From positions 928,001 through 992,000 of the forward strand of contig CAVUVW010000014.1 of NCBI GenBank assembly GCA_963745035.1: a stretch of 64,000 nucleotides of DNA, in the 5' to 3' direction. The notes beneath the pieces are model-generated. The model was not told the origin of the DNA, ran no database searches, and saw only the letters and a program-made list of their open reading frames with translations. The stretch is from an uncultured delta proteobacterium (GTDB lineage: Bacteria; Desulfobacterota; Binatia; UBA9968). Shown here piece after piece: positions 1-64,000 of this stretch; the stretch's first letter is position 1; every line of letters begins with the position of its first letter. Made by a program: the position numbers and the translations under genes.

Positions 1-6
1 GATCTG

Positions 7-843
7 GTGTTCAATAATTCAATTTTCACTGCGAGGAACGAATTGACCGCGGATTTTAACTACAGCGCGGAATGGGCGGCGGCGGAAACTGCAGCACGCG
101 AAGCGGGCGCGGTCGTCATGGGCCTTTTCAAAGGCAAGTACGACGTGCACGAGAAGAGCAAGAATAATCACGTTACGACCGCGGACCTCGAAGCCAACCG
201 TATTATTCGCGAAAAGATCAAGCGGTACTTTCCCGGCGACGGCTGGCTTTCTGAGGAAGACCAGGATACCAGCCAACGATTGGGCTGTTCGCGTGTTTGG
301 GTGGTCGATCCTATCGACGGTACTAGGGAGTTTATCGAGGGCGTGCCGCAGTTTGCCATCTCGATTGGGTTTGTTGTCGATGGCGTCCCTAAGGTTTCCA
401 TAGTTTTCAATCCGGCGAAGGAGCGGTTTTACAAAGCAGCGGCGGGGCAGGGCGCCTTTCTGAACGATCAAGTTATTCGCGTGACGCCACGCAATGACAT
501 CGACGGAGCATTGCTCCTCGTGAGCCGATCCGAGCCGCAGAAAAAATTTCAGGTCTTCGTCGATCGCTGCGAGATCAAGCCGGTCGGCAGCATCGCGTAC
601 CGGCTCGCGAAGGTCGCCGGCGGCGACGGCGATGCCACGATCACCTTTCGCACGATCCACGAATGGGATATTTGCGCCGGCGTGCTGATGGTGCTGGAAG
701 CCGGAGGCAGCGTCGTCGACGGTGCCGGCGCGACGATGACATTCAATCACCAGCTACCGAAGCATCGCGGCGTCATTGCGGCCAACGGCAATCTGTCCAA
801 CGGCTTGCAGGGAATGTGGGCGGATGCGATGGGCGATAGGTAA
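7..843 (+). CDS. Inositol monophosphatase / CysQ-like phosphatase
   Basis: Motifs TTADLEAN, WVVDPIDGT and EWDICAG; start is at the window edge and uncertain. Confidence 0.9.
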   Translation: MFNNSIFTARNELTADFNYSAEWAAAETAAREAGAVVMGLFKGKYDVHEKSKNNHVTTADLEANRIIREKIKRYFPGDGWLSEEDQDTSQRLGCSRVWVVDPIDGTREFIEGVPQFAISIGFVVDGVPKVSIVFNPAKERFYKAAAGQGAFLNDQVIRVTPRNDIDGALLLVSRSEPQKKFQVFVDRCEIKPVGSIAYRLAKVAGGDGDATITFRTIHEWDICAGVLMVLEAGGSVVDGAGATMTFNHQLPKHRGVIAANGNLSNGLQGMWADAMGDR

Positions 844-868
844 CGGCGCGGCCGGCGTTGGAGCGTGA

Positions 869-1192
869 ATGGGCAAATGCGTGTATTGCGGCGAGCGCGC
901 CGGGTTGTTCGGCCGGAACTGCGGTGATTGTAAAAAGCTCTTGAGTCGGGTGGCGGAACTGCGCGGCAAAGTGAGCTACGGGCGCTTTCTCGACGGTCTG
1001 GAAGAAACCGGCGTGGCCAAGGAAAAGATTCTGCGCTTTCTCACCGCGGATCCGGACGGCGCTGGCAGCATCCAGGACCAGGTGACCGCCGAGATGACCA
1101 CCGAGCTGATGAAAGTCATGGGCATCGCCGGACGGCAAACGGCTGGAGAGGTCAAGCGCATCCGTGGCAACGTCGACAAAGAGTCCGAGTAG
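869..1192 (+). CDS. Hypothetical protein with N-terminal Zn-ribbon
   Basis: CVYC...CGDC at N-terminus, GGAG RBS, in operon orientation. Confidence 0.7.
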   Translation: MGKCVYCGERAGLFGRNCGDCKKLLSRVAELRGKVSYGRFLDGLEETGVAKEKILRFLTADPDGAGSIQDQVTAEMTTELMKVMGIAGRQTAGEVKRIRGNVDKESE

Positions 1193-1212
1193 AATGGGCG
1201 CCCGCCGCGGTT

Positions 1213-1692
1213 ATGGCCATCACGATTTATTTGTCGCTCACTTTCTTGGCGCTCTATCTGATCGGCTTGGCGGTTCACCGATGGTTTTTTTTGCGCGACC
1301 GGCGCGCAATGGCGGCCGAAAGCCGGGACGGCGGCAGGGTGATTGCCAAGGTCGGCGACCTTGCGCCGGGCAAGGTCAAAAAATTCTGGCTGATTTGCCA
1401 AAAATATCGATTGGACGGCTTTTTGATCAACGATCGCGGCAGCTTTCACGCCTACGTGAACCGCTGCCGGCACATGCCGACGCCGCTCGACTTCGTCCGT
1501 GATGAGTTTGTCAGCGACGACGGGCGATTCTTGCGCTGCTACACCCACGGGGCGCTCTATGAGTTTGCCACCGGGCTGTGCGTCGACGGCCCGTGCAAGG
1601 GCGAGTCGCTCTACCGGTTGCCGGTGCGCGTGGACCGCGACGAGGTCCTCGTCGACTGTCCCGAAGGAAACCTGAAAGAGCTTGCGGATTGA
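1213..1692 (+). CDS. Rieske [2Fe-2S] protein with N-terminal TM anchor
   Basis: CRH...CYTHG...GPC Rieske ligands; hydrophobic N-terminus. Confidence 0.85.
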   Translation: MAITIYLSLTFLALYLIGLAVHRWFFLRDRRAMAAESRDGGRVIAKVGDLAPGKVKKFWLICQKYRLDGFLINDRGSFHAYVNRCRHMPTPLDFVRDEFVSDDGRFLRCYTHGALYEFATGLCVDGPCKGESLYRLPVRVDRDEVLVDCPEGNLKELAD

Positions 1693-1701
1693 GGAGCGGC
1701 G

Positions 1702-2073
1702 ATGGCCGAAAAAAAATCAGCGCGTAAACTGGTCGCGGCGGTGGGCGAAATCGAGCACGGCAAGAGCAAGAAGTTCACGTTGCGGCGCGGCCAGCGCGAT
1801 CTCGAGGCGCTGCTGGTCAACTTCGAGGGCTGCCATTTCGCGTACATCAATCGTTGCCCGCATACCGGCATCACGCTCGACTGGGTGAACAACCAATTTT
1901 TCAGCTCCGATAACCGCTATCTGATGTGCGCCACCCACGGCGCGGTGTTCGAGCCGCCGACCGGCGAGTGCATCTGGGGGCCGTGCGTCGGTCTCGCGCT
2001 GCAAAGCGTGCCGGTGGAAATCGAACAAGGACGGATTTACGCGCGCCTTCCCGGCTCGGACGCTGAGGAGTGA
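1702..2073 (+). CDS. Rieske [2Fe-2S] protein
   Basis: CPH...CATHG...GPC; paralog of the upstream gene. Confidence 0.88.
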   Translation: MAEKKSARKLVAAVGEIEHGKSKKFTLRRGQRDLEALLVNFEGCHFAYINRCPHTGITLDWVNNQFFSSDNRYLMCATHGAVFEPPTGECIWGPCVGLALQSVPVEIEQGRIYARLPGSDAEE

Positions 2074-2106
2074 GTCCGTGGGAGTCGCCAACGCGAGGAG
2101 CGCTCG

Positions 2107-2451
2107 ATGAATGGTTGTCTGTTTTGCGGTATCGCGGAGGGCAAGATCAAGGCCAACACGGTTTATGAGGACGAGCGTATCGTCGCCTTCACCGACATCC
2201 GGCCGCAGGCGCCGGTCCATATTCTTCTGATTCCGCGCAAGCACATCGCGGGCATGCTCGATATCGAGTCCGAGGACCGCGCGTTGATCGGCGAGATCTT
2301 TCAAGTCGCGGCGCGGCTGGCGCGCGAGCGGGGAATCGCCGACTCCGGGTTTCGCGTGGTCGTCAATTCCGGCGCCGACGCGGGGCAGAGCGTTTTTCAT
2401 CTGCACTACCATCTCATCGGCGGACGCTCGATGAGCTGGCCGCCCGGCTAA
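2107..2451 (+). CDS. Histidine triad nucleotide-binding protein (HinT-like)
   Basis: CLFC start, GQSVFHLHYH triad, WPPG end. Confidence 0.93.
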   Translation: MNGCLFCGIAEGKIKANTVYEDERIVAFTDIRPQAPVHILLIPRKHIAGMLDIESEDRALIGEIFQVAARLARERGIADSGFRVVVNSGADAGQSVFHLHYHLIGGRSMSWPPG

Positions 2452-2491
2452 CTTTTCTGAGTCCGGATCTATCGCAAATCGGAGGGGCTTC

Positions 2492-3751
2492 ATGACGGTT
2501 GATGAACCGCGCAGCGCAGCCAGTGAAATGGCGGTAGAACAGTTCGATCTCGCCGCCGGCAGACTCGGCATCGATCCCAACGTATCGACGCGCTTGCGGC
2601 GTCCGGACCGCTCGATGATCGTCAGCGTGCCGACGCGAATGGACGACGGCAGCGTGCACGTGTTTACCGGCTATCGCGTCCAGCACAACGACGTCCTCGG
2701 ACCTTTCAAAGGCGGCATACGCTATCATCCCGCCGTCAATCTCGGCGAGGTCTCAGCCCTGGCGATGTGGATGACGTGGAAATGCTCGCTCGTCGGTTTG
2801 CCGCTCGGCGGCGCGAAGGGCGGCATCGCTTGCGACCCGGCGACCTTGTCGCGCAATGAGCTCCAGTCGATGACGCGGCGTTTTACCGCGGAGATCCTCA
2901 ACATCATCGGACCCGAGGTCGACGTTCCCGCGCCCGACATGGGTACCAACGAACAAGTCATGGCCTGGATCATGGACACCTATTCCCAGCACAAGGGACA
3001 CGCCGTGCCGGAGATCGTCACAGGCAAGCCGGTGGCGATCGGCGGGACCTTGGGACGGCGCGAGGCGACCGGCCGCGGCGTAGTGTACATGATCATGGAA
3101 GCCGCCAAGCACTTGCAGATCGATTTGCCCAAGTGCACGGCAGTGGTGCAGGGCTTCGGCAACGTCGGTTCCGTGACGGCGAAAGAGCTGGCGAAAATCG
3201 GTCTCAAGATCATCGGCGTATCGGATCGCACCGGCGGCTACGTCGACCCCAAGGGGCTGCCAATTGATAAGCTTCTGGAAGTCGCCGACAGAAATCATAG
3301 CCTGGAAAACTGCCCGTATGGCGACAAGATCAGCAATCAAGAGATCTTGGAGCTCAAATGCGATGTGCTGGTTCCGGCCGCGTTGGAAATGCAGATTACC
3401 GAAATCAACGCGCCGCGCCTGCAGTGCCGGGTGCTTGCGGAGGGCGCCAACGGGCCGACGACGCCGCAGGCGGACGCGATCTTAAGAGACAAGGGCGTGT
3501 TCGTGATTCCCGATATTCTCGCCAATGCCGGCGGCGTCGTGGTGTCCTACTTCGAGTGGGTGCAGGACCTGCAGAATTTTTTCTGGACCGAAGACGAAGT
3601 GAACAGCAAGCTCCGCGACGTCTTGGTCAAGGCTTTCCATCAGGTGCTCGAAATGAGCCGGCAGCATTCAGTCGACATGCGCCTGGCGGCGCTGATGATC
3701 GGCATCGAGCGGGTCGCCCGGGCGATGTTGTGGCGCGGGCTGTACGCCTGA
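2492..3751 (+). CDS. gdhA: Glu/Leu/Phe/Val dehydrogenase (glutamate dehydrogenase)
   Basis: KGGIRY, GGAKGG, VPAPD, QGFGNVG, EGANGP, NAGGVVVSYFEW. Confidence 0.93.
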   Translation: MTVDEPRSAASEMAVEQFDLAAGRLGIDPNVSTRLRRPDRSMIVSVPTRMDDGSVHVFTGYRVQHNDVLGPFKGGIRYHPAVNLGEVSALAMWMTWKCSLVGLPLGGAKGGIACDPATLSRNELQSMTRRFTAEILNIIGPEVDVPAPDMGTNEQVMAWIMDTYSQHKGHAVPEIVTGKPVAIGGTLGRREATGRGVVYMIMEAAKHLQIDLPKCTAVVQGFGNVGSVTAKELAKIGLKIIGVSDRTGGYVDPKGLPIDKLLEVADRNHSLENCPYGDKISNQEILELKCDVLVPAALEMQITEINAPRLQCRVLAEGANGPTTPQADAILRDKGVFVIPDILANAGGVVVSYFEWVQDLQNFFWTEDEVNSKLRDVLVKAFHQVLEMSRQHSVDMRLAALMIGIERVARAMLWRGLYA

Positions 3752-3832
3752 CGGCGTCCCGCTCGCCGCGTTGAAGCGCGGCAGAGAAACTGCTAACGAG
3801 GACAGCAAGAAACAAAAAAAGGATTCTAGAAA

Positions 3833-4393
3833 ATGGTCCAAGCGACGCAACTTCGGCCGGGCATGATCATCATCCACGAGGGCGACCTCTTTCGCGTGAC
3901 CGCAGTGCACCACCTGACGCCGGGTAACAAGCGCGGTTTCATGCAGACCAAAATGAAAAACCTGCGCACCGGCATCGGCACCGAATACAAGTTCCGCTCC
4001 GAGGACCGCGTCGATCAGGCGATATTGGAAAACCGGCAGATGCAGTATCTGTACGCCGAAGGGGACCTGCATACTTTCATGGATACCGAAAACTACGAGC
4101 AGACTGCGTTGACCGCAGAGGACATCGGCGACCTGCTCCTCTATCTGCTGCCGAACTCGGTGGTGGGGATCGAATTTCACGACGGCAAGCCGGTAGGCAT
4201 CAATCCGCCGTCGACGGTCGATCTGCAAGTGGTCGATACCGAGCCGTCGATGAAGGGCGCGACGGCGAGCGCATCCTATAAACCGGCGAAGCTGGAAACC
4301 GGCGTGACGGTGCAAGTTCCGCCGTTCATTCAAGTCGGCGACAAAGTGCGCGTCGATCCTTCCGACGGCTCGTACCAGGAGCGCGTCAAGTAG
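3833..4393 (+). CDS. efp: Translation elongation factor P
   Basis: MQYLY, KPAKLETG, VPPFI motifs; loop reads PGNKR. Confidence 0.95.
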   Translation: MVQATQLRPGMIIIHEGDLFRVTAVHHLTPGNKRGFMQTKMKNLRTGIGTEYKFRSEDRVDQAILENRQMQYLYAEGDLHTFMDTENYEQTALTAEDIGDLLLYLLPNSVVGIEFHDGKPVGINPPSTVDLQVVDTEPSMKGATASASYKPAKLETGVTVQVPPFIQVGDKVRVDPSDGSYQERVK

Positions 4394-4982
4394 CTTTGAT
4401 TTTCTCGATCACCGCCCGCACTTGACGTTCCAGGTCCGCTATATCGCCGTCGTTCTCGATCACGTAGTCCGCGAGCCGGCGTTTTTCTTCAAGGCTCATC
4501 TGCGCGTCGATGTGCTTTTGCGCCGCTTCCGGGCTCAAGCGATCGCGCTGCTCCAGCCGCCGCCTCTGGACCGCAGCGTCGCACGCGACCAGGACCACGG
4601 GTCGAAGCCATTCATGGAGCTTGCCTTCGAAAAGCAGCGGCACTTCATAGACGATGATTTCGTACCCGGCGGCGGCGTGTTGCGCGATGCGCTCCTCGGC
4701 GAGCGCGCGCACGCGCGGATGGATGATCGACTCGAGCTGTTTTCTCGCCGCCGGATCGTTGAAAATCGTCGAGCGGAGCTTTTGCCGGTCGAGAGTGCGG
4801 TCGGCTTGCAGCACTTCGGCGCCGAATGTTTCGATGATTTTTTTCCAGGCGTCGCGCTCGGGCTCGACGACTTCCCGCGCCAACGCGTCAGCGTCGACGA
4901 TCGCCGCGCCGAGGCGCGCGAGGATTTTAGCGACCGTAGTTTTTCCCGAGGCGATGCCGCCGGTTAAGCCGATTAATTTCAC
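4386..4982 (-). CDS. coaE: Dephospho-CoA kinase
   Basis: IGLTGGIASGKT P-loop, DAD, IIHP, VPLLFE, ADYVIEN. Confidence 0.95.
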   Translation of the reverse strand: MKLIGLTGGIASGKTTVAKILARLGAAIVDADALAREVVEPERDAWKKIIETFGAEVLQADRTLDRQKLRSTIFNDPAARKQLESIIHPRVRALAEERIAQHAAAGYEIIVYEVPLLFEGKLHEWLRPVVLVACDAAVQRRRLEQRDRLSPEAAQKHIDAQMSLEEKRRLADYVIENDGDIADLERQVRAVIEKIKAT

Positions 4983-5077
4983 GCCACACTAATGGCAAAA
5001 TCGGCATGGGCTTTCAATCGGTGGGCGGCAAAGCGGGCGCGCACGCAGTGAAAAGAGTGAAAAGAAGGTGATCGATC

Positions 5078-5335
5078 ATGGCCCGAGTTGTAATTTATAC
5101 CACCAACTATTGCCCTTATTGCACCGGAGCGAAGGCGCTCCTGCGCTCGAAAAGTATCGTCTTTGAAGAGATCGACGTAACCCACGATGAGAAATTGCGC
5201 GAAGAGATGGAGCAGCGCTCGCGGCGGCGCACCGTGCCGCAGATTTTTATCGACGGCGAGCCGATCGGCGGTTACGATGACGCGCGGCGCCTGGATGCCG
5301 CCGGAGAGCTCGATCGCATGCTTGGACTGGCATGA
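5078..5335 (+). CDS. grxC: Glutaredoxin 3
   Basis: CPYC, TVPQIFI, IGGYDD. Confidence 0.93.
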   Translation: MARVVIYTTNYCPYCTGAKALLRSKSIVFEEIDVTHDEKLREEMEQRSRRRTVPQIFIDGEPIGGYDDARRLDAAGELDRMLGLA

Positions 5336-5368
5336 AACGGCGCTGCGTTCGACGAAATTGGCGGAAAC

Positions 5369-5405
5369 TGGAGGCGGCGAGCGGATTCGAACCGCTGCAT
5401 CGAGG
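5369..5405 (-). repeat. att core repeat (displaced 3' end of tRNA-Cys)
   Basis: TGGAGGCGGCGAGCGGATTCGAACCGCTGCATCGAGG is identical to 21886-21922 (37 bp). Confidence 0.97.
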
Positions 5406-5440
5406 CCAAAAGACTAAAATCAAGAAGTAGATACGGAGTG

Positions 5441-5470
5441 TGAAGGAGCCCGGATTTCCGGGCTTTTTCA
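5441..5470 (+). terminator. Intrinsic terminator just inside the left att
   Basis: AGCCCGGA-TT-TCCGGGCT hairpin followed by TTTTCATTTT. Confidence 0.75.
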
Positions 5471-5506
5471 TTTTGGGCGTACAGTGATACGGTTTGTTAC
5501 CCGTTT

Positions 5507-5532
5507 TTGGCACAAAACTGGAACGTTTTTTT
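5507..5532 (+). repeat. Putative integrase arm-type site (left)
   Basis: TTGGCACAAAACTGGAACGTTTTTTT matches 21810-21835 at 23/26 positions. Confidence 0.7.
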
Positions 5533-5626
5533 GGCATGCGCATGCAACATGACGTGGCACACCCCCCACCCCCCGTTTGGCGACTAGGGAACCTAGCCAA
5601 ACACGGCGCAAAAACAAAAAGGGCTC

Positions 5627-5890
5627 ATGGCAAAGCGGACTGACACCAAAATCGCGGTTCTCGTGCAGGTGATGGACGAGCTGGGCTTCGACCGGGAAAC
5701 CATCGCAACGGTTTCCAAGGTGCCGCAGCGGACAATCAGCGATATTGTGAACCGGCGCAGTTATTGGGCTACTGCGGGTGAGTTTAACGAGGTGCGGGAG
5801 ACGTACACGCTTTACCTGCGAAAGTGCCTCAAAGACGACGCTGCGGCGCTTGGGCACGCCGTTTTGAGGCGGCTCGAGGAATTAACGTGA
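5627..5890 (+). CDS. HTH-containing protein (frame stays open past the TGA to 5968)
   Basis: RETIATVSKVPQRTISDIVN is HTH-like. Confidence 0.6.
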   Translation: MAKRTDTKIAVLVQVMDELGFDRETIATVSKVPQRTISDIVNRRSYWATAGEFNEVRETYTLYLRKCLKDDAAALGHAVLRRLEELT

Positions 5891-5972
5891 GATGCGGACT
5901 TCACGACTACTTTAAACATCGCCAGTGCGGTAGCGACCCTAGCAGCAAGAATCGAAAGTGGGAGATAGCAAA

Positions 5973-6185
5973 ATGGAGACACAAGAAAAGTATCTCAGCA
6001 CCGGCCAGCTAATGGACTTTCTGGAAATCTCACGGAGCACGGTTTACCGGCTCATGGCCAGAGGGATGCCAAATATTATGGTCGGGACCGTTCACAGGTT
6101 TCCAAGAGAGCGAGTAATAGACTGGCTGGAGCGGAAATCTGATAAGCAGCGACTTACCGAGACACGTACAGCTACTAGAAACTAG
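5973..6185 (+). CDS. Excisionase-like HTH (HTH_17/MerR-type) protein
   Basis: YLSTGQLMDFLEISRSTVYRL...GMP...RF...VIDWL; GGGAGA RBS. Confidence 0.85.
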   Translation: METQEKYLSTGQLMDFLEISRSTVYRLMARGMPNIMVGTVHRFPRERVIDWLERKSDKQRLTETRTATRN

Positions 6186-6327
6186 CCCAAAAAGACTATA
6201 AGCGATACGAGCTGTGAAGCCCAAATTGACGGGTCATTCGCAAAGGTTCGCCGCTTTAAAAAAGGGGCCTCCGCTCCTCATTATGGTGCGAGTTACGGCG
6301 ACAACCAGCCGCAGGGATATAGCGCCA

Positions 6328-6534
6328 ATGACCGTTAACGCAGTTAAACGGCCATTCTCAGAGCTGTGCGAATCCGTTCTGCAAGGCACCCGTCAACATC
6401 AAGTCACCGCGCGGCAAGCATGGGCGCTACTGCTCCGATCACTGCCGATGGACGGCTACGCTTTGAAGCAGGCCAAGGCACTGCTCACAACCGCGTTGGG
6501 TCATCCGGTTCACGAACTGTTGGACGGACTATGA
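6328..6534 (+). CDS. Hypothetical protein
   Basis: Open helical-looking ORF; start uncertain. Confidence 0.4.
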   Translation: MTVNAVKRPFSELCESVLQGTRQHQVTARQAWALLLRSLPMDGYALKQAKALLTTALGHPVHELLDGL

Positions 6535-6723
6535 GATGCTTGAGTCACACTGACACAGACCTTCGCGGTGCAGGCGCAGGCATTCGAAACAAGGAACACC
6601 TGGCGCATGGAGCTGTTTCTCCTCTACTTCAAAATCTTGGGTTGGCCAGTGTGAGCAATTTATGCAGAAATGCCAGAAAGGCTCATCTCGAAGACGGCGG
6701 TAATTTCGTCTCTCCTGAACCAT
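6529..6723 (-). CDS. Small Cys-rich putative Zn-binding protein
   Basis: WHFCINCSHWP...CFEC. Confidence 0.6.
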   Translation of the reverse strand: MVQERRNYRRLRDEPFWHFCINCSHWPTQDFEVEEKQLHAPGVPCFECLRLHREGLCQCDSSIS

Positions 6724-6822
6724 CCCTTCAGAGTACCAAGATCGGGTAACACGCTATGAGCCGGCAGTCGTGGCAACTTGATCGAAAGCAATCAATGTTA
6801 TTGATCAGTACTCCCGTCGGTC

Positions 6823-7023
6823 TTATCCGAAAGGCAATCGGCCTAGCAAAACCACTTCGCTTTCGGAAGTCACGTAGACTGAGCCGCAGTATTCGCACAT
6901 CCAAGCGGTTTCTTCGAGTAGGACTATCGCCGCTCGCGTTTCATTGGAGAGCTGGGAAAATTCCTGAACTCCAAGTGGTCTCTGTGTTCCAATGTTACAC
7001 CTGCCGGGGCATCCCGTTTTCAC
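6823..7023 (-). CDS. Small putative Zn-ribbon protein
   Basis: CPGRC...CEYCGSVY; GGAGG upstream. Confidence 0.5.
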   Translation of the reverse strand: MKTGCPGRCNIGTQRPLGVQEFSQLSNETRAAIVLLEETAWMCEYCGSVYVTSESEVVLLGRLPFG

Positions 7024-7700
7024 TGGTGTACGCCTCCCGCAATTTGAGCGAAACGCAATCAGCGGGCCAAAAGACAGCTTACGCTAAGCAGTCGAATCTT
7101 CAGTTAGCATGCGAGATATGGCGAGCGGAGCAGGAAATTCCGTTCGGAAGGATCTGTTTATCGCCTCCAGATTGGTTCGATTAACACAGGAATTTAACGG
7201 CTAAAATGTTGAGTCGCTGAAGATTGATTGCATGAGGCACACGGGTCCGTGATTTTCTAGAGAACACAACATCTGCCTCGTTTGCTGGTCCAACTATGAC
7301 AAAACTGATCCAGCCGATCAGCTTCCAGGGAAATGTGGATCGACGTGGAACAGCTGCCCAGACGCAGAATAACTTGAGCACGGCGACACAGACTATCTGA
7401 TCAACCGGCAGCTCTAAATCTATCCGAATATGGTAGTGTCAGGGAAACAAAGCACCCAAACAGACCATACGCTGGCGATGCGTTGCGCCCGAAGCACGCG
7501 GTCTGTACCTCACACTAACTGCTACGCCTCCATCAGTGTAGCCGAGCCTGAGCCTGTCTCACCGTTGGAACAGCGCCGGCTATTAATCCCAAATCTCGGA
7601 GACTACATGGAAAAAAACAGGAGATTTATGAATAGGCTTGCCGTTCCCAGTGGCACGTTTGCTGCGTTGTTATGGGTAGTCCACTTCAATGTGAAACATT

Positions 7701-8210
7701 ATGGTTCACGCCAGCTCACTAAGAGTCATCGGTCAGGCATTAGAAGTGGCCGACGTTCGTGCTTTCGAACTTGAGAAACACGGCCAGTACTATGTCGTCT
7801 GGAGCGATTCACTGGCAAACGCAGACAAATGGATTTCTGACTGGGCGCTCACTGCCGATTGTTATGCCGGAGGCGCTCGGCAGGACAAGGCAAACTGCTC
7901 GTTGTGTTTCAGCCGGTCCGATATAATTCGTCTGGATCATAAGGGCAGTAAACGTAGGCGCAGCGAGTCATCATCGTATACCCAGGGCAACAAGCTTCCT
8001 CAATTGCTGCGCACCGTGGGCGAACACCTGGACCGTAATGCAGTTGGTGCGTTTCGTCTTTCCTGGACGCCGGAGGACGCAAGAGTTTCGATCCTACCTA
8101 CCAATGACTTAATGCTTGAAAAAATAACATTCACCCAAGAGAAGCTTCGGCAGCTCTCGTTGCATACTCGATTCCGACGATCAAAGCCGCACGGTCTTCG
8201 ATCCACGTAA
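7701..8210 (+). CDS. Hypothetical protein
   Basis: 169-aa ORF with possible internal repeat (LRVIGQALE / LRTVGEHLD). Confidence 0.65.
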   Translation: MVHASSLRVIGQALEVADVRAFELEKHGQYYVVWSDSLANADKWISDWALTADCYAGGARQDKANCSLCFSRSDIIRLDHKGSKRRRSESSSYTQGNKLPQLLRTVGEHLDRNAVGAFRLSWTPEDARVSILPTNDLMLEKITFTQEKLRQLSLHTRFRRSKPHGLRST

Positions 8211-8330
8211 GATGACCCTTGCGACACGCTACACCCGCAAGAAATTTGCGCGGATCGCAGTTACCCCACACCGCAATTCTATTTCGCCAAAAGGCAGGTT
8301 CAGGGGGTTATCGAACGATAAAGAGAACGC

Positions 8331-8381
8331 ACAGCAACACACATCGCGGACGTAAACAGCAACACACATCCGCGGACGTAA
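8331..8381. repeat. Tandem 25/26-bp duplication
   Basis: ACAGCAACACACATC(C)GCGGACGTAA twice, adjacent. Confidence 0.85.
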
Positions 8382-8439
8382 AAGGAGGACCTTGCTTTTA
8401 TACATATAGAAAACGCCGTACAGAAGAGGGTAAAAGACG

Positions 8440-8715
8440 ATGAAACTTGGCGAGCAACCTTGGTGGCCGAGAACATGGAGAAGTCCAACCTACGAAAATA
8501 TTCCGGCCGAGGAGATCAGAAAAGACGGCGTTTTTGTAGATTGCGACCTATTTCCGAACGAACTCATGATCCGGGTTAATTACAACGGCATGATTGTCAG
8601 CGGCCGGATCGCTAGTGGGAATTTGAATGTACCCGCAAATTTACAGCCGATTATGGACCTTCTTTCCGACTACACTGGAAGTTCAATGCAATGTATCGAG
8701 GATCTGGAATTTTGA
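8440..8715 (+). CDS. Unknown small-protein family, paralog B
   Basis: WWPRTW...YNG...GSSMQCIEDLEF resembles 10024-10374; GAGGG RBS. Confidence 0.65.
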   Translation: MKLGEQPWWPRTWRSPTYENIPAEEIRKDGVFVDCDLFPNELMIRVNYNGMIVSGRIASGNLNVPANLQPIMDLLSDYTGSSMQCIEDLEF

Positions 8716-8953
8716 ACTTACCTTTGCCGCCGCCCCGGAGCTCCCCACTTCCGGGGTATCGACACCCTATCAAGCGAACGCGCTCACCGGTTCCCAAGAT
8801 CAAAGTGTCACCGTCAACCACACGCTGAACAAACTCGAGGTCGGGTGCCGACAATCCCGGATCGGCTGGATTGAGGAATGCTGCGAGGATCGCGACGACG
8901 ATAAACGCCGGAAGCGCATATCTCCACTTCACAAGTTGATCCTTCACTCGCAT
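8700..8953 (-). pseudogene. Truncated thermonuclease (SNase-like)
   Basis: Signal peptide, then VQRVVDGDTL...VRLIG, frameshift into VDTPE; the rest of the domain is absent. Confidence 0.7.
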
Positions 8954-8982
8954 GGTGGTCGATGCAGGTCAGTTCATTCACT

Positions 8983-9219
8983 TCAGTACGAGATAGTTCG
9001 CCCGCTCACCGTTTGGTCTTTAGCTTCGTCGGCCATTTTGAAGGCGTCACCCGATTTGCCGCTGAGCACAATCCAAGCGAACCAGTAGTCACATGCCACA
9101 CACTGCCCTTTGAGCGCATGGACACGTCGCTTAGAAGGCGACTCACACATCGTGAGGCCGAGATAACCACGGCAGCGTGGGCAGGACCTGTGGAAGTAGC
9201 GTGCCATGGGCTCAGGCAT
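8983..9219 (-). CDS. Small Zn-ribbon protein
   Basis: CPRC...CVAC. Confidence 0.6.
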   Translation of the reverse strand: MPEPMARYFHRSCPRCRGYLGLTMCESPSKRRVHALKGQCVACDYWFAWIVLSGKSGDAFKMADEAKDQTVSGRTISY

Positions 9220-9508
9220 AGAGGTAAGCTGTCCAAGCGCTGACCAAGGCAGTCGTGATCACAAGCCAGAGAAATGATCGACGCACGGTCATATCCACTC
9301 TCCTAAGCGTAAGCGATCACGCCCAAAGCGCAGACGGAAATAAGCCGACCGCGAACCAAAAAAGTGAATTACCCAGTGTCATGGTACACCTCCTGAAGAG
9401 GCGGAGATATACCGTTATTTATCGGGGAACGTCAATAAGCTACTTGGAATGCGTCCACCGGTGTGACTACGGAGCGGCAACTAATCACTAATGGCAATCT
9501 CTTTTCTG

Positions 9509-9538
9509 TAGACAAGCCACCGCCTAACAGCCTAAACT
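9509..9538 (+). promoter_or_regulatory. Putative sigma70 promoter of candidate sRNA
   Basis: TAGACA-N18-TAAACT. Confidence 0.5.
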
Positions 9539-9544
9539 CTGCGG

Positions 9545-9628
9545 GTTCCAGGGGCGGGGGCGTTTTCCCAGTGGTGACTGGGTCTGAAACGTCGGAAGGG
9601 GGGCGACCGAAAGGCTCGCCCCTTTTTT
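9545..9628 (+). ncRNA. Candidate ~85-nt small RNA
   Basis: Promoter, hairpin CCCAGT-GGTG-ACTGGG in an extended stem, then GAAA-loop terminator GGGGCGACCGAAAGGCTCGCCCC-T6. Confidence 0.5.
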
Positions 9629-10023
9629 GTTTGACTGAACGTTGACCGGACCCGAGCGATGAGGTTATTTCCGCTTACGTTTCTCTTGCTCGATCATTGA
9701 ATCCCTGATCGCTTTTCCATGGACGACGGCACGTATTGAGTCCGCTTTGGTATCTTTCACGGCCTCACGTAGCGCCGGGATTGCTCAATTAGTTTTCGGC
9801 TCTGTTCCAACAGTTCTAGAAAGGATTGAGGCACGGCAGGACTCCTTCCCCTATTGGTTTGGGTTCGGGCTCCCGGTCCTGCGGCCCCGGTGGGATAAGC
9901 TCAAACGGTTATTGGAATCAGACCCTAGGCTTAGTCACGCGCAAGTGTCAATGAAAAGCCGAAATGTCGGAAACCCGCCAAGTCGAGTCGCGCCGTAGGT
10001 GTTGTAACGTATCGCTTGGGAGG

Positions 10024-10374
10024 TTAGAGCGTATGCGACAAATCCAAGTCGCCAATGTCTTTGATGGAGCGGCCAACGTTTGCCTGCAAGATCTTAAAAA
10101 TTTGTGAGCAGAAGCGGCGGTCATCAAACTGCATCAAGCCCATATATCGAGAGCCGTTATAATGAATGAACAGCAAAATCTTGTTATCCAAGAGTTGACG
10201 GATCATCGTGCGTTCGAGGGTCCCAATTTCGCCGGTCGGCAAGTCGTTAACGTCGAGGCGCGTCGTTGTCCATCTCGGCGGCCAAGTCAGGACACCGCTT
10301 TTGCGGGTCATTCGCGGGTGATCACGAAGCTGCACAGCCCGAATAGACATGGTTTGGCCAGTATCGGAGGCCAT
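10024..10374 (-). CDS. Unknown small-protein family, paralog A
   Basis: LRDHP...WPPRW...YNG...GRSIKDIGDLDL. Confidence 0.75.
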   Translation of the reverse strand: MASDTGQTMSIRAVQLRDHPRMTRKSGVLTWPPRWTTTRLDVNDLPTGEIGTLERTMIRQLLDNKILLFIHYNGSRYMGLMQFDDRRFCSQIFKILQANVGRSIKDIGDLDLSHTL

Positions 10375-10534
10375 AGTAACACGTCAGCAGTGCCGCATCA
10401 GCGAATTATTGCGGCCACTGACTCCAACACTCAGGTCTAGTTAAGGTGGTACTACTAAAGTTGAAGCGCGGGTGCGCTACCTGCTGGTTACTGAAAATAT
10501 TTTCAGTCCATGAAAAACCTTTTATACTTCGGGA

Positions 10535-10963
10535 ATGCGCGTTCTCGATGCTCTCCGTATTCTCGAAGCCGCAACGGTCGAGTGTAAGAAGCGCACGATC
10601 GATACGCCAGAGGTTTGCCAGGCGCTCGATCTGTTAGAACCATACTGCCGCCCGGATTGCATTAAAGGTTTCCGGAAGCACCTAGAGCCTCATGCAGTCG
10701 CCAACACTCTTGAGTGGGGTGCTGCGCTGGAGGGACAACAGCAAAATCTGAGAGTCGAGTTTGCCTGCATTTACCGCTGCGTCCGCGCGCTGCTTATCCG
10801 GCAGATCGGCCGGCTGGGCACTCGCTATATCCGCTCGGGGAAGGACCCGGCGATCATGACGGAGATTGAAAGATTGAAGGCCGAGCTCGTAAAGATGCTG
10901 CCGGAATGGAACTACTTCAGGCGTACGCGCGATCCCACGCTGCCGAAGCGAAGATCATCTTGA
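10535..10963 (+). CDS. Hypothetical protein
   Basis: 142-aa ORF, no recognised motif. Confidence 0.55.
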   Translation: MRVLDALRILEAATVECKKRTIDTPEVCQALDLLEPYCRPDCIKGFRKHLEPHAVANTLEWGAALEGQQQNLRVEFACIYRCVRALLIRQIGRLGTRYIRSGKDPAIMTEIERLKAELVKMLPEWNYFRRTRDPTLPKRRSS

Positions 10964-11280
10964 CTTGCGAGGCGTAGTTTTTTCCGCCTGGAGCTCCACG
11001 GTGATTTCGTCGATAACCTGTTAACAATCGGACCATGATCTTCGCCAGACAATTCAAGCGTCGCAACTCTGCCGCTGGTCCGAGAAACGAGCATGAGCCA
11101 AAGGCCGTCCTCAGATATACACAGTTTCGCGTCACGGTTGGGAGTGGGGACGGATGCCAGCGCCGCATCGACCGATGCGCGAATCTCTTCCGCAGAGAGG
11201 CCGGACACGTCGATCTCTTCAGCAGCTCGCGCTTTTGTGCGTTTATGCCGCTTGAAGTTGACTTTTGTAATCTTTGCCAT
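10912..11280 (-). CDS. Hypothetical basic protein
   Basis: 122-aa ORF with GAGG RBS; 3' end overlaps the convergent gene. Confidence 0.5.
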   Translation of the reverse strand: MAKITKVNFKRHKRTKARAAEEIDVSGLSAEEIRASVDAALASVPTPNRDAKLCISEDGLWLMLVSRTSGRVATLELSGEDHGPIVNRLSTKSPWSSRRKKLRLASQDDLRFGSVGSRVRLK

Positions 11281-11430
11281 TCCTCGCCTCAGCTATGAAG
11301 GGAGCAATCGTGTACCTCAACAAAGAATGAATCTGGGTCATTCCGAATCCGTGCGGCTTTAATGCAGTTTGGGTTTTGACAGTAAATACCCAGGGCCCTG
11401 GGCAACTGTCACTCGTTTAAGTCATCGCAT

Positions 11431-11649
11431 ATGACAAGCCCGGCCGTCTTCGACCGCATCCACGGCAGGAACGCGTTCTCCGACCTGCGGACACTGCTCA
11501 AGAATCCAGAGTTGAGCTATCGAGATATCGGGAAGGAGCTAGGCCTAACAAAGCAGCGGATCGCACAACTTGACCAGCGGCGGCTATCTCACGAAAACAA
11601 ACAAATTCATGAAGCAGCGGAACTTCGAGAGTTTTACCAGGTGGCGTGA
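11431..11649 (+). CDS. Sigma70 region-4-like HTH protein (possibly a fragment)
   Basis: LSYRDIGKELGLTKQRIAQL. Confidence 0.55.
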   Translation: MTSPAVFDRIHGRNAFSDLRTLLKNPELSYRDIGKELGLTKQRIAQLDQRRLSHENKQIHEAAELREFYQVA

Positions 11650-11724
11650 TCTTGAAGCGTCTGTTAAAATCTTTGACCGTCGCTTGGCGGGGAATTTCCC
11701 GTTCACTCCCGCAGATGAGAAAAA

Positions 11725-11892
11725 TTACAGCTTCTTCAGCAAGCGATAGAATCGCGTAATTAGCCAGGCGCACCCCATGGCGATGGCGAGCTTGACCAAA
11801 TGGCTCTCGCCAATCGACATCCTGAAAGAGAACGCCAGCCAGCCGATGGCTAGGATGATGAGAACGAAAGCCGTCCTGCCGCGGGTGCTCAT
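11725..11892 (-). CDS. 55-aa putative two-TM microprotein coupled to the orphan TadE C-terminus
   Basis: Manual translation MSTRGRTAFVLIILAIGWLAFSFRMSIGESHLVKLAIAMGCAWLITRFYRLLKKL; ATGA start/stop overlap. Confidence 0.55.
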   Translation of the reverse strand: MSTRGRTAFVLIILAIGWLAFSFRMSIGESHLVKLAIAMGCAWLITRFYRLLKKL

Positions 11893-11984
11893 GCGGCGGT
11901 GCAAAGGGTGTTGTCGGTGTTGAAGGGCTGAGCCATATAGCGCATTTGCGCGGTGCGCGTGATCGACTGCTTGGACGTAGGGTC
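11889..11984 (-). pseudogene. Orphan TadE C-terminal fragment
   Basis: ITRTAQMRYMAQPFNTDNTLCTAA aligns with the TadE1 end VTRTSRMRYEFQP...TLCTAA; no prepilin N-terminus upstream. Confidence 0.7.
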
Positions 11985-12101
11985 CCTGGTCCCTAGCTTT
12001 GCCTGTGCCGGAAACTTAACCAATTCGTAGGATTTTCGTCGGTTGTTGCGTTCCCCTGCGCCCACGGCCAAGAAATAACTCTACTTCCGGCAGCTCAGCT
12101 T

Positions 12102-12254
12102 TCACCGACGCGCCCATCTGCGCGTGAGCATCATCAGCACGGCGCCGATCGCACACGCCGCCAGCGTATCCACCGGGCCAAAAAAGGGCTTCAGATCCGC
12201 CACCAGGTAAATCAAGCCGCCCGTGACGACAAGGAAGGAAACGCGCTTCAGCAT
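12102..12254 (-). CDS. 50-aa putative two-TM microprotein coupled to TadE2
   Basis: Manual translation MLKRVSFLVVTGGLIYLVADLKPFFGPVDTLAACAIGAVLMMLTRRWARR; ATGCTGA overlap with the TadE2 stop. Confidence 0.55.
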   Translation of the reverse strand: MLKRVSFLVVTGGLIYLVADLKPFFGPVDTLAACAIGAVLMMLTRRWARR

Positions 12255-12706
12255 TGGTGTTCGTAGCGCATCTTGACGGAACGCGTCAGCGGAACCGAAG
12301 GATCGATGTTGACGCCAATGAACCTGAGTATCCTGTAGAAAAACGGGTAATAGGTCTGCGTCACGCTGACCTGGACTTCACGGTCGCATGTGGCCACGGC
12401 GCCGGAATTGACGAGCGCGATTTGCGCACCCCCGGCCATGAGCCCAGATGCCACGCGGTTCGAAATCCGCTGCAGAATGTCCGACCCGCTGGAGCATGGG
12501 TATGTGCAGGAGACATTCGCCGTCGATAGCGTCGGATCAGCGGCGGCAATTCGCGCACCTTCACGGGCGGCGTTCGTGCCGATCTGCGAGGTGTAGAACA
12601 TCATGCCGAAGTCGGCGGGTATCCAGGCGACAATGACCAGCAGGATGAAGCATAGGGTGAACTCTACTAGGGCTTGGCCTTTTTGGTTCTTCATAATGTT
12701 TTTCAT
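12248..12706 (-). CDS. tadE: TadE/TadG-family minor pilin (TadE2)
   Basis: Prepilin motif KG|QALVEF, TM, AAREGARIAA, C-terminal MRYE. Confidence 0.9.
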   Translation of the reverse strand: MKNIMKNQKGQALVEFTLCFILLVIVAWIPADFGMMFYTSQIGTNAAREGARIAAADPTLSTANVSCTYPCSSGSDILQRISNRVASGLMAGGAQIALVNSGAVATCDREVQVSVTQTYYPFFYRILRFIGVNIDPSVPLTRSVKMRYEHQC

Positions 12707-12717
12707 GCTTCCGCTCC

Positions 12718-13173
12718 TCATGCGGCCGTACACAGGGTAGCCGCGCTGCCTCCGTTGCCGTCGGGCTGGAACTCGTATCGCATGCGAGAGGTGCGAGTAA
12801 CGCTTGTGTCGTTGGGTACGGTGAGCCCAAATAGACTTGCCATTTTGTACCAGGCGTAAGTGTAGGTGTACGTCACCGACGCTTCCACGTATTGCATGCA
12901 ACCCGCGGGGCTGGTGCGGCGGATCACTGTGGCCACGGCTGAGCTTCGAACGTAGGCGGGAGTCTCGGCGACGACTTCAGCCTGCAACGCGGTCGCGTCG
13001 AACGCTGCGCCATCTTTGTTGGCTGCTTTCCGCGCCACGTCTCTGACGGCGTTCTGGGCCAACGATGCTGTCCATAGCGCTATTCCGAAATCGACGGGCA
13101 CGTACAGCGCTACGAGCAAGAGCGGCGTGATCAGCGCCATTTCTACGAGCGATTGGCCTTTTTGGTTCTTCAT
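12718..13173 (-). CDS. tadE: TadE/TadG-family minor pilin (TadE1)
   Basis: KG|QSLVEMAL, TM, NAVRDVARKAA, MRYE; GAGGAG RBS. Confidence 0.9.
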   Translation of the reverse strand: MKNQKGQSLVEMALITPLLLVALYVPVDFGIALWTASLAQNAVRDVARKAANKDGAAFDATALQAEVVAETPAYVRSSAVATVIRRTSPAGCMQYVEASVTYTYTYAWYKMASLFGLTVPNDTSVTRTSRMRYEFQPDGNGGSAATLCTAA

Positions 13174-13214
13174 AATATCAGTTTCCACTCCTCGTCCTCT
13201 TTGCAGAGGGGCTT

Positions 13215-13352
13215 TTACTGCCCCTTCATTCTCCCAGTAACCATCGGCGTCAGGACGGCCGCAAGGAGCGCCGCAGCCGTCAAGCTCCACATGTGGTAGG
13301 GCATGATTATCACGAACGCAAATACGCACACGCCCACGAGGCGGTAAGGCAT
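13215..13352 (-). CDS. 45-aa hydrophobic microprotein coupled to the TadG-like gene
   Basis: Manual translation MPYRLVGVCVFAFVIIMPYHMWSLTAAALLAAVLTPMVTGRMKGQ; TGATG overlap. Confidence 0.5.
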   Translation of the reverse strand: MPYRLVGVCVFAFVIIMPYHMWSLTAAALLAAVLTPMVTGRMKGQ

Positions 13353-14397
13353 CAATACCCCTTGATCGGTTCCCGCACGAGACGGTGTTTAAAACAAAGG
13401 CTTGAGGTCGAATTGAGCGATTGCCCGCACTGTACGTCGGCTTGAATATATTTAGGGTTCCCCGTCTTGTCGACGGCCGTTACTCTAATCTTTGCAAAAT
13501 CCACAACTCCGGTCGGGTTGTCGGGAGCGCAATTCCCTCCACCCGACAGCACCGGTATGAAAAACCATTGGTTAACGTTACTAGGCGTCTTCAGAAAAAA
13601 ATCTTCCGCCTCGCCCAAAACAGTATTCACTTGACCCCTGTTCTGGCAGATCTGTGAGCCAATGGTCAGGTCTCCAGTTATCCCCGAGCCCGAACAGGTC
13701 GAAGCGGTAGTAAATCCCGCCTTGATGTCAGGCGCACCGGAAGAACAATCAAAAAATGTCGTCCAGCAAGCGTTCTCATTCGACCATCTTGTTGGTCAGG
13801 GTGCTGCATCTGGATCTTCACGTTCGTTTGCAGAGGGTATTCTGGAGGGGTTCCGACCTTGGTGCCGCATTTCGTTTCCCACAATGCGATCGGAATGGAC
13901 GGTCGTGCTTGGATTGTTGCTACCGCGCTAACGCTGACGGGGTTACTGCTAGAGACCGATGAGCCCATAAGCCTGAGGAGAGGGATTAAGAACGATGGTG
14001 GTTGAAGTGGGTCGTTGTTCGCGGTTTCCATCGCCACCCTGACGCCATTTGCGGCGTCGCGCGTTACGCCATAAGTAATGCTGTTGGACGTATAATCGTA
14101 GCTCACATAGCTGACATTTGTGGGGACGATCGGGTTTTGATTGCTGGTGATGTAATTGTTTTGCGAATTGAACGCTATTGCGCGATTCGTGACCGGCGTA
14201 TCGCTGAATGTTCTTTGGGCCTCGGGTAAACCACTGACCGCCGCCAGAGCCGCGGCGTCAATGGCGGATTGGCCCGTGTTGCGGGTGTACGTCATGAAGC
14301 CTGTGTCCAGACCGAAGCCCACCATGACCATTAGCAAGACGACCATCAGGGTTATAAAGACCAGGACTGAGCCGCGTTCATTTTTTATGCTCTTCAT
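13352..14397 (-). CDS. tadG: TadG-like pilus tip protein (frameshifted near 13790)
   Basis: ERG|SVLVF, TM, GLDTG, QSAIDAAALAAV; GGAGG RBS; C-terminal part is in another frame. Confidence 0.85.
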
Positions 14398-14644
14398 AGA
14401 GGCCTCCACAGGGCAGATATTGTTGTCCAAATTGCGAAATCGTGCAAGAGCCGTAACCTTTGCCATATTGCCAATAAATGACAAACATCATCAAATCTTC
14501 ACGCATCCTGCCTCGCCGGGTTTGTACTCAGAATCCAACATTAGTTTTCATCAGCGCCGAGTGGCCAATTCCCTATCAAACTTGGCGGGACCTTGTTCTC
14601 TCGCAATCCGGCAAAGCTCGATTGCCTCAATTGACCATGGTCTC

Positions 14645-14932
14645 TTAGATGATCAGGTCGCCAAGTTCTCTGAGGGTAATGCCACGGTTCGCGTTGACGG
14701 CAGCGAGGGTTTTCTTCAGGGCAGCGGCCGGCAGGATCAGTAACGCGGTGTCGCGCCCACCATTTCTTTTACGGATTTCCAGCGTGATGTGCACCTTGGC
14801 ACGCGGGGTGATAGTCGCTTTGAGAACGACGTCCTCAATGCTCCAATCCTGGGGTAGCCAAATTTTGCTCTTATCTCTCAGATTTATTCTGGCGTCGATT
14901 CTCCTAGTCGCTCGCATACTGGCAAAGATCAC
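14645..14932 (-). CDS. Unknown small-protein family, paralog C (divergent)
   Basis: LRDK...WLPQDW...ANRGITLRELGDLII. Confidence 0.55.
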   Translation of the reverse strand: MIFASMRATRRIDARINLRDKSKIWLPQDWSIEDVVLKATITPRAKVHITLEIRKRNGGRDTALLILPAAALKKTLAAVNANRGITLRELGDLII

Positions 14933-15569
14933 CGCACGGCGGATACCCCAAGAATCGTTCCCTCGGACAAGCGAGAGTTAGGGCAGCGACTACAGATAAT
15001 CTGCTGTCCCGGCCCGGACATTTAGCTTAGGAGTAAAATCGAGATGCGCGTCCGCAAGCTGTCTAGAGCAAGCAACTCGCCAACGGATGAGGGTGCGACG
15101 ACCCCTACGAGTTCCAAGAGTCTCCGATGATGCGGGGCTTTGCTGCCCGATGAGAAGAATGCTCCGAAAGATACGACAGAGCGATGGCCAAGACGAACGC
15201 GCTAAACCGCCGCGGTTTCAATCACGCCGGTTCAAAGGCCGCCATAGCGATCGTGAACATTCGATGGTTTGTGTTCGCTTGCCGCCATGACGAAATCGCG
15301 CGGGATCTATCCGACAGACGTCGCAGCGGTGATCAGGAAGCTCAAACAGAAAGGTGTCCCGGTACGACCCTATCTTGTGGCGCAACCCTCCTAAAACAAT
15401 CGGCTCCGCAAATCGCAAACAAAGGTAAGAGGCCCTTCGAAGAAGCGGGCATGCTCAATGCGCTGCAGGTCGTGAACGGGGGCTATAATATTTTAAAGGT
15501 GCGCGCGATTCTCAATTACTATCGCAAGCTGTACCGGCAGGAGGGGAGGCACTAAGGGGGTTAGTTATT

Positions 15570-16398
15570 TCACGACGATCCTCCCCGCGCTTTTTTACGC
15601 CCGCCGCGTTCCGCCTTCGGCTGCGGCTTGGCTTTGTCCAGGCTCTGCTTGAGCGCCGCTAGAATATCGATCACCTGTCCCCGCGCCGGCGCCCTTGGCG
15701 GTACCGTGATCTCCCGGCCTTGGGATTTCTCCTCGATCATCTCCAGCACTTGGGCTCGGTAGACATCGCTGTAGTTTTCCGGCTCGAACTCCGGGTTGGA
15801 TAATTTCTCGACCAGTCCGGTGGCCAGCTCGAACTCCTCGGGCGTGAGCCGCGCGCCGTCGCTCTTGGCAATCGCGCCGAAGTCGCGCACCTCGTTGGCG
15901 TAAAACAACTGCTGCATGATCAGACCGCGCTGCGCGGAGCGGATCAGCACCAGCTTTTCCTTGTCGTGGCTCACCATTTCGGCGAGCGCGCCGCGGCCGA
16001 CTTCCGCCATGGCGTCGGCGAGGAGACGATAGGCCTTCTCTCCGCCCGCGGCCGGCGCGAGGTAGTAGCTCCGCTCGAAAAAAACCGGATCGATCTTCTC
16101 CGTGGGGATGAACTCGCGCAGCTCGATGTTGCTGTTGGCCTCGAGATCGCCAAGGGTTCAGTACGTGCGCGTCACCGACGCCGAGCTCGAATCGCTGGAA
16201 GCCGTAGCCACGCACCAGCTCGTCGCGCTCGACGGTCTTGTTACAGACCGGACAGAGGAACTGGTTGCGGACGCGGGCGCCGCAGACAGCGTGCAGCAGA
16301 TGGAAGCGGACGGTCAGATCTTTAACCGCGGAGTGGATTTCGACGGGGATCGCGACCAAACCGAATGAGAGGATACCGCGAGCGATAGGTCTGGCCAT
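15570..16398 (-). pseudogene. ku: Ku NHEJ protein disrupted by a 61-bp internal inversion
   Basis: ARPIARGILSFGLVAIPV, YYLAP, VIDILAALKQSL; segment 16143-16203 encodes Ku residues on the opposite strand. Confidence 0.9.
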
Positions 16399-16495
16399 CC
16401 GTACAGCGTAACATGGCGGGGGCCGGCGCAGAGGCTGTCATTGGCTTACAGGAGGACCTTCTTCTACGGCGCGATATTATTACGCTGGATCACTT

Positions 16496-16945
16496 TCATT
16501 TTTGCCGTGACTTTTGTGATTTTTTTCGTTCGCTTTCAGTCATGTAGGTCCCGTGGCATATCTTTGCACCCGCGAACTTAGGGCTAATGATTCGTGTAAT
16601 AAGGGTGGCCGCATGCTCAGTCTGATCTATTACGTAATAATCGGTCCTCCGCTCATTTGTGAAAACTAGCAGCGGTGGCGTTTCAATTTCAATCTTGTAC
16701 TTATCCGAACTTCGGTTAGGCGCGCCCTTTCCCAAAAAGTCAAATTCGCAGTGGACTGTTTGTGAATGTCGAGTACAGCTTGTCAAGGAACCGTCTGTGT
16801 CTATAGTCTTTAGGCTCTCATCTGCTAACACGAGGTAACTCACGGTCATGATGCATTTGTAAAAGTGGAGATAAAAGTCGGCCGCAAAACCGACCTGCGG
16901 GATGACCAACACCAAGGGAAACCAAAACCAGGTTCCAATCTTCAT
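16496..16945 (-). CDS. Putative exported protein
   Basis: N-terminal signal peptide (VGFA-A), Cys residues; overlaps the upstream gene stop. Confidence 0.6.
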   Translation of the reverse strand: MKIGTWFWFPLVLVIPQVGFAADFYLHFYKCIMTVSYLVLADESLKTIDTDGSLTSCTRHSQTVHCEFDFLGKGAPNRSSDKYKIEIETPPLLVFTNERRTDYYVIDQTEHAATLITRIISPKFAGAKICHGTYMTESERKKSQKSRQK

Positions 16946-17718
16946 AAATGACCTGAGTCCTTTCCGGAGACATTGATAACAAGCTCTTTGCTACTCCAAT
17001 ATGCTCTTGTTCTTGCTCTATGTTTTGCCTTGGCCTTGTGTCGTCGTCTGATTTTCAGCGCGTTTTTATGCCGAGCTAGATACTTTGCGGTCCTCTTTTT
17101 TTGAGAGCATTTCGGCGAACAATATTCCTGACGCTTCACCGCTGCAAAGATCCGTTTGCAGACGAGGCAGGTGCGTAGCCGATCACCTGCCTTTTGCAAT
17201 AAATCTGTAACACTCATAAAAAACCTATCCCGCAGGGCTCTGCTGCGGTAACCTCTGCTGACCCTGCCATTACGGAATCGGAAAAGTGCGACCGACGGTG
17301 CTAGTCTAGAGATCCGCCAGGTGCGCGGAGCATCTCCTTTCATAAGCGTAGACATTCCTCGTTTCAGTTCCCTTTGAAGCTTTTTAAGTGTTCTTTTTGC
17401 AGGCGGATGCTCTAGATCGGCGATCGAGACTAGATCTGAAGCATGAGTCCAAAACGGTGGCATGGAAAAAACGATGACTTGGTCTCCCAAATCACGCCAT
17501 CCAATCGTGAGCCCTGCCCCTCTTGGAGGCAACTCAGAAATATTTACCATCATGAACTCGAGCAACCAGCCCAATGGATTCAGCATTGAGTCCTGGCAAG
17601 CCATTACGTAGCGGTCGCTGAGAACCTCAACCGGAATCTCTTTAGTCGACTTCTTCATTCTCATCTTGGAGCGTGTAACAGTTATCAGCGCAGAACTGCT
17701 CTTTTGCCGTAGCAACAT
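16942..17718 (-). CDS. CGNR-like Zn-finger regulator
   Basis: RLRTCLVCKRIF...QEYCSPKC followed by a basic tail. Confidence 0.7.
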   Translation of the reverse strand: MLLRQKSSSALITVTRSKMRMKKSTKEIPVEVLSDRYVMACQDSMLNPLGWLLEFMMVNISELPPRGAGLTIGWRDLGDQVIVFSMPPFWTHASDLVSIADLEHPPAKRTLKKLQRELKRGMSTLMKGDAPRTWRISRLAPSVALFRFRNGRVSRGYRSRALRDRFFMSVTDLLQKAGDRLRTCLVCKRIFAAVKRQEYCSPKCSQKKRTAKYLARHKNALKIRRRHKAKAKHRARTRAYWSSKELVINVSGKDSGHL

Positions 17719-17990
17719 AAATGTTGATTATAACCGTATACACGACACGCAGACATAAGTAGCTTAATTGGGAAGCATGTTCAACGCTCTTCTCCTATAC
17801 GGGTGGAACACGCTCGGTTAAGCGGTGGAAACGCAAAGCACAAACGGAAGGTCGGGATGAGTAAGCTTGACCAGTTTTGTGAGACGGTGCGATCCGCAGG
17901 ATTTGAACCACCGAAAATAATCGTCGCAGACGGAGAGCTACAGCGGTTTGCCAGTAGCGGTAAACGCGCCGTGCAGATTGGGGGCGCTCC

Positions 17991-20031
17991 GTGAGTTTCG
18001 CGCCTCAGCATCTTGAAGACTTGCGACGTTCAGGACTGAGTGACGCGACTATTCAATTGATGGGTGTAGTGTCCCTCCCACCTGGCGAGATCAACAAATT
18101 GTCCGCCGGCGGGCTCTCCGGTGTCGAATCGGTCCTAGAATTTCCATATCCAAAAATCTCGGACTTTTCTCGCTATAAGCTGTTCCCTGCTCAAGGGGAC
18201 ATGAAATATTTTCAAAGAAAAGACAGCGGCAATCATCTTTATATACTTTCGCCGGTTCATGCGGTGCTAACTGATTTCCGAGAAAAGCTCTATTTTGTCG
18301 AGGGCGAAAAGAAAGCGGCTGCGGCGGTACAGCGTGGTCTCCATGCCGTGGGTTTTTCAGGTGTCTGGAATTGGAAAAACAAAGATAGCTGGAAGGGTAT
18401 CGACGAGCTTCAGTTAATCCCCTTTGCTGATCGTGACGTTGAGATAATCCCGGACTCCGACACCTGGACACGGGACGATCTGCAACGCGCCGTCTATGCC
18501 TTCGGCAAATATCTCGAGTCTCGCGGTGCTAGGGCATTTGTCACACTTATCCCTCCAAACGCTTCTGGGAAGTTGGCCTTGATGATTTTTTCCTCGTCCA
18601 TAGTGACGAAGATTTTCGGCAGCTCAAGAGACTCGATCTCAAACATCCAACGCTGGCCCAACACAAACAATGGTACGACGGCTGGAAAGAGAAGGCCGAA
18701 GGCCAGACTTACGACGGACTGCAGGGCAAGCCGCTATTCCTTCGCGAGGTCGAGCTGTATGCAGAGGCGGTAGAAGGCTGCGAACTGCTGATCGAGTTGT
18801 GCCGAGCCATCCGCCGGTATGTCGTCGCCGACAATGCGGATATTGTCGCTATGGCCTTGTGGTGTGTCCATGCCCATGGGATCGACGCCTTCGGTATTTC
18901 GCCATTTCTAAACCTGTCGTCACCGGAGAAGGGTTGCGGCAAGTCGACTACATTGACGGCCATATCCTATTTGCTGCCGCGTCCACTCTTGTCGGCGAGC
19001 GTCAGCCCCGCATCGATCTTTCGGGCGATCGAGCTTTACAAGCCGTCATTTCTGATCGACGAAGCCGACACCTTTGAAAACTTAAATGAGGATCTTCGCG
19101 GACTGCTTAACGCCTCGCACCTCCGTGCAACGGCGCAGGCTATCCGGATAGTCGGCGACAACCATGAGCCACGGACGTTTTCGACGTGGTGTCCCAAGGC
19201 GATCTCGCTAATCGGGCGCCTGCCGGCAACTCTCGAAGATCGATCGCTCGTTGTCGAAATGAAGCGGCGCCGGAACGATGAGGTGTGCGAGCGGTTTCGG
19301 CAATAGATCCGCATCCAGAGTTGGAACTGCTCGGCCAAAAAGCGGCGCGCTGGGTAAAAGACAATTTCAACCAACTCAAGCAGGCGAGGCCGACGATGGA
19401 CGGAATCGACAACCGTCTTCTTGACAACTGGCTCCCTGTGCTGGCGATCGCCGATATTGCCCGCGGCGACTGGCCGAAATGGGTAAGGATAGCCGCAAGG
19501 CGATTTGTCGCCAAAGCTGCTGACCCGACGTCGGTCAAGGTGGAATTGCTGATCGACATGGCCGAGATTATGGGCCACGAAGATCGGATGTTTAGCGAGG
19601 ATATGGTTATCGCGCTACATGCAATGGCCGATCGGCCGTGGCCGACATTTAGTCGCGGAAAGCCCATCACTCAGGTTCACATGGGCAGGATGCTCCACGG
19701 TTTCGGCATCAGGTCGAAAAACATCAGGATCAAGGATCGGCAAGCAAAGGGCTACGAGGCAACGGAGATCGGGACGGCTTTGAGCAGGTATGCACCTTCT
19801 GGCGACGCGTCCCAAGCGTCCCAAAAAATAAATGACAAGGAGATTGCTGAGTTACAGGCTATTTTTGGGACGAATCAATCCGTCCCAGAAGAAGCCGAGC
19901 CATCCCAAGCCAGATGGCCACGACGAACAGGGCTTCGATTGGATAAACGGGGAGCGGAAAGACGAGACATTGATGAGCAATGGACGCGAATTAAAGCCGA
20001 GCACGCAGCCAGACGAGCAAACGACAACTAA
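17991..20031 (+). CDS. Primase/replication protein (DUF3854-like toprim plus DUF3631-like domain), two frameshifts
   Basis: HLEDLRRSGL, VEGEKKA, GVWNW, PDSD, GLDDF; SPEKGCGKST, LIDEAD, TLEDRS; shifts near 18570 and 19300. Confidence 0.8.
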
Positions 20032-20109
20032 GGGTATCAACGCCGCCGAGGTGCTACGGATATTTCCCGGCGCGAGGGTAATCAAGGAAGGGGCGGAGAG
20101 CTAGAGTCG

Positions 20110-20421
20110 ATGAACGACCCGATTAGCTCTTTGGCCGAAGCGCTAGCGGCGATAATCAAACCGATCGTCAAAGAGGCCGTCCGAGAGGCGTTGAGTCTCA
20201 ATTCCCGTAGTGGCGCGGAATCGACGCCAGCAGATAAGTCTTTTCTGACGATCAAACAAGCGGCGGCAACCTCCGGGCTTGGCGCTTCCACCATCCGCCT
20301 AGCGATTCGCCGCAGAAATTTGCGAGCGCAGAAGGTTGGCCGGCGGGTGCTGCTCAAAAAAACTGATCTGGAACATTTCCTGGAGGCGAACCCGATTGAG
20401 GCGATAGCAGAGCGGTATTGA
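20110..20421 (+). CDS. Excisionase-like HTH_17 protein
   Basis: FLTIKQAA...STIRLAIRR...LRAQKVGRRVLL. Confidence 0.85.
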   Translation: MNDPISSLAEALAAIIKPIVKEAVREALSLNSRSGAESTPADKSFLTIKQAAATSGLGASTIRLAIRRRNLRAQKVGRRVLLKKTDLEHFLEANPIEAIAERY

Positions 20422-20457
20422 CATGAATAGGTCATTATGTCATAATGACATTATGAC
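20418..20457 (+). promoter_or_regulatory. Sigma70 promoter with overlapping repeated operator
   Basis: TTGACA-N17-CATAAT; GTCATTAT/GTCATAAT/GACATTAT 8-bp repeats. Confidence 0.7.
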
Positions 20458-20671
20458 TAAGAAGGAGTTTAAAGCGATTCGAGGACGGATCGAATTTAGT
20501 CAGGCGAGGTTAGCCAAGGAACTTGGAGTGACATTGCGAACGGTCGCTAGATGGGAACGCGGCGAGTTTCCTATACCGCGTGTCGCGGAACTGGCCCTGC
20601 GGAATTTGGTCCGAGAGTCACTAACGGAAACAATTCCGTGGGAAAAGCTCAAGAAAGACATGAAGCTGTAA
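20453..20671 (+). CDS. XRE-family HTH regulator
   Basis: FSQARLAKELGVTLRTVARWERG. Confidence 0.88.
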   Translation: MTKKEFKAIRGRIEFSQARLAKELGVTLRTVARWERGEFPIPRVAELALRNLVRESLTETIPWEKLKKDMKL

Positions 20672-20684
20672 GGAGCTTTGAATC

Positions 20685-21965
20685 ATGGCCAAAGGTATAT
20701 ACGAGCGCAAAGGCAATAACGGCGACGTGACTTATTACATCCGCTATCAGGTGGACGGTACGGACATAAAAGAGCGAGTGGGGAGAAGGTCGCGAGGTTT
20801 TACGCGGGAACTAGCGAAGGATGCATTGAACTCACGATTAGGCGACATAGCGCAAGGGCATTTTAACTTGGAGAAGGTGCGAAAGCCGGTGCCATTTTCT
20901 AAGTTGGCGGAAAAGTATCGCGAGTTTGCCGGCGGATACAAGAGAGGGTGGGGGACGGAAAAGTATATCGTTGAAGAGTTTGCGTCACTCTTCGGCGACA
21001 CTCCGCTGGCGCAGATCACAACGTGGCAGATCGAGAAGTGGAAAGCGGAAGAGGGGAAGCGACTAAACCCGGTTACCGTGAATCGCCGTTTGACAGTGAT
21101 CAAGCATATGTTCAAGAAGGCCGTCGAGTGGGATCTTGTTAAGAGTAACCCGGCAACGTCGGTCAAAAGATTTTCAGTGACAAGCGAGCGCACAAGATTT
21201 CTGACGGAGCAGGAAATTAAAGCTTTGCTTGAGGACTGTGAGAAAATGGTCACATCACCCTGGCTTTTGCCCTTGGTGAAACTGGCTTTGAATACCGGGA
21301 TGAGACAAGGCGAATTGCTAAAGCTCAAATGGGAGAACGTGGACTTAGAGCGGGAGTCGATTACGATTATTCAGAGCAAAACGCTACGGCGAAAGACCAT
21401 CGCCATCAATCAGCAAGCGCGAGAGGCATTGAACTGGCTGCAAGAGAATCGTTACGGTGAGCTTCTCTTCATGTGGCCGTGGGGCGATCCGATCGGTAAG
21501 GTTACAGTCTACGATGCCTTTAAAAAAGCCTGTAGTGCGGCAAAGATCGACGATTTCCGTTTCCATGACCTTCGGCATACCTTCGCGTCTCATCTCGTTA
21601 TGGCGGGCGTGGATTTGGTCACAGTGAAGGAGTTACTCGGCCATAAGACAATCAACATGACAAACCGCTACACTCACCTTGCCCAAGAGCACAAAGCGCA
21701 AGCGGTGGCGAAGCTCGAAGATCGTTACAAGGTGGCGGAGAGTGGAACGCAAAGCGCAACCGTGTCACCGGAAATGAAAGAGGCAATCAACGCGGTTTTC
21801 ACGCCGAAGTTGGAACAAAACCGGAACATTTTTTTAGTGAGAAGAGGGCGAGGACTTGGAATCTTGAGTGATTTCAACGACGGAATGGAGGCGGCGAGCG
21901 GATTCGAACCGCTGCATCGAGGTTTTGCAGACCTCTCCCTTAACCACTTGGGTACGCCGCCTTGA
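20685..21965 (+). CDS. int: Tyrosine integrase, reading through att and antisense across the tRNA
   Basis: TGMRQGEL, FHDLRHTFAS, LLGHK, RYTH catalytic residues; AGGAG RBS. Confidence 0.96.
   Translation: MAKGIYERKGNNGDVTYYIRYQVDGTDIKERVGRRSRGFTRELAKDALNSRLGDIAQGHFNLEKVRKPVPFSKLAEKYREFAGGYKRGWGTEKYIVEEFASLFGDTPLAQITTWQIEKWKAEEGKRLNPVTVNRRLTVIKHMFKKAVEWDLVKSNPATSVKRFSVTSERTRFLTEQEIKALLEDCEKMVTSPWLLPLVKLALNTGMRQGELLKLKWENVDLERESITIIQSKTLRRKTIAINQQAREALNWLQENRYGELLFMWPWGDPIGKVTVYDAFKKACSAAKIDDFRFHDLRHTFASHLVMAGVDLVTVKELLGHKTINMTNRYTHLAQEHKAQAVAKLEDRYKVAESGTQSATVSPEMKEAINAVFTPKLEQNRNIFLVRRGRGLGILSDFNDGMEAASGFEPLHRGFADLSLNHLGTPP
21810..21835 (+). repeat. Putative integrase arm-type site (right)
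   Basis: TTGGAACAAAACCGGAACATTTTTTT, near-copy of 5507-5532. Confidence 0.7.
21886..21961 (-). tRNA. tRNA-Cys (GCA)
   Basis: Acceptor stem GGCGGCG/CGCCGCC, anticodon arm GAGGT-CTGCAAA-ACCTC, TTCGAAT loop, encoded CCA. Confidence 0.97.
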
Positions 21966-22067
21966 GCCGTAGCTAACATGAACTTTTCACCACTTGCAAC
22001 CGCGGCGCAAATTATTGACAACCCAGGGTGAAACACGTAATTAACCAGATGAATCGGGAGTTTCCTT

Positions 22068-23432
22068 ATGGCCACGATGATCACCAGCGACTGCATCAAT
22101 TGCGGCGCATGCGAACCCGAATGCCCGAACAATGCTATCAGCCAGGGTGATCCGGTATACGTCATCGATCCGCTGCTGTGCACCGAGTGCGTCGGCTTCC
22201 ACGATTATGAGGCCTGCGCAGCGGTGTGCCCGGTGGACGTCTGCGTCACCGATCCGAACAACATCGAATCTGAAGAAGCGCTGGTCGCGCGCGCTCGCTC
22301 CTTGCATCCGCAAACCGACTTTGGGGAAAACTTCCAATCGCGTTTCCGCAAGGCCGTCAGCAATGGCGCGGCGGCGCCCGCGCCCGTGCCCGCCCCCGCG
22401 CCAGCGGAGGTTCATGCGGCGGCGCCGCAGGAGGTTAGCGCCGCGAAATCCGCCGGCCCCGCGCCCGAGCCTACAGCGGCGCCTGCCGCGCCCGCGCCGG
22501 CCGCTAAAGTCGCTCCTGCGGCGACGCCCAAACCCGCTCCCGCCAAAAAAGAGATCAAGCCGAAGAAAACTTTCCCCAAGGAGTTGCCTGTCAGCTTTGA
22601 AGAAGCTTCGAAGAAACACGGGGGAGGCGCGGGAAATATGCCAGGCGCGCTCAAGCTCGCGATCATCCTACTCCAGCCAGTGATCGGCGCCTTGCCGCAC
22701 AATACGAAGAAGCGGCTCGAGGACGCGCTGCAGACGCCGCTCTTTACCGCGGCCGGAAGCACGGCGGTCAACATCGTTCACAATGCCGTGCTCTATCCGC
22801 TCGCCTTCATGGCGGTCGCCGCCGCGGTGCAAGGACCGCAGGTGATTTTCAGCCAGGACATCAACAACTACGTCTTGTTGGGGCTGCTGCTGGCGGTGCT
22901 CGAAGGAATATTTCGCTTAAAAGATGGAATCTTCGGCGCCAAGCCCGCCAGTGAAATGACTTTTCCGCCATCTTTTTACGGCGCGCCGCTGGCGATTGTG
23001 GTGGCGCCATTTTTGAAAAAATACACCGGTGTGATCCGCGAGATTCCAGTGCCCGTAGAGGGCTTCTATTCCAAGGGGTTCGTCGATAAGCTGGAGCGCG
23101 AACGGCGCTATGGCAACGTCTACACGGTGGAAGACCAGGGCGGCGCGTTTCTCGTGCGCATGGAGTTTCCTCGGCGGATGCCGGATATCGGCATTGCCAA
23201 GCGCGAGCAGCTACCCGACGAGCTGCCGGACTATGACTACGATTTGGAGCTGCAGGATGGGCAGCTGACGGTCAGAGGCAAATGCACGGATGAGGCGGTG
23301 CGGAAAATCTCTGCGAGCGTCGGTGCCTTCCCGCCGGAATTTGTCACGGTCATCCCCTTTCGGCAGAAGACCTCCGGGTTTGTCCACCGTTACGACGACA
23401 AGCTTCTCGAGATTCTGGTCGAGAAGGCGTAG
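22068..23432 (+). CDS. YfhL-type 2x[4Fe-4S] ferredoxin fused to a Pro/Ala linker, TM segments and an HSP20-like domain
   Basis: CINCGACEPECP, CTECVGF...CAAVCP; PA-rich linker; hydrophobic segments; alpha-crystallin-like C-terminal pattern (inferred by eye). Confidence 0.8.
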   Translation: MATMITSDCINCGACEPECPNNAISQGDPVYVIDPLLCTECVGFHDYEACAAVCPVDVCVTDPNNIESEEALVARARSLHPQTDFGENFQSRFRKAVSNGAAAPAPVPAPAPAEVHAAAPQEVSAAKSAGPAPEPTAAPAAPAPAAKVAPAATPKPAPAKKEIKPKKTFPKELPVSFEEASKKHGGGAGNMPGALKLAIILLQPVIGALPHNTKKRLEDALQTPLFTAAGSTAVNIVHNAVLYPLAFMAVAAAVQGPQVIFSQDINNYVLLGLLLAVLEGIFRLKDGIFGAKPASEMTFPPSFYGAPLAIVVAPFLKKYTGVIREIPVPVEGFYSKGFVDKLERERRYGNVYTVEDQGGAFLVRMEFPRRMPDIGIAKREQLPDELPDYDYDLELQDGQLTVRGKCTDEAVRKISASVGAFPPEFVTVIPFRQKTSGFVHRYDDKLLEILVEKA

Positions 23433-23559
23433 TTTTTTACCGCGGAGCACGGCGATCGCTCACCAAGCCGATTCAAAACCGAACTCGATCCAAAAGCCAC
23501 AGCTCGACAACGACGCTTGTAATTTTTTTGCGTCCATCGATCCGCTGCGGTTTCGCCCG

Positions 23560-23985
23560 ATGAACATCGCCGATCTCGACGAGGTGATGACGATCGAGAG
23601 ATCTTCGTTTCGCTTCCCCTGGAGCGCGGGCTTTTTTCGCCAGGAGCTTCAAGTTGCCTGTGCCCGTTCGATTCTCGCGGAGGCGGACGGGAAAATCATC
23701 GGTTACGTTCTCTTCTGGCTTCTCCCCGGCGCCCTCGATATTCACAATATAGCCGTCCATGCCGACTATCGCCGCCGCGGCGTCGCCCGCATTCTCCTCG
23801 GGCGCGTGATCCATGAGGCAAGGTGCCAGTCGATAACGCGCGTGTTACTTGAGGTTCGGACGTCCAACCTACCGGCCCAAAAGCTTTATGAGGCGATGGG
23901 TTTCTGCGCGACGGGCGTCCGCAAAGGTTACTACTCCGACAACGGCGAGGACGCTTTGGCGATGGCGCTGGAGCTCGGCCCATAG
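23560..23985 (+). CDS. rimI: Ribosomal-protein alanine acetyltransferase
   Basis: FPWS, IHNIAV, RRRGVA, LEVRTSN, RKGYY, EDA; start uncertain. Confidence 0.9.
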   Translation: MNIADLDEVMTIERSSFRFPWSAGFFRQELQVACARSILAEADGKIIGYVLFWLLPGALDIHNIAVHADYRRRGVARILLGRVIHEARCQSITRVLLEVRTSNLPAQKLYEAMGFCATGVRKGYYSDNGEDALAMALELGP

Positions 23986-24378
23986 GTAGGGCCGCATATC
24001 GCGAGCGCCGGCGCGACAACTTAATTACTGCCATGATATTTTAGGTCTAAACGATTGGAAACTGCTCAGATTATCTAGTCTGGGCCGCTTCCCTTGACTG
24101 TCTCTCCCTCGCGGGTGTATAAATTAAATGTTGGTTAACTGTTTTTAGCGGTCAGCATTATCGACCGCTAATTTTTTTGAAGGCGCCAATCAGCGGGGCG
24201 GATGAGAGCTGCATGGTCGAAAAGTTCCAGCAAAAAATTCCGGTCCACTGTCCGCCCGCTCAAGTCGCCTTCGCCCCTTCCTTTTCGCACGACAATCAGC
24301 CTTACAGCAGTCTCCGTCAATTCAATCGGCAAGAATGCGGTCCAGCGATCGAAAGTTTCGATTCAGGAGGAAACCAGT

Positions 24379-24861
24379 ATGTTTAAAGTCGGCGAAAAGG
24401 TGGTATACCCCGCCCACGGGGTTGGTGAGATCGAGGCGATACGAAGCCACGTCATATCGGGCACCGAGAAGAAATTCTATATGCTGCGCATTCTCGAGAC
24501 CGATATGAAAATCATGATTCCCATCGATAACGTCGATTCCGTCGGACTGCGGAAGATTATCGACCGCGCGATGGTCACCAAAGTGTACAAGGTGCTCCGC
24601 CAGAAAAAAGTCGAAACCGATCAGCAAACCTGGAATCGCCGCTACCGCGAGTATACCGAAAAGATCAAGACCGGCTCCATCCTCGAAATCGCGAAAGTTT
24701 TGCGCGATCTCTTCGTTTTGAAAGGCGACAAGGAGCTTTCCTTCGGAGAGCGGAAAATGCTCGACACGGCGCGCAACCTTCTGGTCAAGGAGCTTTCGAT
24801 CGCCCGTTCCCACTCGGAAGAGAAAATCATGGAGGAGCTCCGCCATATTTTTACGCACTGA
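24379..24861 (+). CDS. carD: CarD/CdnL-family transcription factor
   Basis: FKVGEKVVYPAHGVG, WNRRYR, LSFGERKML; AGGAGG RBS. Confidence 0.95.
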   Translation: MFKVGEKVVYPAHGVGEIEAIRSHVISGTEKKFYMLRILETDMKIMIPIDNVDSVGLRKIIDRAMVTKVYKVLRQKKVETDQQTWNRRYREYTEKIKTGSILEIAKVLRDLFVLKGDKELSFGERKMLDTARNLLVKELSIARSHSEEKIMEELRHIFTH

Positions 24862-24885
24862 GCGGAGTCGATTGAACAGTTTTCC

Positions 24886-24920
24886 AAGAGCCGAGAGCGT
24901 TCCTCTCGGCTCTTTTGTTT
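24886..24920 (+). terminator. Intrinsic terminator after carD
   Basis: AAGAGCCGAGAG / CTCTCGGCTCTT stem plus T-rich tail. Confidence 0.75.
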
Positions 24921-24927
24921 TGATCCG

Positions 24928-25629
24928 ATGAAAAGAGCGACCGCCATCGTCCTTGCCGCCGGTGCCGGCCTGCGGCTCGGCGGCGATATCCCGAAAGCCT
25001 ACCAGCCGGTCGCCGGGCGCCCGTTGGCGCTGCGAACTCTCGACCGGATGTTTGCGACGCGTTCGGTCGATGCGGCGATCGTCGTCGTTGCCGCCGACGA
25101 AACCGCGCGGTGCGAAGCGCTGCTCCGCGCCGACCCGACGTTGCGCAGCCGCCGGTGGTCGCTTCAGAGCGGCGGCGCGACCCGCCAGCAGTCGGCGAGA
25201 CGGGGCTTGGAGCGGGTCGGCTCGGATAGCGAGATCGTGATTCTTCACGACGCTGCGCGGCCGTTTGTTTCCGCTGCGCTGATCGATCGCTGCGTCGAGG
25301 CGGCGGCGGAGAAGGGGGCGGTGGTCGTCGGTCTGCCGGTGCGCGATACGATCAAGGCGGTCGCGCCGGAGCGCTGGATCGAATCCACGCCGGACCGAAG
25401 CGCGCTCTGGGAAATTCAAACGCCGCAGGTTTTCCGGCGCGAGTTGATCGTTGCGGCGCACGAGCAAGCGGAACGCGACGGCGCGCAGGTGACCGACGAC
25501 GCGATGGTCGTCGAGCGCACCGGCGCGCGAGTCTACGTGCTCGAGGGCGAGCGGACAAATTTTAAGATTACCGTGCCGGAGGATCTCTGGCTCGCGGAGC
25601 TCATGATCCGCGAAGGGCGAGCGCCTTAA
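24928..25629 (+). CDS. ispD: MEP cytidylyltransferase
   Basis: LAAGAGLRLG, ILHDAARP, QTPQVF, TDDA, NFKIT. Confidence 0.95.
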   Translation: MKRATAIVLAAGAGLRLGGDIPKAYQPVAGRPLALRTLDRMFATRSVDAAIVVVAADETARCEALLRADPTLRSRRWSLQSGGATRQQSARRGLERVGSDSEIVILHDAARPFVSAALIDRCVEAAAEKGAVVVGLPVRDTIKAVAPERWIESTPDRSALWEIQTPQVFRRELIVAAHEQAERDGAQVTDDAMVVERTGARVYVLEGERTNFKITVPEDLWLAELMIREGRAP

Positions 25630-26438
25630 AGGATTTGCGCGTTGAGCGCTTCGTTCAAGCTGCCGCTTCGAAACCCCTGCAAATCGAGACTCACGAAGCG
25701 AAAGCCCAGCTCCTTAAATTTTTTCACGACCGCGTCTCGCGTGGTTTTTTCAAACAGGCGGTCGATTTCGTTCTGCGCAACTTCGATTCTCGCCAGGTCG
25801 CCGTGATAGCGCACGCGGAACTCCCGGAAGTGAAGCTGCTTCAAGAACAGCTCGCAGCTCCCGACTTGCTTCAGCCGCTCCAGGTCGATGGCGGTGCCGT
25901 AGGGAAAACGCGAAGACAGGCATGGGCTCGACGGCTTGTCCCAGGTGGGCAGGCCGAGCCCGCGGCTGTAACGCCGGATATCGTCTTTGGTCATGCCCGC
26001 TTCCACCAGCGGATGGCGCACGCCCCATTGGTCGGCGGCCTTGAGTCCGGGCCGGTGATCTTGCAAGTCGTCCAAGTTGGTTCCGTCGACGATGGTTGCG
26101 ATGTCGAGCTTGTCGGCCTCGGCGCGGCAGATGCGATAGAGCTCGTCTTTGCAAAAAAAACAGCGATTGACCGGATTTTGCGAGAAGGAAGGATTCTCGA
26201 GCTCGTGTGAATTCAAGACGATGTGGCGGCAGCCGAGCTCCGCGGTAAACGCCTTGGCGGCGTCGATCTCGCCGGGAGGCGCCGAGGGCGAGCTCGCGGT
26301 CAGCGCCACCGCTCCGTCGCCGAGGCTCATGTGCGCGGCTTTGAGAAGAAAGGTCGAGTCGACGCCGGCGGAGAAGGCGACCAGCAGACCGGCGTGCTCG
26401 CGCAAGATGCGGGTCAGTTGTTCGAATTTTGCGTCCAT
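25626..26438 (-). CDS. larE: ATP-dependent sulfur transferase LarE
   Basis: [10 protein letters not shown]-loop, [30 protein letters not shown]. Confidence 0.92.
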
Positions 26439-27376
26439 CGCTTGTCACCGAACAGATCCGTGCTCAAGTAATGCTCGCCTTTATCCGCGAAGATCGTCAC
26501 GACCACGTGGCCTTTGCCGAGTTGCCTCGCGACTTTGAGCGCCGCGCAGCACGCCGCGCCCGACGAGATCCCGACCAGCAGGCCTTCCTCGGCGGCCAGG
26601 CGCCGGCTGTGAGCGGTCGCCTCTTCATCGCTCACCGCAATGACTTCATCGAGGACCTGCCGGTTGAGCACCGCGGGAATAAATCCCGCGCCGATGCCCT
26701 GGATCTTGTGAAAACCTGGCTCGCCGCCCGAGATCACCGGCGAGGCGCCCGGCTCCACGGCGCAGACGCGCACACCCTTCATTTTTTCTTTCAGTACTTC
26801 GCCGACGCCGGTGATCGTTCCGCCGGTGCCCACGCCGGCGACGAAGGCGTCAATGCGCTTGAACTGCTTGAGCAGCTCGACGGCGGTTGTTTTGCGGTGC
26901 ATTTCCGGATTGGCCGGATTGTTGAATTGCTGCGGCATGAAATAATCGCCGTGCTCCTGCATCAGCTCTTCGGCTTTGTGGATCGCGCCGCCCATGCCCT
27001 TGGTGTCCGGCGTGAGAATCAGCCGCGCGCCATAGGCGCACAGCAGGCTGCGCCGCTCTTCGCTCATGGTGTCGGGCATGGTGAGAATCAACCGGTAGCC
27101 TTTCACCGCCGCGATCAGAGCGAGACCGATGCCGGTGTTGCCGCTGGTCGGCTCAACGATCGTCGCGCCCGGCTTGAGCTTGCCCTGTTGCTCGGCGCTT
27201 TCGATCATGTTGAGGCAGATGCGATCTTTAACCGAACCGCCCGGGTTGAACGACTCCATTTTCGCCCAGACTTCAGCATCGTTCTTGCCGACGAGCGCTT
27301 TCAGTTTGATGACCGGAGTCGAGCCGATAAGATCCAGAACGGATCGGGCGCCATTCAAGTTTGCCAACGGTTTCAC
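26414..27376 (-). CDS. cysK: Cysteine synthase A
   Basis: [37 protein letters not shown]. Confidence 0.95.
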
Positions 27377-27450
27377 TCGTCTTTCTTAAAAGGTGTGGAA
27401 AATCTGAATAGACTTTGGTGAAATGCTATAGCTTCGATTTATCGTTGTCA

Positions 27451-28459
27451 ATGAAATCGCTTTCATCCGGCGCTATCGCCGGCGCTCCAGCGCAAATCTG
27501 CGCGATCTTCCCGGGCGCGCTCGGGGATTTCATTTGCTTCCTGCCGGCTTTGCACGCGCTTGGGCAAGAAGGGCTGATCGATCTTTACGCGCGGAGTGAA
27601 TTTAGCGACTTGGCGCCTGAAGGCGTCACGGTCCGGTCGCTGGAGTGTTCGGAGATCGGCGAGTTATTCCGGCCCGAGCAGGCGGCGCGCGCCGCGCAAA
27701 ACCGCTTTTGCCGGTACGCTGCGCGTGTATTCGTGGCACGGGAGCGGCAATCCGGAGTTTGTCCGGCGCCTCGAAGCGATCACCGGCGGTAAAGCGCGAT
27801 GCTTTGCGTTCCGTCCGGCTTACGCACGAGGCCACCAGGCCGATTATTACCTCGGCTGCGTGCGCCCTCACGCCGCGCGCTCGCGGCCGGCAACGATCAA
27901 CGTTGGCGCGGAAGCGATTCGATGGCGCGAGGATTATTGGACAAAGCATTCCCTTGAGAACCGTCCGGTGCTGACCGTCGCTCCGGGCAGCGGCGCGCGC
28001 GAGAAAAACTGGCCGGCGCAATTTTTCGCCACGGTTGTCGAGTGGTGGCGCAATGCGACCGGCGGAGAAGTTCTGTTGCTGATCGGCCCGGTCGAACAGG
28101 AACTGGGCGGACTTGACCTGCTCTTTGAGCGCTGCATCGTCGCCGAAGATTTGAGTCTGGCGCAAGTTGCGGCGGCGCTGGCCGGAAGCGTTCTTTATCT
28201 CGGCAACGATAGCGGCATATCGCATTTGGCCGCAGCGCTCGGCGTTCGAGCCGTCGCGCTTTTCGGCCCCTCCGATCCCCTCCAGTGGGCGCCGCGCGGC
28301 AACAAGGTCGTCGTGCTGCGGCGCGGTCTCGCCTGTTCACCGTGCGGCGGGCAAGCGATGAAAATCTGTCCGCACCGCGCTTGCTTGCGTGAATTCTCCG
28401 CGCAAGAGGTGATCTCCGCGATGGCGCGCTTGCCTGAGGTCGTTAGCTTGACAAGGTAG
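27451..28459 (+). CDS. Glycosyltransferase family 9 (heptosyltransferase-like), frameshifted
   Basis: PGALGDFI, PGSG...KNWP, GNDSGISHLAAA, LFGP. Confidence 0.85.
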
Positions 28460-28476
28460 GGGGCAGGGATTAGAGT

Positions 28477-28635
28477 TTCAGCAGGTAATTTGCTGAATAT
28501 TAAACCAGTTCTTTGCGAATGGCCGGCGCTTGAGGGTACGCGCCGTGGGTGGACAAGAATAGCGTCTCCGCACTCGACGTGCCGCCTGAAAGTCTCTCGG
28601 GTTCTTTAAATCCGCGCGGCTTTCAGGCTTTTTTT
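28477..28635 (+). ncRNA. Candidate sRNA or attenuated leader
   Basis: TTGACA-N17-TAGAGT promoter (28448-28476), inverted repeat, terminal GCCTGAAAG/CTTTCAGGC-T7 terminator. Confidence 0.4.
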
Positions 28636-28657
28636 CGTTTCGGCCCGGAGTCTTCAT

Positions 28658-29089
28658 ATGGCCAAGGAAGAAGAGAAGACGATAGAAGGCAAGGGATTCA
28701 CCGTCCAGGATCGACGCCGTTTCTCGCCTGAGACGGGCGAAGCGCGCGAGAACGCACCCGAGCAAGCGGCCGCGGCGCCCGACGCTTCGGCCAAGGTTCA
28801 AAGCGAAGAGCAAGCCCACGCCGCCGCGGAGGAGCCGCTCCCGGAGATCAATTTCTCGGCATTCGTCATCAGTCTAAGCACCCAGGCGCTGATGCACTTA
28901 GGCGAGATCGCCAATCCGATCAGCGGCAAAGTCGAGATCGACGTGCCGGTGGCGAAGCAAATGATCGATATCATTGTCATGCTCCAAGACAAGACGCGAG
29001 GCAATCTGAACGCCAGTGAAGACCGGCTGATGGAAGATATTCTCTTCGATTTGCGCATGAAATACGTCGAGGCCGTGAAGAAGCGATAG
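28658..29089 (+). CDS. DUF1844 family protein
   Basis: F..FVISLSTQALMHLG...AKQMID...KTRGNL...LRMKYV. Confidence 0.85.
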   Translation: MAKEEEKTIEGKGFTVQDRRRFSPETGEARENAPEQAAAAPDASAKVQSEEQAHAAAEEPLPEINFSAFVISLSTQALMHLGEIANPISGKVEIDVPVAKQMIDIIVMLQDKTRGNLNASEDRLMEDILFDLRMKYVEAVKKR

Positions 29090-29095
29090 GAGTCG

Positions 29096-30596
29096 TTGAT
29101 GGGCTGGAAGAACATCTGGGGTGGTGGCGTGAGCGTCAAAGGAGCCATTTTGGTCGCTTTGACCTCTCTGGTGGTAGGGCTCGGCATCAGCGGCAGCCTG
29201 GATTGGTTGGCGCCCAGCCGCGCAGTCAATCTACTCGGCGAGGCCGCCAAACCCGACCCGCGCCCCGTGACCGGCTTGCCGGATTTTGTGAATCTCGCCA
29301 AAAACATCAGACCGATCGTCGTCAATATATCCACAACCCAGATGAGCGAAGGTCGCGGCGGGCCGCAGGAGTTCAGCAGCCCCTTCGGCGAGGAAGATCC
29401 ATTCAACGATTTTTGGCGGCGGTTTTTTGGCGGTCCGATGCCGCGCGGCCCGCAGCGCCAGCGCAGCCTGGGCTCCGGTTTTATCATCGATGCCGACGGC
29501 TCGATCCTCACCAACAACCACGTGGTCGAGAATGCATCCAAGATCGTCGTCAAGCTTTCGGATGACTCAGGAGTACGAGGCCAAAGTCATCGGCCGCGAT
29601 CCGAAAACCGATATCGCGGTGATCAAGATCGACGCGAAGGGCGCTCTCATCGCGGCGAACTTCGGCGACTCCGACACGCTGGAAGTGGGCGAGTGGGTGG
29701 TCGCCATCGGCAATCCGTTCGGCCTCGACAGCACGGTGACTTCCGGGATCGTCAGCGCCAAAGGCCGGCACATCGGCCAAGGGCCCTACGACAACTTCAT
29801 TCAAACCGACGCCTCGATCAATCCCGGCAATTCGGGCGGTCCGCTGCTCAATTTGCGCGGCGAAGTCGTCGGCATCAATACCGCGATTTTCAGCCGCACC
29901 GGCGGCAATATCGGCATCGGCTTCGCCATTCCCATCAACCTGGTCAAGGAACTGCTGCCGCAGCTGCGCGGCAAGGGCAAGGTCGTGCGCGGTTATCTCG
30001 GCGTGTTGATCCAGAAAGTCACGCCCGAAATCGGCGAAAGCCTCGGCATGGACAAAAGCTACGGCGCGCTGGTGGCCAACGTCTCGAAAGACGGACCGGC
30101 CGAAAAAGCCGGCGTGAAAGTCGGCGACGTGATCGTCGAATTCGACGGCAAGGAAGTGAAGGACTCCGCCGACTTGCCGATCATCGTGGCGCGCACTCCG
30201 GTGGACAAGAAAGTGCGCATGAAAGTGCTCCGCGACAAAAAGGAGATGTTTCTCAACGTCGCGGTGGGCGAGCTCAAGGACGAAGAGGTGGTCGCGACCG
30301 CGCCCGAGAAAGGCGAGCTCGGCCTCACGGTGCAGCGGCTTACGCCGCAGATGGCCGAAAGCCTGGGCGTGGAAAAGGTCGAGGGCGTGGTCGTCGCCGC
30401 CGTGGAGCCGGCAAGCGCCGCCGATGAGGCGGGCATCCGTCGCGGCGATATCATCGTCGAAGTCGACCGCAAGGCGGTGCGCAGCGTCGAGGACTATAAA
30501 AAAGCCGTCGCCGGAGCGCGCAAGGGGCGCGGCGTGCTGTTCCTGGTGCGGCGCGGCGAGAGCACGTTGTTTCTCGCTCTCAAGCCGCAGCGCTGA
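29096..30596 (+). CDS. DegP/DegQ serine protease (frameshift near 29565)
   Basis: [30 protein letters not shown], two PDZ-like domains. Confidence 0.92.
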
Positions 30597-30618
30597 TTTT
30601 TCGCTGATCGCTTTTTGA

Positions 30619-30665
30619 GAAACGAGGCGCGCCGCACGGCCGGCGCGCCTCGTTTCATTGCTTTT
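30619..30665 (+). terminator. Terminator hairpin
   Basis: GAAACGAGGCGCGCCG / CGGCGCGCCTCGTTTC perfect stem. Confidence 0.7.
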
Positions 30666-30709
30666 GCATCCGTTCTGCGCGAGAATCGACTTACCTTGAG
30701 GCGTCGCGT

Positions 30710-32985
30710 TTGAAGAAATCCAATCTCCGCATCTTCAGCATCGCTCTGGTCGCGCTCCTCGTCATCACCTCCAGCGGCTTGGTTTTAGGCGCATGGTACT
30801 TACGACAGCTCGAGGACACGGTTACGGAAAAGTTCGAAGGGCGGAAATGGTTCTTTCCTTCGAAGATCTATTCCGACAGCTATCTGCTCTACGTCGGCAT
30901 CAACCTGCGGGTCGAAGAGCTGACCGATAAGCTCCGCCGGCTCGGCTATTTCGAAACTCAGGGCCCGCCCAGGCGCAAGGGGGAATACCGCGTCGCGCGC
31001 GGCGCCGTGGAGATTTTTCTCCACGATTTCGCTTTTCCCACCGAGCAGCGCGAGGGCGTGCCGGTGCGGATCTCGATGCAGGGCGCGACTGTTGCGCGCA
31101 TCGAAAATCTCGCCACCGGCAAGGATATGTTCGATCTCGAGCTCGAGCCTGAGCTGGTGACCGGCCTGTACGAACGCATCTGGCAGGAACGCAAGGTGGT
31201 GCAGCTCGCCGACGTTCCGCCGCTGTTCGTGAAAGCGGTGCTCGCGATCGAGGACGAGCGCTTTTACAGCCACAGCGGCATCGATCCGATCGGCATTTTG
31301 CGCGCGCTGTGGGTGAACGCCTGGAGCATGAGCTATCAGCAGGGCGGCAGCACGCTCACGCAGCAGCTCATGAAAAATTTTTTCTTGAGCGACGAGCGCA
31401 CCTTCAGCCGCAAGATTCCCGAAGCCGTTATGGCGCTGATCGCCGAGCGCAAGTATCCCAAAGAGACGATCCTGGAAAACTATCTCAATGAAATCTATCT
31501 GGGCCAAAGAGGCTCGCAGGGAATTTTCGGCGTGTCCGAGGCGGCGCAGTTTTATTTCGCCAAGCCGTTGAGCGATTTGAGCGTCGGCGAGTCCGCGCTC
31601 CTGGCCGGGCTGATCCGCGCGCCGAACCGGCTGTCGCCGTACCGCAGCACCGAAGCCGCAACCAAGCGCCGCAACGTGGTTTTGGCCAAGTTGTTCGATC
31701 GAGCGCGATCATCACGCGCAAGCAATACGATGCCGCGGTGCGCGAGAAACTTCCGGCGCGCGCACTCGTCAAGGTGACCAACGACGCGCCGTTCTACGTC
31801 GATTATCTGCGGCGCGAGCTCGACGAGAACTACTCGCACACCGTGCTGACCAAAGAAGGACTGCGGATCTTCAGCAGCCTCGATCTGCAGCTCCAGCGCA
31901 AGGCGGAGCGCGCGCTCGTCGAAGGGCTCAAAAAGCTCGAGGCGGCGCATCCGGCGCTGCGCCGCAAAACCGACGACGACAGCCTCGAAGGCGCCATCAT
32001 CGTGATCCGCCCGCAAACCGGCGAGATCAAGGCGATGGTGGGCGGCAGAAATTATCAAAAGTCGCAGTTCAATCGAGTCTTTCAGGCCAAGCGCCAGCCG
32101 GGGTCGATTTTTAAGCCGTTCGTCTTCCTGGCGGCGCTCATGTATGGCGGCCAGAGCGGCACGAGATACACCCCGGAGACCGTTGTCAACGACAGCCAGT
32201 TCACCTGGAGCTACGACGGCAAAACATGGCAGCCGAACAACTACAACAACGATTACTTCGGCGCGGTGACCTTTCGCCGCGCGTTGGAAAGCTCGCTCAA
32301 TTCCGCCACGGCGCGGGTCGCGCAGGACGTCGGCATCCGGCGCGTGCGCGAAATCGCTCATCGCATGGGCATTCAGAGCTCCTTGCCGCCGGTGCCGTCG
32401 CTCGCCCTGGGCTCGGCGGAGGTGACACCGCTCGAAGTCGCCGTAGCGTTCTCGACCTTGGCCAACGGCGGCGTGCGCACGCGGCCGCTGGCGGTCAAAC
32501 TGGTGATGGACCAAAGCGCGCAGCCGTTGGAAAAGCGCGACGTGCGCGTCCAGCAGGTGATCAACCCGCAGCTCGCCCACATGATGAATTATCTTCTCAA
32601 AGGCGTTTTTGACCGCGGCACGGCGACGGCCGCGCGCCGCATGGGCTTTACCCGGCCCGCGGCCGGGAAGACGGGCACGACCAACGACTACAAAGACGCC
32701 TGGTTCGTCGGCTACACGCCCGACCTGCTCGCGGTGGTGTGGGTCGGGTTTGACGGTCAAAGCAAGTTGAATCTGTCGGGCGCCGAAGCAGCGCTGCCGA
32801 TCTGGACCGAATTCATGAAGAGCGCGACGGCGAACATGCCGGTGACCGATTTTGTCGTGCCCGAGCCCATGGTGGAAAGCGAAGAAAGCGTCGCCAGCCG
32901 ATGCGCTCCGTCCGCCGCCGAAGGGGAGTTGGCGGCCGCTTGTCCGCCGGCCGCGCCTTCCCGTCCATTTCGCGAGGCGCTATGA
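30710..32985 (+). CDS. mrcB: Class A penicillin-binding protein, PBP1B-like (frameshift near 31700)
   Basis: EDERFY, GGSTLTQQL, UB2H-like insert, GSIFK, SLN, KTGT. Confidence 0.88.
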
Positions 32986-33740
32986 GCGTCGCGGGCCGGA
33001 GAGATCGTCGAATCCTTCTCGCCGGCGCGGCGCTTGTGCTGGCGACGGCGCTCGCCGCCTGCGCGCCGCAGCGCCCTTACCGCGCGCCGCTGCCGCCAAG
33101 CCGCGTTCCAATCCCGCCGTCGCAACCGCTGCCGCCGCCTCCCAGCGCCGCCGGAAACGGTTTCCAAGCCGCTGCCGCCTGACCCTAAGATTCGCGAGCA
33201 GGATCTCAAATCCAAAGCGCCGCCGGTGTTGCCGCCGTCGGCCAAGGAGCCTGAGCGCCGTCCCGCGCCCGATAGCGCCGGTGGTGCCGCCGCCGCCTTT
33301 GGCCGACGACAGCTCCTTGCTCGCCAAGATTACTCCGGGAGTCTCGCCACAGCGCGCCGCATCCTTGCGGCTAACCGACGAGGGCAGCAAGCTGCTCGAT
33401 GCCGGCGAGCCGGCCAAAGCGCTCGACTCGTCTTGAAAGAACCATCGTCATCGATGCGACCAATCCTTACGGGTATTTTTATCTCGCCAAGGCCCAGTAT
33501 CGTCTCGGGCGCTACGGCGAATCGCTCAATTTTCTCGCCGTCGCCGAGTCGCGGCTGAGCGCCGAGCCCTTCTGGCTCGCTGAAGTGCATGCGCTGCGCG
33601 GCGAGAATTATCGCGCTCAGGGGCATTTGCAGCGCGCCGAGGCGAGCTACCAGCAAGCGCTGCGCCTCAATTCCGGCAACCGCACGGCCAACGACGCGCT
33701 GGCGCGCTTGCATGTTGAACCCGCGCCCGCGAGCAGATAA
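32982..33740 (+). CDS. TPR lipoprotein (LpoP-like), frameshifted
   Basis: Lipobox LAAC, Pro-rich linker, TPR C-terminus; ATGA overlap with the PBP1B gene. Confidence 0.7.
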
Positions 33741-33751
33741 GTTTTCCCTTC

Positions 33752-34750
33752 ATGCTGGTTCTCGGCGTCGAAACTTCATGCGACGACACCGCCGCCGCGG
33801 TGTTGCAAGACGGCCGTACGATCCTCGCCAACATCGTCTCGTCGCAAGACCAGGTGCATGGTCCCTACGGCGGCGTGGTTCCCGAGCTCGCCTCGCGCCA
33901 GCACATCCAGAACGTCATGCCGATCGTCGACACGGCGCTCAAGACAGCCGGCGCGACGCTCAAAGATCTCGACGGCATGGCGGTCACCTACGGTCCGGGT
34001 CTGGTCGGCTCGCTGCTCGTCGGCTTGTCGCTGGTCAAAGGAATCGCGTTTCGCACCGGGATTCCCTACGTCGGCGTAAATCATCTCGAAGCCCATCTGC
34101 TGGCTATCCAGCTCGAGCACCGGGTGCCGTTTCCCTACATCGCTTTGCTTGCTTCGGGCGGCCACACCTTGCTCTATTGCGTCCGGGAAGTGGGTGATTA
34201 CGTTCATCTCGGCGGCACGCGCGACGATGCGGCGGGCGAAGCCTACGACAAAGTCGCCAAGATGATGGGCCTTGGCTATCCCGGCGGGCGAGTGATCGAT
34301 CAACTGGCGCAAAGCGGCAATCCGAACGCGATTCGCTTCCCGCGCGCCAAAATCAAAAGCGGCGCCTTCGAGTTCAGCTTCAGCGGCATCAAGACTGCGG
34401 TGTGGCACTATCTCAAATCGGTGCCTGAAGAAGAATGGCGCGAACGATCAGCCGATATCGCCGCCAGCTTTCAGGAAGCGGTGGCGGAGATGCTGGTCCG
34501 CCCGGCGATCAAAGCCGCGAGCGCGAACGGTGTGGAGCGCATCGTGCTTTCCGGCGGCGTTGCCGCCAACAGCCGTCTGCGCTCGAAGATGAAAGAGGAG
34601 GCGGACGCGGCGGGCTTGGCGGTGTTCTGTCCCGCGCCCAAGTTTTGCACGGACAACGGCGCGATGATCGCGCTCGCCGGCGATCACTGGCTCCGGCGCG
34701 GGCGGCGCGACGATTTTCGGCTCAACGCGGACGCCGATCTGACGCTCTAA
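33752..34750 (+). CDS. tsaD: tRNA threonylcarbamoyltransferase
   Basis: GVETSCDDT, GGVVPELASR, NHLEAH, SGGHT, TDNGAMI. Confidence 0.96.
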   Translation: MLVLGVETSCDDTAAAVLQDGRTILANIVSSQDQVHGPYGGVVPELASRQHIQNVMPIVDTALKTAGATLKDLDGMAVTYGPGLVGSLLVGLSLVKGIAFRTGIPYVGVNHLEAHLLAIQLEHRVPFPYIALLASGGHTLLYCVREVGDYVHLGGTRDDAAGEAYDKVAKMMGLGYPGGRVIDQLAQSGNPNAIRFPRAKIKSGAFEFSFSGIKTAVWHYLKSVPEEEWRERSADIAASFQEAVAEMLVRPAIKAASANGVERIVLSGGVAANSRLRSKMKEEADAAGLAVFCPAPKFCTDNGAMIALAGDHWLRRGRRDDFRLNADADLTL

Positions 34751-34791
34751 TACGGTTTCATGTTCAAGGTTCAAGAGTTCAAAGGGTCGTC

Positions 34792-35674
34792 ATGACCCTG
34801 TACGAAGAAGTTCGCGCGGCGCTGCGCGAGACCGAGCTCCGGCCGAAAAAAAGTTTGGGGCAAAACTTTTTGATTCACGACCGGGTGATCGACACGATCG
34901 CGCGCCTGCTCGATTTGTCGCCAGGCGAGGAGGTCTTGGAGATCGGCCCCGGCCTCGGGTTTCTCACCCGGCGCCTGCTCGAAAGCGGCGCCAAGGTGTG
35001 GGCCGTGGAGGTCGACCCGCTGCTGGTGGCGCGCCTGCGCCGCGCCGCCGTTTGGCGCCGATCCGAAGCTCGAGCTGATTCACGGCGATATTTTGGAAAT
35101 CGCTCTGCCCGATGCGCTGCCCGGCCGCAAGATCAAGCTCGCCGGCAACCTGCCGTACAGCGTTTCCACTCCGGTGCTGTTTCGCATTTTCGAATGGCGC
35201 GCGCATTTTTCCATTCTGGTGTTGATGGTACAGCGCGAAGTCGCCGAGCGCATGGCGGCGCGCCCGGGCACCAAAGAATACGGCGCGCTGTCGATCTGGT
35301 GCCAGGTTCATGGGCGGATCGTGGCGAAGGCGGCGGTGTCGCCGGAGGCGTTTTTCCCTCGTCCGAAGGTGCGCTCGACAGTGCTGAAGATCGAGTTGTT
35401 TCCCGAGCCGTTGATCGACGCGGTGGAGTCGTCGGCGCTGCGCGGGCTGGTGCGCGCCGCTTTCGGCCAGCGGCGTAAAACCCTCGGTAACGCGCTGGGC
35501 GCCTGGTCGGCGGGCGGGCGCGCGGAGATCGAGAATTTTTTGCGCGCCCAGGGCGTCGATTCCCAACGCCGCGGCGAAACGCTCAGCGTCGAGGAATTCA
35601 TCAAGCTCGCGCGCGCCGCGCGCCGCCAATCCTTGCCGACGGCTGGCAATGAATCTCAGTCCAAGAATCGCTAA
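34792..35674 (+). CDS. rsmA: 16S rRNA dimethyltransferase (frameshift near 35050)
   Basis: KSLGQNFL, EIGPGLG, GNLPY, MVQREVAER. Confidence 0.93.
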
Positions 35675-35709
35675 CTCACTAATTCACTAACTCACGACTC
35701 ACTCTTCCG

Positions 35710-36531
35710 ATGCCCGAGCTTCCTGAAGTCGAAACCGTGTGCCGCAGCCTGCGGCCGCATCTGCTCGGTCGAACCATCCGCCGGGTGCGCGTGCTGGAGC
35801 CGCGCCTGCGCGTGCCGGTCGATGCGCGCGCGCTTCGCGCCCTGGCCGGAACGCGGATCGATACCATTACTCGGGTTGCCAAGTACATCTTGCTGAACTT
35901 ATCGGGTGACGCCGTCTGGCTCTTTCATCTCGGCATGTCGGGAAAGCTGATCTGTGTGCAGCCCGAAGTGCCGCGGCGCAAGCACGATCACATTATTGTC
36001 GAGCTCGACGGCGGCGCGGAGCTGCGCTATCACGATCCGCGCCGGTTCGGCTTGTCGCTGGTGGCTAAGAAGAACCGTCTCGGCGAGCTGGCGCAGCTCC
36101 GCCACGTGGGACTCGATCCCTTCGATCCCAAACTGACCGCCGAGTATCTGTTTCGTTTCACGCGAGCTTCGGAGCGGCGCATACGGGATCTTTTGCTCGA
36201 CCAGCAAATCATCGCCGGGCTCGGTAATATTTATGCCAATGAAATTTTGTCTCTTGCCGCCGTGAAACCGACGACCCGCGCGCATCGCTTGAACCGCAAA
36301 CAGGTCGGCGCCATCGCGGCGACGATCCCGCAGTTGCTCAGCGACGCGATTCGCTGGTGCGGCACGTCGTTTTCCGATTACCGGGACGCCGACGACAGGT
36401 CCGGCGAGTTTCAAAATCATCTTCGGGTTTACGATCGCGCCGGCGAGCGCTGCCGGGTCTGTCCGAGCGTGATCAAACGCGTCGCACTCGGCAACCGCAG
36501 CGCGTATTATTGCCCGACGTGTCAGAAATAG
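35710..36531 (+). CDS. mutM: Formamidopyrimidine-DNA glycosylase
   Basis: MPELPEVE, HLGMSG, GLGNIYANE, C-terminal Zn finger. Confidence 0.96.
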   Translation: MPELPEVETVCRSLRPHLLGRTIRRVRVLEPRLRVPVDARALRALAGTRIDTITRVAKYILLNLSGDAVWLFHLGMSGKLICVQPEVPRRKHDHIIVELDGGAELRYHDPRRFGLSLVAKKNRLGELAQLRHVGLDPFDPKLTAEYLFRFTRASERRIRDLLLDQQIIAGLGNIYANEILSLAAVKPTTRAHRLNRKQVGAIAATIPQLLSDAIRWCGTSFSDYRDADDRSGEFQNHLRVYDRAGERCRVCPSVIKRVALGNRSAYYCPTCQK

Positions 36532-36601
36532 GATGACTCGTTTAAGGTTCAAACAGTTCAAGCCGTTCAAACCGTTTCGAACGTCCGGTCGTTTCGAGCC
36601 G

Positions 36602-37865
36602 ATGAACAACTCCGGTACGGCGAGCTCCCGCTCTTCCAGCAAGCGCTGGCTTTTGTCGCCGCTGCGCCATCGCGATTTTCGCTTGTTCTGGTTGGGCTTG
36701 CTTTTTTCCAGCGCGGGCAGCCAATTCACCCAAGTGGCTATGGCGTGGCAAATCTACGAGCTTACCGATTCGCCGCTGCAGATCGGCATGATCGGCCTGG
36801 TGCGCGCGGTGCCGCAGATGATCGTTCTTCTTTTCGGCGGTCTGCTCGCCGACGCGATCGACCGGCGCAAGCTGATGATGATCACCCAAGTCAGCCATGG
36901 TTGCGTTTCCGCGAGTCTTGGTTTTCTGGCATGGCAAGGACATGGTGACGCCCATGGCGCTTTACAGCATGGCGGTGTTGCTCGCGCTGTTCAGCTCCCT
37001 GGAGTCGCCGTCGCGCCACGCGATCGTCACCAACCTGGTTCCAGCGCAAGATCTATCCCGCGCGCTGGCGATGTCGAGCACCCAGCGGCAGATCGCTACG
37101 ATTGCGGGCCCGTCGCTTGCCGGCGTCGTTCTGGCGATCGGCGGGCCCGCCATCTGCTATGCGGTAGACGCCGTCTCCTGGCTGCTCATGCTCGGGTTCC
37201 TGGCGCTCATTCGCGCGCAGCTGCCGCAGAGGGGCGGTTGGCGCACGATCACGATGGATTCGCTGCGCGCGGGGTTTCGCTTCGTGTGGGGCCACGCGGT
37301 GATCTTTCCGTTTTTGATGATGGATTTCGGCGCCAACATCTTCGGCACGGTGCGCTCGCTGTTTCCGATCTATGCGCGCGATATCCTCGCCGTCGGCCCG
37401 GAGGGATTGGGAATTCTCTACGCCGCCAGCGCGGGCGGGGCGCTGCTCGGCGCATGCGGCTTCAGCGTCTGGGGGACGGCGCGGCGCGCCGGCCGCTGGA
37501 TCCTGGTCGGCGTGACGATCTACGGGCTCTGCCTGCTGTTTTTCGCCACCTCGCAGATTTTCTGGCTTTCGATTCTCTTGCTGATCGGCTCGGGCATCGG
37601 CGATACGATCAGCGCGATCCTGCGCTCGACGATCAACCAGCTCAGCACGCCCGACGACCTGCGCGGCCGCATGGCGTCGATCAACAGCATCTTCACCAAC
37701 GGCGGGCCGCAGCTCGGCCAGTTCCAAGCCGGCGCATTGGCCGCGCTCATCGGCACGGAATTCGCCGCCGCGAGCGGCGCGATCATCATTTTGCTGATCG
37801 TCGGCGTTCTGGTGGCGCGTTTTCCGCAGGTGCGAGATTATCGCATCAGCCAGGCGAAGCCGTAG
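36602..37865 (+). CDS. MFS transporter (EntS-like), frameshift near 36935
   Basis: RDFRLFW, GGLLADAIDRRK, many TM segments, PDDLRGR. Confidence 0.88.
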
Positions 37866-37999
37866 AACCAAGGGCTATGCGCGGCGATGGAATCGGCGGT
37901 TGTTCCGACAAAAAGGAATGCTTCGTCGAGCTCAGCTGAGCGGAAAGCGAGTGACCCTTCTCGCTTCGTTGGATCGATCGCGGATTTATCGACGGCGCG

Positions 38000-38947
38000 T
38001 CAAGCCTTGGCGGCACCCGCGGCGCCGTTGCCGCTGCCTTGTTGCTTGATCACGTTCATCGCGAGGGAAATCATCGAGCCCACGTCGCTCAAGGTTGCGG
38101 GTAAGATCAGCGTGTTTCCCGTCTGGGCGAGCTTGCCGAATTCCGCCAGATAATTTTCCGCGACCCGAAGCTGCACGGCTTCGAAGCCGCCGGGCTGCCG
38201 GATCGCCTCGGCGACTTTAGCGATGCCGTTGGCGGTCGCTTCGGCGATGGCCAGAATCGCCGCGGCCTCGCCTTCGGCTTCGTTGATTTGCTGCTGCTTG
38301 TTGCCCTCGGAGGCTTTGATCGCCTGCTGCTTTTCGCCTTCTGCGCTGTTGATTGCGGCGTCGCGTTGTCCTTCCGAGGTGAGAATCAACGCGCGTTTTT
38401 CGCGCTCGGCGCGCATCTGTTTTTCCATGGCGGCCAAGATGTCCTGCGGCGGCGTGATATTTTTGATCTCGTAGCGCATGACCTTGATGCCCCATGGTTC
38501 TGAGGCTTTGTCCAACTCGCTCACCACCTGGGTGTTGATATTGGTGCGCTCTTCGAAAGTGCGATCGAGCTCGATCTTGCCGAGCTCGCTGCGCAGGGTG
38601 GTTTGCGCCAGCTGGGTGATGCCGAAGCCGTAGTCGGCGATGCCATAGGACGCTCGCTCCGGGTTCAGCACTTTTAGATAAAGCACTCCGTCGACGGATA
38701 CTTGAACGTTATCTCGGGTGATACAAATCTGCGGCGGGATGTCGATGGCCTGTTCTTTGAGCGAATGCTTATAGCGGACGACGTCGAGAAAGGGGATCAA
38801 AATGTGAAAGCCGGCGCTGAGCGTGCCGCTGTATTTGCCCAAACGCTCGACGACATAGGCGCTTTGCTGCGGCACCACGACCGCGGTCTTGGCGACGACG
38901 ATAATAATGAGGAACGCCAGCGCGAGAACAACAATGAACCCGCCCAT
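38000..38947 (-). CDS. SPFH/stomatin-like protein
   Basis: VVERLGKY, ITRDNV, QMRAEREKRA. Confidence 0.93.
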   Translation of the reverse strand: MGGFIVVLALAFLIIIVVAKTAVVVPQQSAYVVERLGKYSGTLSAGFHILIPFLDVVRYKHSLKEQAIDIPPQICITRDNVQVSVDGVLYLKVLNPERASYGIADYGFGITQLAQTTLRSELGKIELDRTFEERTNINTQVVSELDKASEPWGIKVMRYEIKNITPPQDILAAMEKQMRAEREKRALILTSEGQRDAAINSAEGEKQQAIKASEGNKQQQINEAEGEAAAILAIAEATANGIAKVAEAIRQPGGFEAVQLRVAENYLAEFGKLAQTGNTLILPATLSDVGSMISLAMNVIKQQGSGNGAAGAAKA

Positions 38948-38961
38948 AAAATTCTCCGTTC

Positions 38962-39397
38962 TTAGTTATTTTCCGGCTGCACAAAAAGCATGAGCCCTTC
39001 GACGCGCTCCACTTTGGCGCGCTCGCCGTTTTTCAGCGGCCGGCCGCCGGTGTTGCGGGCACTCCACGCCGTCGCCGCGGAGCTCGACTTTGCCGATCCC
39101 ATTGACCGGGATCTCGTCGTTCGCCACGGCGGTCTCGCCGACCAAGCTGTCGATCTTCATGTCCGGCGCTTGCTCGGTCAGCTTGAGCAGCTTTTCACGG
39201 AACAGCCACAGGGAGACGAGTGAGAGGATCGAGAATAAAAGGATTTGAAACCATACGGGGCCGCCGATGCCGAGGCCCGCGAGCACGCCAACGACGACCG
39301 CGCCGCTGCCGAAAAAGATGAAGTAAAAGCCGCCCGGCGTCACCAGCTCCGCCAGGAGCAGCAGCAGTCCGAGCAGGATCCAGATCCACCATTCCAT
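38962..39397 (-). CDS. NfeD-like protein (frameshifted)
   Basis: WILLG...AELVTPG, TM segments, GKVELRG; adjacent to the SPFH gene. Confidence 0.85.
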
Positions 39398-39471
39398 AAA
39401 ATAGCTCACTTCGCGGTCGGCAGAGGGTAGCCGAGGGGGCTGGTTTTTCAAGCCGAATGGCCGAGGGGCGG

Positions 39472-40215
39472 TCAGCGCGACGGCAGGCGAAGGAAGCGTT
39501 TTTCCAGACCAAAGAGATCGATAAAGGCGCGGAATACGCGTTCGCTGATCTCGCGCAAACGGGCCATGTGGCGCGACGTGTCGCCGTAGATCTGCTCGAT
39601 GTGACAGTCGCCGCGCAGGGCCGAAATTTCCGTTTGGTTCTCGGGAACTCTGAGCCAGCGGTGGATCATCGGCTCGTCGACTTCCATGTGAAACTGAAAG
39701 CCGTAAACTTTGGCGCCGTAGCGATACGCCTGGTTGGCGCACAGGAAAGAGTAAGCCAGATGGCGGGCGCTCCGGGGCATGTCGAAGGTCTCGCCGTGCC
39801 ACTGGAAAATCTTCTCGGTCTTTTGCAGCGGCAGGAGCAAAGGATCGCCGCCCGCATCATCGGTCGGCGAAACGTCGTACCAGCCGATTTCCTTTTCGGG
39901 GTTGCGATAAACTTCGGCGCCGAGGGTCTTCGCGATCAACTGGGCGCCGAGGCAGATGCCGAGGACGGGCACATCGCGCCGCATGGCGTCTTCGATCAGC
40001 TTGAGCTCGGTGGTCAAGTGGGGCAGGCGATCGGCGTCGTTGACGCTCATCGGCCCGCCGAGAACGATCAGGCCGTCGTAGCCGTCGAGGCTCGGCTGAG
40101 CGTCAGGATGGCGCGCGAAGTTGACGTAGCGGATGCGAAAACCGGCGCGCTTCAGTAACGGATTCAGCGTACCGAGGAGCTCGTGCGCGACGTGCTGCAG
40201 GACCAGAAGCTTCAT
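39472..40215 (-). CDS. Type 1 glutamine amidotransferase
   Basis: LGGPMS, GICLGAQ, FQWH, FQFHME. Confidence 0.9.
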   Translation of the reverse strand: MKLLVLQHVAHELLGTLNPLLKRAGFRIRYVNFARHPDAQPSLDGYDGLIVLGGPMSVNDADRLPHLTTELKLIEDAMRRDVPVLGICLGAQLIAKTLGAEVYRNPEKEIGWYDVSPTDDAGGDPLLLPLQKTEKIFQWHGETFDMPRSARHLAYSFLCANQAYRYGAKVYGFQFHMEVDEPMIHRWLRVPENQTEISALRGDCHIEQIYGDTSRHMARLREISERVFRAFIDLFGLEKRFLRLPSR

Positions 40216-40310
40216 CGCGGTTCAAATGCTGGGGTCATTCTTGTAGACTCAATTATAGCGGGTCGCCAGCGAGTTTTAAAACGACCGGCACCATCTTCAT
40301 GGAGGACGCC

Positions 40311-41857
40311 ATGAACAATCGTCACATCGAAGCCGCGTGGAACTATCACAACGGCACCAAGCACTCCTACGAAAGCGTTCGTACCAACCGGCACTATCTC
40401 GACTGGGAAAATCAGCCGCTGCCGTTCAAGATCTACTCGAAGCTGGCGCCCATTCCCTTGCCCGAGCAGCGAGCGCTTTCAGGCATGGCGGCGCTGGAGG
40501 CAATTTCGCTTGCCGGCACGGCCGGCGATCCATCGAAGGCTATTACAATCCAAGCTCTGGCGGATATGCTTTTCCTCTCCGCCGGCATCACCAGGCGCCG
40601 GAGCTACCCCGGCGGAGAAATTCTTTTTCGCGCCGCGGCGTGCACCGGCGCGCTGTACCACATCGATCTCTATTTGATCTGCGGGGATCTGGAAGATCTC
40701 GACGCGGGCGTGTATCACTTCAGCCCGCAGGATTTTTCACTGCGCCGCTTGCGCAAGGGCGATTATCGTTCCGCGTTGATCGACGCCAGCGGCGACGAGC
40801 CGGCCATTGCCGGCGCGCGCGTGCATGATCGCCGTCGGCCTCGACTTTCTGGCGCAACGCCTGGAAATACCAGGCGCGCGCCTACCGGCATTGCTATTGG
40901 GACAACGGCACGATCCTGGCAAACCTTCTGGCCGCTGCCGCGGCGCGCAAGATTCCGGCGAAGCTCGTCCTCGGCTTCGTCGATGCGGCGGTGAGCCGAC
41001 TTCTGGCTCTGGACAGCGGCCGCGAGGCGCCGCTGTCCATCGTCGCGCTCGGCGCCGGTTCGCGTCCCGATCCAATGTCTCCGGTCGTGGAAGCGCTCAG
41101 CTTTGAAACGGCGGCGCTGTCGAAATCGGCAATCGACTATCCCGCGATGCGAGCCATGCATCAGGCTTCGTCGCTGGAAAGCAAAGAAGAAGTTGCCGCA
41201 TGGCGCAAAGGCGCGGAAACGACAGAACGAGAAGACAGGACTAAGAGCGGCCGGCGGCTCTTTGCGTTGCGACTGCCCGGCGAGGAAGACATTCCCCAGG
41301 ACTCCGTCGAGGAAGTGATCGTGCGGCGCGGCTCGACCCGCGAGTTCGCACGGGTGCCGATAAGCTTCACCGAGCTCTCCCTCATGATCGACCGCGCCAC
41401 GCGCGGCATCGACAGCGATTTCCGCTCTCTTGATGCATTGCCGTTGAACGAGCTCTATCTGATCGTCCATGCGGTCGAAGGACTGCCCGCCGGCGCATAC
41501 GTGTTTCGGCGGCGCGAGCGCGCGCTCGAATTGTTGAAAGAAGGCGACTTTCGCCGCGAGGCGGGCGAGCTCGGCTTGGGTCAGGCGATTCCCGCCGATT
41601 GCAGCGTGAACGTTTACTTTCTGGCGGATCTGCGCGACACGCTCGCGCGCTTCGGCAACCGCGGTTATCGCGCCGCACAGCTCGAAGCCGCGGTCATGGG
41701 TGGAAAGCTCTATCTTGCGGCCTACGCCCAGCGCCTGGGCGCCTCGGGGCTGACTTTCTTCGATGACGATGTCACGGCATTCTTCTCGCCTGACGCAGCC
41801 GGGAAAAGCGTGATGTTTCTCATCGCGCTCGGCAAACCGGCAAAGCGGCAAAAGTGA
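40311..41857 (+). CDS. SagB/ThcOx-family two-domain nitroreductase-like protein (frameshifted)
   Basis: YHNGTKHS, RAAACTGALY, RRGSTREF, GYRAAQLEA. Confidence 0.85.
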
Positions 41858-42290
41858 ATTCATAAGCGGCGCGCACGCGAGCTTTGTCGGGGGTTCGCCA
41901 AAACGACGGCGTCCCGAAGCTTGCGCGGCCTGCTCATCGCTAGGCCATCCGGAACCTGGAATCGATAGCTCTCGCGTTCTTCTTCCCCGAGCAACCCGCG
42001 GATACACGGCGTCAACCGCAGTTACCCCGCTCGTTGACGTCGGCGAAAGCCGGCGGTGTTCGCGTTTCGCAAATCCAGTGATTTGCAGCGAAACCAAAAG
42101 AAAAAACATGCGGTGGCATTGACGTTGCTCTAGCCGAATCACGTGAGCGGGAAGAGGCTTTCGAGCAATTCACACAACGGCGCGCGAGCGGGCAGGGTGC
42201 CGCGTGGCCGGTTCATCATTCTGCGCACTGACAATCAAGCCGAGCTCGACTGAACCCACTCTCGTTGGGGCAGGACGAAAGGAGAGTCGT

Positions 42291-43652
42291 ATGCGCGCGA
42301 TCTTCATGAGTTATCGTAGGGAAGATACCGAAGGCCAGGCGGGCCGCTTGTTCGATGATCTTGCGCGACACTTTGGCGAGCATTCGGTTTTCATGGATGT
42401 TGCCGGTATCGAGCCGGGTCGCGATTTTCGCCGCGTCATTGACGAGCATGTGGCTTCCTGCGGCGTTCTGCTGGCGATGATCGGCAAGAGCTGGATCGAA
42501 GCGAAAGACGGCTCGGGTCGCCGCCGGCTGGACGACCCCATGGATTTTGTGCGTCTCGAAACCGCCTCGGCATTGAAGCGCGATATTCCGGTCATTCCGG
42601 TGCTCGTGCATGGAGCGAGCATGCCGCGAGCCGAACAGTTGCCCGAAGATTTAGCGGAGCTCGCCTATCGCAATGGAGTCGAAGTGACGCATGTGCGCTG
42701 GGATTCCGATGTGCAGGTGCTGATCAAAGCGCTGGGTCCTTATGTGGAATCAGCGGAAAAAAACAGCGGCAGGGGAAACGGCGCGCCGGCGAATGGAGCG
42801 TCAAAGGCGCGGACAATGGCTGCGGCGGTCTCTGCCGACGCATCACAAAATTTCGACGGCGTGCAGCGGGCTGGGTTGCCGGAAGCGAAAAAATCTCTGG
42901 CGACCATCGTCGCGGCAGTCGCGGCGGCTCTGGTGATCGGCGCCGGCGGCTACCTCTGGTATCAGGTGTCGTCCGAGCGCGCCCGGATGGTAAGGCAGGC
43001 GGCATTGTTGGAAGAGGCGAAAAAGAAAGCGGCCGCCGAGCAGCTCGAAGCGAAGAGACGGACCGAAGAGAAGGGAATGGCGGATGCTCTTGAAGCGAAG
43101 AAATACGCGGCCGAGAAGGCCCTGGCCGCGGAAATGGAAGCGAAGCGCCGGGTGCAGGAACACGCCCTCGACGCAAGGAGACAAGCTCAAGAAAGAGAAT
43201 ACGCTCAGGAGCTCGAAACCAAGCGACGTGCCCAGCAACTCGCCGAAGCAGAGAAGCGCGCGGCCGAAAAGCGCGCGCAAGAAATCGCGCTCGCAGAAAA
43301 ACGCGAAGCCGAAACACAAGCCCGCGAGCGCGCCGCCGCCGCGGAACGGGAAAGGATGAGAATCGCGCAGGAAAGGGCCGCTGCGGCGCAGCGCGCGCGC
43401 TGGCCATCCTATAACTTCCCGCCGCCCAACGGCGGCTTGCTGGTCTACACGATCATGCCGGACGGCAATCCCGCCTGCGCCTCTTACGACGGCGGGGGTT
43501 GCCTGTGGGGAGTCACCTACGATCAGATCGATTTCCGTCGACTGAAACCGTTAGTCTGCGGTGAACAGCATCGCGCACGGTTCGGTGTCACCGGCTACGA
43601 AAACCTTAGACATTGGTGCAGTTTGGCAAGAAGGCTGCGCGATCGCCGATAA
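42291..43652 (+). CDS. TIR domain - TM - coiled-coil stalk - Cys-rich C-terminal domain protein
   Basis: IFMSYRRED, VFMDV, DFVRLE, IPVIPVLV; TM IVAAVAAALVIGAGGYLWY; E/A/K/R stalk; AGGAG RBS. Confidence 0.88.
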   Translation: MRAIFMSYRREDTEGQAGRLFDDLARHFGEHSVFMDVAGIEPGRDFRRVIDEHVASCGVLLAMIGKSWIEAKDGSGRRRLDDPMDFVRLETASALKRDIPVIPVLVHGASMPRAEQLPEDLAELAYRNGVEVTHVRWDSDVQVLIKALGPYVESAEKNSGRGNGAPANGASKARTMAAAVSADASQNFDGVQRAGLPEAKKSLATIVAAVAAALVIGAGGYLWYQVSSERARMVRQAALLEEAKKKAAAEQLEAKRRTEEKGMADALEAKKYAAEKALAAEMEAKRRVQEHALDARRQAQEREYAQELETKRRAQQLAEAEKRAAEKRAQEIALAEKREAETQARERAAAAERERMRIAQERAAAAQRARWPSYNFPPPNGGLLVYTIMPDGNPACASYDGGGCLWGVTYDQIDFRRLKPLVCGEQHRARFGVTGYENLRHWCSLARRLRDRR

Positions 43653-44029
43653 GGCGCTGACTGGCGACTGTCTCGGATGAAAATATTTCTCGGTTAATCC
43701 GTGTGGCGAGCGAGAGATGAGGTCAATCCGCTAACGATTCGGTGCTGAGGCAGGTTGCCGATTGGAGCATCGTAAGAGAGATCATGGCGGAGCGAGGAAG
43801 GATCCCGCCATGGTTGAAACAATATGACCCTTGAATCCCCCCTAAGCTGCGTGGCTCGCGTCGGCGCTCCGCACACTTGATCTGGCATCAAGTTCGTTTT
43901 CTCTCCGTTCTCTCTTGACCCGGCTGTGTGTCCTGCCCGGCGTGACCCCGGTTCCCTTCGAGGCACGTTCCTGACATTACCGAAAATTACTTTGACAGTT
44001 GGCCGTGGGCAGGCTCTAATTGGTGGGGA

Positions 44030-44314
44030 ATGCAATTAAAACTTTCGATCGGAGACGCAACCACTTCCAATGTAAAGAACTATGGCGTTTCCGTCTCCTG
44101 CAACAAATGTGGAGGCATACATGACATGGAGGTCTCGGTCACAATGACGGATGGCCCGATTGTAATGCAAAGTCTCGCTTCCTTGTTTGACGCGAAGGCC
44201 CTTTCGAAAATCCTCTCGGACCTGAGCGGCAATAGTATCACCTGCCCCAAGACGGGAAGACAAACCTCGCAAAAAAACAGTCACCATATCTTTTTAGTTC
44301 CACCCAAAAGCTGA
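44030..44314 (+). CDS. Small Zn-ribbon-like protein
   Basis: CNKCGGIH...CPKTG. Confidence 0.6.
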   Translation: MQLKLSIGDATTSNVKNYGVSVSCNKCGGIHDMEVSVTMTDGPIVMQSLASLFDAKALSKILSDLSGNSITCPKTGRQTSQKNSHHIFLVPPKS

Positions 44315-44538
44315 TCGTCAATGCCGCCTGCAAGGCGAGCTTATTCGAGCGGCACTTGATTCGGAATCAAGTTCGTTTTCGGATGGAGGAAAGATGCCGC
44401 CCTGATGAGGGCGCTCGTGCCAGTGGCTTCGCATTTAGCGGCGAGCTTGAACTTGACAAGGGCATGGACTTGGCGCGGCGGCTCATGAAGAAAACCGCAC
44501 AAGGCAACCAGCGCTCGCAGCCCGCTGTAACAGCTCGT

Positions 44539-44949
44539 TTAACTTCCAAATAGTTTCTTGCCAAGAAAATAACCAAAAATCGTTGCAGCTAGGACGAGGC
44601 TGCCTGAAAGAATGCCCTTACCCAATGTCACGTAGTTAGGGTGTTGCCTGAGCTTGCCGCCAACGAACTCGGCAATGACGCGCGGAAGCAGAGCACTCGC
44701 ACCGACGAAGCGGTCGCTGAGACGATTAACGTCGAAATGACCTCCGGCAACCAGGATAGGGGTCTCTTTGTACTTCACGCCAATACCTTCGCCATTGTCA
44801 ACAGCCGTGTGGAGAAACCCCAGCTCAGCGGTCCACATCAAAGCGTGCTCTGAGTGCGGCTTGTCAAGGTCATCAGATCGGAACCACCGGCGCTGAGGCT
44901 CATTAGGAATCTGGCGCACTTTAAGAATTTCGGTGAGCAGACTCATCAT
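44539..44949 (-). CDS. Hypothetical protein
   Basis: VRQIPNEPQRRWF...EHALMW...VDNGE; C-terminal TM. Confidence 0.55.
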   Translation of the reverse strand: MMSLLTEILKVRQIPNEPQRRWFRSDDLDKPHSEHALMWTAELGFLHTAVDNGEGIGVKYKETPILVAGGHFDVNRLSDRFVGASALLPRVIAEFVGGKLRQHPNYVTLGKGILSGSLVLAATIFGYFLGKKLFGS

Positions 44950-45174
44950 CGGGGAACCTAACTAGTGAGTATACTGACCAGCGTTTGCGGATATTAATAT
45001 CGGCAAATGCCGCCCGCAAGCTGATTGCCGATCTGCTGTGCTAGTTGTGTGCTAGTTCAATCCGCGAACAAAGACGAGGAGAGAAGAAGGCACTCGTTTT
45101 CTGTTGGTTTTTGCTGGTTATGCGGATTGGCACTCACCACCACGAGACTCGAAATCAAGTGCACGCGGAAACTC

Positions 45175-45417
45175 TTAGTCGCGGTGTCCGTTGCCGTTGA
45201 GCAGTGTCCGGCCGTTTTCGGTGAGCATCACTTCAGCAGCGTGGCCCGTTCCGTTGCGGTTGATCTCGATGTAACCGTCGGCGATCGCGTCTTCCCAGAT
45301 CATGTGCCGTGGGCAATGGCTTTGCCATAGGTTCATGGCTTCGTCATAGGTGCGCCGTTGGCTCGAGATCCAGGAAAGAAATTCCAACATCAACAGATCG
45401 TGCGACAGTTGAGACAT
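45175..45417 (-). CDS. Small putative winged-helix protein
   Basis: RTYDEAM..WQSHCPR..IWEDA...LTENGR; GGGAGG RBS. Confidence 0.65.
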   Translation of the reverse strand: MSQLSHDLLMLEFLSWISSQRRTYDEAMNLWQSHCPRHMIWEDAIADGYIEINRNGTGHAAEVMLTENGRTLLNGNGHRD

Positions 45418-45461
45418 TGCCCCCTCCCATTCTTTGAGCTGGGTGAAATCGTGTTCCTATA

Positions 45462-45870
45462 TTACACCGGAATGCCCAATTGTTTAAACCAGGTCGCCCG
45501 GTCCCAGTAGCCGCGTTGATACTTGATCTTGCCGTCAACGACGTGAAAGAAGCCGCAGCCTCTGAGGCTGAACGTCTTGCCGTTCGGCTGCATGCCGGCA
45601 AACTCGCCTTGCCAAGTGGCGCTACCGGACCACTCCGGCATCGCCCATTCCCCGGCTTCGAACAAATTTTCGATGTGGGTCACGTTATCGGGGAAGGCCA
45701 CGAAGAATATCGTCAGATCCTGTTTGATCTTTGTGAGACCGACGACAGGCGGGCCGGCTGCGACTTGCCAATTCGTCGCGTCGCCGTGGTAAAGCGCAGC
45801 CGCAGCGAGCAGCGTCGCGAGCGTTGAAAGCTGCGACCCATTCCTCAATCACTTCACGCGGTGTTTTCAT
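45462..45870 (-). CDS. SnoaL/NTF2-like ester cyclase family (frameshift near 45810)
   Basis: WVAAFN, AFPD, GCGFFHVVDGKI..QRGYWD. Confidence 0.8.
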
Positions 45871-45915
45871 TCTAGGATTGTCGAAGGTCGGGTTTCGGGC
45901 GAGCGTCGCTCGCCT

Positions 45916-46257
45916 CTACTTCGACTCCGCGCGCACGTATAGCTTCTGTGGAGCTTTGTCGAAGTACTTGAATAGCGCGGGACAGAGCCAACCTTCCATA
46001 TCGAACTGAGGAGAATAGTACCAATTGCCGCCGTATTCTTCGCGGCGCCAGTCGATCTCGACTGCGTAGCCGGGAAACGGAGACGCCGAGAACAGCAGAC
46101 GAAATCCGTTCTCTGAATTGGGAATCGAAGAAACCAACTGATCGATCATTTTGTCGATGCCGGCAACAAACGGCTCTCTGCGCAAGCCCACCGCCGGGTC
46201 ATCGAACACCCACATGCCCTCGTGTTTGTACGGCGCTATCAAGCCGATGCTGTTCAT
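45916..46257 (-). CDS. DUF6717-like conserved protein
   Basis: WVFDD...EPFVAG...GWLCPALFKYF. Confidence 0.75.
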   Translation of the reverse strand: MNSIGLIAPYKHEGMWVFDDPAVGLRREPFVAGIDKMIDQLVSSIPNSENGFRLLFSASPFPGYAVEIDWRREEYGGNWYYSPQFDMEGWLCPALFKYFDKAPQKLYVRAESK

Positions 46258-46282
46258 TTCTTTTGTTCCGGCGCTGAAAGTT

Positions 46283-47707
46283 CTATGCCGGTCTCCGATC
46301 GAAATACTTCCCGTACTTTTTCGCGACCTTGTTCTTCAACTCTTCGCTCGCCGCCGACGCCTTGGGAAAATCCTTGGCCCATTCGTAAGGCTTGGTGGCG
46401 TCGATAACCGCTCGGGAGCTGAAGCCTTTTTGATCCTTGGGAATGATCGGATCGAGCGGGCCGCTCCAGGCGCGGCGGATGAAGTCGGTGTCGGCTTGCG
46501 GATCGACGCGCGTGCACATGGCCCAGAGCACGTCGTTCATATCGTAGACGTCGATATCGTCGTCGACGACCACGACGTAGCGGCCGAGATAGGCGCCGGT
46601 CTGGCACTGCGCGGCGATCATCGCGGCTTGCTTGGCATGCCCGGGATAGCGCTGCTTGATCGACACGGCGGTGAAAAATCGTCCTTGGTAGCAACCGACA
46701 CCGCGCACGTCGGGCACGCCGGCTTTGTCCAAGTGGTCCCAGATGAACGCGGATCGGAGTAAGCCGTCGTCGGCGCCGCCGGGCGGGCGCGAAGACGGCG
46801 CGGCGGTAATGATGGGGTGCGTTCGATGCATGAGCCGTTTGACTTTCAAGAATCGGCTCTGTTCGCTCGCCGCTCGCGTAGTAGCCGGTCCATTCGCCGT
46901 AGGGGCCTTCGCGTTTTTGCTCGGTGGGAATGCACTTCGCCTTCGATGGTGATTTCCGAATAGGCCGGGATCGGCAGGCCGGTGTGTTTGCCGAGGATGA
47001 CTTCGACGGCTTCGCCGCGGATGCCGCCGGCATAGTCGTATTCGGATCGGCCCCATGGCATATGGTTGGCCGCGGTCATGAGCAGGAGCGGATCGTCGCC
47101 GAAGCTGATGGCGACGGGAAAAGGCTTGCCCTGATCGAAATATTTCTGGCGCATGATGCGGCCGTGCTTACCGGGCGAGATGTAGAGCGCGAGAGTATCG
47201 CGATCATGCACCATGACGCGGTAACAACCGAGATTGACCCAACCCTCGTCGATGTCGCGGGAAATCACCAGATGCGCGGTGCCGAGGTAGCGCCCGCCGT
47301 CTTCCTCATGCCAGCGCGGCACGGGCAGGGAGAGCAGATCGATATCTTTGCCCTCTAAAACATTCTCCATCACCGGTCCGCTCTGAACGCTGCGCGGCGG
47401 AATGAACTTCTGATTGTTGAGACGTTCTTTCCACGCCTGGATGAACTCGCGGCGGCCGTAGTCGAGCGGGAGATGAGTTGTCAGACATTGGCGCTTGAGC
47501 GACTGGTGATGCACGCCGACGAGCACGCGGTGGCCAGCGGGATAGTCCTTGATCTCGTCGAACAGAATCGCCGGGTAGGGCTCGTTGCGCGCATAGACTT
47601 CGGTGAGCGCGCCCATTTCCAAATTCCAATCGACACCGGGAATGCGCTTCAGCTCGCCGAATTTTTCGAACTTCGTCAATCCAGCCTCGCAGATCCGAAT
47701 AGAGCAT
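46283..47707 (-). CDS. UbiD-family decarboxylase (several frameshifts)
   Basis: DLRGWI, EDGGRY, NLGCYR, EGPYGEWTGYY, VDDDID, IDATKP. Confidence 0.9.
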
Positions 47708-47746
47708 GGTTGGCCTTCCTGATGGCGCTAAATGTTTCGCCCTCAT

Positions 47747-48531
47747 TCAACTCCAATCGCGGTCATATTTCAAGAGTGATTTCTGAATAGCGTGATAAAT
47801 CCCCCGTGTCCGGCTGACTAAAGGCGGTCGATATTCCGATTCTAGTAGGGGCGTATGGCATACGCCCAGTCTATGCTTCGCGTACGGTTTCCACCCCTCC
47901 CTCCAATCCAAATATTCCAAGCCGATGAAGCGCTTCTTGTAGTCGTAGGAGAACGGCTCATGATAGGCGTAACCGGGATAATAGTAGCGGTAGCCCTGTT
48001 CTCGCGTGAATTCGATCGAGTGGAGCATCATTAAAATTCCCAGACTTCTCCTCGTCTCTGCCGGATCGAAGATCGCATAAACCGCCGAAGTCGCCCTCTC
48101 GCCGAGATCGAGAAACGTCACCCCCAGACAGTTTCTGTTCGAGATAGACACATAGCTCCAGGTTGCGGCAGGGGACCGCATCGGGAATCGGCGATAAGAA
48201 GGTATCCAGCGAGTCAGGGACGTTTTCCTTGAATCGGCGCCGGTGTTTTAAAAACAAGGCGCGTTTTTCTCTGTCCATGCGACGAAGGTCGAAGCAGAGC
48301 ACTCAGGTCGCTATTTACCCTCAAGATGCGTTTGAGGCTTCGGGTGAGAACGAACCGGGAAATATCGAGCCGCAGCGGCAACACGGAATAGAGTTCGCCG
48401 CCATGAACCGCGGTGCGGTAGCGGAAGAAAAGAACGCCGAAGTGCCGCCAGCCTTCCGCCCAGTAGCGATCCATTTCGCCGGGAGCGGCTTCGAAGCAGA
48501 TGAAATGCTCGGCGTCGTCCTGTGATGTCAT
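47747..48531 (-). CDS. Arginyl/leucyl-tRNA-protein transferase (ATE/Bpt-like), frameshifted
   Basis: GWRHFG, SAVYAIFDP, RSLG, YYYPGY, YKKRF. Confidence 0.8.
47845..47867. repeat. GTAG-type REP palindrome
   Basis: GTAG-GGGCGTATG-G-CATACGCCC. Confidence 0.5.
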
Positions 48532-48616
48532 TGCCGCAACCGGGTCAAGGCTGACTAGAAATAGAAAGGGCATCCTGTCCGACAGGATGCCCCCGGCATC
48601 GATGCGGGATCGCGGT

Positions 48617-49633
48617 TTACTTGCTTTTGTACACTTTGTCGAAGAACCCTTCGTCGTCGAGCTTTTTGAGCCAACTAGAGTCGACAATCCGCTCTGCTTT
48701 GATGGAAGCGACCTTGGGATTCTGCTCAGCGACATATTTGATCACGGTTCTGGTGCCTTCGAGAGTGGGGTAGGGCTTCCGATCGAGTTCTTCCAACGCC
48801 TCTACATAGAAATCTTCAGCAGCGTCGACGTTGGGTAACCGCAGATTCTTCGCCAGTACCTCTTTCACAGCTTGCTTGTTCTCTTTGTTGAAGACGTAAG
48901 CGTAGCCCTCGACGAGAGCCCGGATAAAGGAATCATAAAGCTTGGGATTCGCAGCCATGTAGTCTCGGCGCGACGCGAGCACCGTGTTTTGATAAGGGAT
49001 CTTCGCCTGGTTCATGTTCAACAACTGAGTGTAGCCTTTGGCGATCATGGTCTTGGTCGCGAGCCGCTGCAGCATCGCCGCATCGAGGCCTTTCTGCTCC
49101 AGCGCCGCCATGCGCTCCGGGTCAAGCCCTGTTTGCATCAGAATGACGTTGTCTCGCTTCACATCGAGCTTTAGATGATCCAGAGCGATCAGCGCTGACA
49201 CATGCGACGATCCGCCGAAGCGCGCGGTGCCCAGCCGCTTGCCCCGAAGATCCGCCGCGGTCTTGATAGTCGGCTGTGTGATGAGCGCAAAGGGCGAGGT
49301 GTTGCTGATGCCGAGAAACATCGCGATATCGACGCCGTTGGCGATCAGGCTCAAGAGTGCGGCCGGCGCGTTAGCGGCGATCTGAATTTCGCCGGCCGCC
49401 AGCATCTGGCTGACGAGAGCGCCGCCCATGACGAATAGCAACTGCACGTCGACGCCGTGTTTGTCGAAAATCTTCTTGTCCCGCGCCACCCACAGCGGCG
49501 TATTGTGGGGCGTCGCCGTGGAAACGGCCAGCTTGAGCTGCTGGGGTCGAGATGACTGAGCTTGGATTAAAGAAGCGCTCACGAAGATTAGTAGAAGAAT
49601 GGCGAGCGCGCTGCGAAGCGGTTTACGAGTCAT
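48617..49633 (-). CDS. ABC substrate-binding protein (SsuA/THI5-like)
   Basis: Signal peptide, KHGVDVQL, DLRGKRLG. Confidence 0.88.
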   Translation of the reverse strand: MTRKPLRSALAILLLIFVSASLIQAQSSRPQQLKLAVSTATPHNTPLWVARDKKIFDKHGVDVQLLFVMGGALVSQMLAAGEIQIAANAPAALLSLIANGVDIAMFLGISNTSPFALITQPTIKTAADLRGKRLGTARFGGSSHVSALIALDHLKLDVKRDNVILMQTGLDPERMAALEQKGLDAAMLQRLATKTMIAKGYTQLLNMNQAKIPYQNTVLASRRDYMAANPKLYDSFIRALVEGYAYVFNKENKQAVKEVLAKNLRLPNVDAAEDFYVEALEELDRKPYPTLEGTRTVIKYVAEQNPKVASIKAERIVDSSWLKKLDDEGFFDKVYKSK

Positions 49634-49815
49634 TGAGCTTTTCCTCCGAAGTTGTTGTCTGGTCGTCTCGTTCCAGCACGAGTATAGCACGCTGTCACCC
49701 CATCCCGAATTGGCAGACGAGAATCAGGCGGGCAGCGCTAGAAGCGTACAATCTGAGCCGGTGGATTCAATCTCGGCCGGTAGTTGATTGCCAGGGGAGG
49801 TTCCAGGCAGAACGG

Positions 49816-50841
49816 CTATTTCTCGAGCAATCGCTTCATCCGCTCCACAACCTCAGGCGGCTGCGTGATGACTTCGCGCGCCAGCGATTCTAGCTGCTCG
49901 CCCGCGACCGGGTCGATGTCGAGTTTTCTTTCTCTCGCTTGTGCCTGAAAGTCCGGATCGTTCAATGTCTTTGCGAAAGCCGTCTTGAGAATTTGCGCGC
50001 GCTCCGGTGGCAGGCCGGGAGTGGCGACATAGGGACGGCCGAAGGCGCCGACGGCGAGGATGATCGTGGCCAGGCGTTTGCCGGCGTCGGGAGTCTTGTG
50101 CTCGTTCATCAACTCCCAGATCGTCGGAACGTCGGGCAAGCGCGGATCGCGCTTCTTGCCGGTTTGGATCAACACCCGCACAAAGCCGTTCTTGAACCAG
50201 CCGATGAGCGGCTCTCGTCCGAATAGAGTTTCGAGCGATATGCCGCGGCAATGGATCTCCTCGCGCTCGACGGCGAGGTCGACTTCCGGCCCATCCTTGT
50301 ATCCCGTGAGAGTATGAAACTTCGCGCCAAGGGTTTCCTCGATCAGGTTGCCGGTGTAATAGCCGGTGGAAGACGTGCCGGTGGCGCCGCATTTGGGCGG
50401 CACCGACGCTTTGCGCACGTCCTGGATCGTTTTGTAGGGCGTGTTGGCGCGGATGTAGATGATCTGCTCGACCTGCGTCGGCGTGCCGAGCCAGGTAAAC
50501 TTCGGCCAATCGAACTGAACTTCCTTACGGCCGACGAGCTGATCGAAATAAAGGCCGGCGCGAATGCCGCCGAGGGTAAGACCGTCGGGCTTGGCGACTT
50601 TGTAAACGTAGTTCGCCGCGATCATTGCGCCGGCGCCGGGCATGTTTTGCACGATGATGTTGGGATTGCCGGGAGTGTATTTGCCCAGGTAGCGCGCCAG
50701 CATGCGCGTCCAGGCGTCATCGACGCTCCCCGCGCCGTAGCCGGCGACGATGCGGATGGTTTTATCTTGAAAGAACGGTGCCTGAGCCGGCGCGTTGCGC
50801 GAAACGAGGACGAGAACGAGAACCAGCAAGAGTTTGTTCAT
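49816..50841 (-). CDS. Tripartite tricarboxylate transporter substrate-binding protein (Bug/TctC)
   Basis: VQNMPGAG, KPDGLT, LPDVPT. Confidence 0.9.
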   Translation of the reverse strand: MNKLLLVLVLVLVSRNAPAQAPFFQDKTIRIVAGYGAGSVDDAWTRMLARYLGKYTPGNPNIIVQNMPGAGAMIAANYVYKVAKPDGLTLGGIRAGLYFDQLVGRKEVQFDWPKFTWLGTPTQVEQIIYIRANTPYKTIQDVRKASVPPKCGATGTSSTGYYTGNLIEETLGAKFHTLTGYKDGPEVDLAVEREEIHCRGISLETLFGREPLIGWFKNGFVRVLIQTGKKRDPRLPDVPTIWELMNEHKTPDAGKRLATIILAVGAFGRPYVATPGLPPERAQILKTAFAKTLNDPDFQAQARERKLDIDPVAGEQLESLAREVITQPPEVVERMKRLLEK

Positions 50842-51287
50842 GGCAACCTCCGCGCGTGCTCGATTCGCGCGGAGCATACTCGCATTGCTACTCTGGGTTC
50901 AAGGGGGATTTAATCGCGATCGGATGACCGCGTGATGAACGGTGCCGTCAAACGCGAGTTTAAGTGCCAGGCTGAGCGCGTCCATCGTCACCGCTCCTGC
51001 ACGGGCTGGTTGGTCCATGCAGATGACGCGAATATAGGAAGTGATAACTGACAAATTTCGACAAGGGCTCATATACTGTGGATTACGAGTTCGGAAAAAG
51101 CTGGTCAGTGACACGTGGCACTTCTGCACGAATCGCTGAGTGGCCGACCCATAGTTGCATTTCATCCGAACGGTTGCCGGTTGATGAGATGCTCTGCAAT
51201 GAATGCATCGTCAAGAACCAGCACGGCGAATGTAAGAGAGTTTCGAGCAGTCCTTCGTGGCCGCGGCAGCATCGCGCCGGTCTTGTT

Positions 51288-54050
51288 TCACGCGGACGAC
51301 AATGCGGACTGGACCGTTTTTACCACGGCATCGACGGAATACGGTTTGTGGATATAATCCTTGACTCCGGCGCCGAAAAGCTCGGATTTTAGTTCCGGCT
51401 CCAAATAGCCCGTAGTGACGATGATCTTGGTGGTGGGATCTTGTTTTTTCATAAACCGAATCACGTCGGCGCCGGTCACTTTAGGCAAACCGAGATCCAT
51501 CAGCACAATATCAATCTTGTCTCTGTTCTGCCGGTAAAGCTCGATGGCTTCTTCGCCATCCATGGCGATGATGCTCTGGTAACCCGCTTTCACCAGAGCG
51601 TTCGTCAAAAGCAGGACCATGGGCTGCTCGTCTTCGACAACTAAGACGGTGCCGCGATGACTCGCAGATTTTGCCGGCAGGGTGTCGCCCGTGGGACTCC
51701 CGGTCAAAGGTGACGGTTGGCTTTGCTGCACGACAGGCAGATACAGCCGAAACGTACTGCCGCGGCCGGGCTCGCTTTCAACGTCAACCACGCCGTGATG
51801 ATTCCTCATGATGCCGTAGACCATCGCGAGCCCGAGCCCCGTCCCTTCACCGAACCCCTTCGTCGTAAAAAAGGGCTCAAAAATCCGCGACCGCACGCCT
51901 TCTTCCATTCCTAATCCGTTGTCGATGATCGAGATGCAAACGTACGGATCAATCGCATCTTCCGTAACGAGGCGCTGCATTCTATCGGCCTCGATACGCT
52001 CGGTGGCAAGAATCAGCTCGCCGCCCGTAGGCATGGCATCCCGGGCATTCACGCAGATGTTGAGCAGCGCCTGGTTGATCTGATTCGAATCGGCGAGCAC
52101 CGCCGGTAGCGTAGATCCAAGGTTCAACCGCACTTCGATGGTTCTGGGAAAAATCTGCTTGATCAATTCGCTGACGCTGACAACAATGGAGTTCGCATCG
52201 GTAGGCCGCAAGAGCGTTTCTGTCTTGCGCGCCAGGGTAAGGAGCTGGCGCACCACCGACGCGCCCCGTTCAATTTCCTCATCGATGATTTTGACGCTAT
52301 CGAGAATTTGCTGGTCCGCCGGGTAGCGGGCTCTGAGCAGCATGGCATAGGCCTTGATGATGTTGAGACTGTTGTTGAAATCATGGGCGATGCCGCCGGC
52401 GAGAGTTCCGATGCTCTCCATCTTCTGCGCCTGACGAAGCTGTTGTTCCAGTTTTTTCTGGTCTTCGAGGTTTTTTACCAGAGCGGTGTTGGCCCGTTCG
52501 AGATCGGCGGTGCGCCGCTGCACGCGCCGCTCGAGCTGTTCGTTCGCTTTGAGCAAATCGTCTTTCGCTTGCGCCAGCAGTTCTTCGGAGCGTCTGCGCT
52601 CGATAAAGCGGCCCACCTGGCTGCCGATATCGCCTGTAATGCGCAGAAAATCATCGTCGAGGGCGCGGACCTCGCGGCTGAAGCATTCGATCATGCCGAC
52701 GGCTTCGCCGCCCACGTTGATCGGGAAGCCAAAGGCCGCGCGCAGTCCTTCTTGAGCGGCGAGCGGAGCCCGCGGGAAATTCCCGTCCTTTGTCACGTCG
52801 GGAATCCAGGTCGGTTCGGCGCTCTGCCACACTCTACCGGGAAGACCGACTCCGGAAGCAAACTTTCGCTGCCGGCTGTCCGCTTCGAACAAGGGAGCTT
52901 CCAGAGACGGGACTTGCCAGACCTCCAAACACGACAGTTGGTTCGCTTCTCTATCCACATACCAGAGCGCGCCGCTGCTCCATTTGGCGCGCTCGCACAG
53001 CACCTGAAGGATCTTGGAGCTGGCATTTTGGAGATCCGGAGAGTCGGCCAGAATACGACTGACCGCCTCTTGCACCTCGAGCCGCTGCTCCGTTCGTGCA
53101 TGCTCGGTAACAACGGAAGCGAGGACGAGCGCAGCCATAGCGATGGTGCCGGTAAATCCTTGCAGGTAGAGGAGAGATTGGTGGGTTTCTCCGGTCGCGA
53201 ATGGCCCGGTGCCGCGCAGAACGCCCGTCAAGGCGACGGCAAACGTGAGAAATGCGGCCGTAACCGCGCCGCGTTGACCGTATCGAAATGCTGCCCAGAG
53301 GAGCGGGAGAATAGCCAGGAATTCCAGGCCCGGACGTGTCTGGTACATGAAAGCGAAGTAGCCGGTGAGTGCGAGTGTTAGCAGAAGTCCCACGGCTTCG
53401 AGGATTCGGCTAAGCTTCAAAGTTGGATACGGCTGCGTGGCCCAAATTACCAGGACCGGACCTGCTAATAATACCCCGGTGATGTCTCCCAACCACCAAG
53501 TGAGCCAGATGTCCCCGTAACTGCTCCACGGCACATAGCCGCCAAGGGCGAGACTCGTGACGCCGAAGGTCGCGCTAACCGTGGTGCTCAGGAATGCCGC
53601 GAGCAAAACGAACTTGAAAATATTTCTTGCCCGCTCGAAAACCTTCGGACCGTTGGCGAACTGTTGAATCAGCCAAGCGCCTAAGAGACTCTCGAGCGTA
53701 TTGCCGGCGGCTATACCCAGAGTTGTGAGCAGTGTGCCTTGAGTGGTGATGTTGACCAGGAATGCGCCAAGAAATACACCCGGCCAAAGTCGATAGCCCC
53801 AAAGGAGAACGGCCGCGAAAGCCAGACCGCTCGGCGGCCAAACCATCGAGGCACTCGGATGGATGATCGCCAGCGAAAGGCCGAACTTACCGGTGATAAA
53901 ATAAAGCGCCGCGAGCGCAAGTATTGCGACCAACTCGCGCGGTTCCGGTTTTAAAGTCGTGTGTGGGCCTGCCGGCATAAGAGAACGGTGAGAAAGTTTT
54001 CCCGCCTCGCTCTTCGTTCCTTCAACCCGGGTACTGGGTAGGCCGATCAT
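51288..54050 (-). CDS. MASE1-GAF hybrid histidine kinase/receiver
   Basis: WPPSG, WWLGD, GLPGRVW, GGIAHDFNN, FFTTK, GTGLGL, receiver domain; start could be 53978. Confidence 0.93.
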   Translation of the reverse strand: MIGLPSTRVEGTKSEAGKLSHRSLMPAGPHTTLKPEPRELVAILALAALYFITGKFGLSLAIIHPSASMVWPPSGLAFAAVLLWGYRLWPGVFLGAFLVNITTQGTLLTTLGIAAGNTLESLLGAWLIQQFANGPKVFERARNIFKFVLLAAFLSTTVSATFGVTSLALGGYVPWSSYGDIWLTWWLGDITGVLLAGPVLVIWATQPYPTLKLSRILEAVGLLLTLALTGYFAFMYQTRPGLEFLAILPLLWAAFRYGQRGAVTAAFLTFAVALTGVLRGTGPFATGETHQSLLYLQGFTGTIAMAALVLASVVTEHARTEQRLEVQEAVSRILADSPDLQNASSKILQVLCERAKWSSGALWYVDREANQLSCLEVWQVPSLEAPLFEADSRQRKFASGVGLPGRVWQSAEPTWIPDVTKDGNFPRAPLAAQEGLRAAFGFPINVGGEAVGMIECFSREVRALDDDFLRITGDIGSQVGRFIERRRSEELLAQAKDDLLKANEQLERRVQRRTADLERANTALVKNLEDQKKLEQQLRQAQKMESIGTLAGGIAHDFNNSLNIIKAYAMLLRARYPADQQILDSVKIIDEEIERGASVVRQLLTLARKTETLLRPTDANSIVVSVSELIKQIFPRTIEVRLNLGSTLPAVLADSNQINQALLNICVNARDAMPTGGELILATERIEADRMQRLVTEDAIDPYVCISIIDNGLGMEEGVRSRIFEPFFTTKGFGEGTGLGLAMVYGIMRNHHGVVDVESEPGRGSTFRLYLPVVQQSQPSPLTGSPTGDTLPAKSASHRGTVLVVEDEQPMVLLLTNALVKAGYQSIIAMDGEEAIELYRQNRDKIDIVLMDLGLPKVTGADVIRFMKKQDPTTKIIVTTGYLEPELKSELFGAGVKDYIHKPYSVDAVVKTVQSALSSA

Positions 54051-54089
54051 AGTCGAAGTTCAACAATCTTGCATCAGTATTGAACCGCG

Positions 54090-54528
54090 TCGACAGCTCC
54101 CAATCCCCGCAAGCGTAACAAAGCTCTCCGTGTGCCGACGGAGAAATAGGTGGTCTGCTAGGTGGCCAATGATGATGCCAAACGAAGCTTGCCACGGCAG
54201 GACGTCGAGCATGATCGTTACCGATCTTTCGAGCCGAATTCATGCACGTGCTGAAGCCAGTTGAACGCACGTTCCACCATCGACGAACCCTATGGGTGCG
54301 ATCGAGCGCGGTAATTTTCGCCACGAAGCGTTGCGTGATACCAAAATGTCGGCCTTCGAAGGCAAAAACGTCGCCGAGTTCCAATAGCCCGTGAAGGCGC
54401 CGGGCTCAACAACGCGCTCCGACGAAAACGCGGCCGATTCGAGCGTGCGGCATTCACGTCCGCGAGCAACGTCGAAGACAGCGCTCGAACGGCGCGTGGA
54501 TTCTAGTTTCGACCATGATCGCGCCCAT
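54090..54528 (-). pseudogene. SRPBCC-family protein, multiply frameshifted
   Basis: ETRIHAPFERC, FEGRHFGITQRFVAKIT pieces in different frames. Confidence 0.55.
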
Positions 54529-54537
54529 CCGGTGATG

Positions 54538-55809
54538 CTATTCCTCCGGCTTGAAATCCAGCATGCCCTGAAACTCCAAACCTTCGATCTCCTGGAGAGT
54601 TTTGCCGGCGATGCCTTGGAGGTCGCCGTACATGCCCACGGTGGCTTGCATGACGCGGTCGATTTGCTCTTCGCGCTTGGCCCATTGGCGGGTGATGGCC
54701 TTCTTTTCGCGGTCGAGGTCTTCTTTCATCGACGAAAAGGCTTCGACGAGAGCTTGAACGCGCTGGCGAAAGCGCGGACCGATGAGATAGTTGTACACCA
54801 TTTCCATTTTGGTCTGCTGGCCTTCGGACGCTTGGCGGATGCCGGCGACTTCGATCAGCGTGTGGCGCAGCGACATGGCGACGGGCAGCGCAACTTTCGG
54901 GTCGGCGACCCAGACGCCGTCGATGAAGCCGAAGGTTTCAATGTCCTTCGGCAGCGCCTGGCTGACGATCACGGCGATCTCCGCCTTGGCGGCGCGCTGG
55001 TCCTCGCGCAGCTTGGGCAGCCAGCCGTCGCTCCAATTCTTCGTCCGCTTGGATTCCCAGAGGATCGTGCCGCAGATCTGATTTGCCGGGCCAAAGACGC
55101 GGTGGAGCACGTCGCCGCCGAACTCGCCCTTGGGCACGGGGCGGATGGTATCGCGCGGAAATTTTGCCGCGAGCAGGGCTTCGAGCTCCAGTTCCAAAAC
55201 TTCGCCTTGAAGCTGCTGGGAGCCCTGCTCGGCGCGGCGTCTGAGCTCCTCGATCTGCTTTTGCATGGCGCTGATGGTCTGGTCTTTCTCCATCACCTTC
55301 AACTTCAGCTCTTCCTCGGCTTCCTTCTTGGCTTTGTCCCGCTCGGCGGCGAGATCGGCCTGGACTTTTTTCTCGATCGTTAGATCGAGCTCGCGCTTGG
55401 CGTCGTCCAACTCGCGCTGCTTACGCATCAACTCGGCCTGGGCTTGCTGGGCCTCGGCAAGCTTCGCATTATTTTGTTTCAGAATCGCCTGAAGACCCTC
55501 GATTTCTTTGACTTTCTGTTCGAGGTCGCCGCCGAGAGCGAGTTTCGCTTTATGAGCTTCTTCGGCGGCGATGCGGGTTCGTTCCTGCTGAAGCTTTTGG
55601 GCGATTTGCTGGTCCAGCGTCTGTTTCGTTTTCTCGAGCGATTGCGCTCGCTCGGTGAGGGCGTGCTCGCGCTTGGCGATATCGGCGTCCTTCTGCATCA
55701 TGCGGCGCTCGTAATCTTGCCGCACGGATTCGAGCAGCGGCGCGGCGAGCGATTCCGTCAGCTTGATTTCGGATCTGCACTGCGGACAAAAAACCGTGGG
55801 CTCGGTCAT
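54538..55809 (-). CDS. DUF2130 coiled-coil protein
   Basis: CPQC, long coiled coil, GSQQLQGEVLE, ILWESKRTKNWSDGW. Confidence 0.88.
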   Translation of the reverse strand: MTEPTVFCPQCRSEIKLTESLAAPLLESVRQDYERRMMQKDADIAKREHALTERAQSLEKTKQTLDQQIAQKLQQERTRIAAEEAHKAKLALGGDLEQKVKEIEGLQAILKQNNAKLAEAQQAQAELMRKQRELDDAKRELDLTIEKKVQADLAAERDKAKKEAEEELKLKVMEKDQTISAMQKQIEELRRRAEQGSQQLQGEVLELELEALLAAKFPRDTIRPVPKGEFGGDVLHRVFGPANQICGTILWESKRTKNWSDGWLPKLREDQRAAKAEIAVIVSQALPKDIETFGFIDGVWVADPKVALPVAMSLRHTLIEVAGIRQASEGQQTKMEMVYNYLIGPRFRQRVQALVEAFSSMKEDLDREKKAITRQWAKREEQIDRVMQATVGMYGDLQGIAGKTLQEIEGLEFQGMLDFKPEE

Positions 55810-55854
55810 GACTCACTCCAAGATCGCGGGTTTCTGTAGCTGCCCGACGAACTC

Positions 55855-55933
55855 ACCGCGGAGGCGCAGAGCACGCCGAGAGGAGTTTCCCATAAAGATT
55901 TTCCGAACTCCGCGAGCTCTGTGCCTCCGCGGT
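55855..55933. repeat. REP-like palindromic element, copy 1
   Basis: ACCGCGGAGGCGCAGAG...CTCTGTGCCTCCGCGGT. Confidence 0.8.
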
Positions 55934-55985
55934 AAAATGTCTTTTTCAATCTCACTTGCGGCTTCGCCGCGCCAGCTACTTGTGG

Positions 55986-56405
55986 TTAGATCCTCTTTAC
56001 CGTCTGCGGGCCGACTTTTTCGATGTTGACGCGGATGATCACGCGCTTCTCGTCTACCATCTGTTTTTTGTATTCGTCCCAGTTTTTGTGCTCGCCGCGC
56101 ACCTGCTTGTACCAGTAAACCAGGGTGTCCATCGCCTCGGGCAGATCGATGATCTCCGCCGTGCCGTGGACCTGCACGAACTTCGAGCCGCTGTATTGCT
56201 CGCCGAAGATGAGCATGGAAACCCGCGGGTCGCGGCGGAGGTGCTTGACTTTATACGTCGTGCCGCGCGAGGTGAGGATCACTCTACCCTGAGCGTCGAT
56301 GCCGGGCGTGACGAGCGTCATCTGCGGCCACCCGTCTTTTTGCCGGACCGCGATACAGGCCCGGTGGTTTTGTTGCAAGAATTTTTGCGCATCGGCGATT
56401 TCCAT
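55986..56405 (-). CDS. PPOX-class (putative F420-dependent) oxidoreductase
   Basis: DGWPQ, KVKHLRRDPRVS, RVIIRV. Confidence 0.85.
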   Translation of the reverse strand: MEIADAQKFLQQNHRACIAVRQKDGWPQMTLVTPGIDAQGRVILTSRGTTYKVKHLRRDPRVSMLIFGEQYSGSKFVQVHGTAEIIDLPEAMDTLVYWYKQVRGEHKNWDEYKKQMVDEKRVIIRVNIEKVGPQTVKRI

Positions 56406-56426
56406 GTGGTCTCCTTTCAATTTCTT

Positions 56427-56666
56427 CTATCCATGCCCGTTGGTGCCCCAGGTTCGGCCGTCGATCCATAGTTTTGCCAGCTCAAGGGCGTAGGCGTCCG
56501 CCTGCCTCTGGGTGTCAAAAGTGCCGCGGCGCCGGCCGAAAATCGGAATGCGCTTTTCTTTTTTGCCTTCGACGATCACGATGGTTGCCCGCGCCATCCA
56601 TTCGCGCGCGCGAATCCTATCGGACTCAAGCTCCACCCGATGACCGCGGTAGGTTTTTATCCGCAT
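56427..56666 (-). CDS. Hypothetical protein
   Basis: YRGHRVEL...FDTQRQAD..ALELAKLWID. Confidence 0.65.
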   Translation of the reverse strand: MRIKTYRGHRVELESDRIRAREWMARATIVIVEGKKEKRIPIFGRRRGTFDTQRQADAYALELAKLWIDGRTWGTNGHG

Positions 56667-56677
56667 GATTCGAAATC

Positions 56678-56771
56678 AGTTTCTCGTTCCTAGTTTCTGG
56701 TTTCTAGTTGTCGGACACAATCATGCGCTAGTTCTGAAACACTAGAAACTCGAAACTTGGAACTAGAAACT
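56678..56771. repeat. Inverted heptamer array (AGTTTCT)n / (AGAAACT)n
   Basis: Four degenerate heptamers per arm, able to form a long hairpin. Confidence 0.75.
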
Positions 56772-57600
56772 AAATACTGGCTTTCCCGCCGTTGAGCTTG
56801 ATGCCCAATTTCGCCATCGCTTCCACGATCGGGATGTCCGCGCCGAGACTTTTGCCGACCTCGGCCGCGAGCGGCAGATCTTTATCGTAGAGATTCGTGC
56901 CCGGATTGAATCGCAGCTCGCCGCCGGCGAAGTCGTAGCGCGTGTCCCAGCGATCCAGGATGTGCTGCGACTTGGTTTTCTGCATCAGATCGAGGGCCGC
57001 TTTGTAGTCGACGCCGCCGGCCTTGGCGATCTGCAGCGCTTCGTAGACGATCAGCGCCTCGGAGGCGGTCACCATGTTCTTGAACAGTTTGGTGACGTTG
57101 CCGCAGCCGAGCGGTCCCATGTGGACGGCGTCCTTGGCCATGTTGAGCAAGTGCGGCTTGGCGCGCTGGAAAAACGCTTTTTGGCCGCCGACGAGGAAGG
57201 TCAAGCCGCCCTGGCGCACGACGCTGGGCACCGCGGTCATGCAGGCGTCGATGACGTTGACCCGCTTGTCCGCGGCGAGCTCGGCGACTTTCTTGGTCGT
57301 CGTCGGGCGAATCGTGCTGTGGAGCAGCACCAGCGCGCCCGGCGCGGCGCCTTCGAGAACGCCGTCGTTGCCGAGCATGCACTCGAGAACTTCCTGATCG
57401 GTGCGCACGACCACGTCGATGATCGTCGCGTTCTGCGCCACGGCCTTGGCGGATGGAGCGGTCTCGGCGCCTTCGGCGCGGGCGGCTTCCATGGCTTTAG
57501 GCGCGATGTCGAACGCCAATGCCTGAACGTTGGCCAATTTCAAACGCGACAAGAGCGCGCTGCCCATCGCCCCGGTTCCCACAAAGCCGATCTTTTCCAT
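56770..57600 (-). CDS. NAD(P)-dependent beta-hydroxyacid dehydrogenase family
   Basis: IGFVGTGAMG, HST, LTFLVGG, KLFKN, KDL. Confidence 0.9.
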   Translation of the reverse strand: MEKIGFVGTGAMGSALLSRLKLANVQALAFDIAPKAMEAARAEGAETAPSAKAVAQNATIIDVVVRTDQEVLECMLGNDGVLEGAAPGALVLLHSTIRPTTTKKVAELAADKRVNVIDACMTAVPSVVRQGGLTFLVGGQKAFFQRAKPHLLNMAKDAVHMGPLGCGNVTKLFKNMVTASEALIVYEALQIAKAGGVDYKAALDLMQKTKSQHILDRWDTRYDFAGGELRFNPGTNLYDKDLPLAAEVGKSLGADIPIVEAMAKLGIKLNGGKASI

Positions 57601-57653
57601 TTTAGTTACCTCCAGTTTTTGTCTTTCAAGGGCTTCCCCACAAAGGTCACAAC

Positions 57654-57738
57654 CACCGCAGAGGCGCAGAGCTCGCAGAGTTCGGAAAGTTTATCGATGG
57701 TCAACTCTTATCTCCGCGTACTTTGCGCCTCTGTGGTG
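57654..57738. repeat. REP-like palindromic element, copy 2 (inverted relative to copy 1)
   Basis: CACCGCAGAGGCGCAGAG...CTTTGCGCCTCTGTGGTG. Confidence 0.8.
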
Positions 57739-57795
57739 AGATTTCCAAACCCCGAGCGCCGGCAAATCCGCGCAGCTTATGAAATTGGTAAAATC

Positions 57796-58806
57796 TCAAT
57801 TCGCTCCGCTCAAGTTCGGCATTACGTGCCGGTGAAACAACTCCACGGAGCGCAGCGATTCCGCCAACGATAGATCGCCGAAGGCGAATTGGCCGACCAG
57901 ATAGTTGGCCGCCGACTCGTCGATCTGCGCCTGAAGAAATCTCAAAACCGCGTCGGGCTCGCCCGCGATCGCGTGGCCGATCGCCATCATCTTGTCGAAC
58001 GTCTCGGGGCGCGGGTGGGTCGGCTTGCCGCCGCGAATGGAATAGAGAAAATAAAAATGGCGGTGCCAGATCGGGTAAGCGCGCCGGGCCGCGGCGAGGG
58101 CTTCTTCGCCGTCTTCGGCAATCACGATGAAGCGGCTTTGGCCCAACTTCGCCGTCGGCGCGGCGCCGTGCAACTCACGCCAAACCCGGCGGTAGCGCTC
58201 GTTGTACGCGCGCGTGTCTTTTGCCGCGTCGAGGCTGATCATGTTGAGTCCTTGGCGCGCCGCGCGCTCGGCCGCCTCCACCGAGTGCACGCCGTACCAC
58301 ATCGGCGGATGGGGTTTTTGCAGCGGCTCGAGCTCCATCGGAATATCTTGGAAGGTGAAAAATTTTCCTTCGAAGGTCAGGCGCTTTTGCGTCAGGCCTT
58401 GCAGGATCAACGCCCGCGCCTCGGTGTAAATATCTTGCGCTTGCGCGGGGTCCTGGCCGTAAAAAGAAACTTCGGTCGGGGACGAGCCGCGGCCGAAGCC
58501 GATCTCGAGGCGCCCGCCGCTCAATTGATCGACCATGCAGATCTCTTCGATGAGCCGGAGCGGATGGTGCAAGGGCAGGGCGTAGACCATGGGTCCGAAG
58601 CGCAGCGTCTTCGTCCGTTGCGCGATGGCGGCGAGAAACACGCTCGGCGAAGGCGCCATGCCGATCGGCGTCGAGTGATGCTCGGCCACGTGATAGGCAT
58701 AAAAACCGGCGCGCTCGTAGGCTTCGATCAGCTTGAGGCGCGCTTCGTAAAATTCGTGCAGCGGCAGGTGGTTGCGATCCAGGTGGTCGAAGATGCCGAA
58801 TTCCAT
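57796..58806 (-). CDS. LLM-class flavin-dependent oxidoreductase
   Basis: AEHH, HPLRLIEE, DQLSGGRLEIGFGRG, PLQKPHPP. Confidence 0.92.
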   Translation of the reverse strand: MEFGIFDHLDRNHLPLHEFYEARLKLIEAYERAGFYAYHVAEHHSTPIGMAPSPSVFLAAIAQRTKTLRFGPMVYALPLHHPLRLIEEICMVDQLSGGRLEIGFGRGSSPTEVSFYGQDPAQAQDIYTEARALILQGLTQKRLTFEGKFFTFQDIPMELEPLQKPHPPMWYGVHSVEAAERAARQGLNMISLDAAKDTRAYNERYRRVWRELHGAAPTAKLGQSRFIVIAEDGEEALAAARRAYPIWHRHFYFLYSIRGGKPTHPRPETFDKMMAIGHAIAGEPDAVLRFLQAQIDESAANYLVGQFAFGDLSLAESLRSVELFHRHVMPNLSGAN

Positions 58807-58925
58807 CTCAGGCCGGATATATCGTGAATCCGCGCCAAATCAAAGGATGCAATTGGAATTCGGCGATCTTGTGCTGCAGGTTTCCAAGCATCTTGCCGCT
58901 GCCGACGCTTGGAACGTCTGAACAA

Positions 58926-59987
58926 TCAATCCAGGCTGTAAAACTTTCGCGGATTGTTATCGAGAATCTTCTCCACCGCCGCGGCGGCGATCCGTCGGTC
59001 GTTGCGCAGCAAATGAACCGCGTCGAGCTCGGTGGATGGGTCGTGATGGCCGTAGTCGGTGCCGATCATCAGACGATCCTCGCCGGCGTGAGCCAAGACG
59101 TAGGGCAGATCGTCGGTGTTCTCGCACGCCACCCACATGTTGTTGGCGGCGAGCGCGTCGCTTGGAAAAGGCTTGCCCTGGCGGCGGTAGCGGTCGGCGA
59201 GATCGTTCAGCACGTAGGGGACCCATTGGGCGCTCACTTCGACGAAACCCCAACGCACCTTGGGAAATTTCCCGGGCAGCTCTTTTTCGATCAACGTGTG
59301 GCAGGCGCCGACCACCGCCAGCTTGAATTTGGTAAAGCTGGTGTCGTCGGCGAAAAAGTCGTGATGGAGGAAGCTGCCGTTGGCGGAGTGAACGCAGACG
59401 GGCAGATCGAGATCCGTCGCGATCTGCCAGAGCGGATAAAAGTAAGGATGACCGAGCGAGCGCTCGCATTCGAGCCCGCGCATGAAAATACCGCAGGCGC
59501 CGTTGTCTTTGGCCCGCTCGAGCTCGTCTCGCACGGCCGACGGCGTTTTTTCGAGTAATCGGAGCGGCGGTTTCGCCACCCAGCGCAAGCGGCCCCCGCC
59601 TTGGCGCCAGAGATCGCCCATCCAGCGGTTGTAGGACTTGCAGAGCGCGCGCTCACGCTCGGCTTCCTGCACGATCGGCCGGAGAAACAGCGTCGGATAC
59701 AGCACCTGGATCTCGATGCCGAGCTTGTCCATGTGCGCGAGGCGCGCCTCGACGCTCAGCATTTCGCGAGATTCCTGGGACGTGTTGGTGCCGACATTGC
59801 GGTCTTTGCCGTGCGCCCGGCCTTCGATCACCCAGAAGTCGCGCACCGCGGCGCCTTCGTTACTGAGCAGGTCCGCTCCGAAGCTCTGTGTCATGAGCTG
59901 CGGCGTGAAGCGCCGTTCGCGCTCTTCCAGATAGCTCCAGGTCTGCACCGTCTCGATCACATGGGCATCGGCATCGATCGCTCCCAT
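58926..59987 (-). CDS. Amidohydrolase 2 family protein
   Basis: IDADAH, YPT, PVCVH, GTDYGH. Confidence 0.9.
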   Translation of the reverse strand: MGAIDADAHVIETVQTWSYLEERERRFTPQLMTQSFGADLLSNEGAAVRDFWVIEGRAHGKDRNVGTNTSQESREMLSVEARLAHMDKLGIEIQVLYPTLFLRPIVQEAERERALCKSYNRWMGDLWRQGGGRLRWVAKPPLRLLEKTPSAVRDELERAKDNGACGIFMRGLECERSLGHPYFYPLWQIATDLDLPVCVHSANGSFLHHDFFADDTSFTKFKLAVVGACHTLIEKELPGKFPKVRWGFVEVSAQWVPYVLNDLADRYRRQGKPFPSDALAANNMWVACENTDDLPYVLAHAGEDRLMIGTDYGHHDPSTELDAVHLLRNDRRIAAAAVEKILDNNPRKFYSLD

Positions 59988-60241
59988 CGAAATTCTCCTG
60001 CGCGAGCGGTCCGCTTACGCCGCCCGCTCCTCACCATGACATTGCGACAATTCTCAACCTGAGGCAGGTCTTAGCATGATCGCTTTGAAGCGATCAATCG
60101 TAGAACAATGGGTCGATGCGCGTCGCCGCTTGTGCCGGCCAGGGGGGCTGAACCGTTCGCGTTGACCTGCTAAAGTAATCTTCCGGTATGCCGTGCGTCT
60201 AACCACCGTTGCTGCGCGTGCAACGCTGAGCCAGGAAAACA

Positions 60242-62713
60242 GTGGACCAAGCTAGCCAGCCTCCCGGACGAGTGAAGCGCTTCCTGCAGCGCCTCTTAAG
60301 CTATTTTCGCGTCGCGGCCGATGCGGCTCTGACGCCGCGGGCGAGAGTGATCTCGGGAGCGAAGGGGTTGGGAGTCCTGGCCGCGCTCGGGCTCGCGCTG
60401 TTGTGCCTCTACACTCTTGTCTTGATCCCGTTCACGCCGAGCATCGACGACCTCCGCAAGGCGAAAATCGATCAGCCGAGCGTGCTCGTGTCGGCGGACG
60501 GCAGGCGCTTGGCCAGCTTCAAGCCGATGAACCGCGATTGGGTCCGGCTCAACCAGGTCTCGCCGCACGTGATCAACGCGCTGATCGCGACCGAAGACCA
60601 CCGGTTTTACGAGCACTACGGCATCGATCTGTGGCGCACCGCGGGCGGCTTGTTGCGCGTCTTCATCGCCGATCCCGAGGGCGGCTCCACCTTGACCCAG
60701 CAGCTCGCGCGTAATTTGTACCCTGAGCAAATTGGCCGTCGGCGGACGATCACGCGCAAGATCAAAGAGACGATCACCGCGATCAAAATCGAATACGCCT
60801 ACACAAAGAGGGAAATCCTCGAAACCTATCTCAACAGCATGCCGTTCTTGTACAACGCCTTCGGCATCGAAATGGCGGCGCGCACGTACTTCGACAAGCC
60901 GGCGAGCAAGCTCACCGTCCTGGAAAGCGCCACATTGATCGCGATGTTGAAAGGCACGAGCTACTACAATCCGGTGCTCAATCCCGAGCGCGCGCTGCGG
61001 CGGCGCAACGTGGTGCTGGCGCAGATGGTCAAGCGCGGCGTGCTGCGCCAGGCGGAGCTCGAGCGGCTGAAGAGCCAGCCCATCCGTCTCGACTTCGAGC
61101 GCCAGCAGGAAGCGTTCGGGCCGGCGCCGCACCTGGCCGTGCATATCCGCAAGTGGCTCATCGACTGGGCCGACCGCAAAGACCTCAACATTTATTCCGA
61201 CGGCTTGATCGTGCACACGACCATCGACGCGCGCTTGCAGGCGGTGGCCAATCAAGCCGTGCAACGGCAGATGGAAGCCTTGCAGGCGGTCGCCGACGTG
61301 GAGTGGGCGACGAGCTCCGACCGGCTGCTCTCGGCCAACACGAGCGCGTATGTCGATCAGCGCCGGCGCGTGCAGCCCTTCGGCTATTTCTGGAAAACCA
61401 AGACTGGCTTGGTCGATTCGTTCATTCGAGAGTCGCCGGCTTACCGGACCGCGGTCGATCGCGGAGCGACGCCCGAAGCGGCGCTGGCGGAGCTGAAAGG
61501 CAATAAAGAATTCATCGCCAAGCTGCGCGCCGAGAAAACCCGACTGCAGGCGGGCTTTGTCGCCATCGACCCGGGAACGGGCCATGTCAAAGCGTGGGTC
61601 GGCAGCCGCGACTTCAAGACCGATCAATTCGATCACGTGGCGCAGGCCAGGCGCCAGCCCGGCTCGACGTTCAAGCCGTTTGTTTACGGCGCCGCCCTCG
61701 AGCAAGGAATGCCGCCCGACAAGCGCTTCATCGATCGCGAAGTGGAAATTCCCTTGCCCGACGGCACGGTGTGGCGCCCGTCCGACTCATCGCCTCCGAC
61801 CGGCCAGCCGATGACCGCGCGCGAGGGACTCATTTATTCGAAGAACACGATCACGGCTCAGGTCATGCGAGAGGTCGGGCCGCGCAAGACCGCCGAGCTG
61901 GCGCGCAGCATGGGAGTGAACCAGAGCAAGCTCGACGAAGTGCCTTCGCTGGCGCTCGGCACCAGTCCGGTCACGCCGCTGGAAATGGTCGCCGCCTATG
62001 CCACGCTGGCCGCGGGCGGCGTCTACCGCCAGCCCATCTTCGTGACCCGCGTCACGGATAAATGGGGCAACGTGCTGGCGGACTTCCAAAGCGAGCCGAA
62101 GGGCGTCGTCTCCGACAAGACCGTGGGGAACTTGATCAACATCCTGCGCGACGCGGTCGATCTGGGCACCGGACAAGCGATTCGAGGGCGTTTCGGCGTG
62201 CGCGCCGACGTTGCCGGAAAAACCGGCACCACGCAAAAAAATACCGACGGCTGGTTCGTCTTGATGCATCCGCGCCTGGTCGCCGGATCGTGGGTCGGCT
62301 TCAACGACTCGCGGGTAACCATGCGCAGCAACTATTGGGGCGAGGGCAGACACAACGCCCTGCTGCTGGTCGGCGATTTTTTTCAGCAAACCATCGACGC
62401 GCGCTTGGTCGACGGCAACGCGCGTTTTCCCTATGCGCGGCCGCGCGAGCCGGTGTGGGATCCTTATATCGATACGGCTAAAGACTTCTTTGGCTCCGCC
62501 TTGGATTGGCTTTTCGGGTCGAGAGACAAGCCGTCGTCTTCGTCGCCCCCCCGGCGCGAGCTCGAGCGCGAGCCGCCGCGTGATCGGGAGGACGATCCGC
62601 AAGAGCGGCGCAGACTGGAGCGGCAGTCTGAAAAAGAGCGTCTGATGGACCGATTGCAACAGAAGCGAGAGCAGTATGAGCGGGAGCAGTTGGAAAGGGA
62701 CGTGTACAGGTAG
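60242..62713 (+). CDS. Class A penicillin-binding protein (PBP1A family)
   Basis: EDHRFY, GGSTLTQQL, GSTFK, SKN, KTGT. Confidence 0.92.
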   Translation: MDQASQPPGRVKRFLQRLLSYFRVAADAALTPRARVISGAKGLGVLAALGLALLCLYTLVLIPFTPSIDDLRKAKIDQPSVLVSADGRRLASFKPMNRDWVRLNQVSPHVINALIATEDHRFYEHYGIDLWRTAGGLLRVFIADPEGGSTLTQQLARNLYPEQIGRRRTITRKIKETITAIKIEYAYTKREILETYLNSMPFLYNAFGIEMAARTYFDKPASKLTVLESATLIAMLKGTSYYNPVLNPERALRRRNVVLAQMVKRGVLRQAELERLKSQPIRLDFERQQEAFGPAPHLAVHIRKWLIDWADRKDLNIYSDGLIVHTTIDARLQAVANQAVQRQMEALQAVADVEWATSSDRLLSANTSAYVDQRRRVQPFGYFWKTKTGLVDSFIRESPAYRTAVDRGATPEAALAELKGNKEFIAKLRAEKTRLQAGFVAIDPGTGHVKAWVGSRDFKTDQFDHVAQARRQPGSTFKPFVYGAALEQGMPPDKRFIDREVEIPLPDGTVWRPSDSSPPTGQPMTAREGLIYSKNTITAQVMREVGPRKTAELARSMGVNQSKLDEVPSLALGTSPVTPLEMVAAYATLAAGGVYRQPIFVTRVTDKWGNVLADFQSEPKGVVSDKTVGNLINILRDAVDLGTGQAIRGRFGVRADVAGKTGTTQKNTDGWFVLMHPRLVAGSWVGFNDSRVTMRSNYWGEGRHNALLLVGDFFQQTIDARLVDGNARFPYARPREPVWDPYIDTAKDFFGSALDWLFGSRDKPSSSSPPRRELEREPPRDREDDPQERRRLERQSEKERLMDRLQQKREQYEREQLERDVYR

Positions 62714-62897
62714 CGCGACGAGAATTATCTTCGGCTAAGCGCGGCGTTCGATCACAGGGTCAGTTTGCTTGTTGCAGAATAAGAAAGATTTCTCCCTTTG
62801 GTCGAAATGACAAGGCCAACTTGCGCGACATACTTCGATCATTCGCTCGATGGACTTCGGCATATAAGACCGGCGCGTCTATCGGCAGCATGTCGTG

Positions 62898-63863
62898 TCA
62901 AAGGCCTTTGGCTGCCTCACGGACGACTGAAGTGTCGATCAACGCGCCTGGGGCGATGTTCTTGGCCTCAGGACTGCTCCGCGCCAGATCTTCGAGAATC
63001 GTTTTGACTCCATCCTCCAAGGGATAGGGAACGTCGGGGATAATTTTGATTTGGTGGTCGAGGGCGGTTCTCACGGCCTCGACGTCCGTGCGCACGTACT
63101 TGGCGAGCACTTTTTCGGCAAACGGCCGGTCGGTTTTCATCCGTTTGATCGCGAGCATGGACGCCCGCATAAACTTTACCGCCACGGACCGATTCTTTTC
63201 CAAGAAGCCGCGCGTGGTGCCATGTCCGGTGAGTAAATAGGGAACTTTGAGCTCTTCCAAGTCGAGCAGGATGCGCATGCCGGCCTTTTTCACCACGGGT
63301 GTGATGATCGGCGAAAACACCGACAAAGAAATGTCGCCTCTTTGCATTGCCAGCAGCCTGTCACCCTCCAGGCCGATTTGAATCATCGTGACGTCGGATT
63401 TTTTAAGCCCCAGATGCTTTAACGCGTATTCGGCCACGAAGTCCGACGTCGAGCCGAAACGGCTCACGGCCAACTTTTTCCCTTTTATATCTTCCGGCTT
63501 TTGGATCTCGGGCTTGGCGCCGAGAGTGTACGCCATGACGTTCTGCAGTCTGCTGATGATGACCACGTCCTTGTTGCCCTGAAGATACGCATAAGCGGCG
63601 GCGGTGCCGCCGATGAGACCGATGGGACTCTGGCCGGTAACCAGAAGTTGGACGGCGAGGGAGCCGCCGCGAATCAATAGCATGCGCACGTCCAAGCCTT
63701 GTTCGTCGAAGTAGCCGGCGTCCTTGGCGATCCACAGGCTCAGCATGTTCGCGTTGGTGGCCGAGTAGGTCACCGGCAAGACGATTTTGTCCTGCGCGGG
63801 AGAATTTTCGTAACGAAAGAGAAGAACGACGACGGCGACAACAAACAACAAACGGTTTTTCAT
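62898..63863 (-). CDS. ABC substrate-binding protein (SsuA/THI5-like)
   Basis: Signal peptide, GLDVRM, DIKGKKLAVSRFGS. Confidence 0.88.
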   Translation of the reverse strand: MKNRLLFVVAVVVLLFRYENSPAQDKIVLPVTYSATNANMLSLWIAKDAGYFDEQGLDVRMLLIRGGSLAVQLLVTGQSPIGLIGGTAAAYAYLQGNKDVVIISRLQNVMAYTLGAKPEIQKPEDIKGKKLAVSRFGSTSDFVAEYALKHLGLKKSDVTMIQIGLEGDRLLAMQRGDISLSVFSPIITPVVKKAGMRILLDLEELKVPYLLTGHGTTRGFLEKNRSVAVKFMRASMLAIKRMKTDRPFAEKVLAKYVRTDVEAVRTALDHQIKIIPDVPYPLEDGVKTILEDLARSSPEAKNIAPGALIDTSVVREAAKGL

Positions 63864-64000
63864 ACGACTGCGCTCCTTCGCGCCGAAGATCCGGACTGGC
63901 AAAAACTAATCCGGATCGAGCTTGCGTGTCAACGCCGCGCAACCGACATTGCGCCGCCGGCGAGCAACGTCGAGATCAGCGCTTGACAGAGTTCGTTAAC

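Follow-up and report, generated by a model that had tools for sequence, protein, structure and literature searches.

An accessory Tad minor-pilin cassette with unexplained small genes on an integrative island at tRNA-Cys

The window, the whole 64,000-nucleotide stretch of DNA analysed here, bears on its minus strand between positions 11725 and 14397 a TadG-like gene, a pair of TadE-like genes, the remnant of a further TadE gene and three short open reading frames (ORFs), designated s46, s50 and s59. With a probability of roughly 0.55, the pilin genes, arranged TadG > TadE1 > TadE2, constitute an accessory Tad "tip" operon that is the cargo of a 16.5-kb island integrated at tRNA-Cys. The short ORFs are non-random and coding-like and still look like real genes; judged by sequence comparison, they do not amount to a conserved class of minor-pilin partners. 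For now, the locus is best described as an accessory minor-pilin cassette, well annotated but with small genes that are unexplained, and not as a demonstrated new system. Machinery-less TadE/F/G-like clusters that act as interchangeable Tad tips have already been published for Myxococcus (PMC12075869), and what is new here is the residence of such a tip cluster on an island, together with its interleaved microproteins.

An integrative island at tRNA-Cys

The island (5362..21922) is bounded at both ends by 44-nt direct repeats (5362-5405 and 21881-21922, 95% identical), the right one of which lies within a tRNA-Cys gene (21886..21961, minus strand); an Rfam scan found only this tRNA. A tyrosine integrase gene lies next to the tRNA (20685..21965; PF00589, E 2e-41), and the island also carries DUF3854/DUF3631 replication-type genes. 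Its base composition is atypical, with a GC content of 0.51-0.56 against about 0.58-0.65 in the flanks, and housekeeping genes (CoaE, ferredoxin-type) lie outside the repeats. The cassette had been described as mobile in the initial annotation, a description borne out by the integrase, the tRNA-Cys and the direct repeats. Integron-type gene cassettes were considered and dropped as an idea, the island recombinase matching the phage-integrase Pfam family. A sister island at 84-97 kb of contig C14 has four gene families in common with that of the window, together with an E2-E1-G cassette and a paralogue of s59, and encodes three small two-helix proteins within 2 kb (C14:84695-86688).

The minor pilin genes

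TadE, TadF and TadG are the minor pilins of the canonical tad locus, or widespread colonization island, and are represented by CpaJ/K/L in Caulobacter. The pilins of the window share with the canonical ones the PF07811 and PF13400 domains and an identical leader/cleavage motif. The large TadG-like minor pilin (14397..13352, minus strand), with GGAGG 7 nt upstream of its ATG, matches PF13400 at the N-terminus (residues 9-54; E 4e-8; 33.8 bits against a cut-off of 22.3). It is a single gene, broken by a frameshift in the present assembly where a base is missing beside plus-strand position 13783; in contigs from two other studies (runs X1 and X5, two of the two runs covering this position), an extra C behind 13783 gives one TadG frame of ~348 aa. 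Residues 1-204 of frame A align with residues 1-196 of an intact 340-aa TadG (locus L007), and the 143-aa frame B aligns with residues 199-340 of the same protein. Behind its Tad N-terminal domain the gene therefore has the long C-terminal part of a full-length TadG, in collinear order. A genome-contig search with the N-terminal part returned only two weak matches and no near relative. The assembly contains indel errors, and fine details of its ORFs could therefore be wrong; Ku, the primase-like genes and the other two TadG genes are also split in it.

TadE1 (13173..12718, minus strand, 151 aa; PF07811, E 2.5e-12) and TadE2 (12706..12248, minus strand, 152 aa; PF07811, E 7e-11) are TadE-type minor pilins that both pass the gathering cut-off of 22.9, with 47.1 and 42.5 bits, respectively. 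The leader of TadE1 is MKNQKG, followed by QSLVE, and that of TadE2 ends in KG, followed by QALVEF; each protein combines a class-III leader, a G/XXXXE cleavage motif and a hydrophobic helix (KG/QSLVEMAL and KG/QALVEFTL). The cleavage motifs of the cassette (KG/QSLVE, KG/QALVEF and RG/SVLVF) agree with those of the canonical copies. TadE1 shares 47% identity with the E1-type gene in the canonical tad locus of the host, and across the window pilins identity to the host's canonical E2, E1 and G is about 47-57%.

The layout of the cassette is unlike that of a canonical tad locus, in that flp, tadV, rcpCA and tadZABC are missing nearby, the pilin genes run G > E1 > E2 where the canonical order is E2 > E1 > G, and a TadE remnant and the three microprotein genes are interspersed. 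The remnant (12011..11889, minus strand) comprises approximately the last 40 codons of a third, E1-type gene and covers positions 118-157 of the 164 in an E1 HMM built here (E 9e-8). It is enclosed by a 60-aa ORF (12071..11889); the region upstream of it, 12000-12101, has a negative coding LLR, and a natural variant bears indels in 12055-12091 that amount to a net -7.

Such an architecture could also be that of a decaying, scrambled relic of an E2 > E1 > G cassette, with short ORFs that are young orphans or junction fill-in and play no role in the pilus, an alternative that is unlikely but credible. The order G > E1 > E2 > remnant is scrambled with respect to every other locus compared and TadE2 forms the longest branch of the E2 tree (0.87), so that decay or neofunctionalisation is possible; the remnant itself and the lack of relatives for two of the three short ORFs point the same way, as does a 35-nt repeat (91% identical) at the starts of TadE1 and TadE2, which suggests recombination between the two genes. 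The frames of TadG, TadE1 and TadE2 are nevertheless intact, and TadE2 retains the family core, the residues G10, Q11, V14, E15 and F16 through to M146, R147 and E149 being invariant in an alignment (A5) of 14 E2 rows that includes it. Strong third-position GC and codon signals in the short ORFs, the conservation of s50 in a divergent contig (see below) and the presence of the cassette at high identity in metagenomes from several studies likewise argue against decay. Rhizosphere studies are among those in which this strain occurs.

RNA-library contigs match TadE1 over 12911-13193 with two differences and TadE2 over 12485-12632 with none, which is weak evidence of expression because DNA carry-over is possible; s46 and s59 are uncovered, and s50 is touched over 32 nt by a record that is unlike the window on both sides, a pattern that carries no information on whether these three are expressed. 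A promoter and terminator scan of 11300-15000 gave nothing above shuffled controls. The sole match to TadE2 in viral contigs is 20 residues long and worthless.

The host Tad machine and related cassettes

The full tad locus sought elsewhere in the genome is present, as a single complete copy, on contig C21 away from the window, where it encodes Flp, TadV, CpaB, secretin, TadZ, CpaF, TadB, TadC, DUF192, E2, E1 and G; the host therefore does not lack Tad machinery. A tblastn search with these host proteins agrees with the earlier observation that Flp, prepilin peptidase, secretin and ATPase are all missing from the window. The host Flp displays a clear cleavage motif (G/QGLVEY), and the genome as a whole holds three TadE/TadE/TadG trios and one Tad machine. 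In the preferred reading of an accessory tip operon, the three island pseudopilins, which keep class-III leaders and cleavage motifs, would undergo processing by TadV, the prepilin peptidase of the host, and would assemble on the single machine encoded on C21. The trio may then provide the host Flp filament with an alternative priming/tip complex, in the manner of the interchangeable KilL/M/N tips in Myxococcus.

The Kil (Tad-like) pilus of Myxococcus xanthus has KilL/KilM/KilN tip clusters, Tip1-Tip4, a tip of this type being a heterotrimer that caps and primes the Flp filament and gives it a specific function (PMC12075869). The Kil tips and the cassette of the window are alike in being three-gene TadE/TadF/TadG-like clusters with several paralogous copies per genome, most of them away from the machinery genes, and in possessing a large TadG/KilN-type subunit with a variable C-terminal part; the host genome, too, encodes paralogous TadE/F/G-like trios apart from a single machine. 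The window cluster differs from the Kil tips in lying on an integrative island with att-like repeats.

Cassettes of this kind recur in the genus. Eleven of 14 loci (L001, L002, L034-L045) are cassettes without tad machinery in the flanks retrieved, and the 13 related loci L001 and L034-L045 have their pilin genes packed in the order E2 > E1 > G. In none of the 13 does a short two-helix ORF intervene between these genes or overlap one of them. The orphan cassettes (L002, L035, L037-L045, L047) resemble that of the window in bearing homologous pilins without machinery and in their neighbours, namely homologues of island gene 7701-8210 (L002, L035, L037), Ku (L038, L042) and a tRNA within 3 kb (L038, L040, L041); unlike the window, they are compact and free of interleaved short ORFs. 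Six of them form one clade (90/93 support), from which the window E2, on a long branch, is excluded. Of the 31 genomes of the genus, 21 have TadE domains but only 11 the Tad-specific RcpC domain. The 96%-complete genome G046, which holds the orphan cassette L047, yielded neither an RcpC nor a CpaF homologue with the queries used, so that such cassettes may be kept even where there is no resident Tad machine. The copy in the window would be a divergent, rearranged member of this machinery-less E2 > E1 > G lineage, which appears to recur island-like across the genus.

The small genes s46, s50 and s59

The three short ORFs, all on the minus strand, are s46 (13352..13215, 45 aa), s50 (12254..12102, 50 aa) and s59 (11892..11725, 55 aa), the last a helical-hairpin membrane protein; the two hydrophobic stretches and basic C-terminal residues previously reported for each are seen in all three. 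Every one of them has its start codon on the stop codon of the preceding gene. The ATG of s46 has its A in common with the TadG stop (TGATG), and that of s50 begins 4 nt ahead of the TadE2 stop (ATGCTGA), both just as first described for TadG-like > 45-aa ORF and tadE1 > tadE2 > 50-aa ORF. The ATGA overlap annotated between the orphan TadE C-terminus and s59 is also present, but the junction concerned, GCCGCATGA, is identical at the end of TadE1, where it overlaps a possible upstream start of TadE2; the overlap is therefore inherited from the E1/E2 junction and is no sign of design. No Shine-Dalgarno sequence precedes s50 or s59. The s50 ORF and the TadE remnant lie in one reading frame with two stop codons between them, and the E1 HMM detects within s50 neither a remnant nor an N-terminus of TadE.

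Chance is a poor account of these ORFs. Across the whole genome, only 56 of 14,291 ATG-initiated ORFs of 40-65 aa have two or more hydrophobic windows, and the 7.43-Mb genome contains 113 ORFs of this kind of 40-80 aa, three of which fall here inside 1.63 kb (chance ~2.5e-6 by our own Poisson estimate). The codon log-likelihood of each peaks in its own frame of the six, with a GC3 of 0.78 for s46 and s50 and 0.80 for s59 and LLRs of +0.285, +0.395 and +0.253, respectively. Two other assemblies have s46 called as a gene, identically in P0003 and with 43/45 residues, counted by hand, in P0004 (98% over 96% of the query in the search listing), and s50 is called as P0002. Independent contigs carry s46 exactly, s50 without indels and s59 exactly over the covered part (11725-11848). 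In a single divergent winery contig, for which 3 of the 33 differences are absent from the listing, s50 is the least changed segment, with 6 listed changes over its 153 nt, compared with 22 over 239 nt of TadE2; it has no indel there, and S6P, T30S, A33V and two synonymous changes are listed.

Beyond near-identical strain variants, s46 and s50 have no relatives. A metagenome-contig scan with alignment A4 confirmed 0 of 120 matches. Searches of Pfam, NCBIfam and PHROGs with the short ORFs gave only sub-threshold matches, to membrane segments, and the best ESM Atlas score for s50 (0.80) is in the chance range. That the three differ in sequence, as already noted in the initial annotation, is upheld by profile comparison, which finds no homology among them.

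Only s59 belongs to a family, and a very small one. In a search of 1.84 billion representatives, its profile recovers seven proteins with E<=1e-3, five of which (P0006-P0010) are remote relatives, and alignment A2 displays proteins of about 54 aa with an MT/S start, two helices and a FRM...E/DG...GAWLI core. The AF2 model of s59 places helices at 3-26 and 31-54 (mean pLDDT 72.5). Its only paralogue in the genome lies ~1.4 kb from the sister-island cassette on the opposite strand, and the E1 HMM finds no TadE remnant ahead of it. No confirmed match was obtained in the 30 other genomes of the genus at E<=0.01, nor in metagenome contigs, where 0 of 367 pattern matches with alignment A3 were confirmed, nor in viral contigs with A3. 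A single match in the genus (E 0.058) has two internal stop codons and was rejected as chance. In 400 other genomes of the phylum the profile gave only matches at E>=1e-3, 11 in number. Ten of them fall within open frames that span 160-1066 aa, and are therefore segments of longer proteins, and the remaining one lies in an 81-aa frame with an internal stop.

The initial annotation had assigned each pilin variant a downstream cognate small membrane partner, in a layout similar to toxin-CT/immunity pairs, by which the element would re-tip the host pilus, possibly so as to exclude phages, recognise kin or interact on contact; the first two of these roles are speculative. The start of each short ORF on the stop of the preceding gene and the non-random, coding-like character of the ORFs are consistent with this proposal, and in Myxococcus one tip cluster has its own small helical adapter, the 59-aa KilO (PMC12075869), so that tip-specific small partners exist in principle. 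The proposal is nonetheless very improbable for this locus. None of the 13 related loci has a short two-helix ORF among or overlapping its pilin genes, and the s59 paralogue of the sister island stands apart from its pilins on the opposite strand, so that a small gene conserved beside, and co-varying with, a variable upstream gene, as in toxin-CT/immunity pairs, is not seen; one of the supposed pairs consists of a 40-codon pseudogene remnant and s59, joined by an inherited ATGA; and s46, s50 and s59 show neither detectable mutual homology nor a Flp leader/cleavage motif or PF04964 match. Given the 13 loci, the uncoupled paralogue and the lack of relatives for s46 and s50, the short ORFs are therefore largely not conserved as far as pairing with pilins is concerned. 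Co-folding of TadE2 (alignment A5) with s50 scored 0.00 in both runs, in which the controls were not folded, and so speaks neither for nor against binding. What stands of the original interpretation is an island cargo without its own machinery in a host that has a tad locus; the paired partners do not.

A related idea, that the short ORFs are divergent Flp-type adapter pilins that couple the island tip to the host Flp filament, is close to refuted. In size (45-55 aa) and in being placed within a tip cluster they do resemble KilO (PMC12075869). Unlike KilO, however, they are two-helix hairpins with no prepilin cleavage motif and so are not Flp adapters; they lack the leader followed by G/XXXXE[YF] seen in the host Flp, have two hydrophobic segments with basic ends instead of one, and give no Pfam match at E<=0.01. 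The glycine at position 5 of s59 varies within its family. PF04964 is likewise unmatched, by these ORFs and anywhere else in the genome.

Small phage-encoded inner-membrane inhibitors of type IV pili provide the analogy for a further possibility, namely that the host Tad machine is modulated by the microproteins of the island, which might, for example, bind the platform proteins TadB/TadC and block or bias assembly. If so, the tip of the island would be favoured or phages excluded. The clustering of small two-helix proteins on both the window island and the sister island and their placement in an operon with pilus genes would suit such a role. The idea is quite improbable, being purely analogical: PHROGs and NCBIfam searches show no homology to a known inhibitor family, and the microproteins are not conserved among related cassettes. 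Within the preferred reading of an accessory tip operon, the short ORFs would instead be real, lineage-restricted two-helix inner-membrane proteins that occupy the rearrangement junctions and probably share both a transcript and translational coupling with the pilin genes.

Biological significance

A broader interpretation, improbable at present, is that a family of integrative islands spreads alternative Tad tips (TadG/TadE/TadE) among the strains of this soil genus and that the tip genes of the window have gained two-helix microproteins specific to the island. These would cooperate with the tip, either in assembly or as adapters, or else serve as Tad-platform exclusion factors. Were it true, a mobile element would change the binding targets of the host pilus, and perhaps the set of phages able to use that pilus. 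As three candidates, one of which has a conserved family behind it, the microproteins in any case add to the poorly charted small membrane proteins of mobile elements. If island-borne tips do load on the resident machine, adhesion or receptor specificity would be transferable without moving a 10-gene machine, and the "adaptable tip" idea would be extended from the chromosome of a predator to mobile elements in soil bacteria.

Gene content and boundaries

On the minus strand, the cassette opens with a TadG-like gene (start 14397) bearing the Tad/TadG N-terminal domain (PF13400), followed by TadE1 (13173..12718) and TadE2 (12706..12248), each matching PF07811. Interleaved with these are three short minus-strand ORFs, none with a Pfam match: s46 (45 aa; 13352..13215), whose start codon and the TadG stop codon have an A in common (TGATG); s50 (50 aa; 12254..12102), beginning in an ATGCTGA overlap; and s59 (55 aa; 11892..11725), joined by an ATGA overlap to a 60-aa ORF (12071..11889) that ends in a TadE-like C-terminus. 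Sequence reading and Pfam searches found the coordinates, lengths and overlaps of the initial annotation to be correct. A 35-nt direct repeat (91% identical; 12663-12697 and 13142-13176) spans the starts of TadE2 and TadE1, the proteins of which are only about 32% identical overall, and suggests either gene conversion or a common translation-initiation region.

TadG is split into two frames in the present assembly, of which frame A (residues 1-204) aligns with residues 1-196, and frame B (143 aa) with residues 199-340, of a congener's intact 340-aa TadG. A 1688-nt public contig from one study is identical to this region except for one extra C behind plus-strand position 13783, which yields a single continuous TadG frame, and the same extra base is found in a 256-nt contig of another study; the break site is covered by two of the four aligned runs, both with this base. 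The window TadG is one gene, and the assembly is short of one base. The remaining two TadG genes of the metagenome-assembled genome (MAG; 28 contigs, 92.6% complete, 5.8% contamination) are likewise split by frameshifts (L001 12704-13737, in the canonical tad locus; L002 11178-12260, in a sister island), and the island's Ku and primase-like DUF3854/DUF3631 genes are fragmented (15570-16398, 17991-20031). The MAG therefore probably carries indel errors, and its apparent pseudogenes are unreliable.

The orphan TadE C-terminus is a true remnant: it matches an HMM built from 13 E1-type proteins at positions 118-157 of 164 only (E 9e-8), the stretch between s50 and the remnant has a negative coding score, and indels with a net length of -7 occur there in a natural variant. 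The ATGA of the remnant/s59 junction belongs to a GCCGCATGA word that recurs at the end of TadE1, where it overlaps a possible upstream start of TadE2; the junction is inherited.

The island and the host Tad machine

The proposed mobility of the cassette is borne out by the repeats, tRNA-Cys, integrase and atypical GC of the surrounding island. A 44-nt direct repeat (95% identical; 5362-5405 and 21881-21922), its right copy falling within tRNA-Cys, encloses 16.5 kb with a GC of 0.51-0.56 vs about 0.58-0.65 outside, and housekeeping genes lie on the outer sides. The island encodes a tyrosine integrase, DUF3854/DUF3631 replication-type genes, Ku, an HTH protein and many unknown genes. Many pieces of it (6322-11572, 15426-16070) recur on contigs C26, C19, C13, C20 and C21 and at C14:1013-1017 kb, with nucleotide identities of 72-96%, so that a mosaic family of related islands is present in the genome. 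The Tad cassette has no nucleotide-level copy in the genome except a 68% match to the TadG of C21.

As first noted, no Tad machinery lies within the window. A complete tad locus is present elsewhere in the host genome, on contig C21, and comprises Flp (64 aa, motif G|QGLVEY), TadV, CpaB/RcpC, secretin, TadZ, CpaF, TadB, TadC, DUF192, E2-type, E1-type and TadG genes, giving the host one Tad machine and three minor-pilin trios. A second Flp paralogue (58% identical to that of C21) lies outside the window at C14:748843-749028, far from tad machinery.

Related cassettes in the genome and genus

The third trio, at C14:88-90 kb, sits in a sister island, which also has an integrase fragment and homologues of island genes 7701-8210, 8983-9219 and 10535-10963. 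Of 24 sampled congeners, 11 yielded TadE1 homologues; of 16 genomes from other families of the order, none did. Fourteen loci were compared (L001, L002, L034-L045), three of them canonical and 11 without machinery in the flanks covered. Among the latter, a 7701-8210 homologue adjoins L002, L035 and L037, Ku adjoins L038 and L042, and a tRNA lies within 3 kb of L038, L040 and L041. Every related locus reaching all three genes has the order E2-type TadE, E1-type TadE, TadG, with gaps of tens of bases where ORFs are listed; the window cassette (TadG, TadE1, TadE2, remnant) is the sole exception. Six orphan cassettes form one clade in the E2 tree (support 90/93), and the window E2, outside that clade, sits on the longest branch of the tree (0.87). 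Among 185,579 species genomes, none yielded a close relative of the N-terminal part of the window TadG.

Soluble proteins of about 170 aa, a family without a Pfam or PHROG match, are encoded directly beside orphan Tad cassettes at three loci (L002 12262-12789 and 16709-17203; L035 6549-7016; L037 9665-10144). The family member on the window island (7701-8210, plus strand) is 3.5 kb from the cassette, and the family may be part of the Tad cassette module. TadE-domain gene pairs of a more distant type, barely matching the E2, E1 and TadG proteins studied, occur at L046 and L048-L051 in the congeners G007, G014 and G003.

The short ORFs

The three short ORFs are more than chance. All have a basic C-terminus and two hydrophobic windows of 15 residues, and the two-window pattern is present in 56 of the 14,291 ATG-ORFs of 40-65 aa in six frames of the whole genome. 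Such ORFs of 40-80 aa number 113 in 7.43 Mb; three lie within 1.63 kb at the cassette, with a chance of about 2.5e-6 by a Poisson estimate from that density. Their third-position GC is 0.78-0.80 vs 0.71-0.72 in TadE1 and TadE2, and a codon log-likelihood score, trained on 1,471 of the genome's long ORFs, is above zero for all three (+0.25 to +0.40 per codon), with each one's own frame the best of six. All three are called as genes in protein collections, and independent short contigs carry s46 exactly, s50 without indels and s59 exactly over the covered part (11725-11848). None resembles an Flp pilin, by Pfam or by comparison with the host Flp.

The ORF s59 genuinely belongs to a family, albeit a very small one. 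The sister island encodes a paralogue (37% identity over 52 aa, 31 bits, collinear over the full length), and a profile built from this pair retrieves seven proteins at E<=1e-3 from 1.84 billion representatives. The sequences align from a common start and have a conserved core (FRM...E/DG...GAWLI), and the AF2 model is a helical hairpin (helices 3-26 and 31-54; pLDDT 72.5). Searches of 30 congeners and 400 phylum genomes yielded no family member. In protein collections s46 has only near-identical variants and s50 nothing but itself, and profile comparison relates neither to the s59 family.

The proposal of a cognate membrane partner for each pilin did not withstand comparison. No short two-helix ORF lies between or overlaps the pilin genes on either strand of 13 related loci (L001, L034-L045); one unrelated 37-aa ORF lies an estimated 350 nt or so downstream of TadG in L037. 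The s59 paralogue is likewise uncoupled from pilins, being on the opposite strand about 1.4 kb from the sister-island cassette, with no TadE remnant in front by the E1-type HMM. With such an ORF at none of the 13 loci, the short ORFs appear to be real genes but no conserved companion of minor pilins, and are located exactly at the rearranged places of the window cassette.

The island family seems often to carry small membrane proteins. Three small two-helix ORFs, one of them the s59 paralogue, lie within a 2-kb stretch inside the sister island (C14:84695-86688; L002 6696-8689), and identical 57-aa two-helix ORFs (C14:1017306-1017479, C19:283719-283892) both adjoin stretches matching the window island at 87-96% nucleotide identity.

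Natural variants

Cassette DNA occurs, by word share, in soil, rhizosphere and winery metagenomes of nine studies, most shares being small; contigs were compared for four runs only. Over 11884-12493, a divergent winery contig differs at 33 places, 30 of them listed, and has 11 gap letters; every indel falls within non-coding 12055-12091. The six listed changes in s50 (153 nt) amount to S6P, T30S (two adjacent changes), A33V and two synonymous changes, and the C-terminal half of TadE2 (12255-12493) has 22 substitutions in 239 covered nt, evenly over codon positions. This pattern hints, weakly, at constraint on s50 and fast evolution of the TadE2 C-terminal part; for the pilin, the cause may be diversifying selection or mosaic recombination. 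Contigs from RNA libraries, a kind of library that can contain DNA, match TadE2 with 0 differences and TadE1 with 2.

Mechanism and novelty

The best-supported reading of the cassette is an accessory tip operon depending on the host Tad machine. TadG, TadE1 and TadE2 match the canonical trio in their leader and cleavage motifs, and for this reason the same peptidase should process them; the pilins would then be loaded onto the C21 machine and act as its pilus tip, with the short ORFs presumably translationally coupled. According to a genetic study of Myxococcus (PMC12075869), four clusters of KilL/M/N (TadE/F/G-like) proteins are interchangeable tips of one Tad-like pilus, three lie outside machinery loci, and one encodes a 59-aa Flp adapter of its own. 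Two observations speak against a strict need for a resident machine: RcpC was found in only 11 of 31 genus genomes vs TadE in 21, and a 96%-complete congener genome has an orphan cassette but no RcpC or CpaF match with the queries used.

Orphan Tad tip clusters have been published already (PMC12075869); a literature search of incomplete coverage found no description of them as integrative-island cargo. The cognate pairs, the most striking element of the first reading, failed the comparative test. What is new here is that the cassette lies on an island, has its genes in scrambled order beside a TadE remnant, and is interleaved with three microprotein genes; its annotation is solid, and an ecological role for it is plausible.
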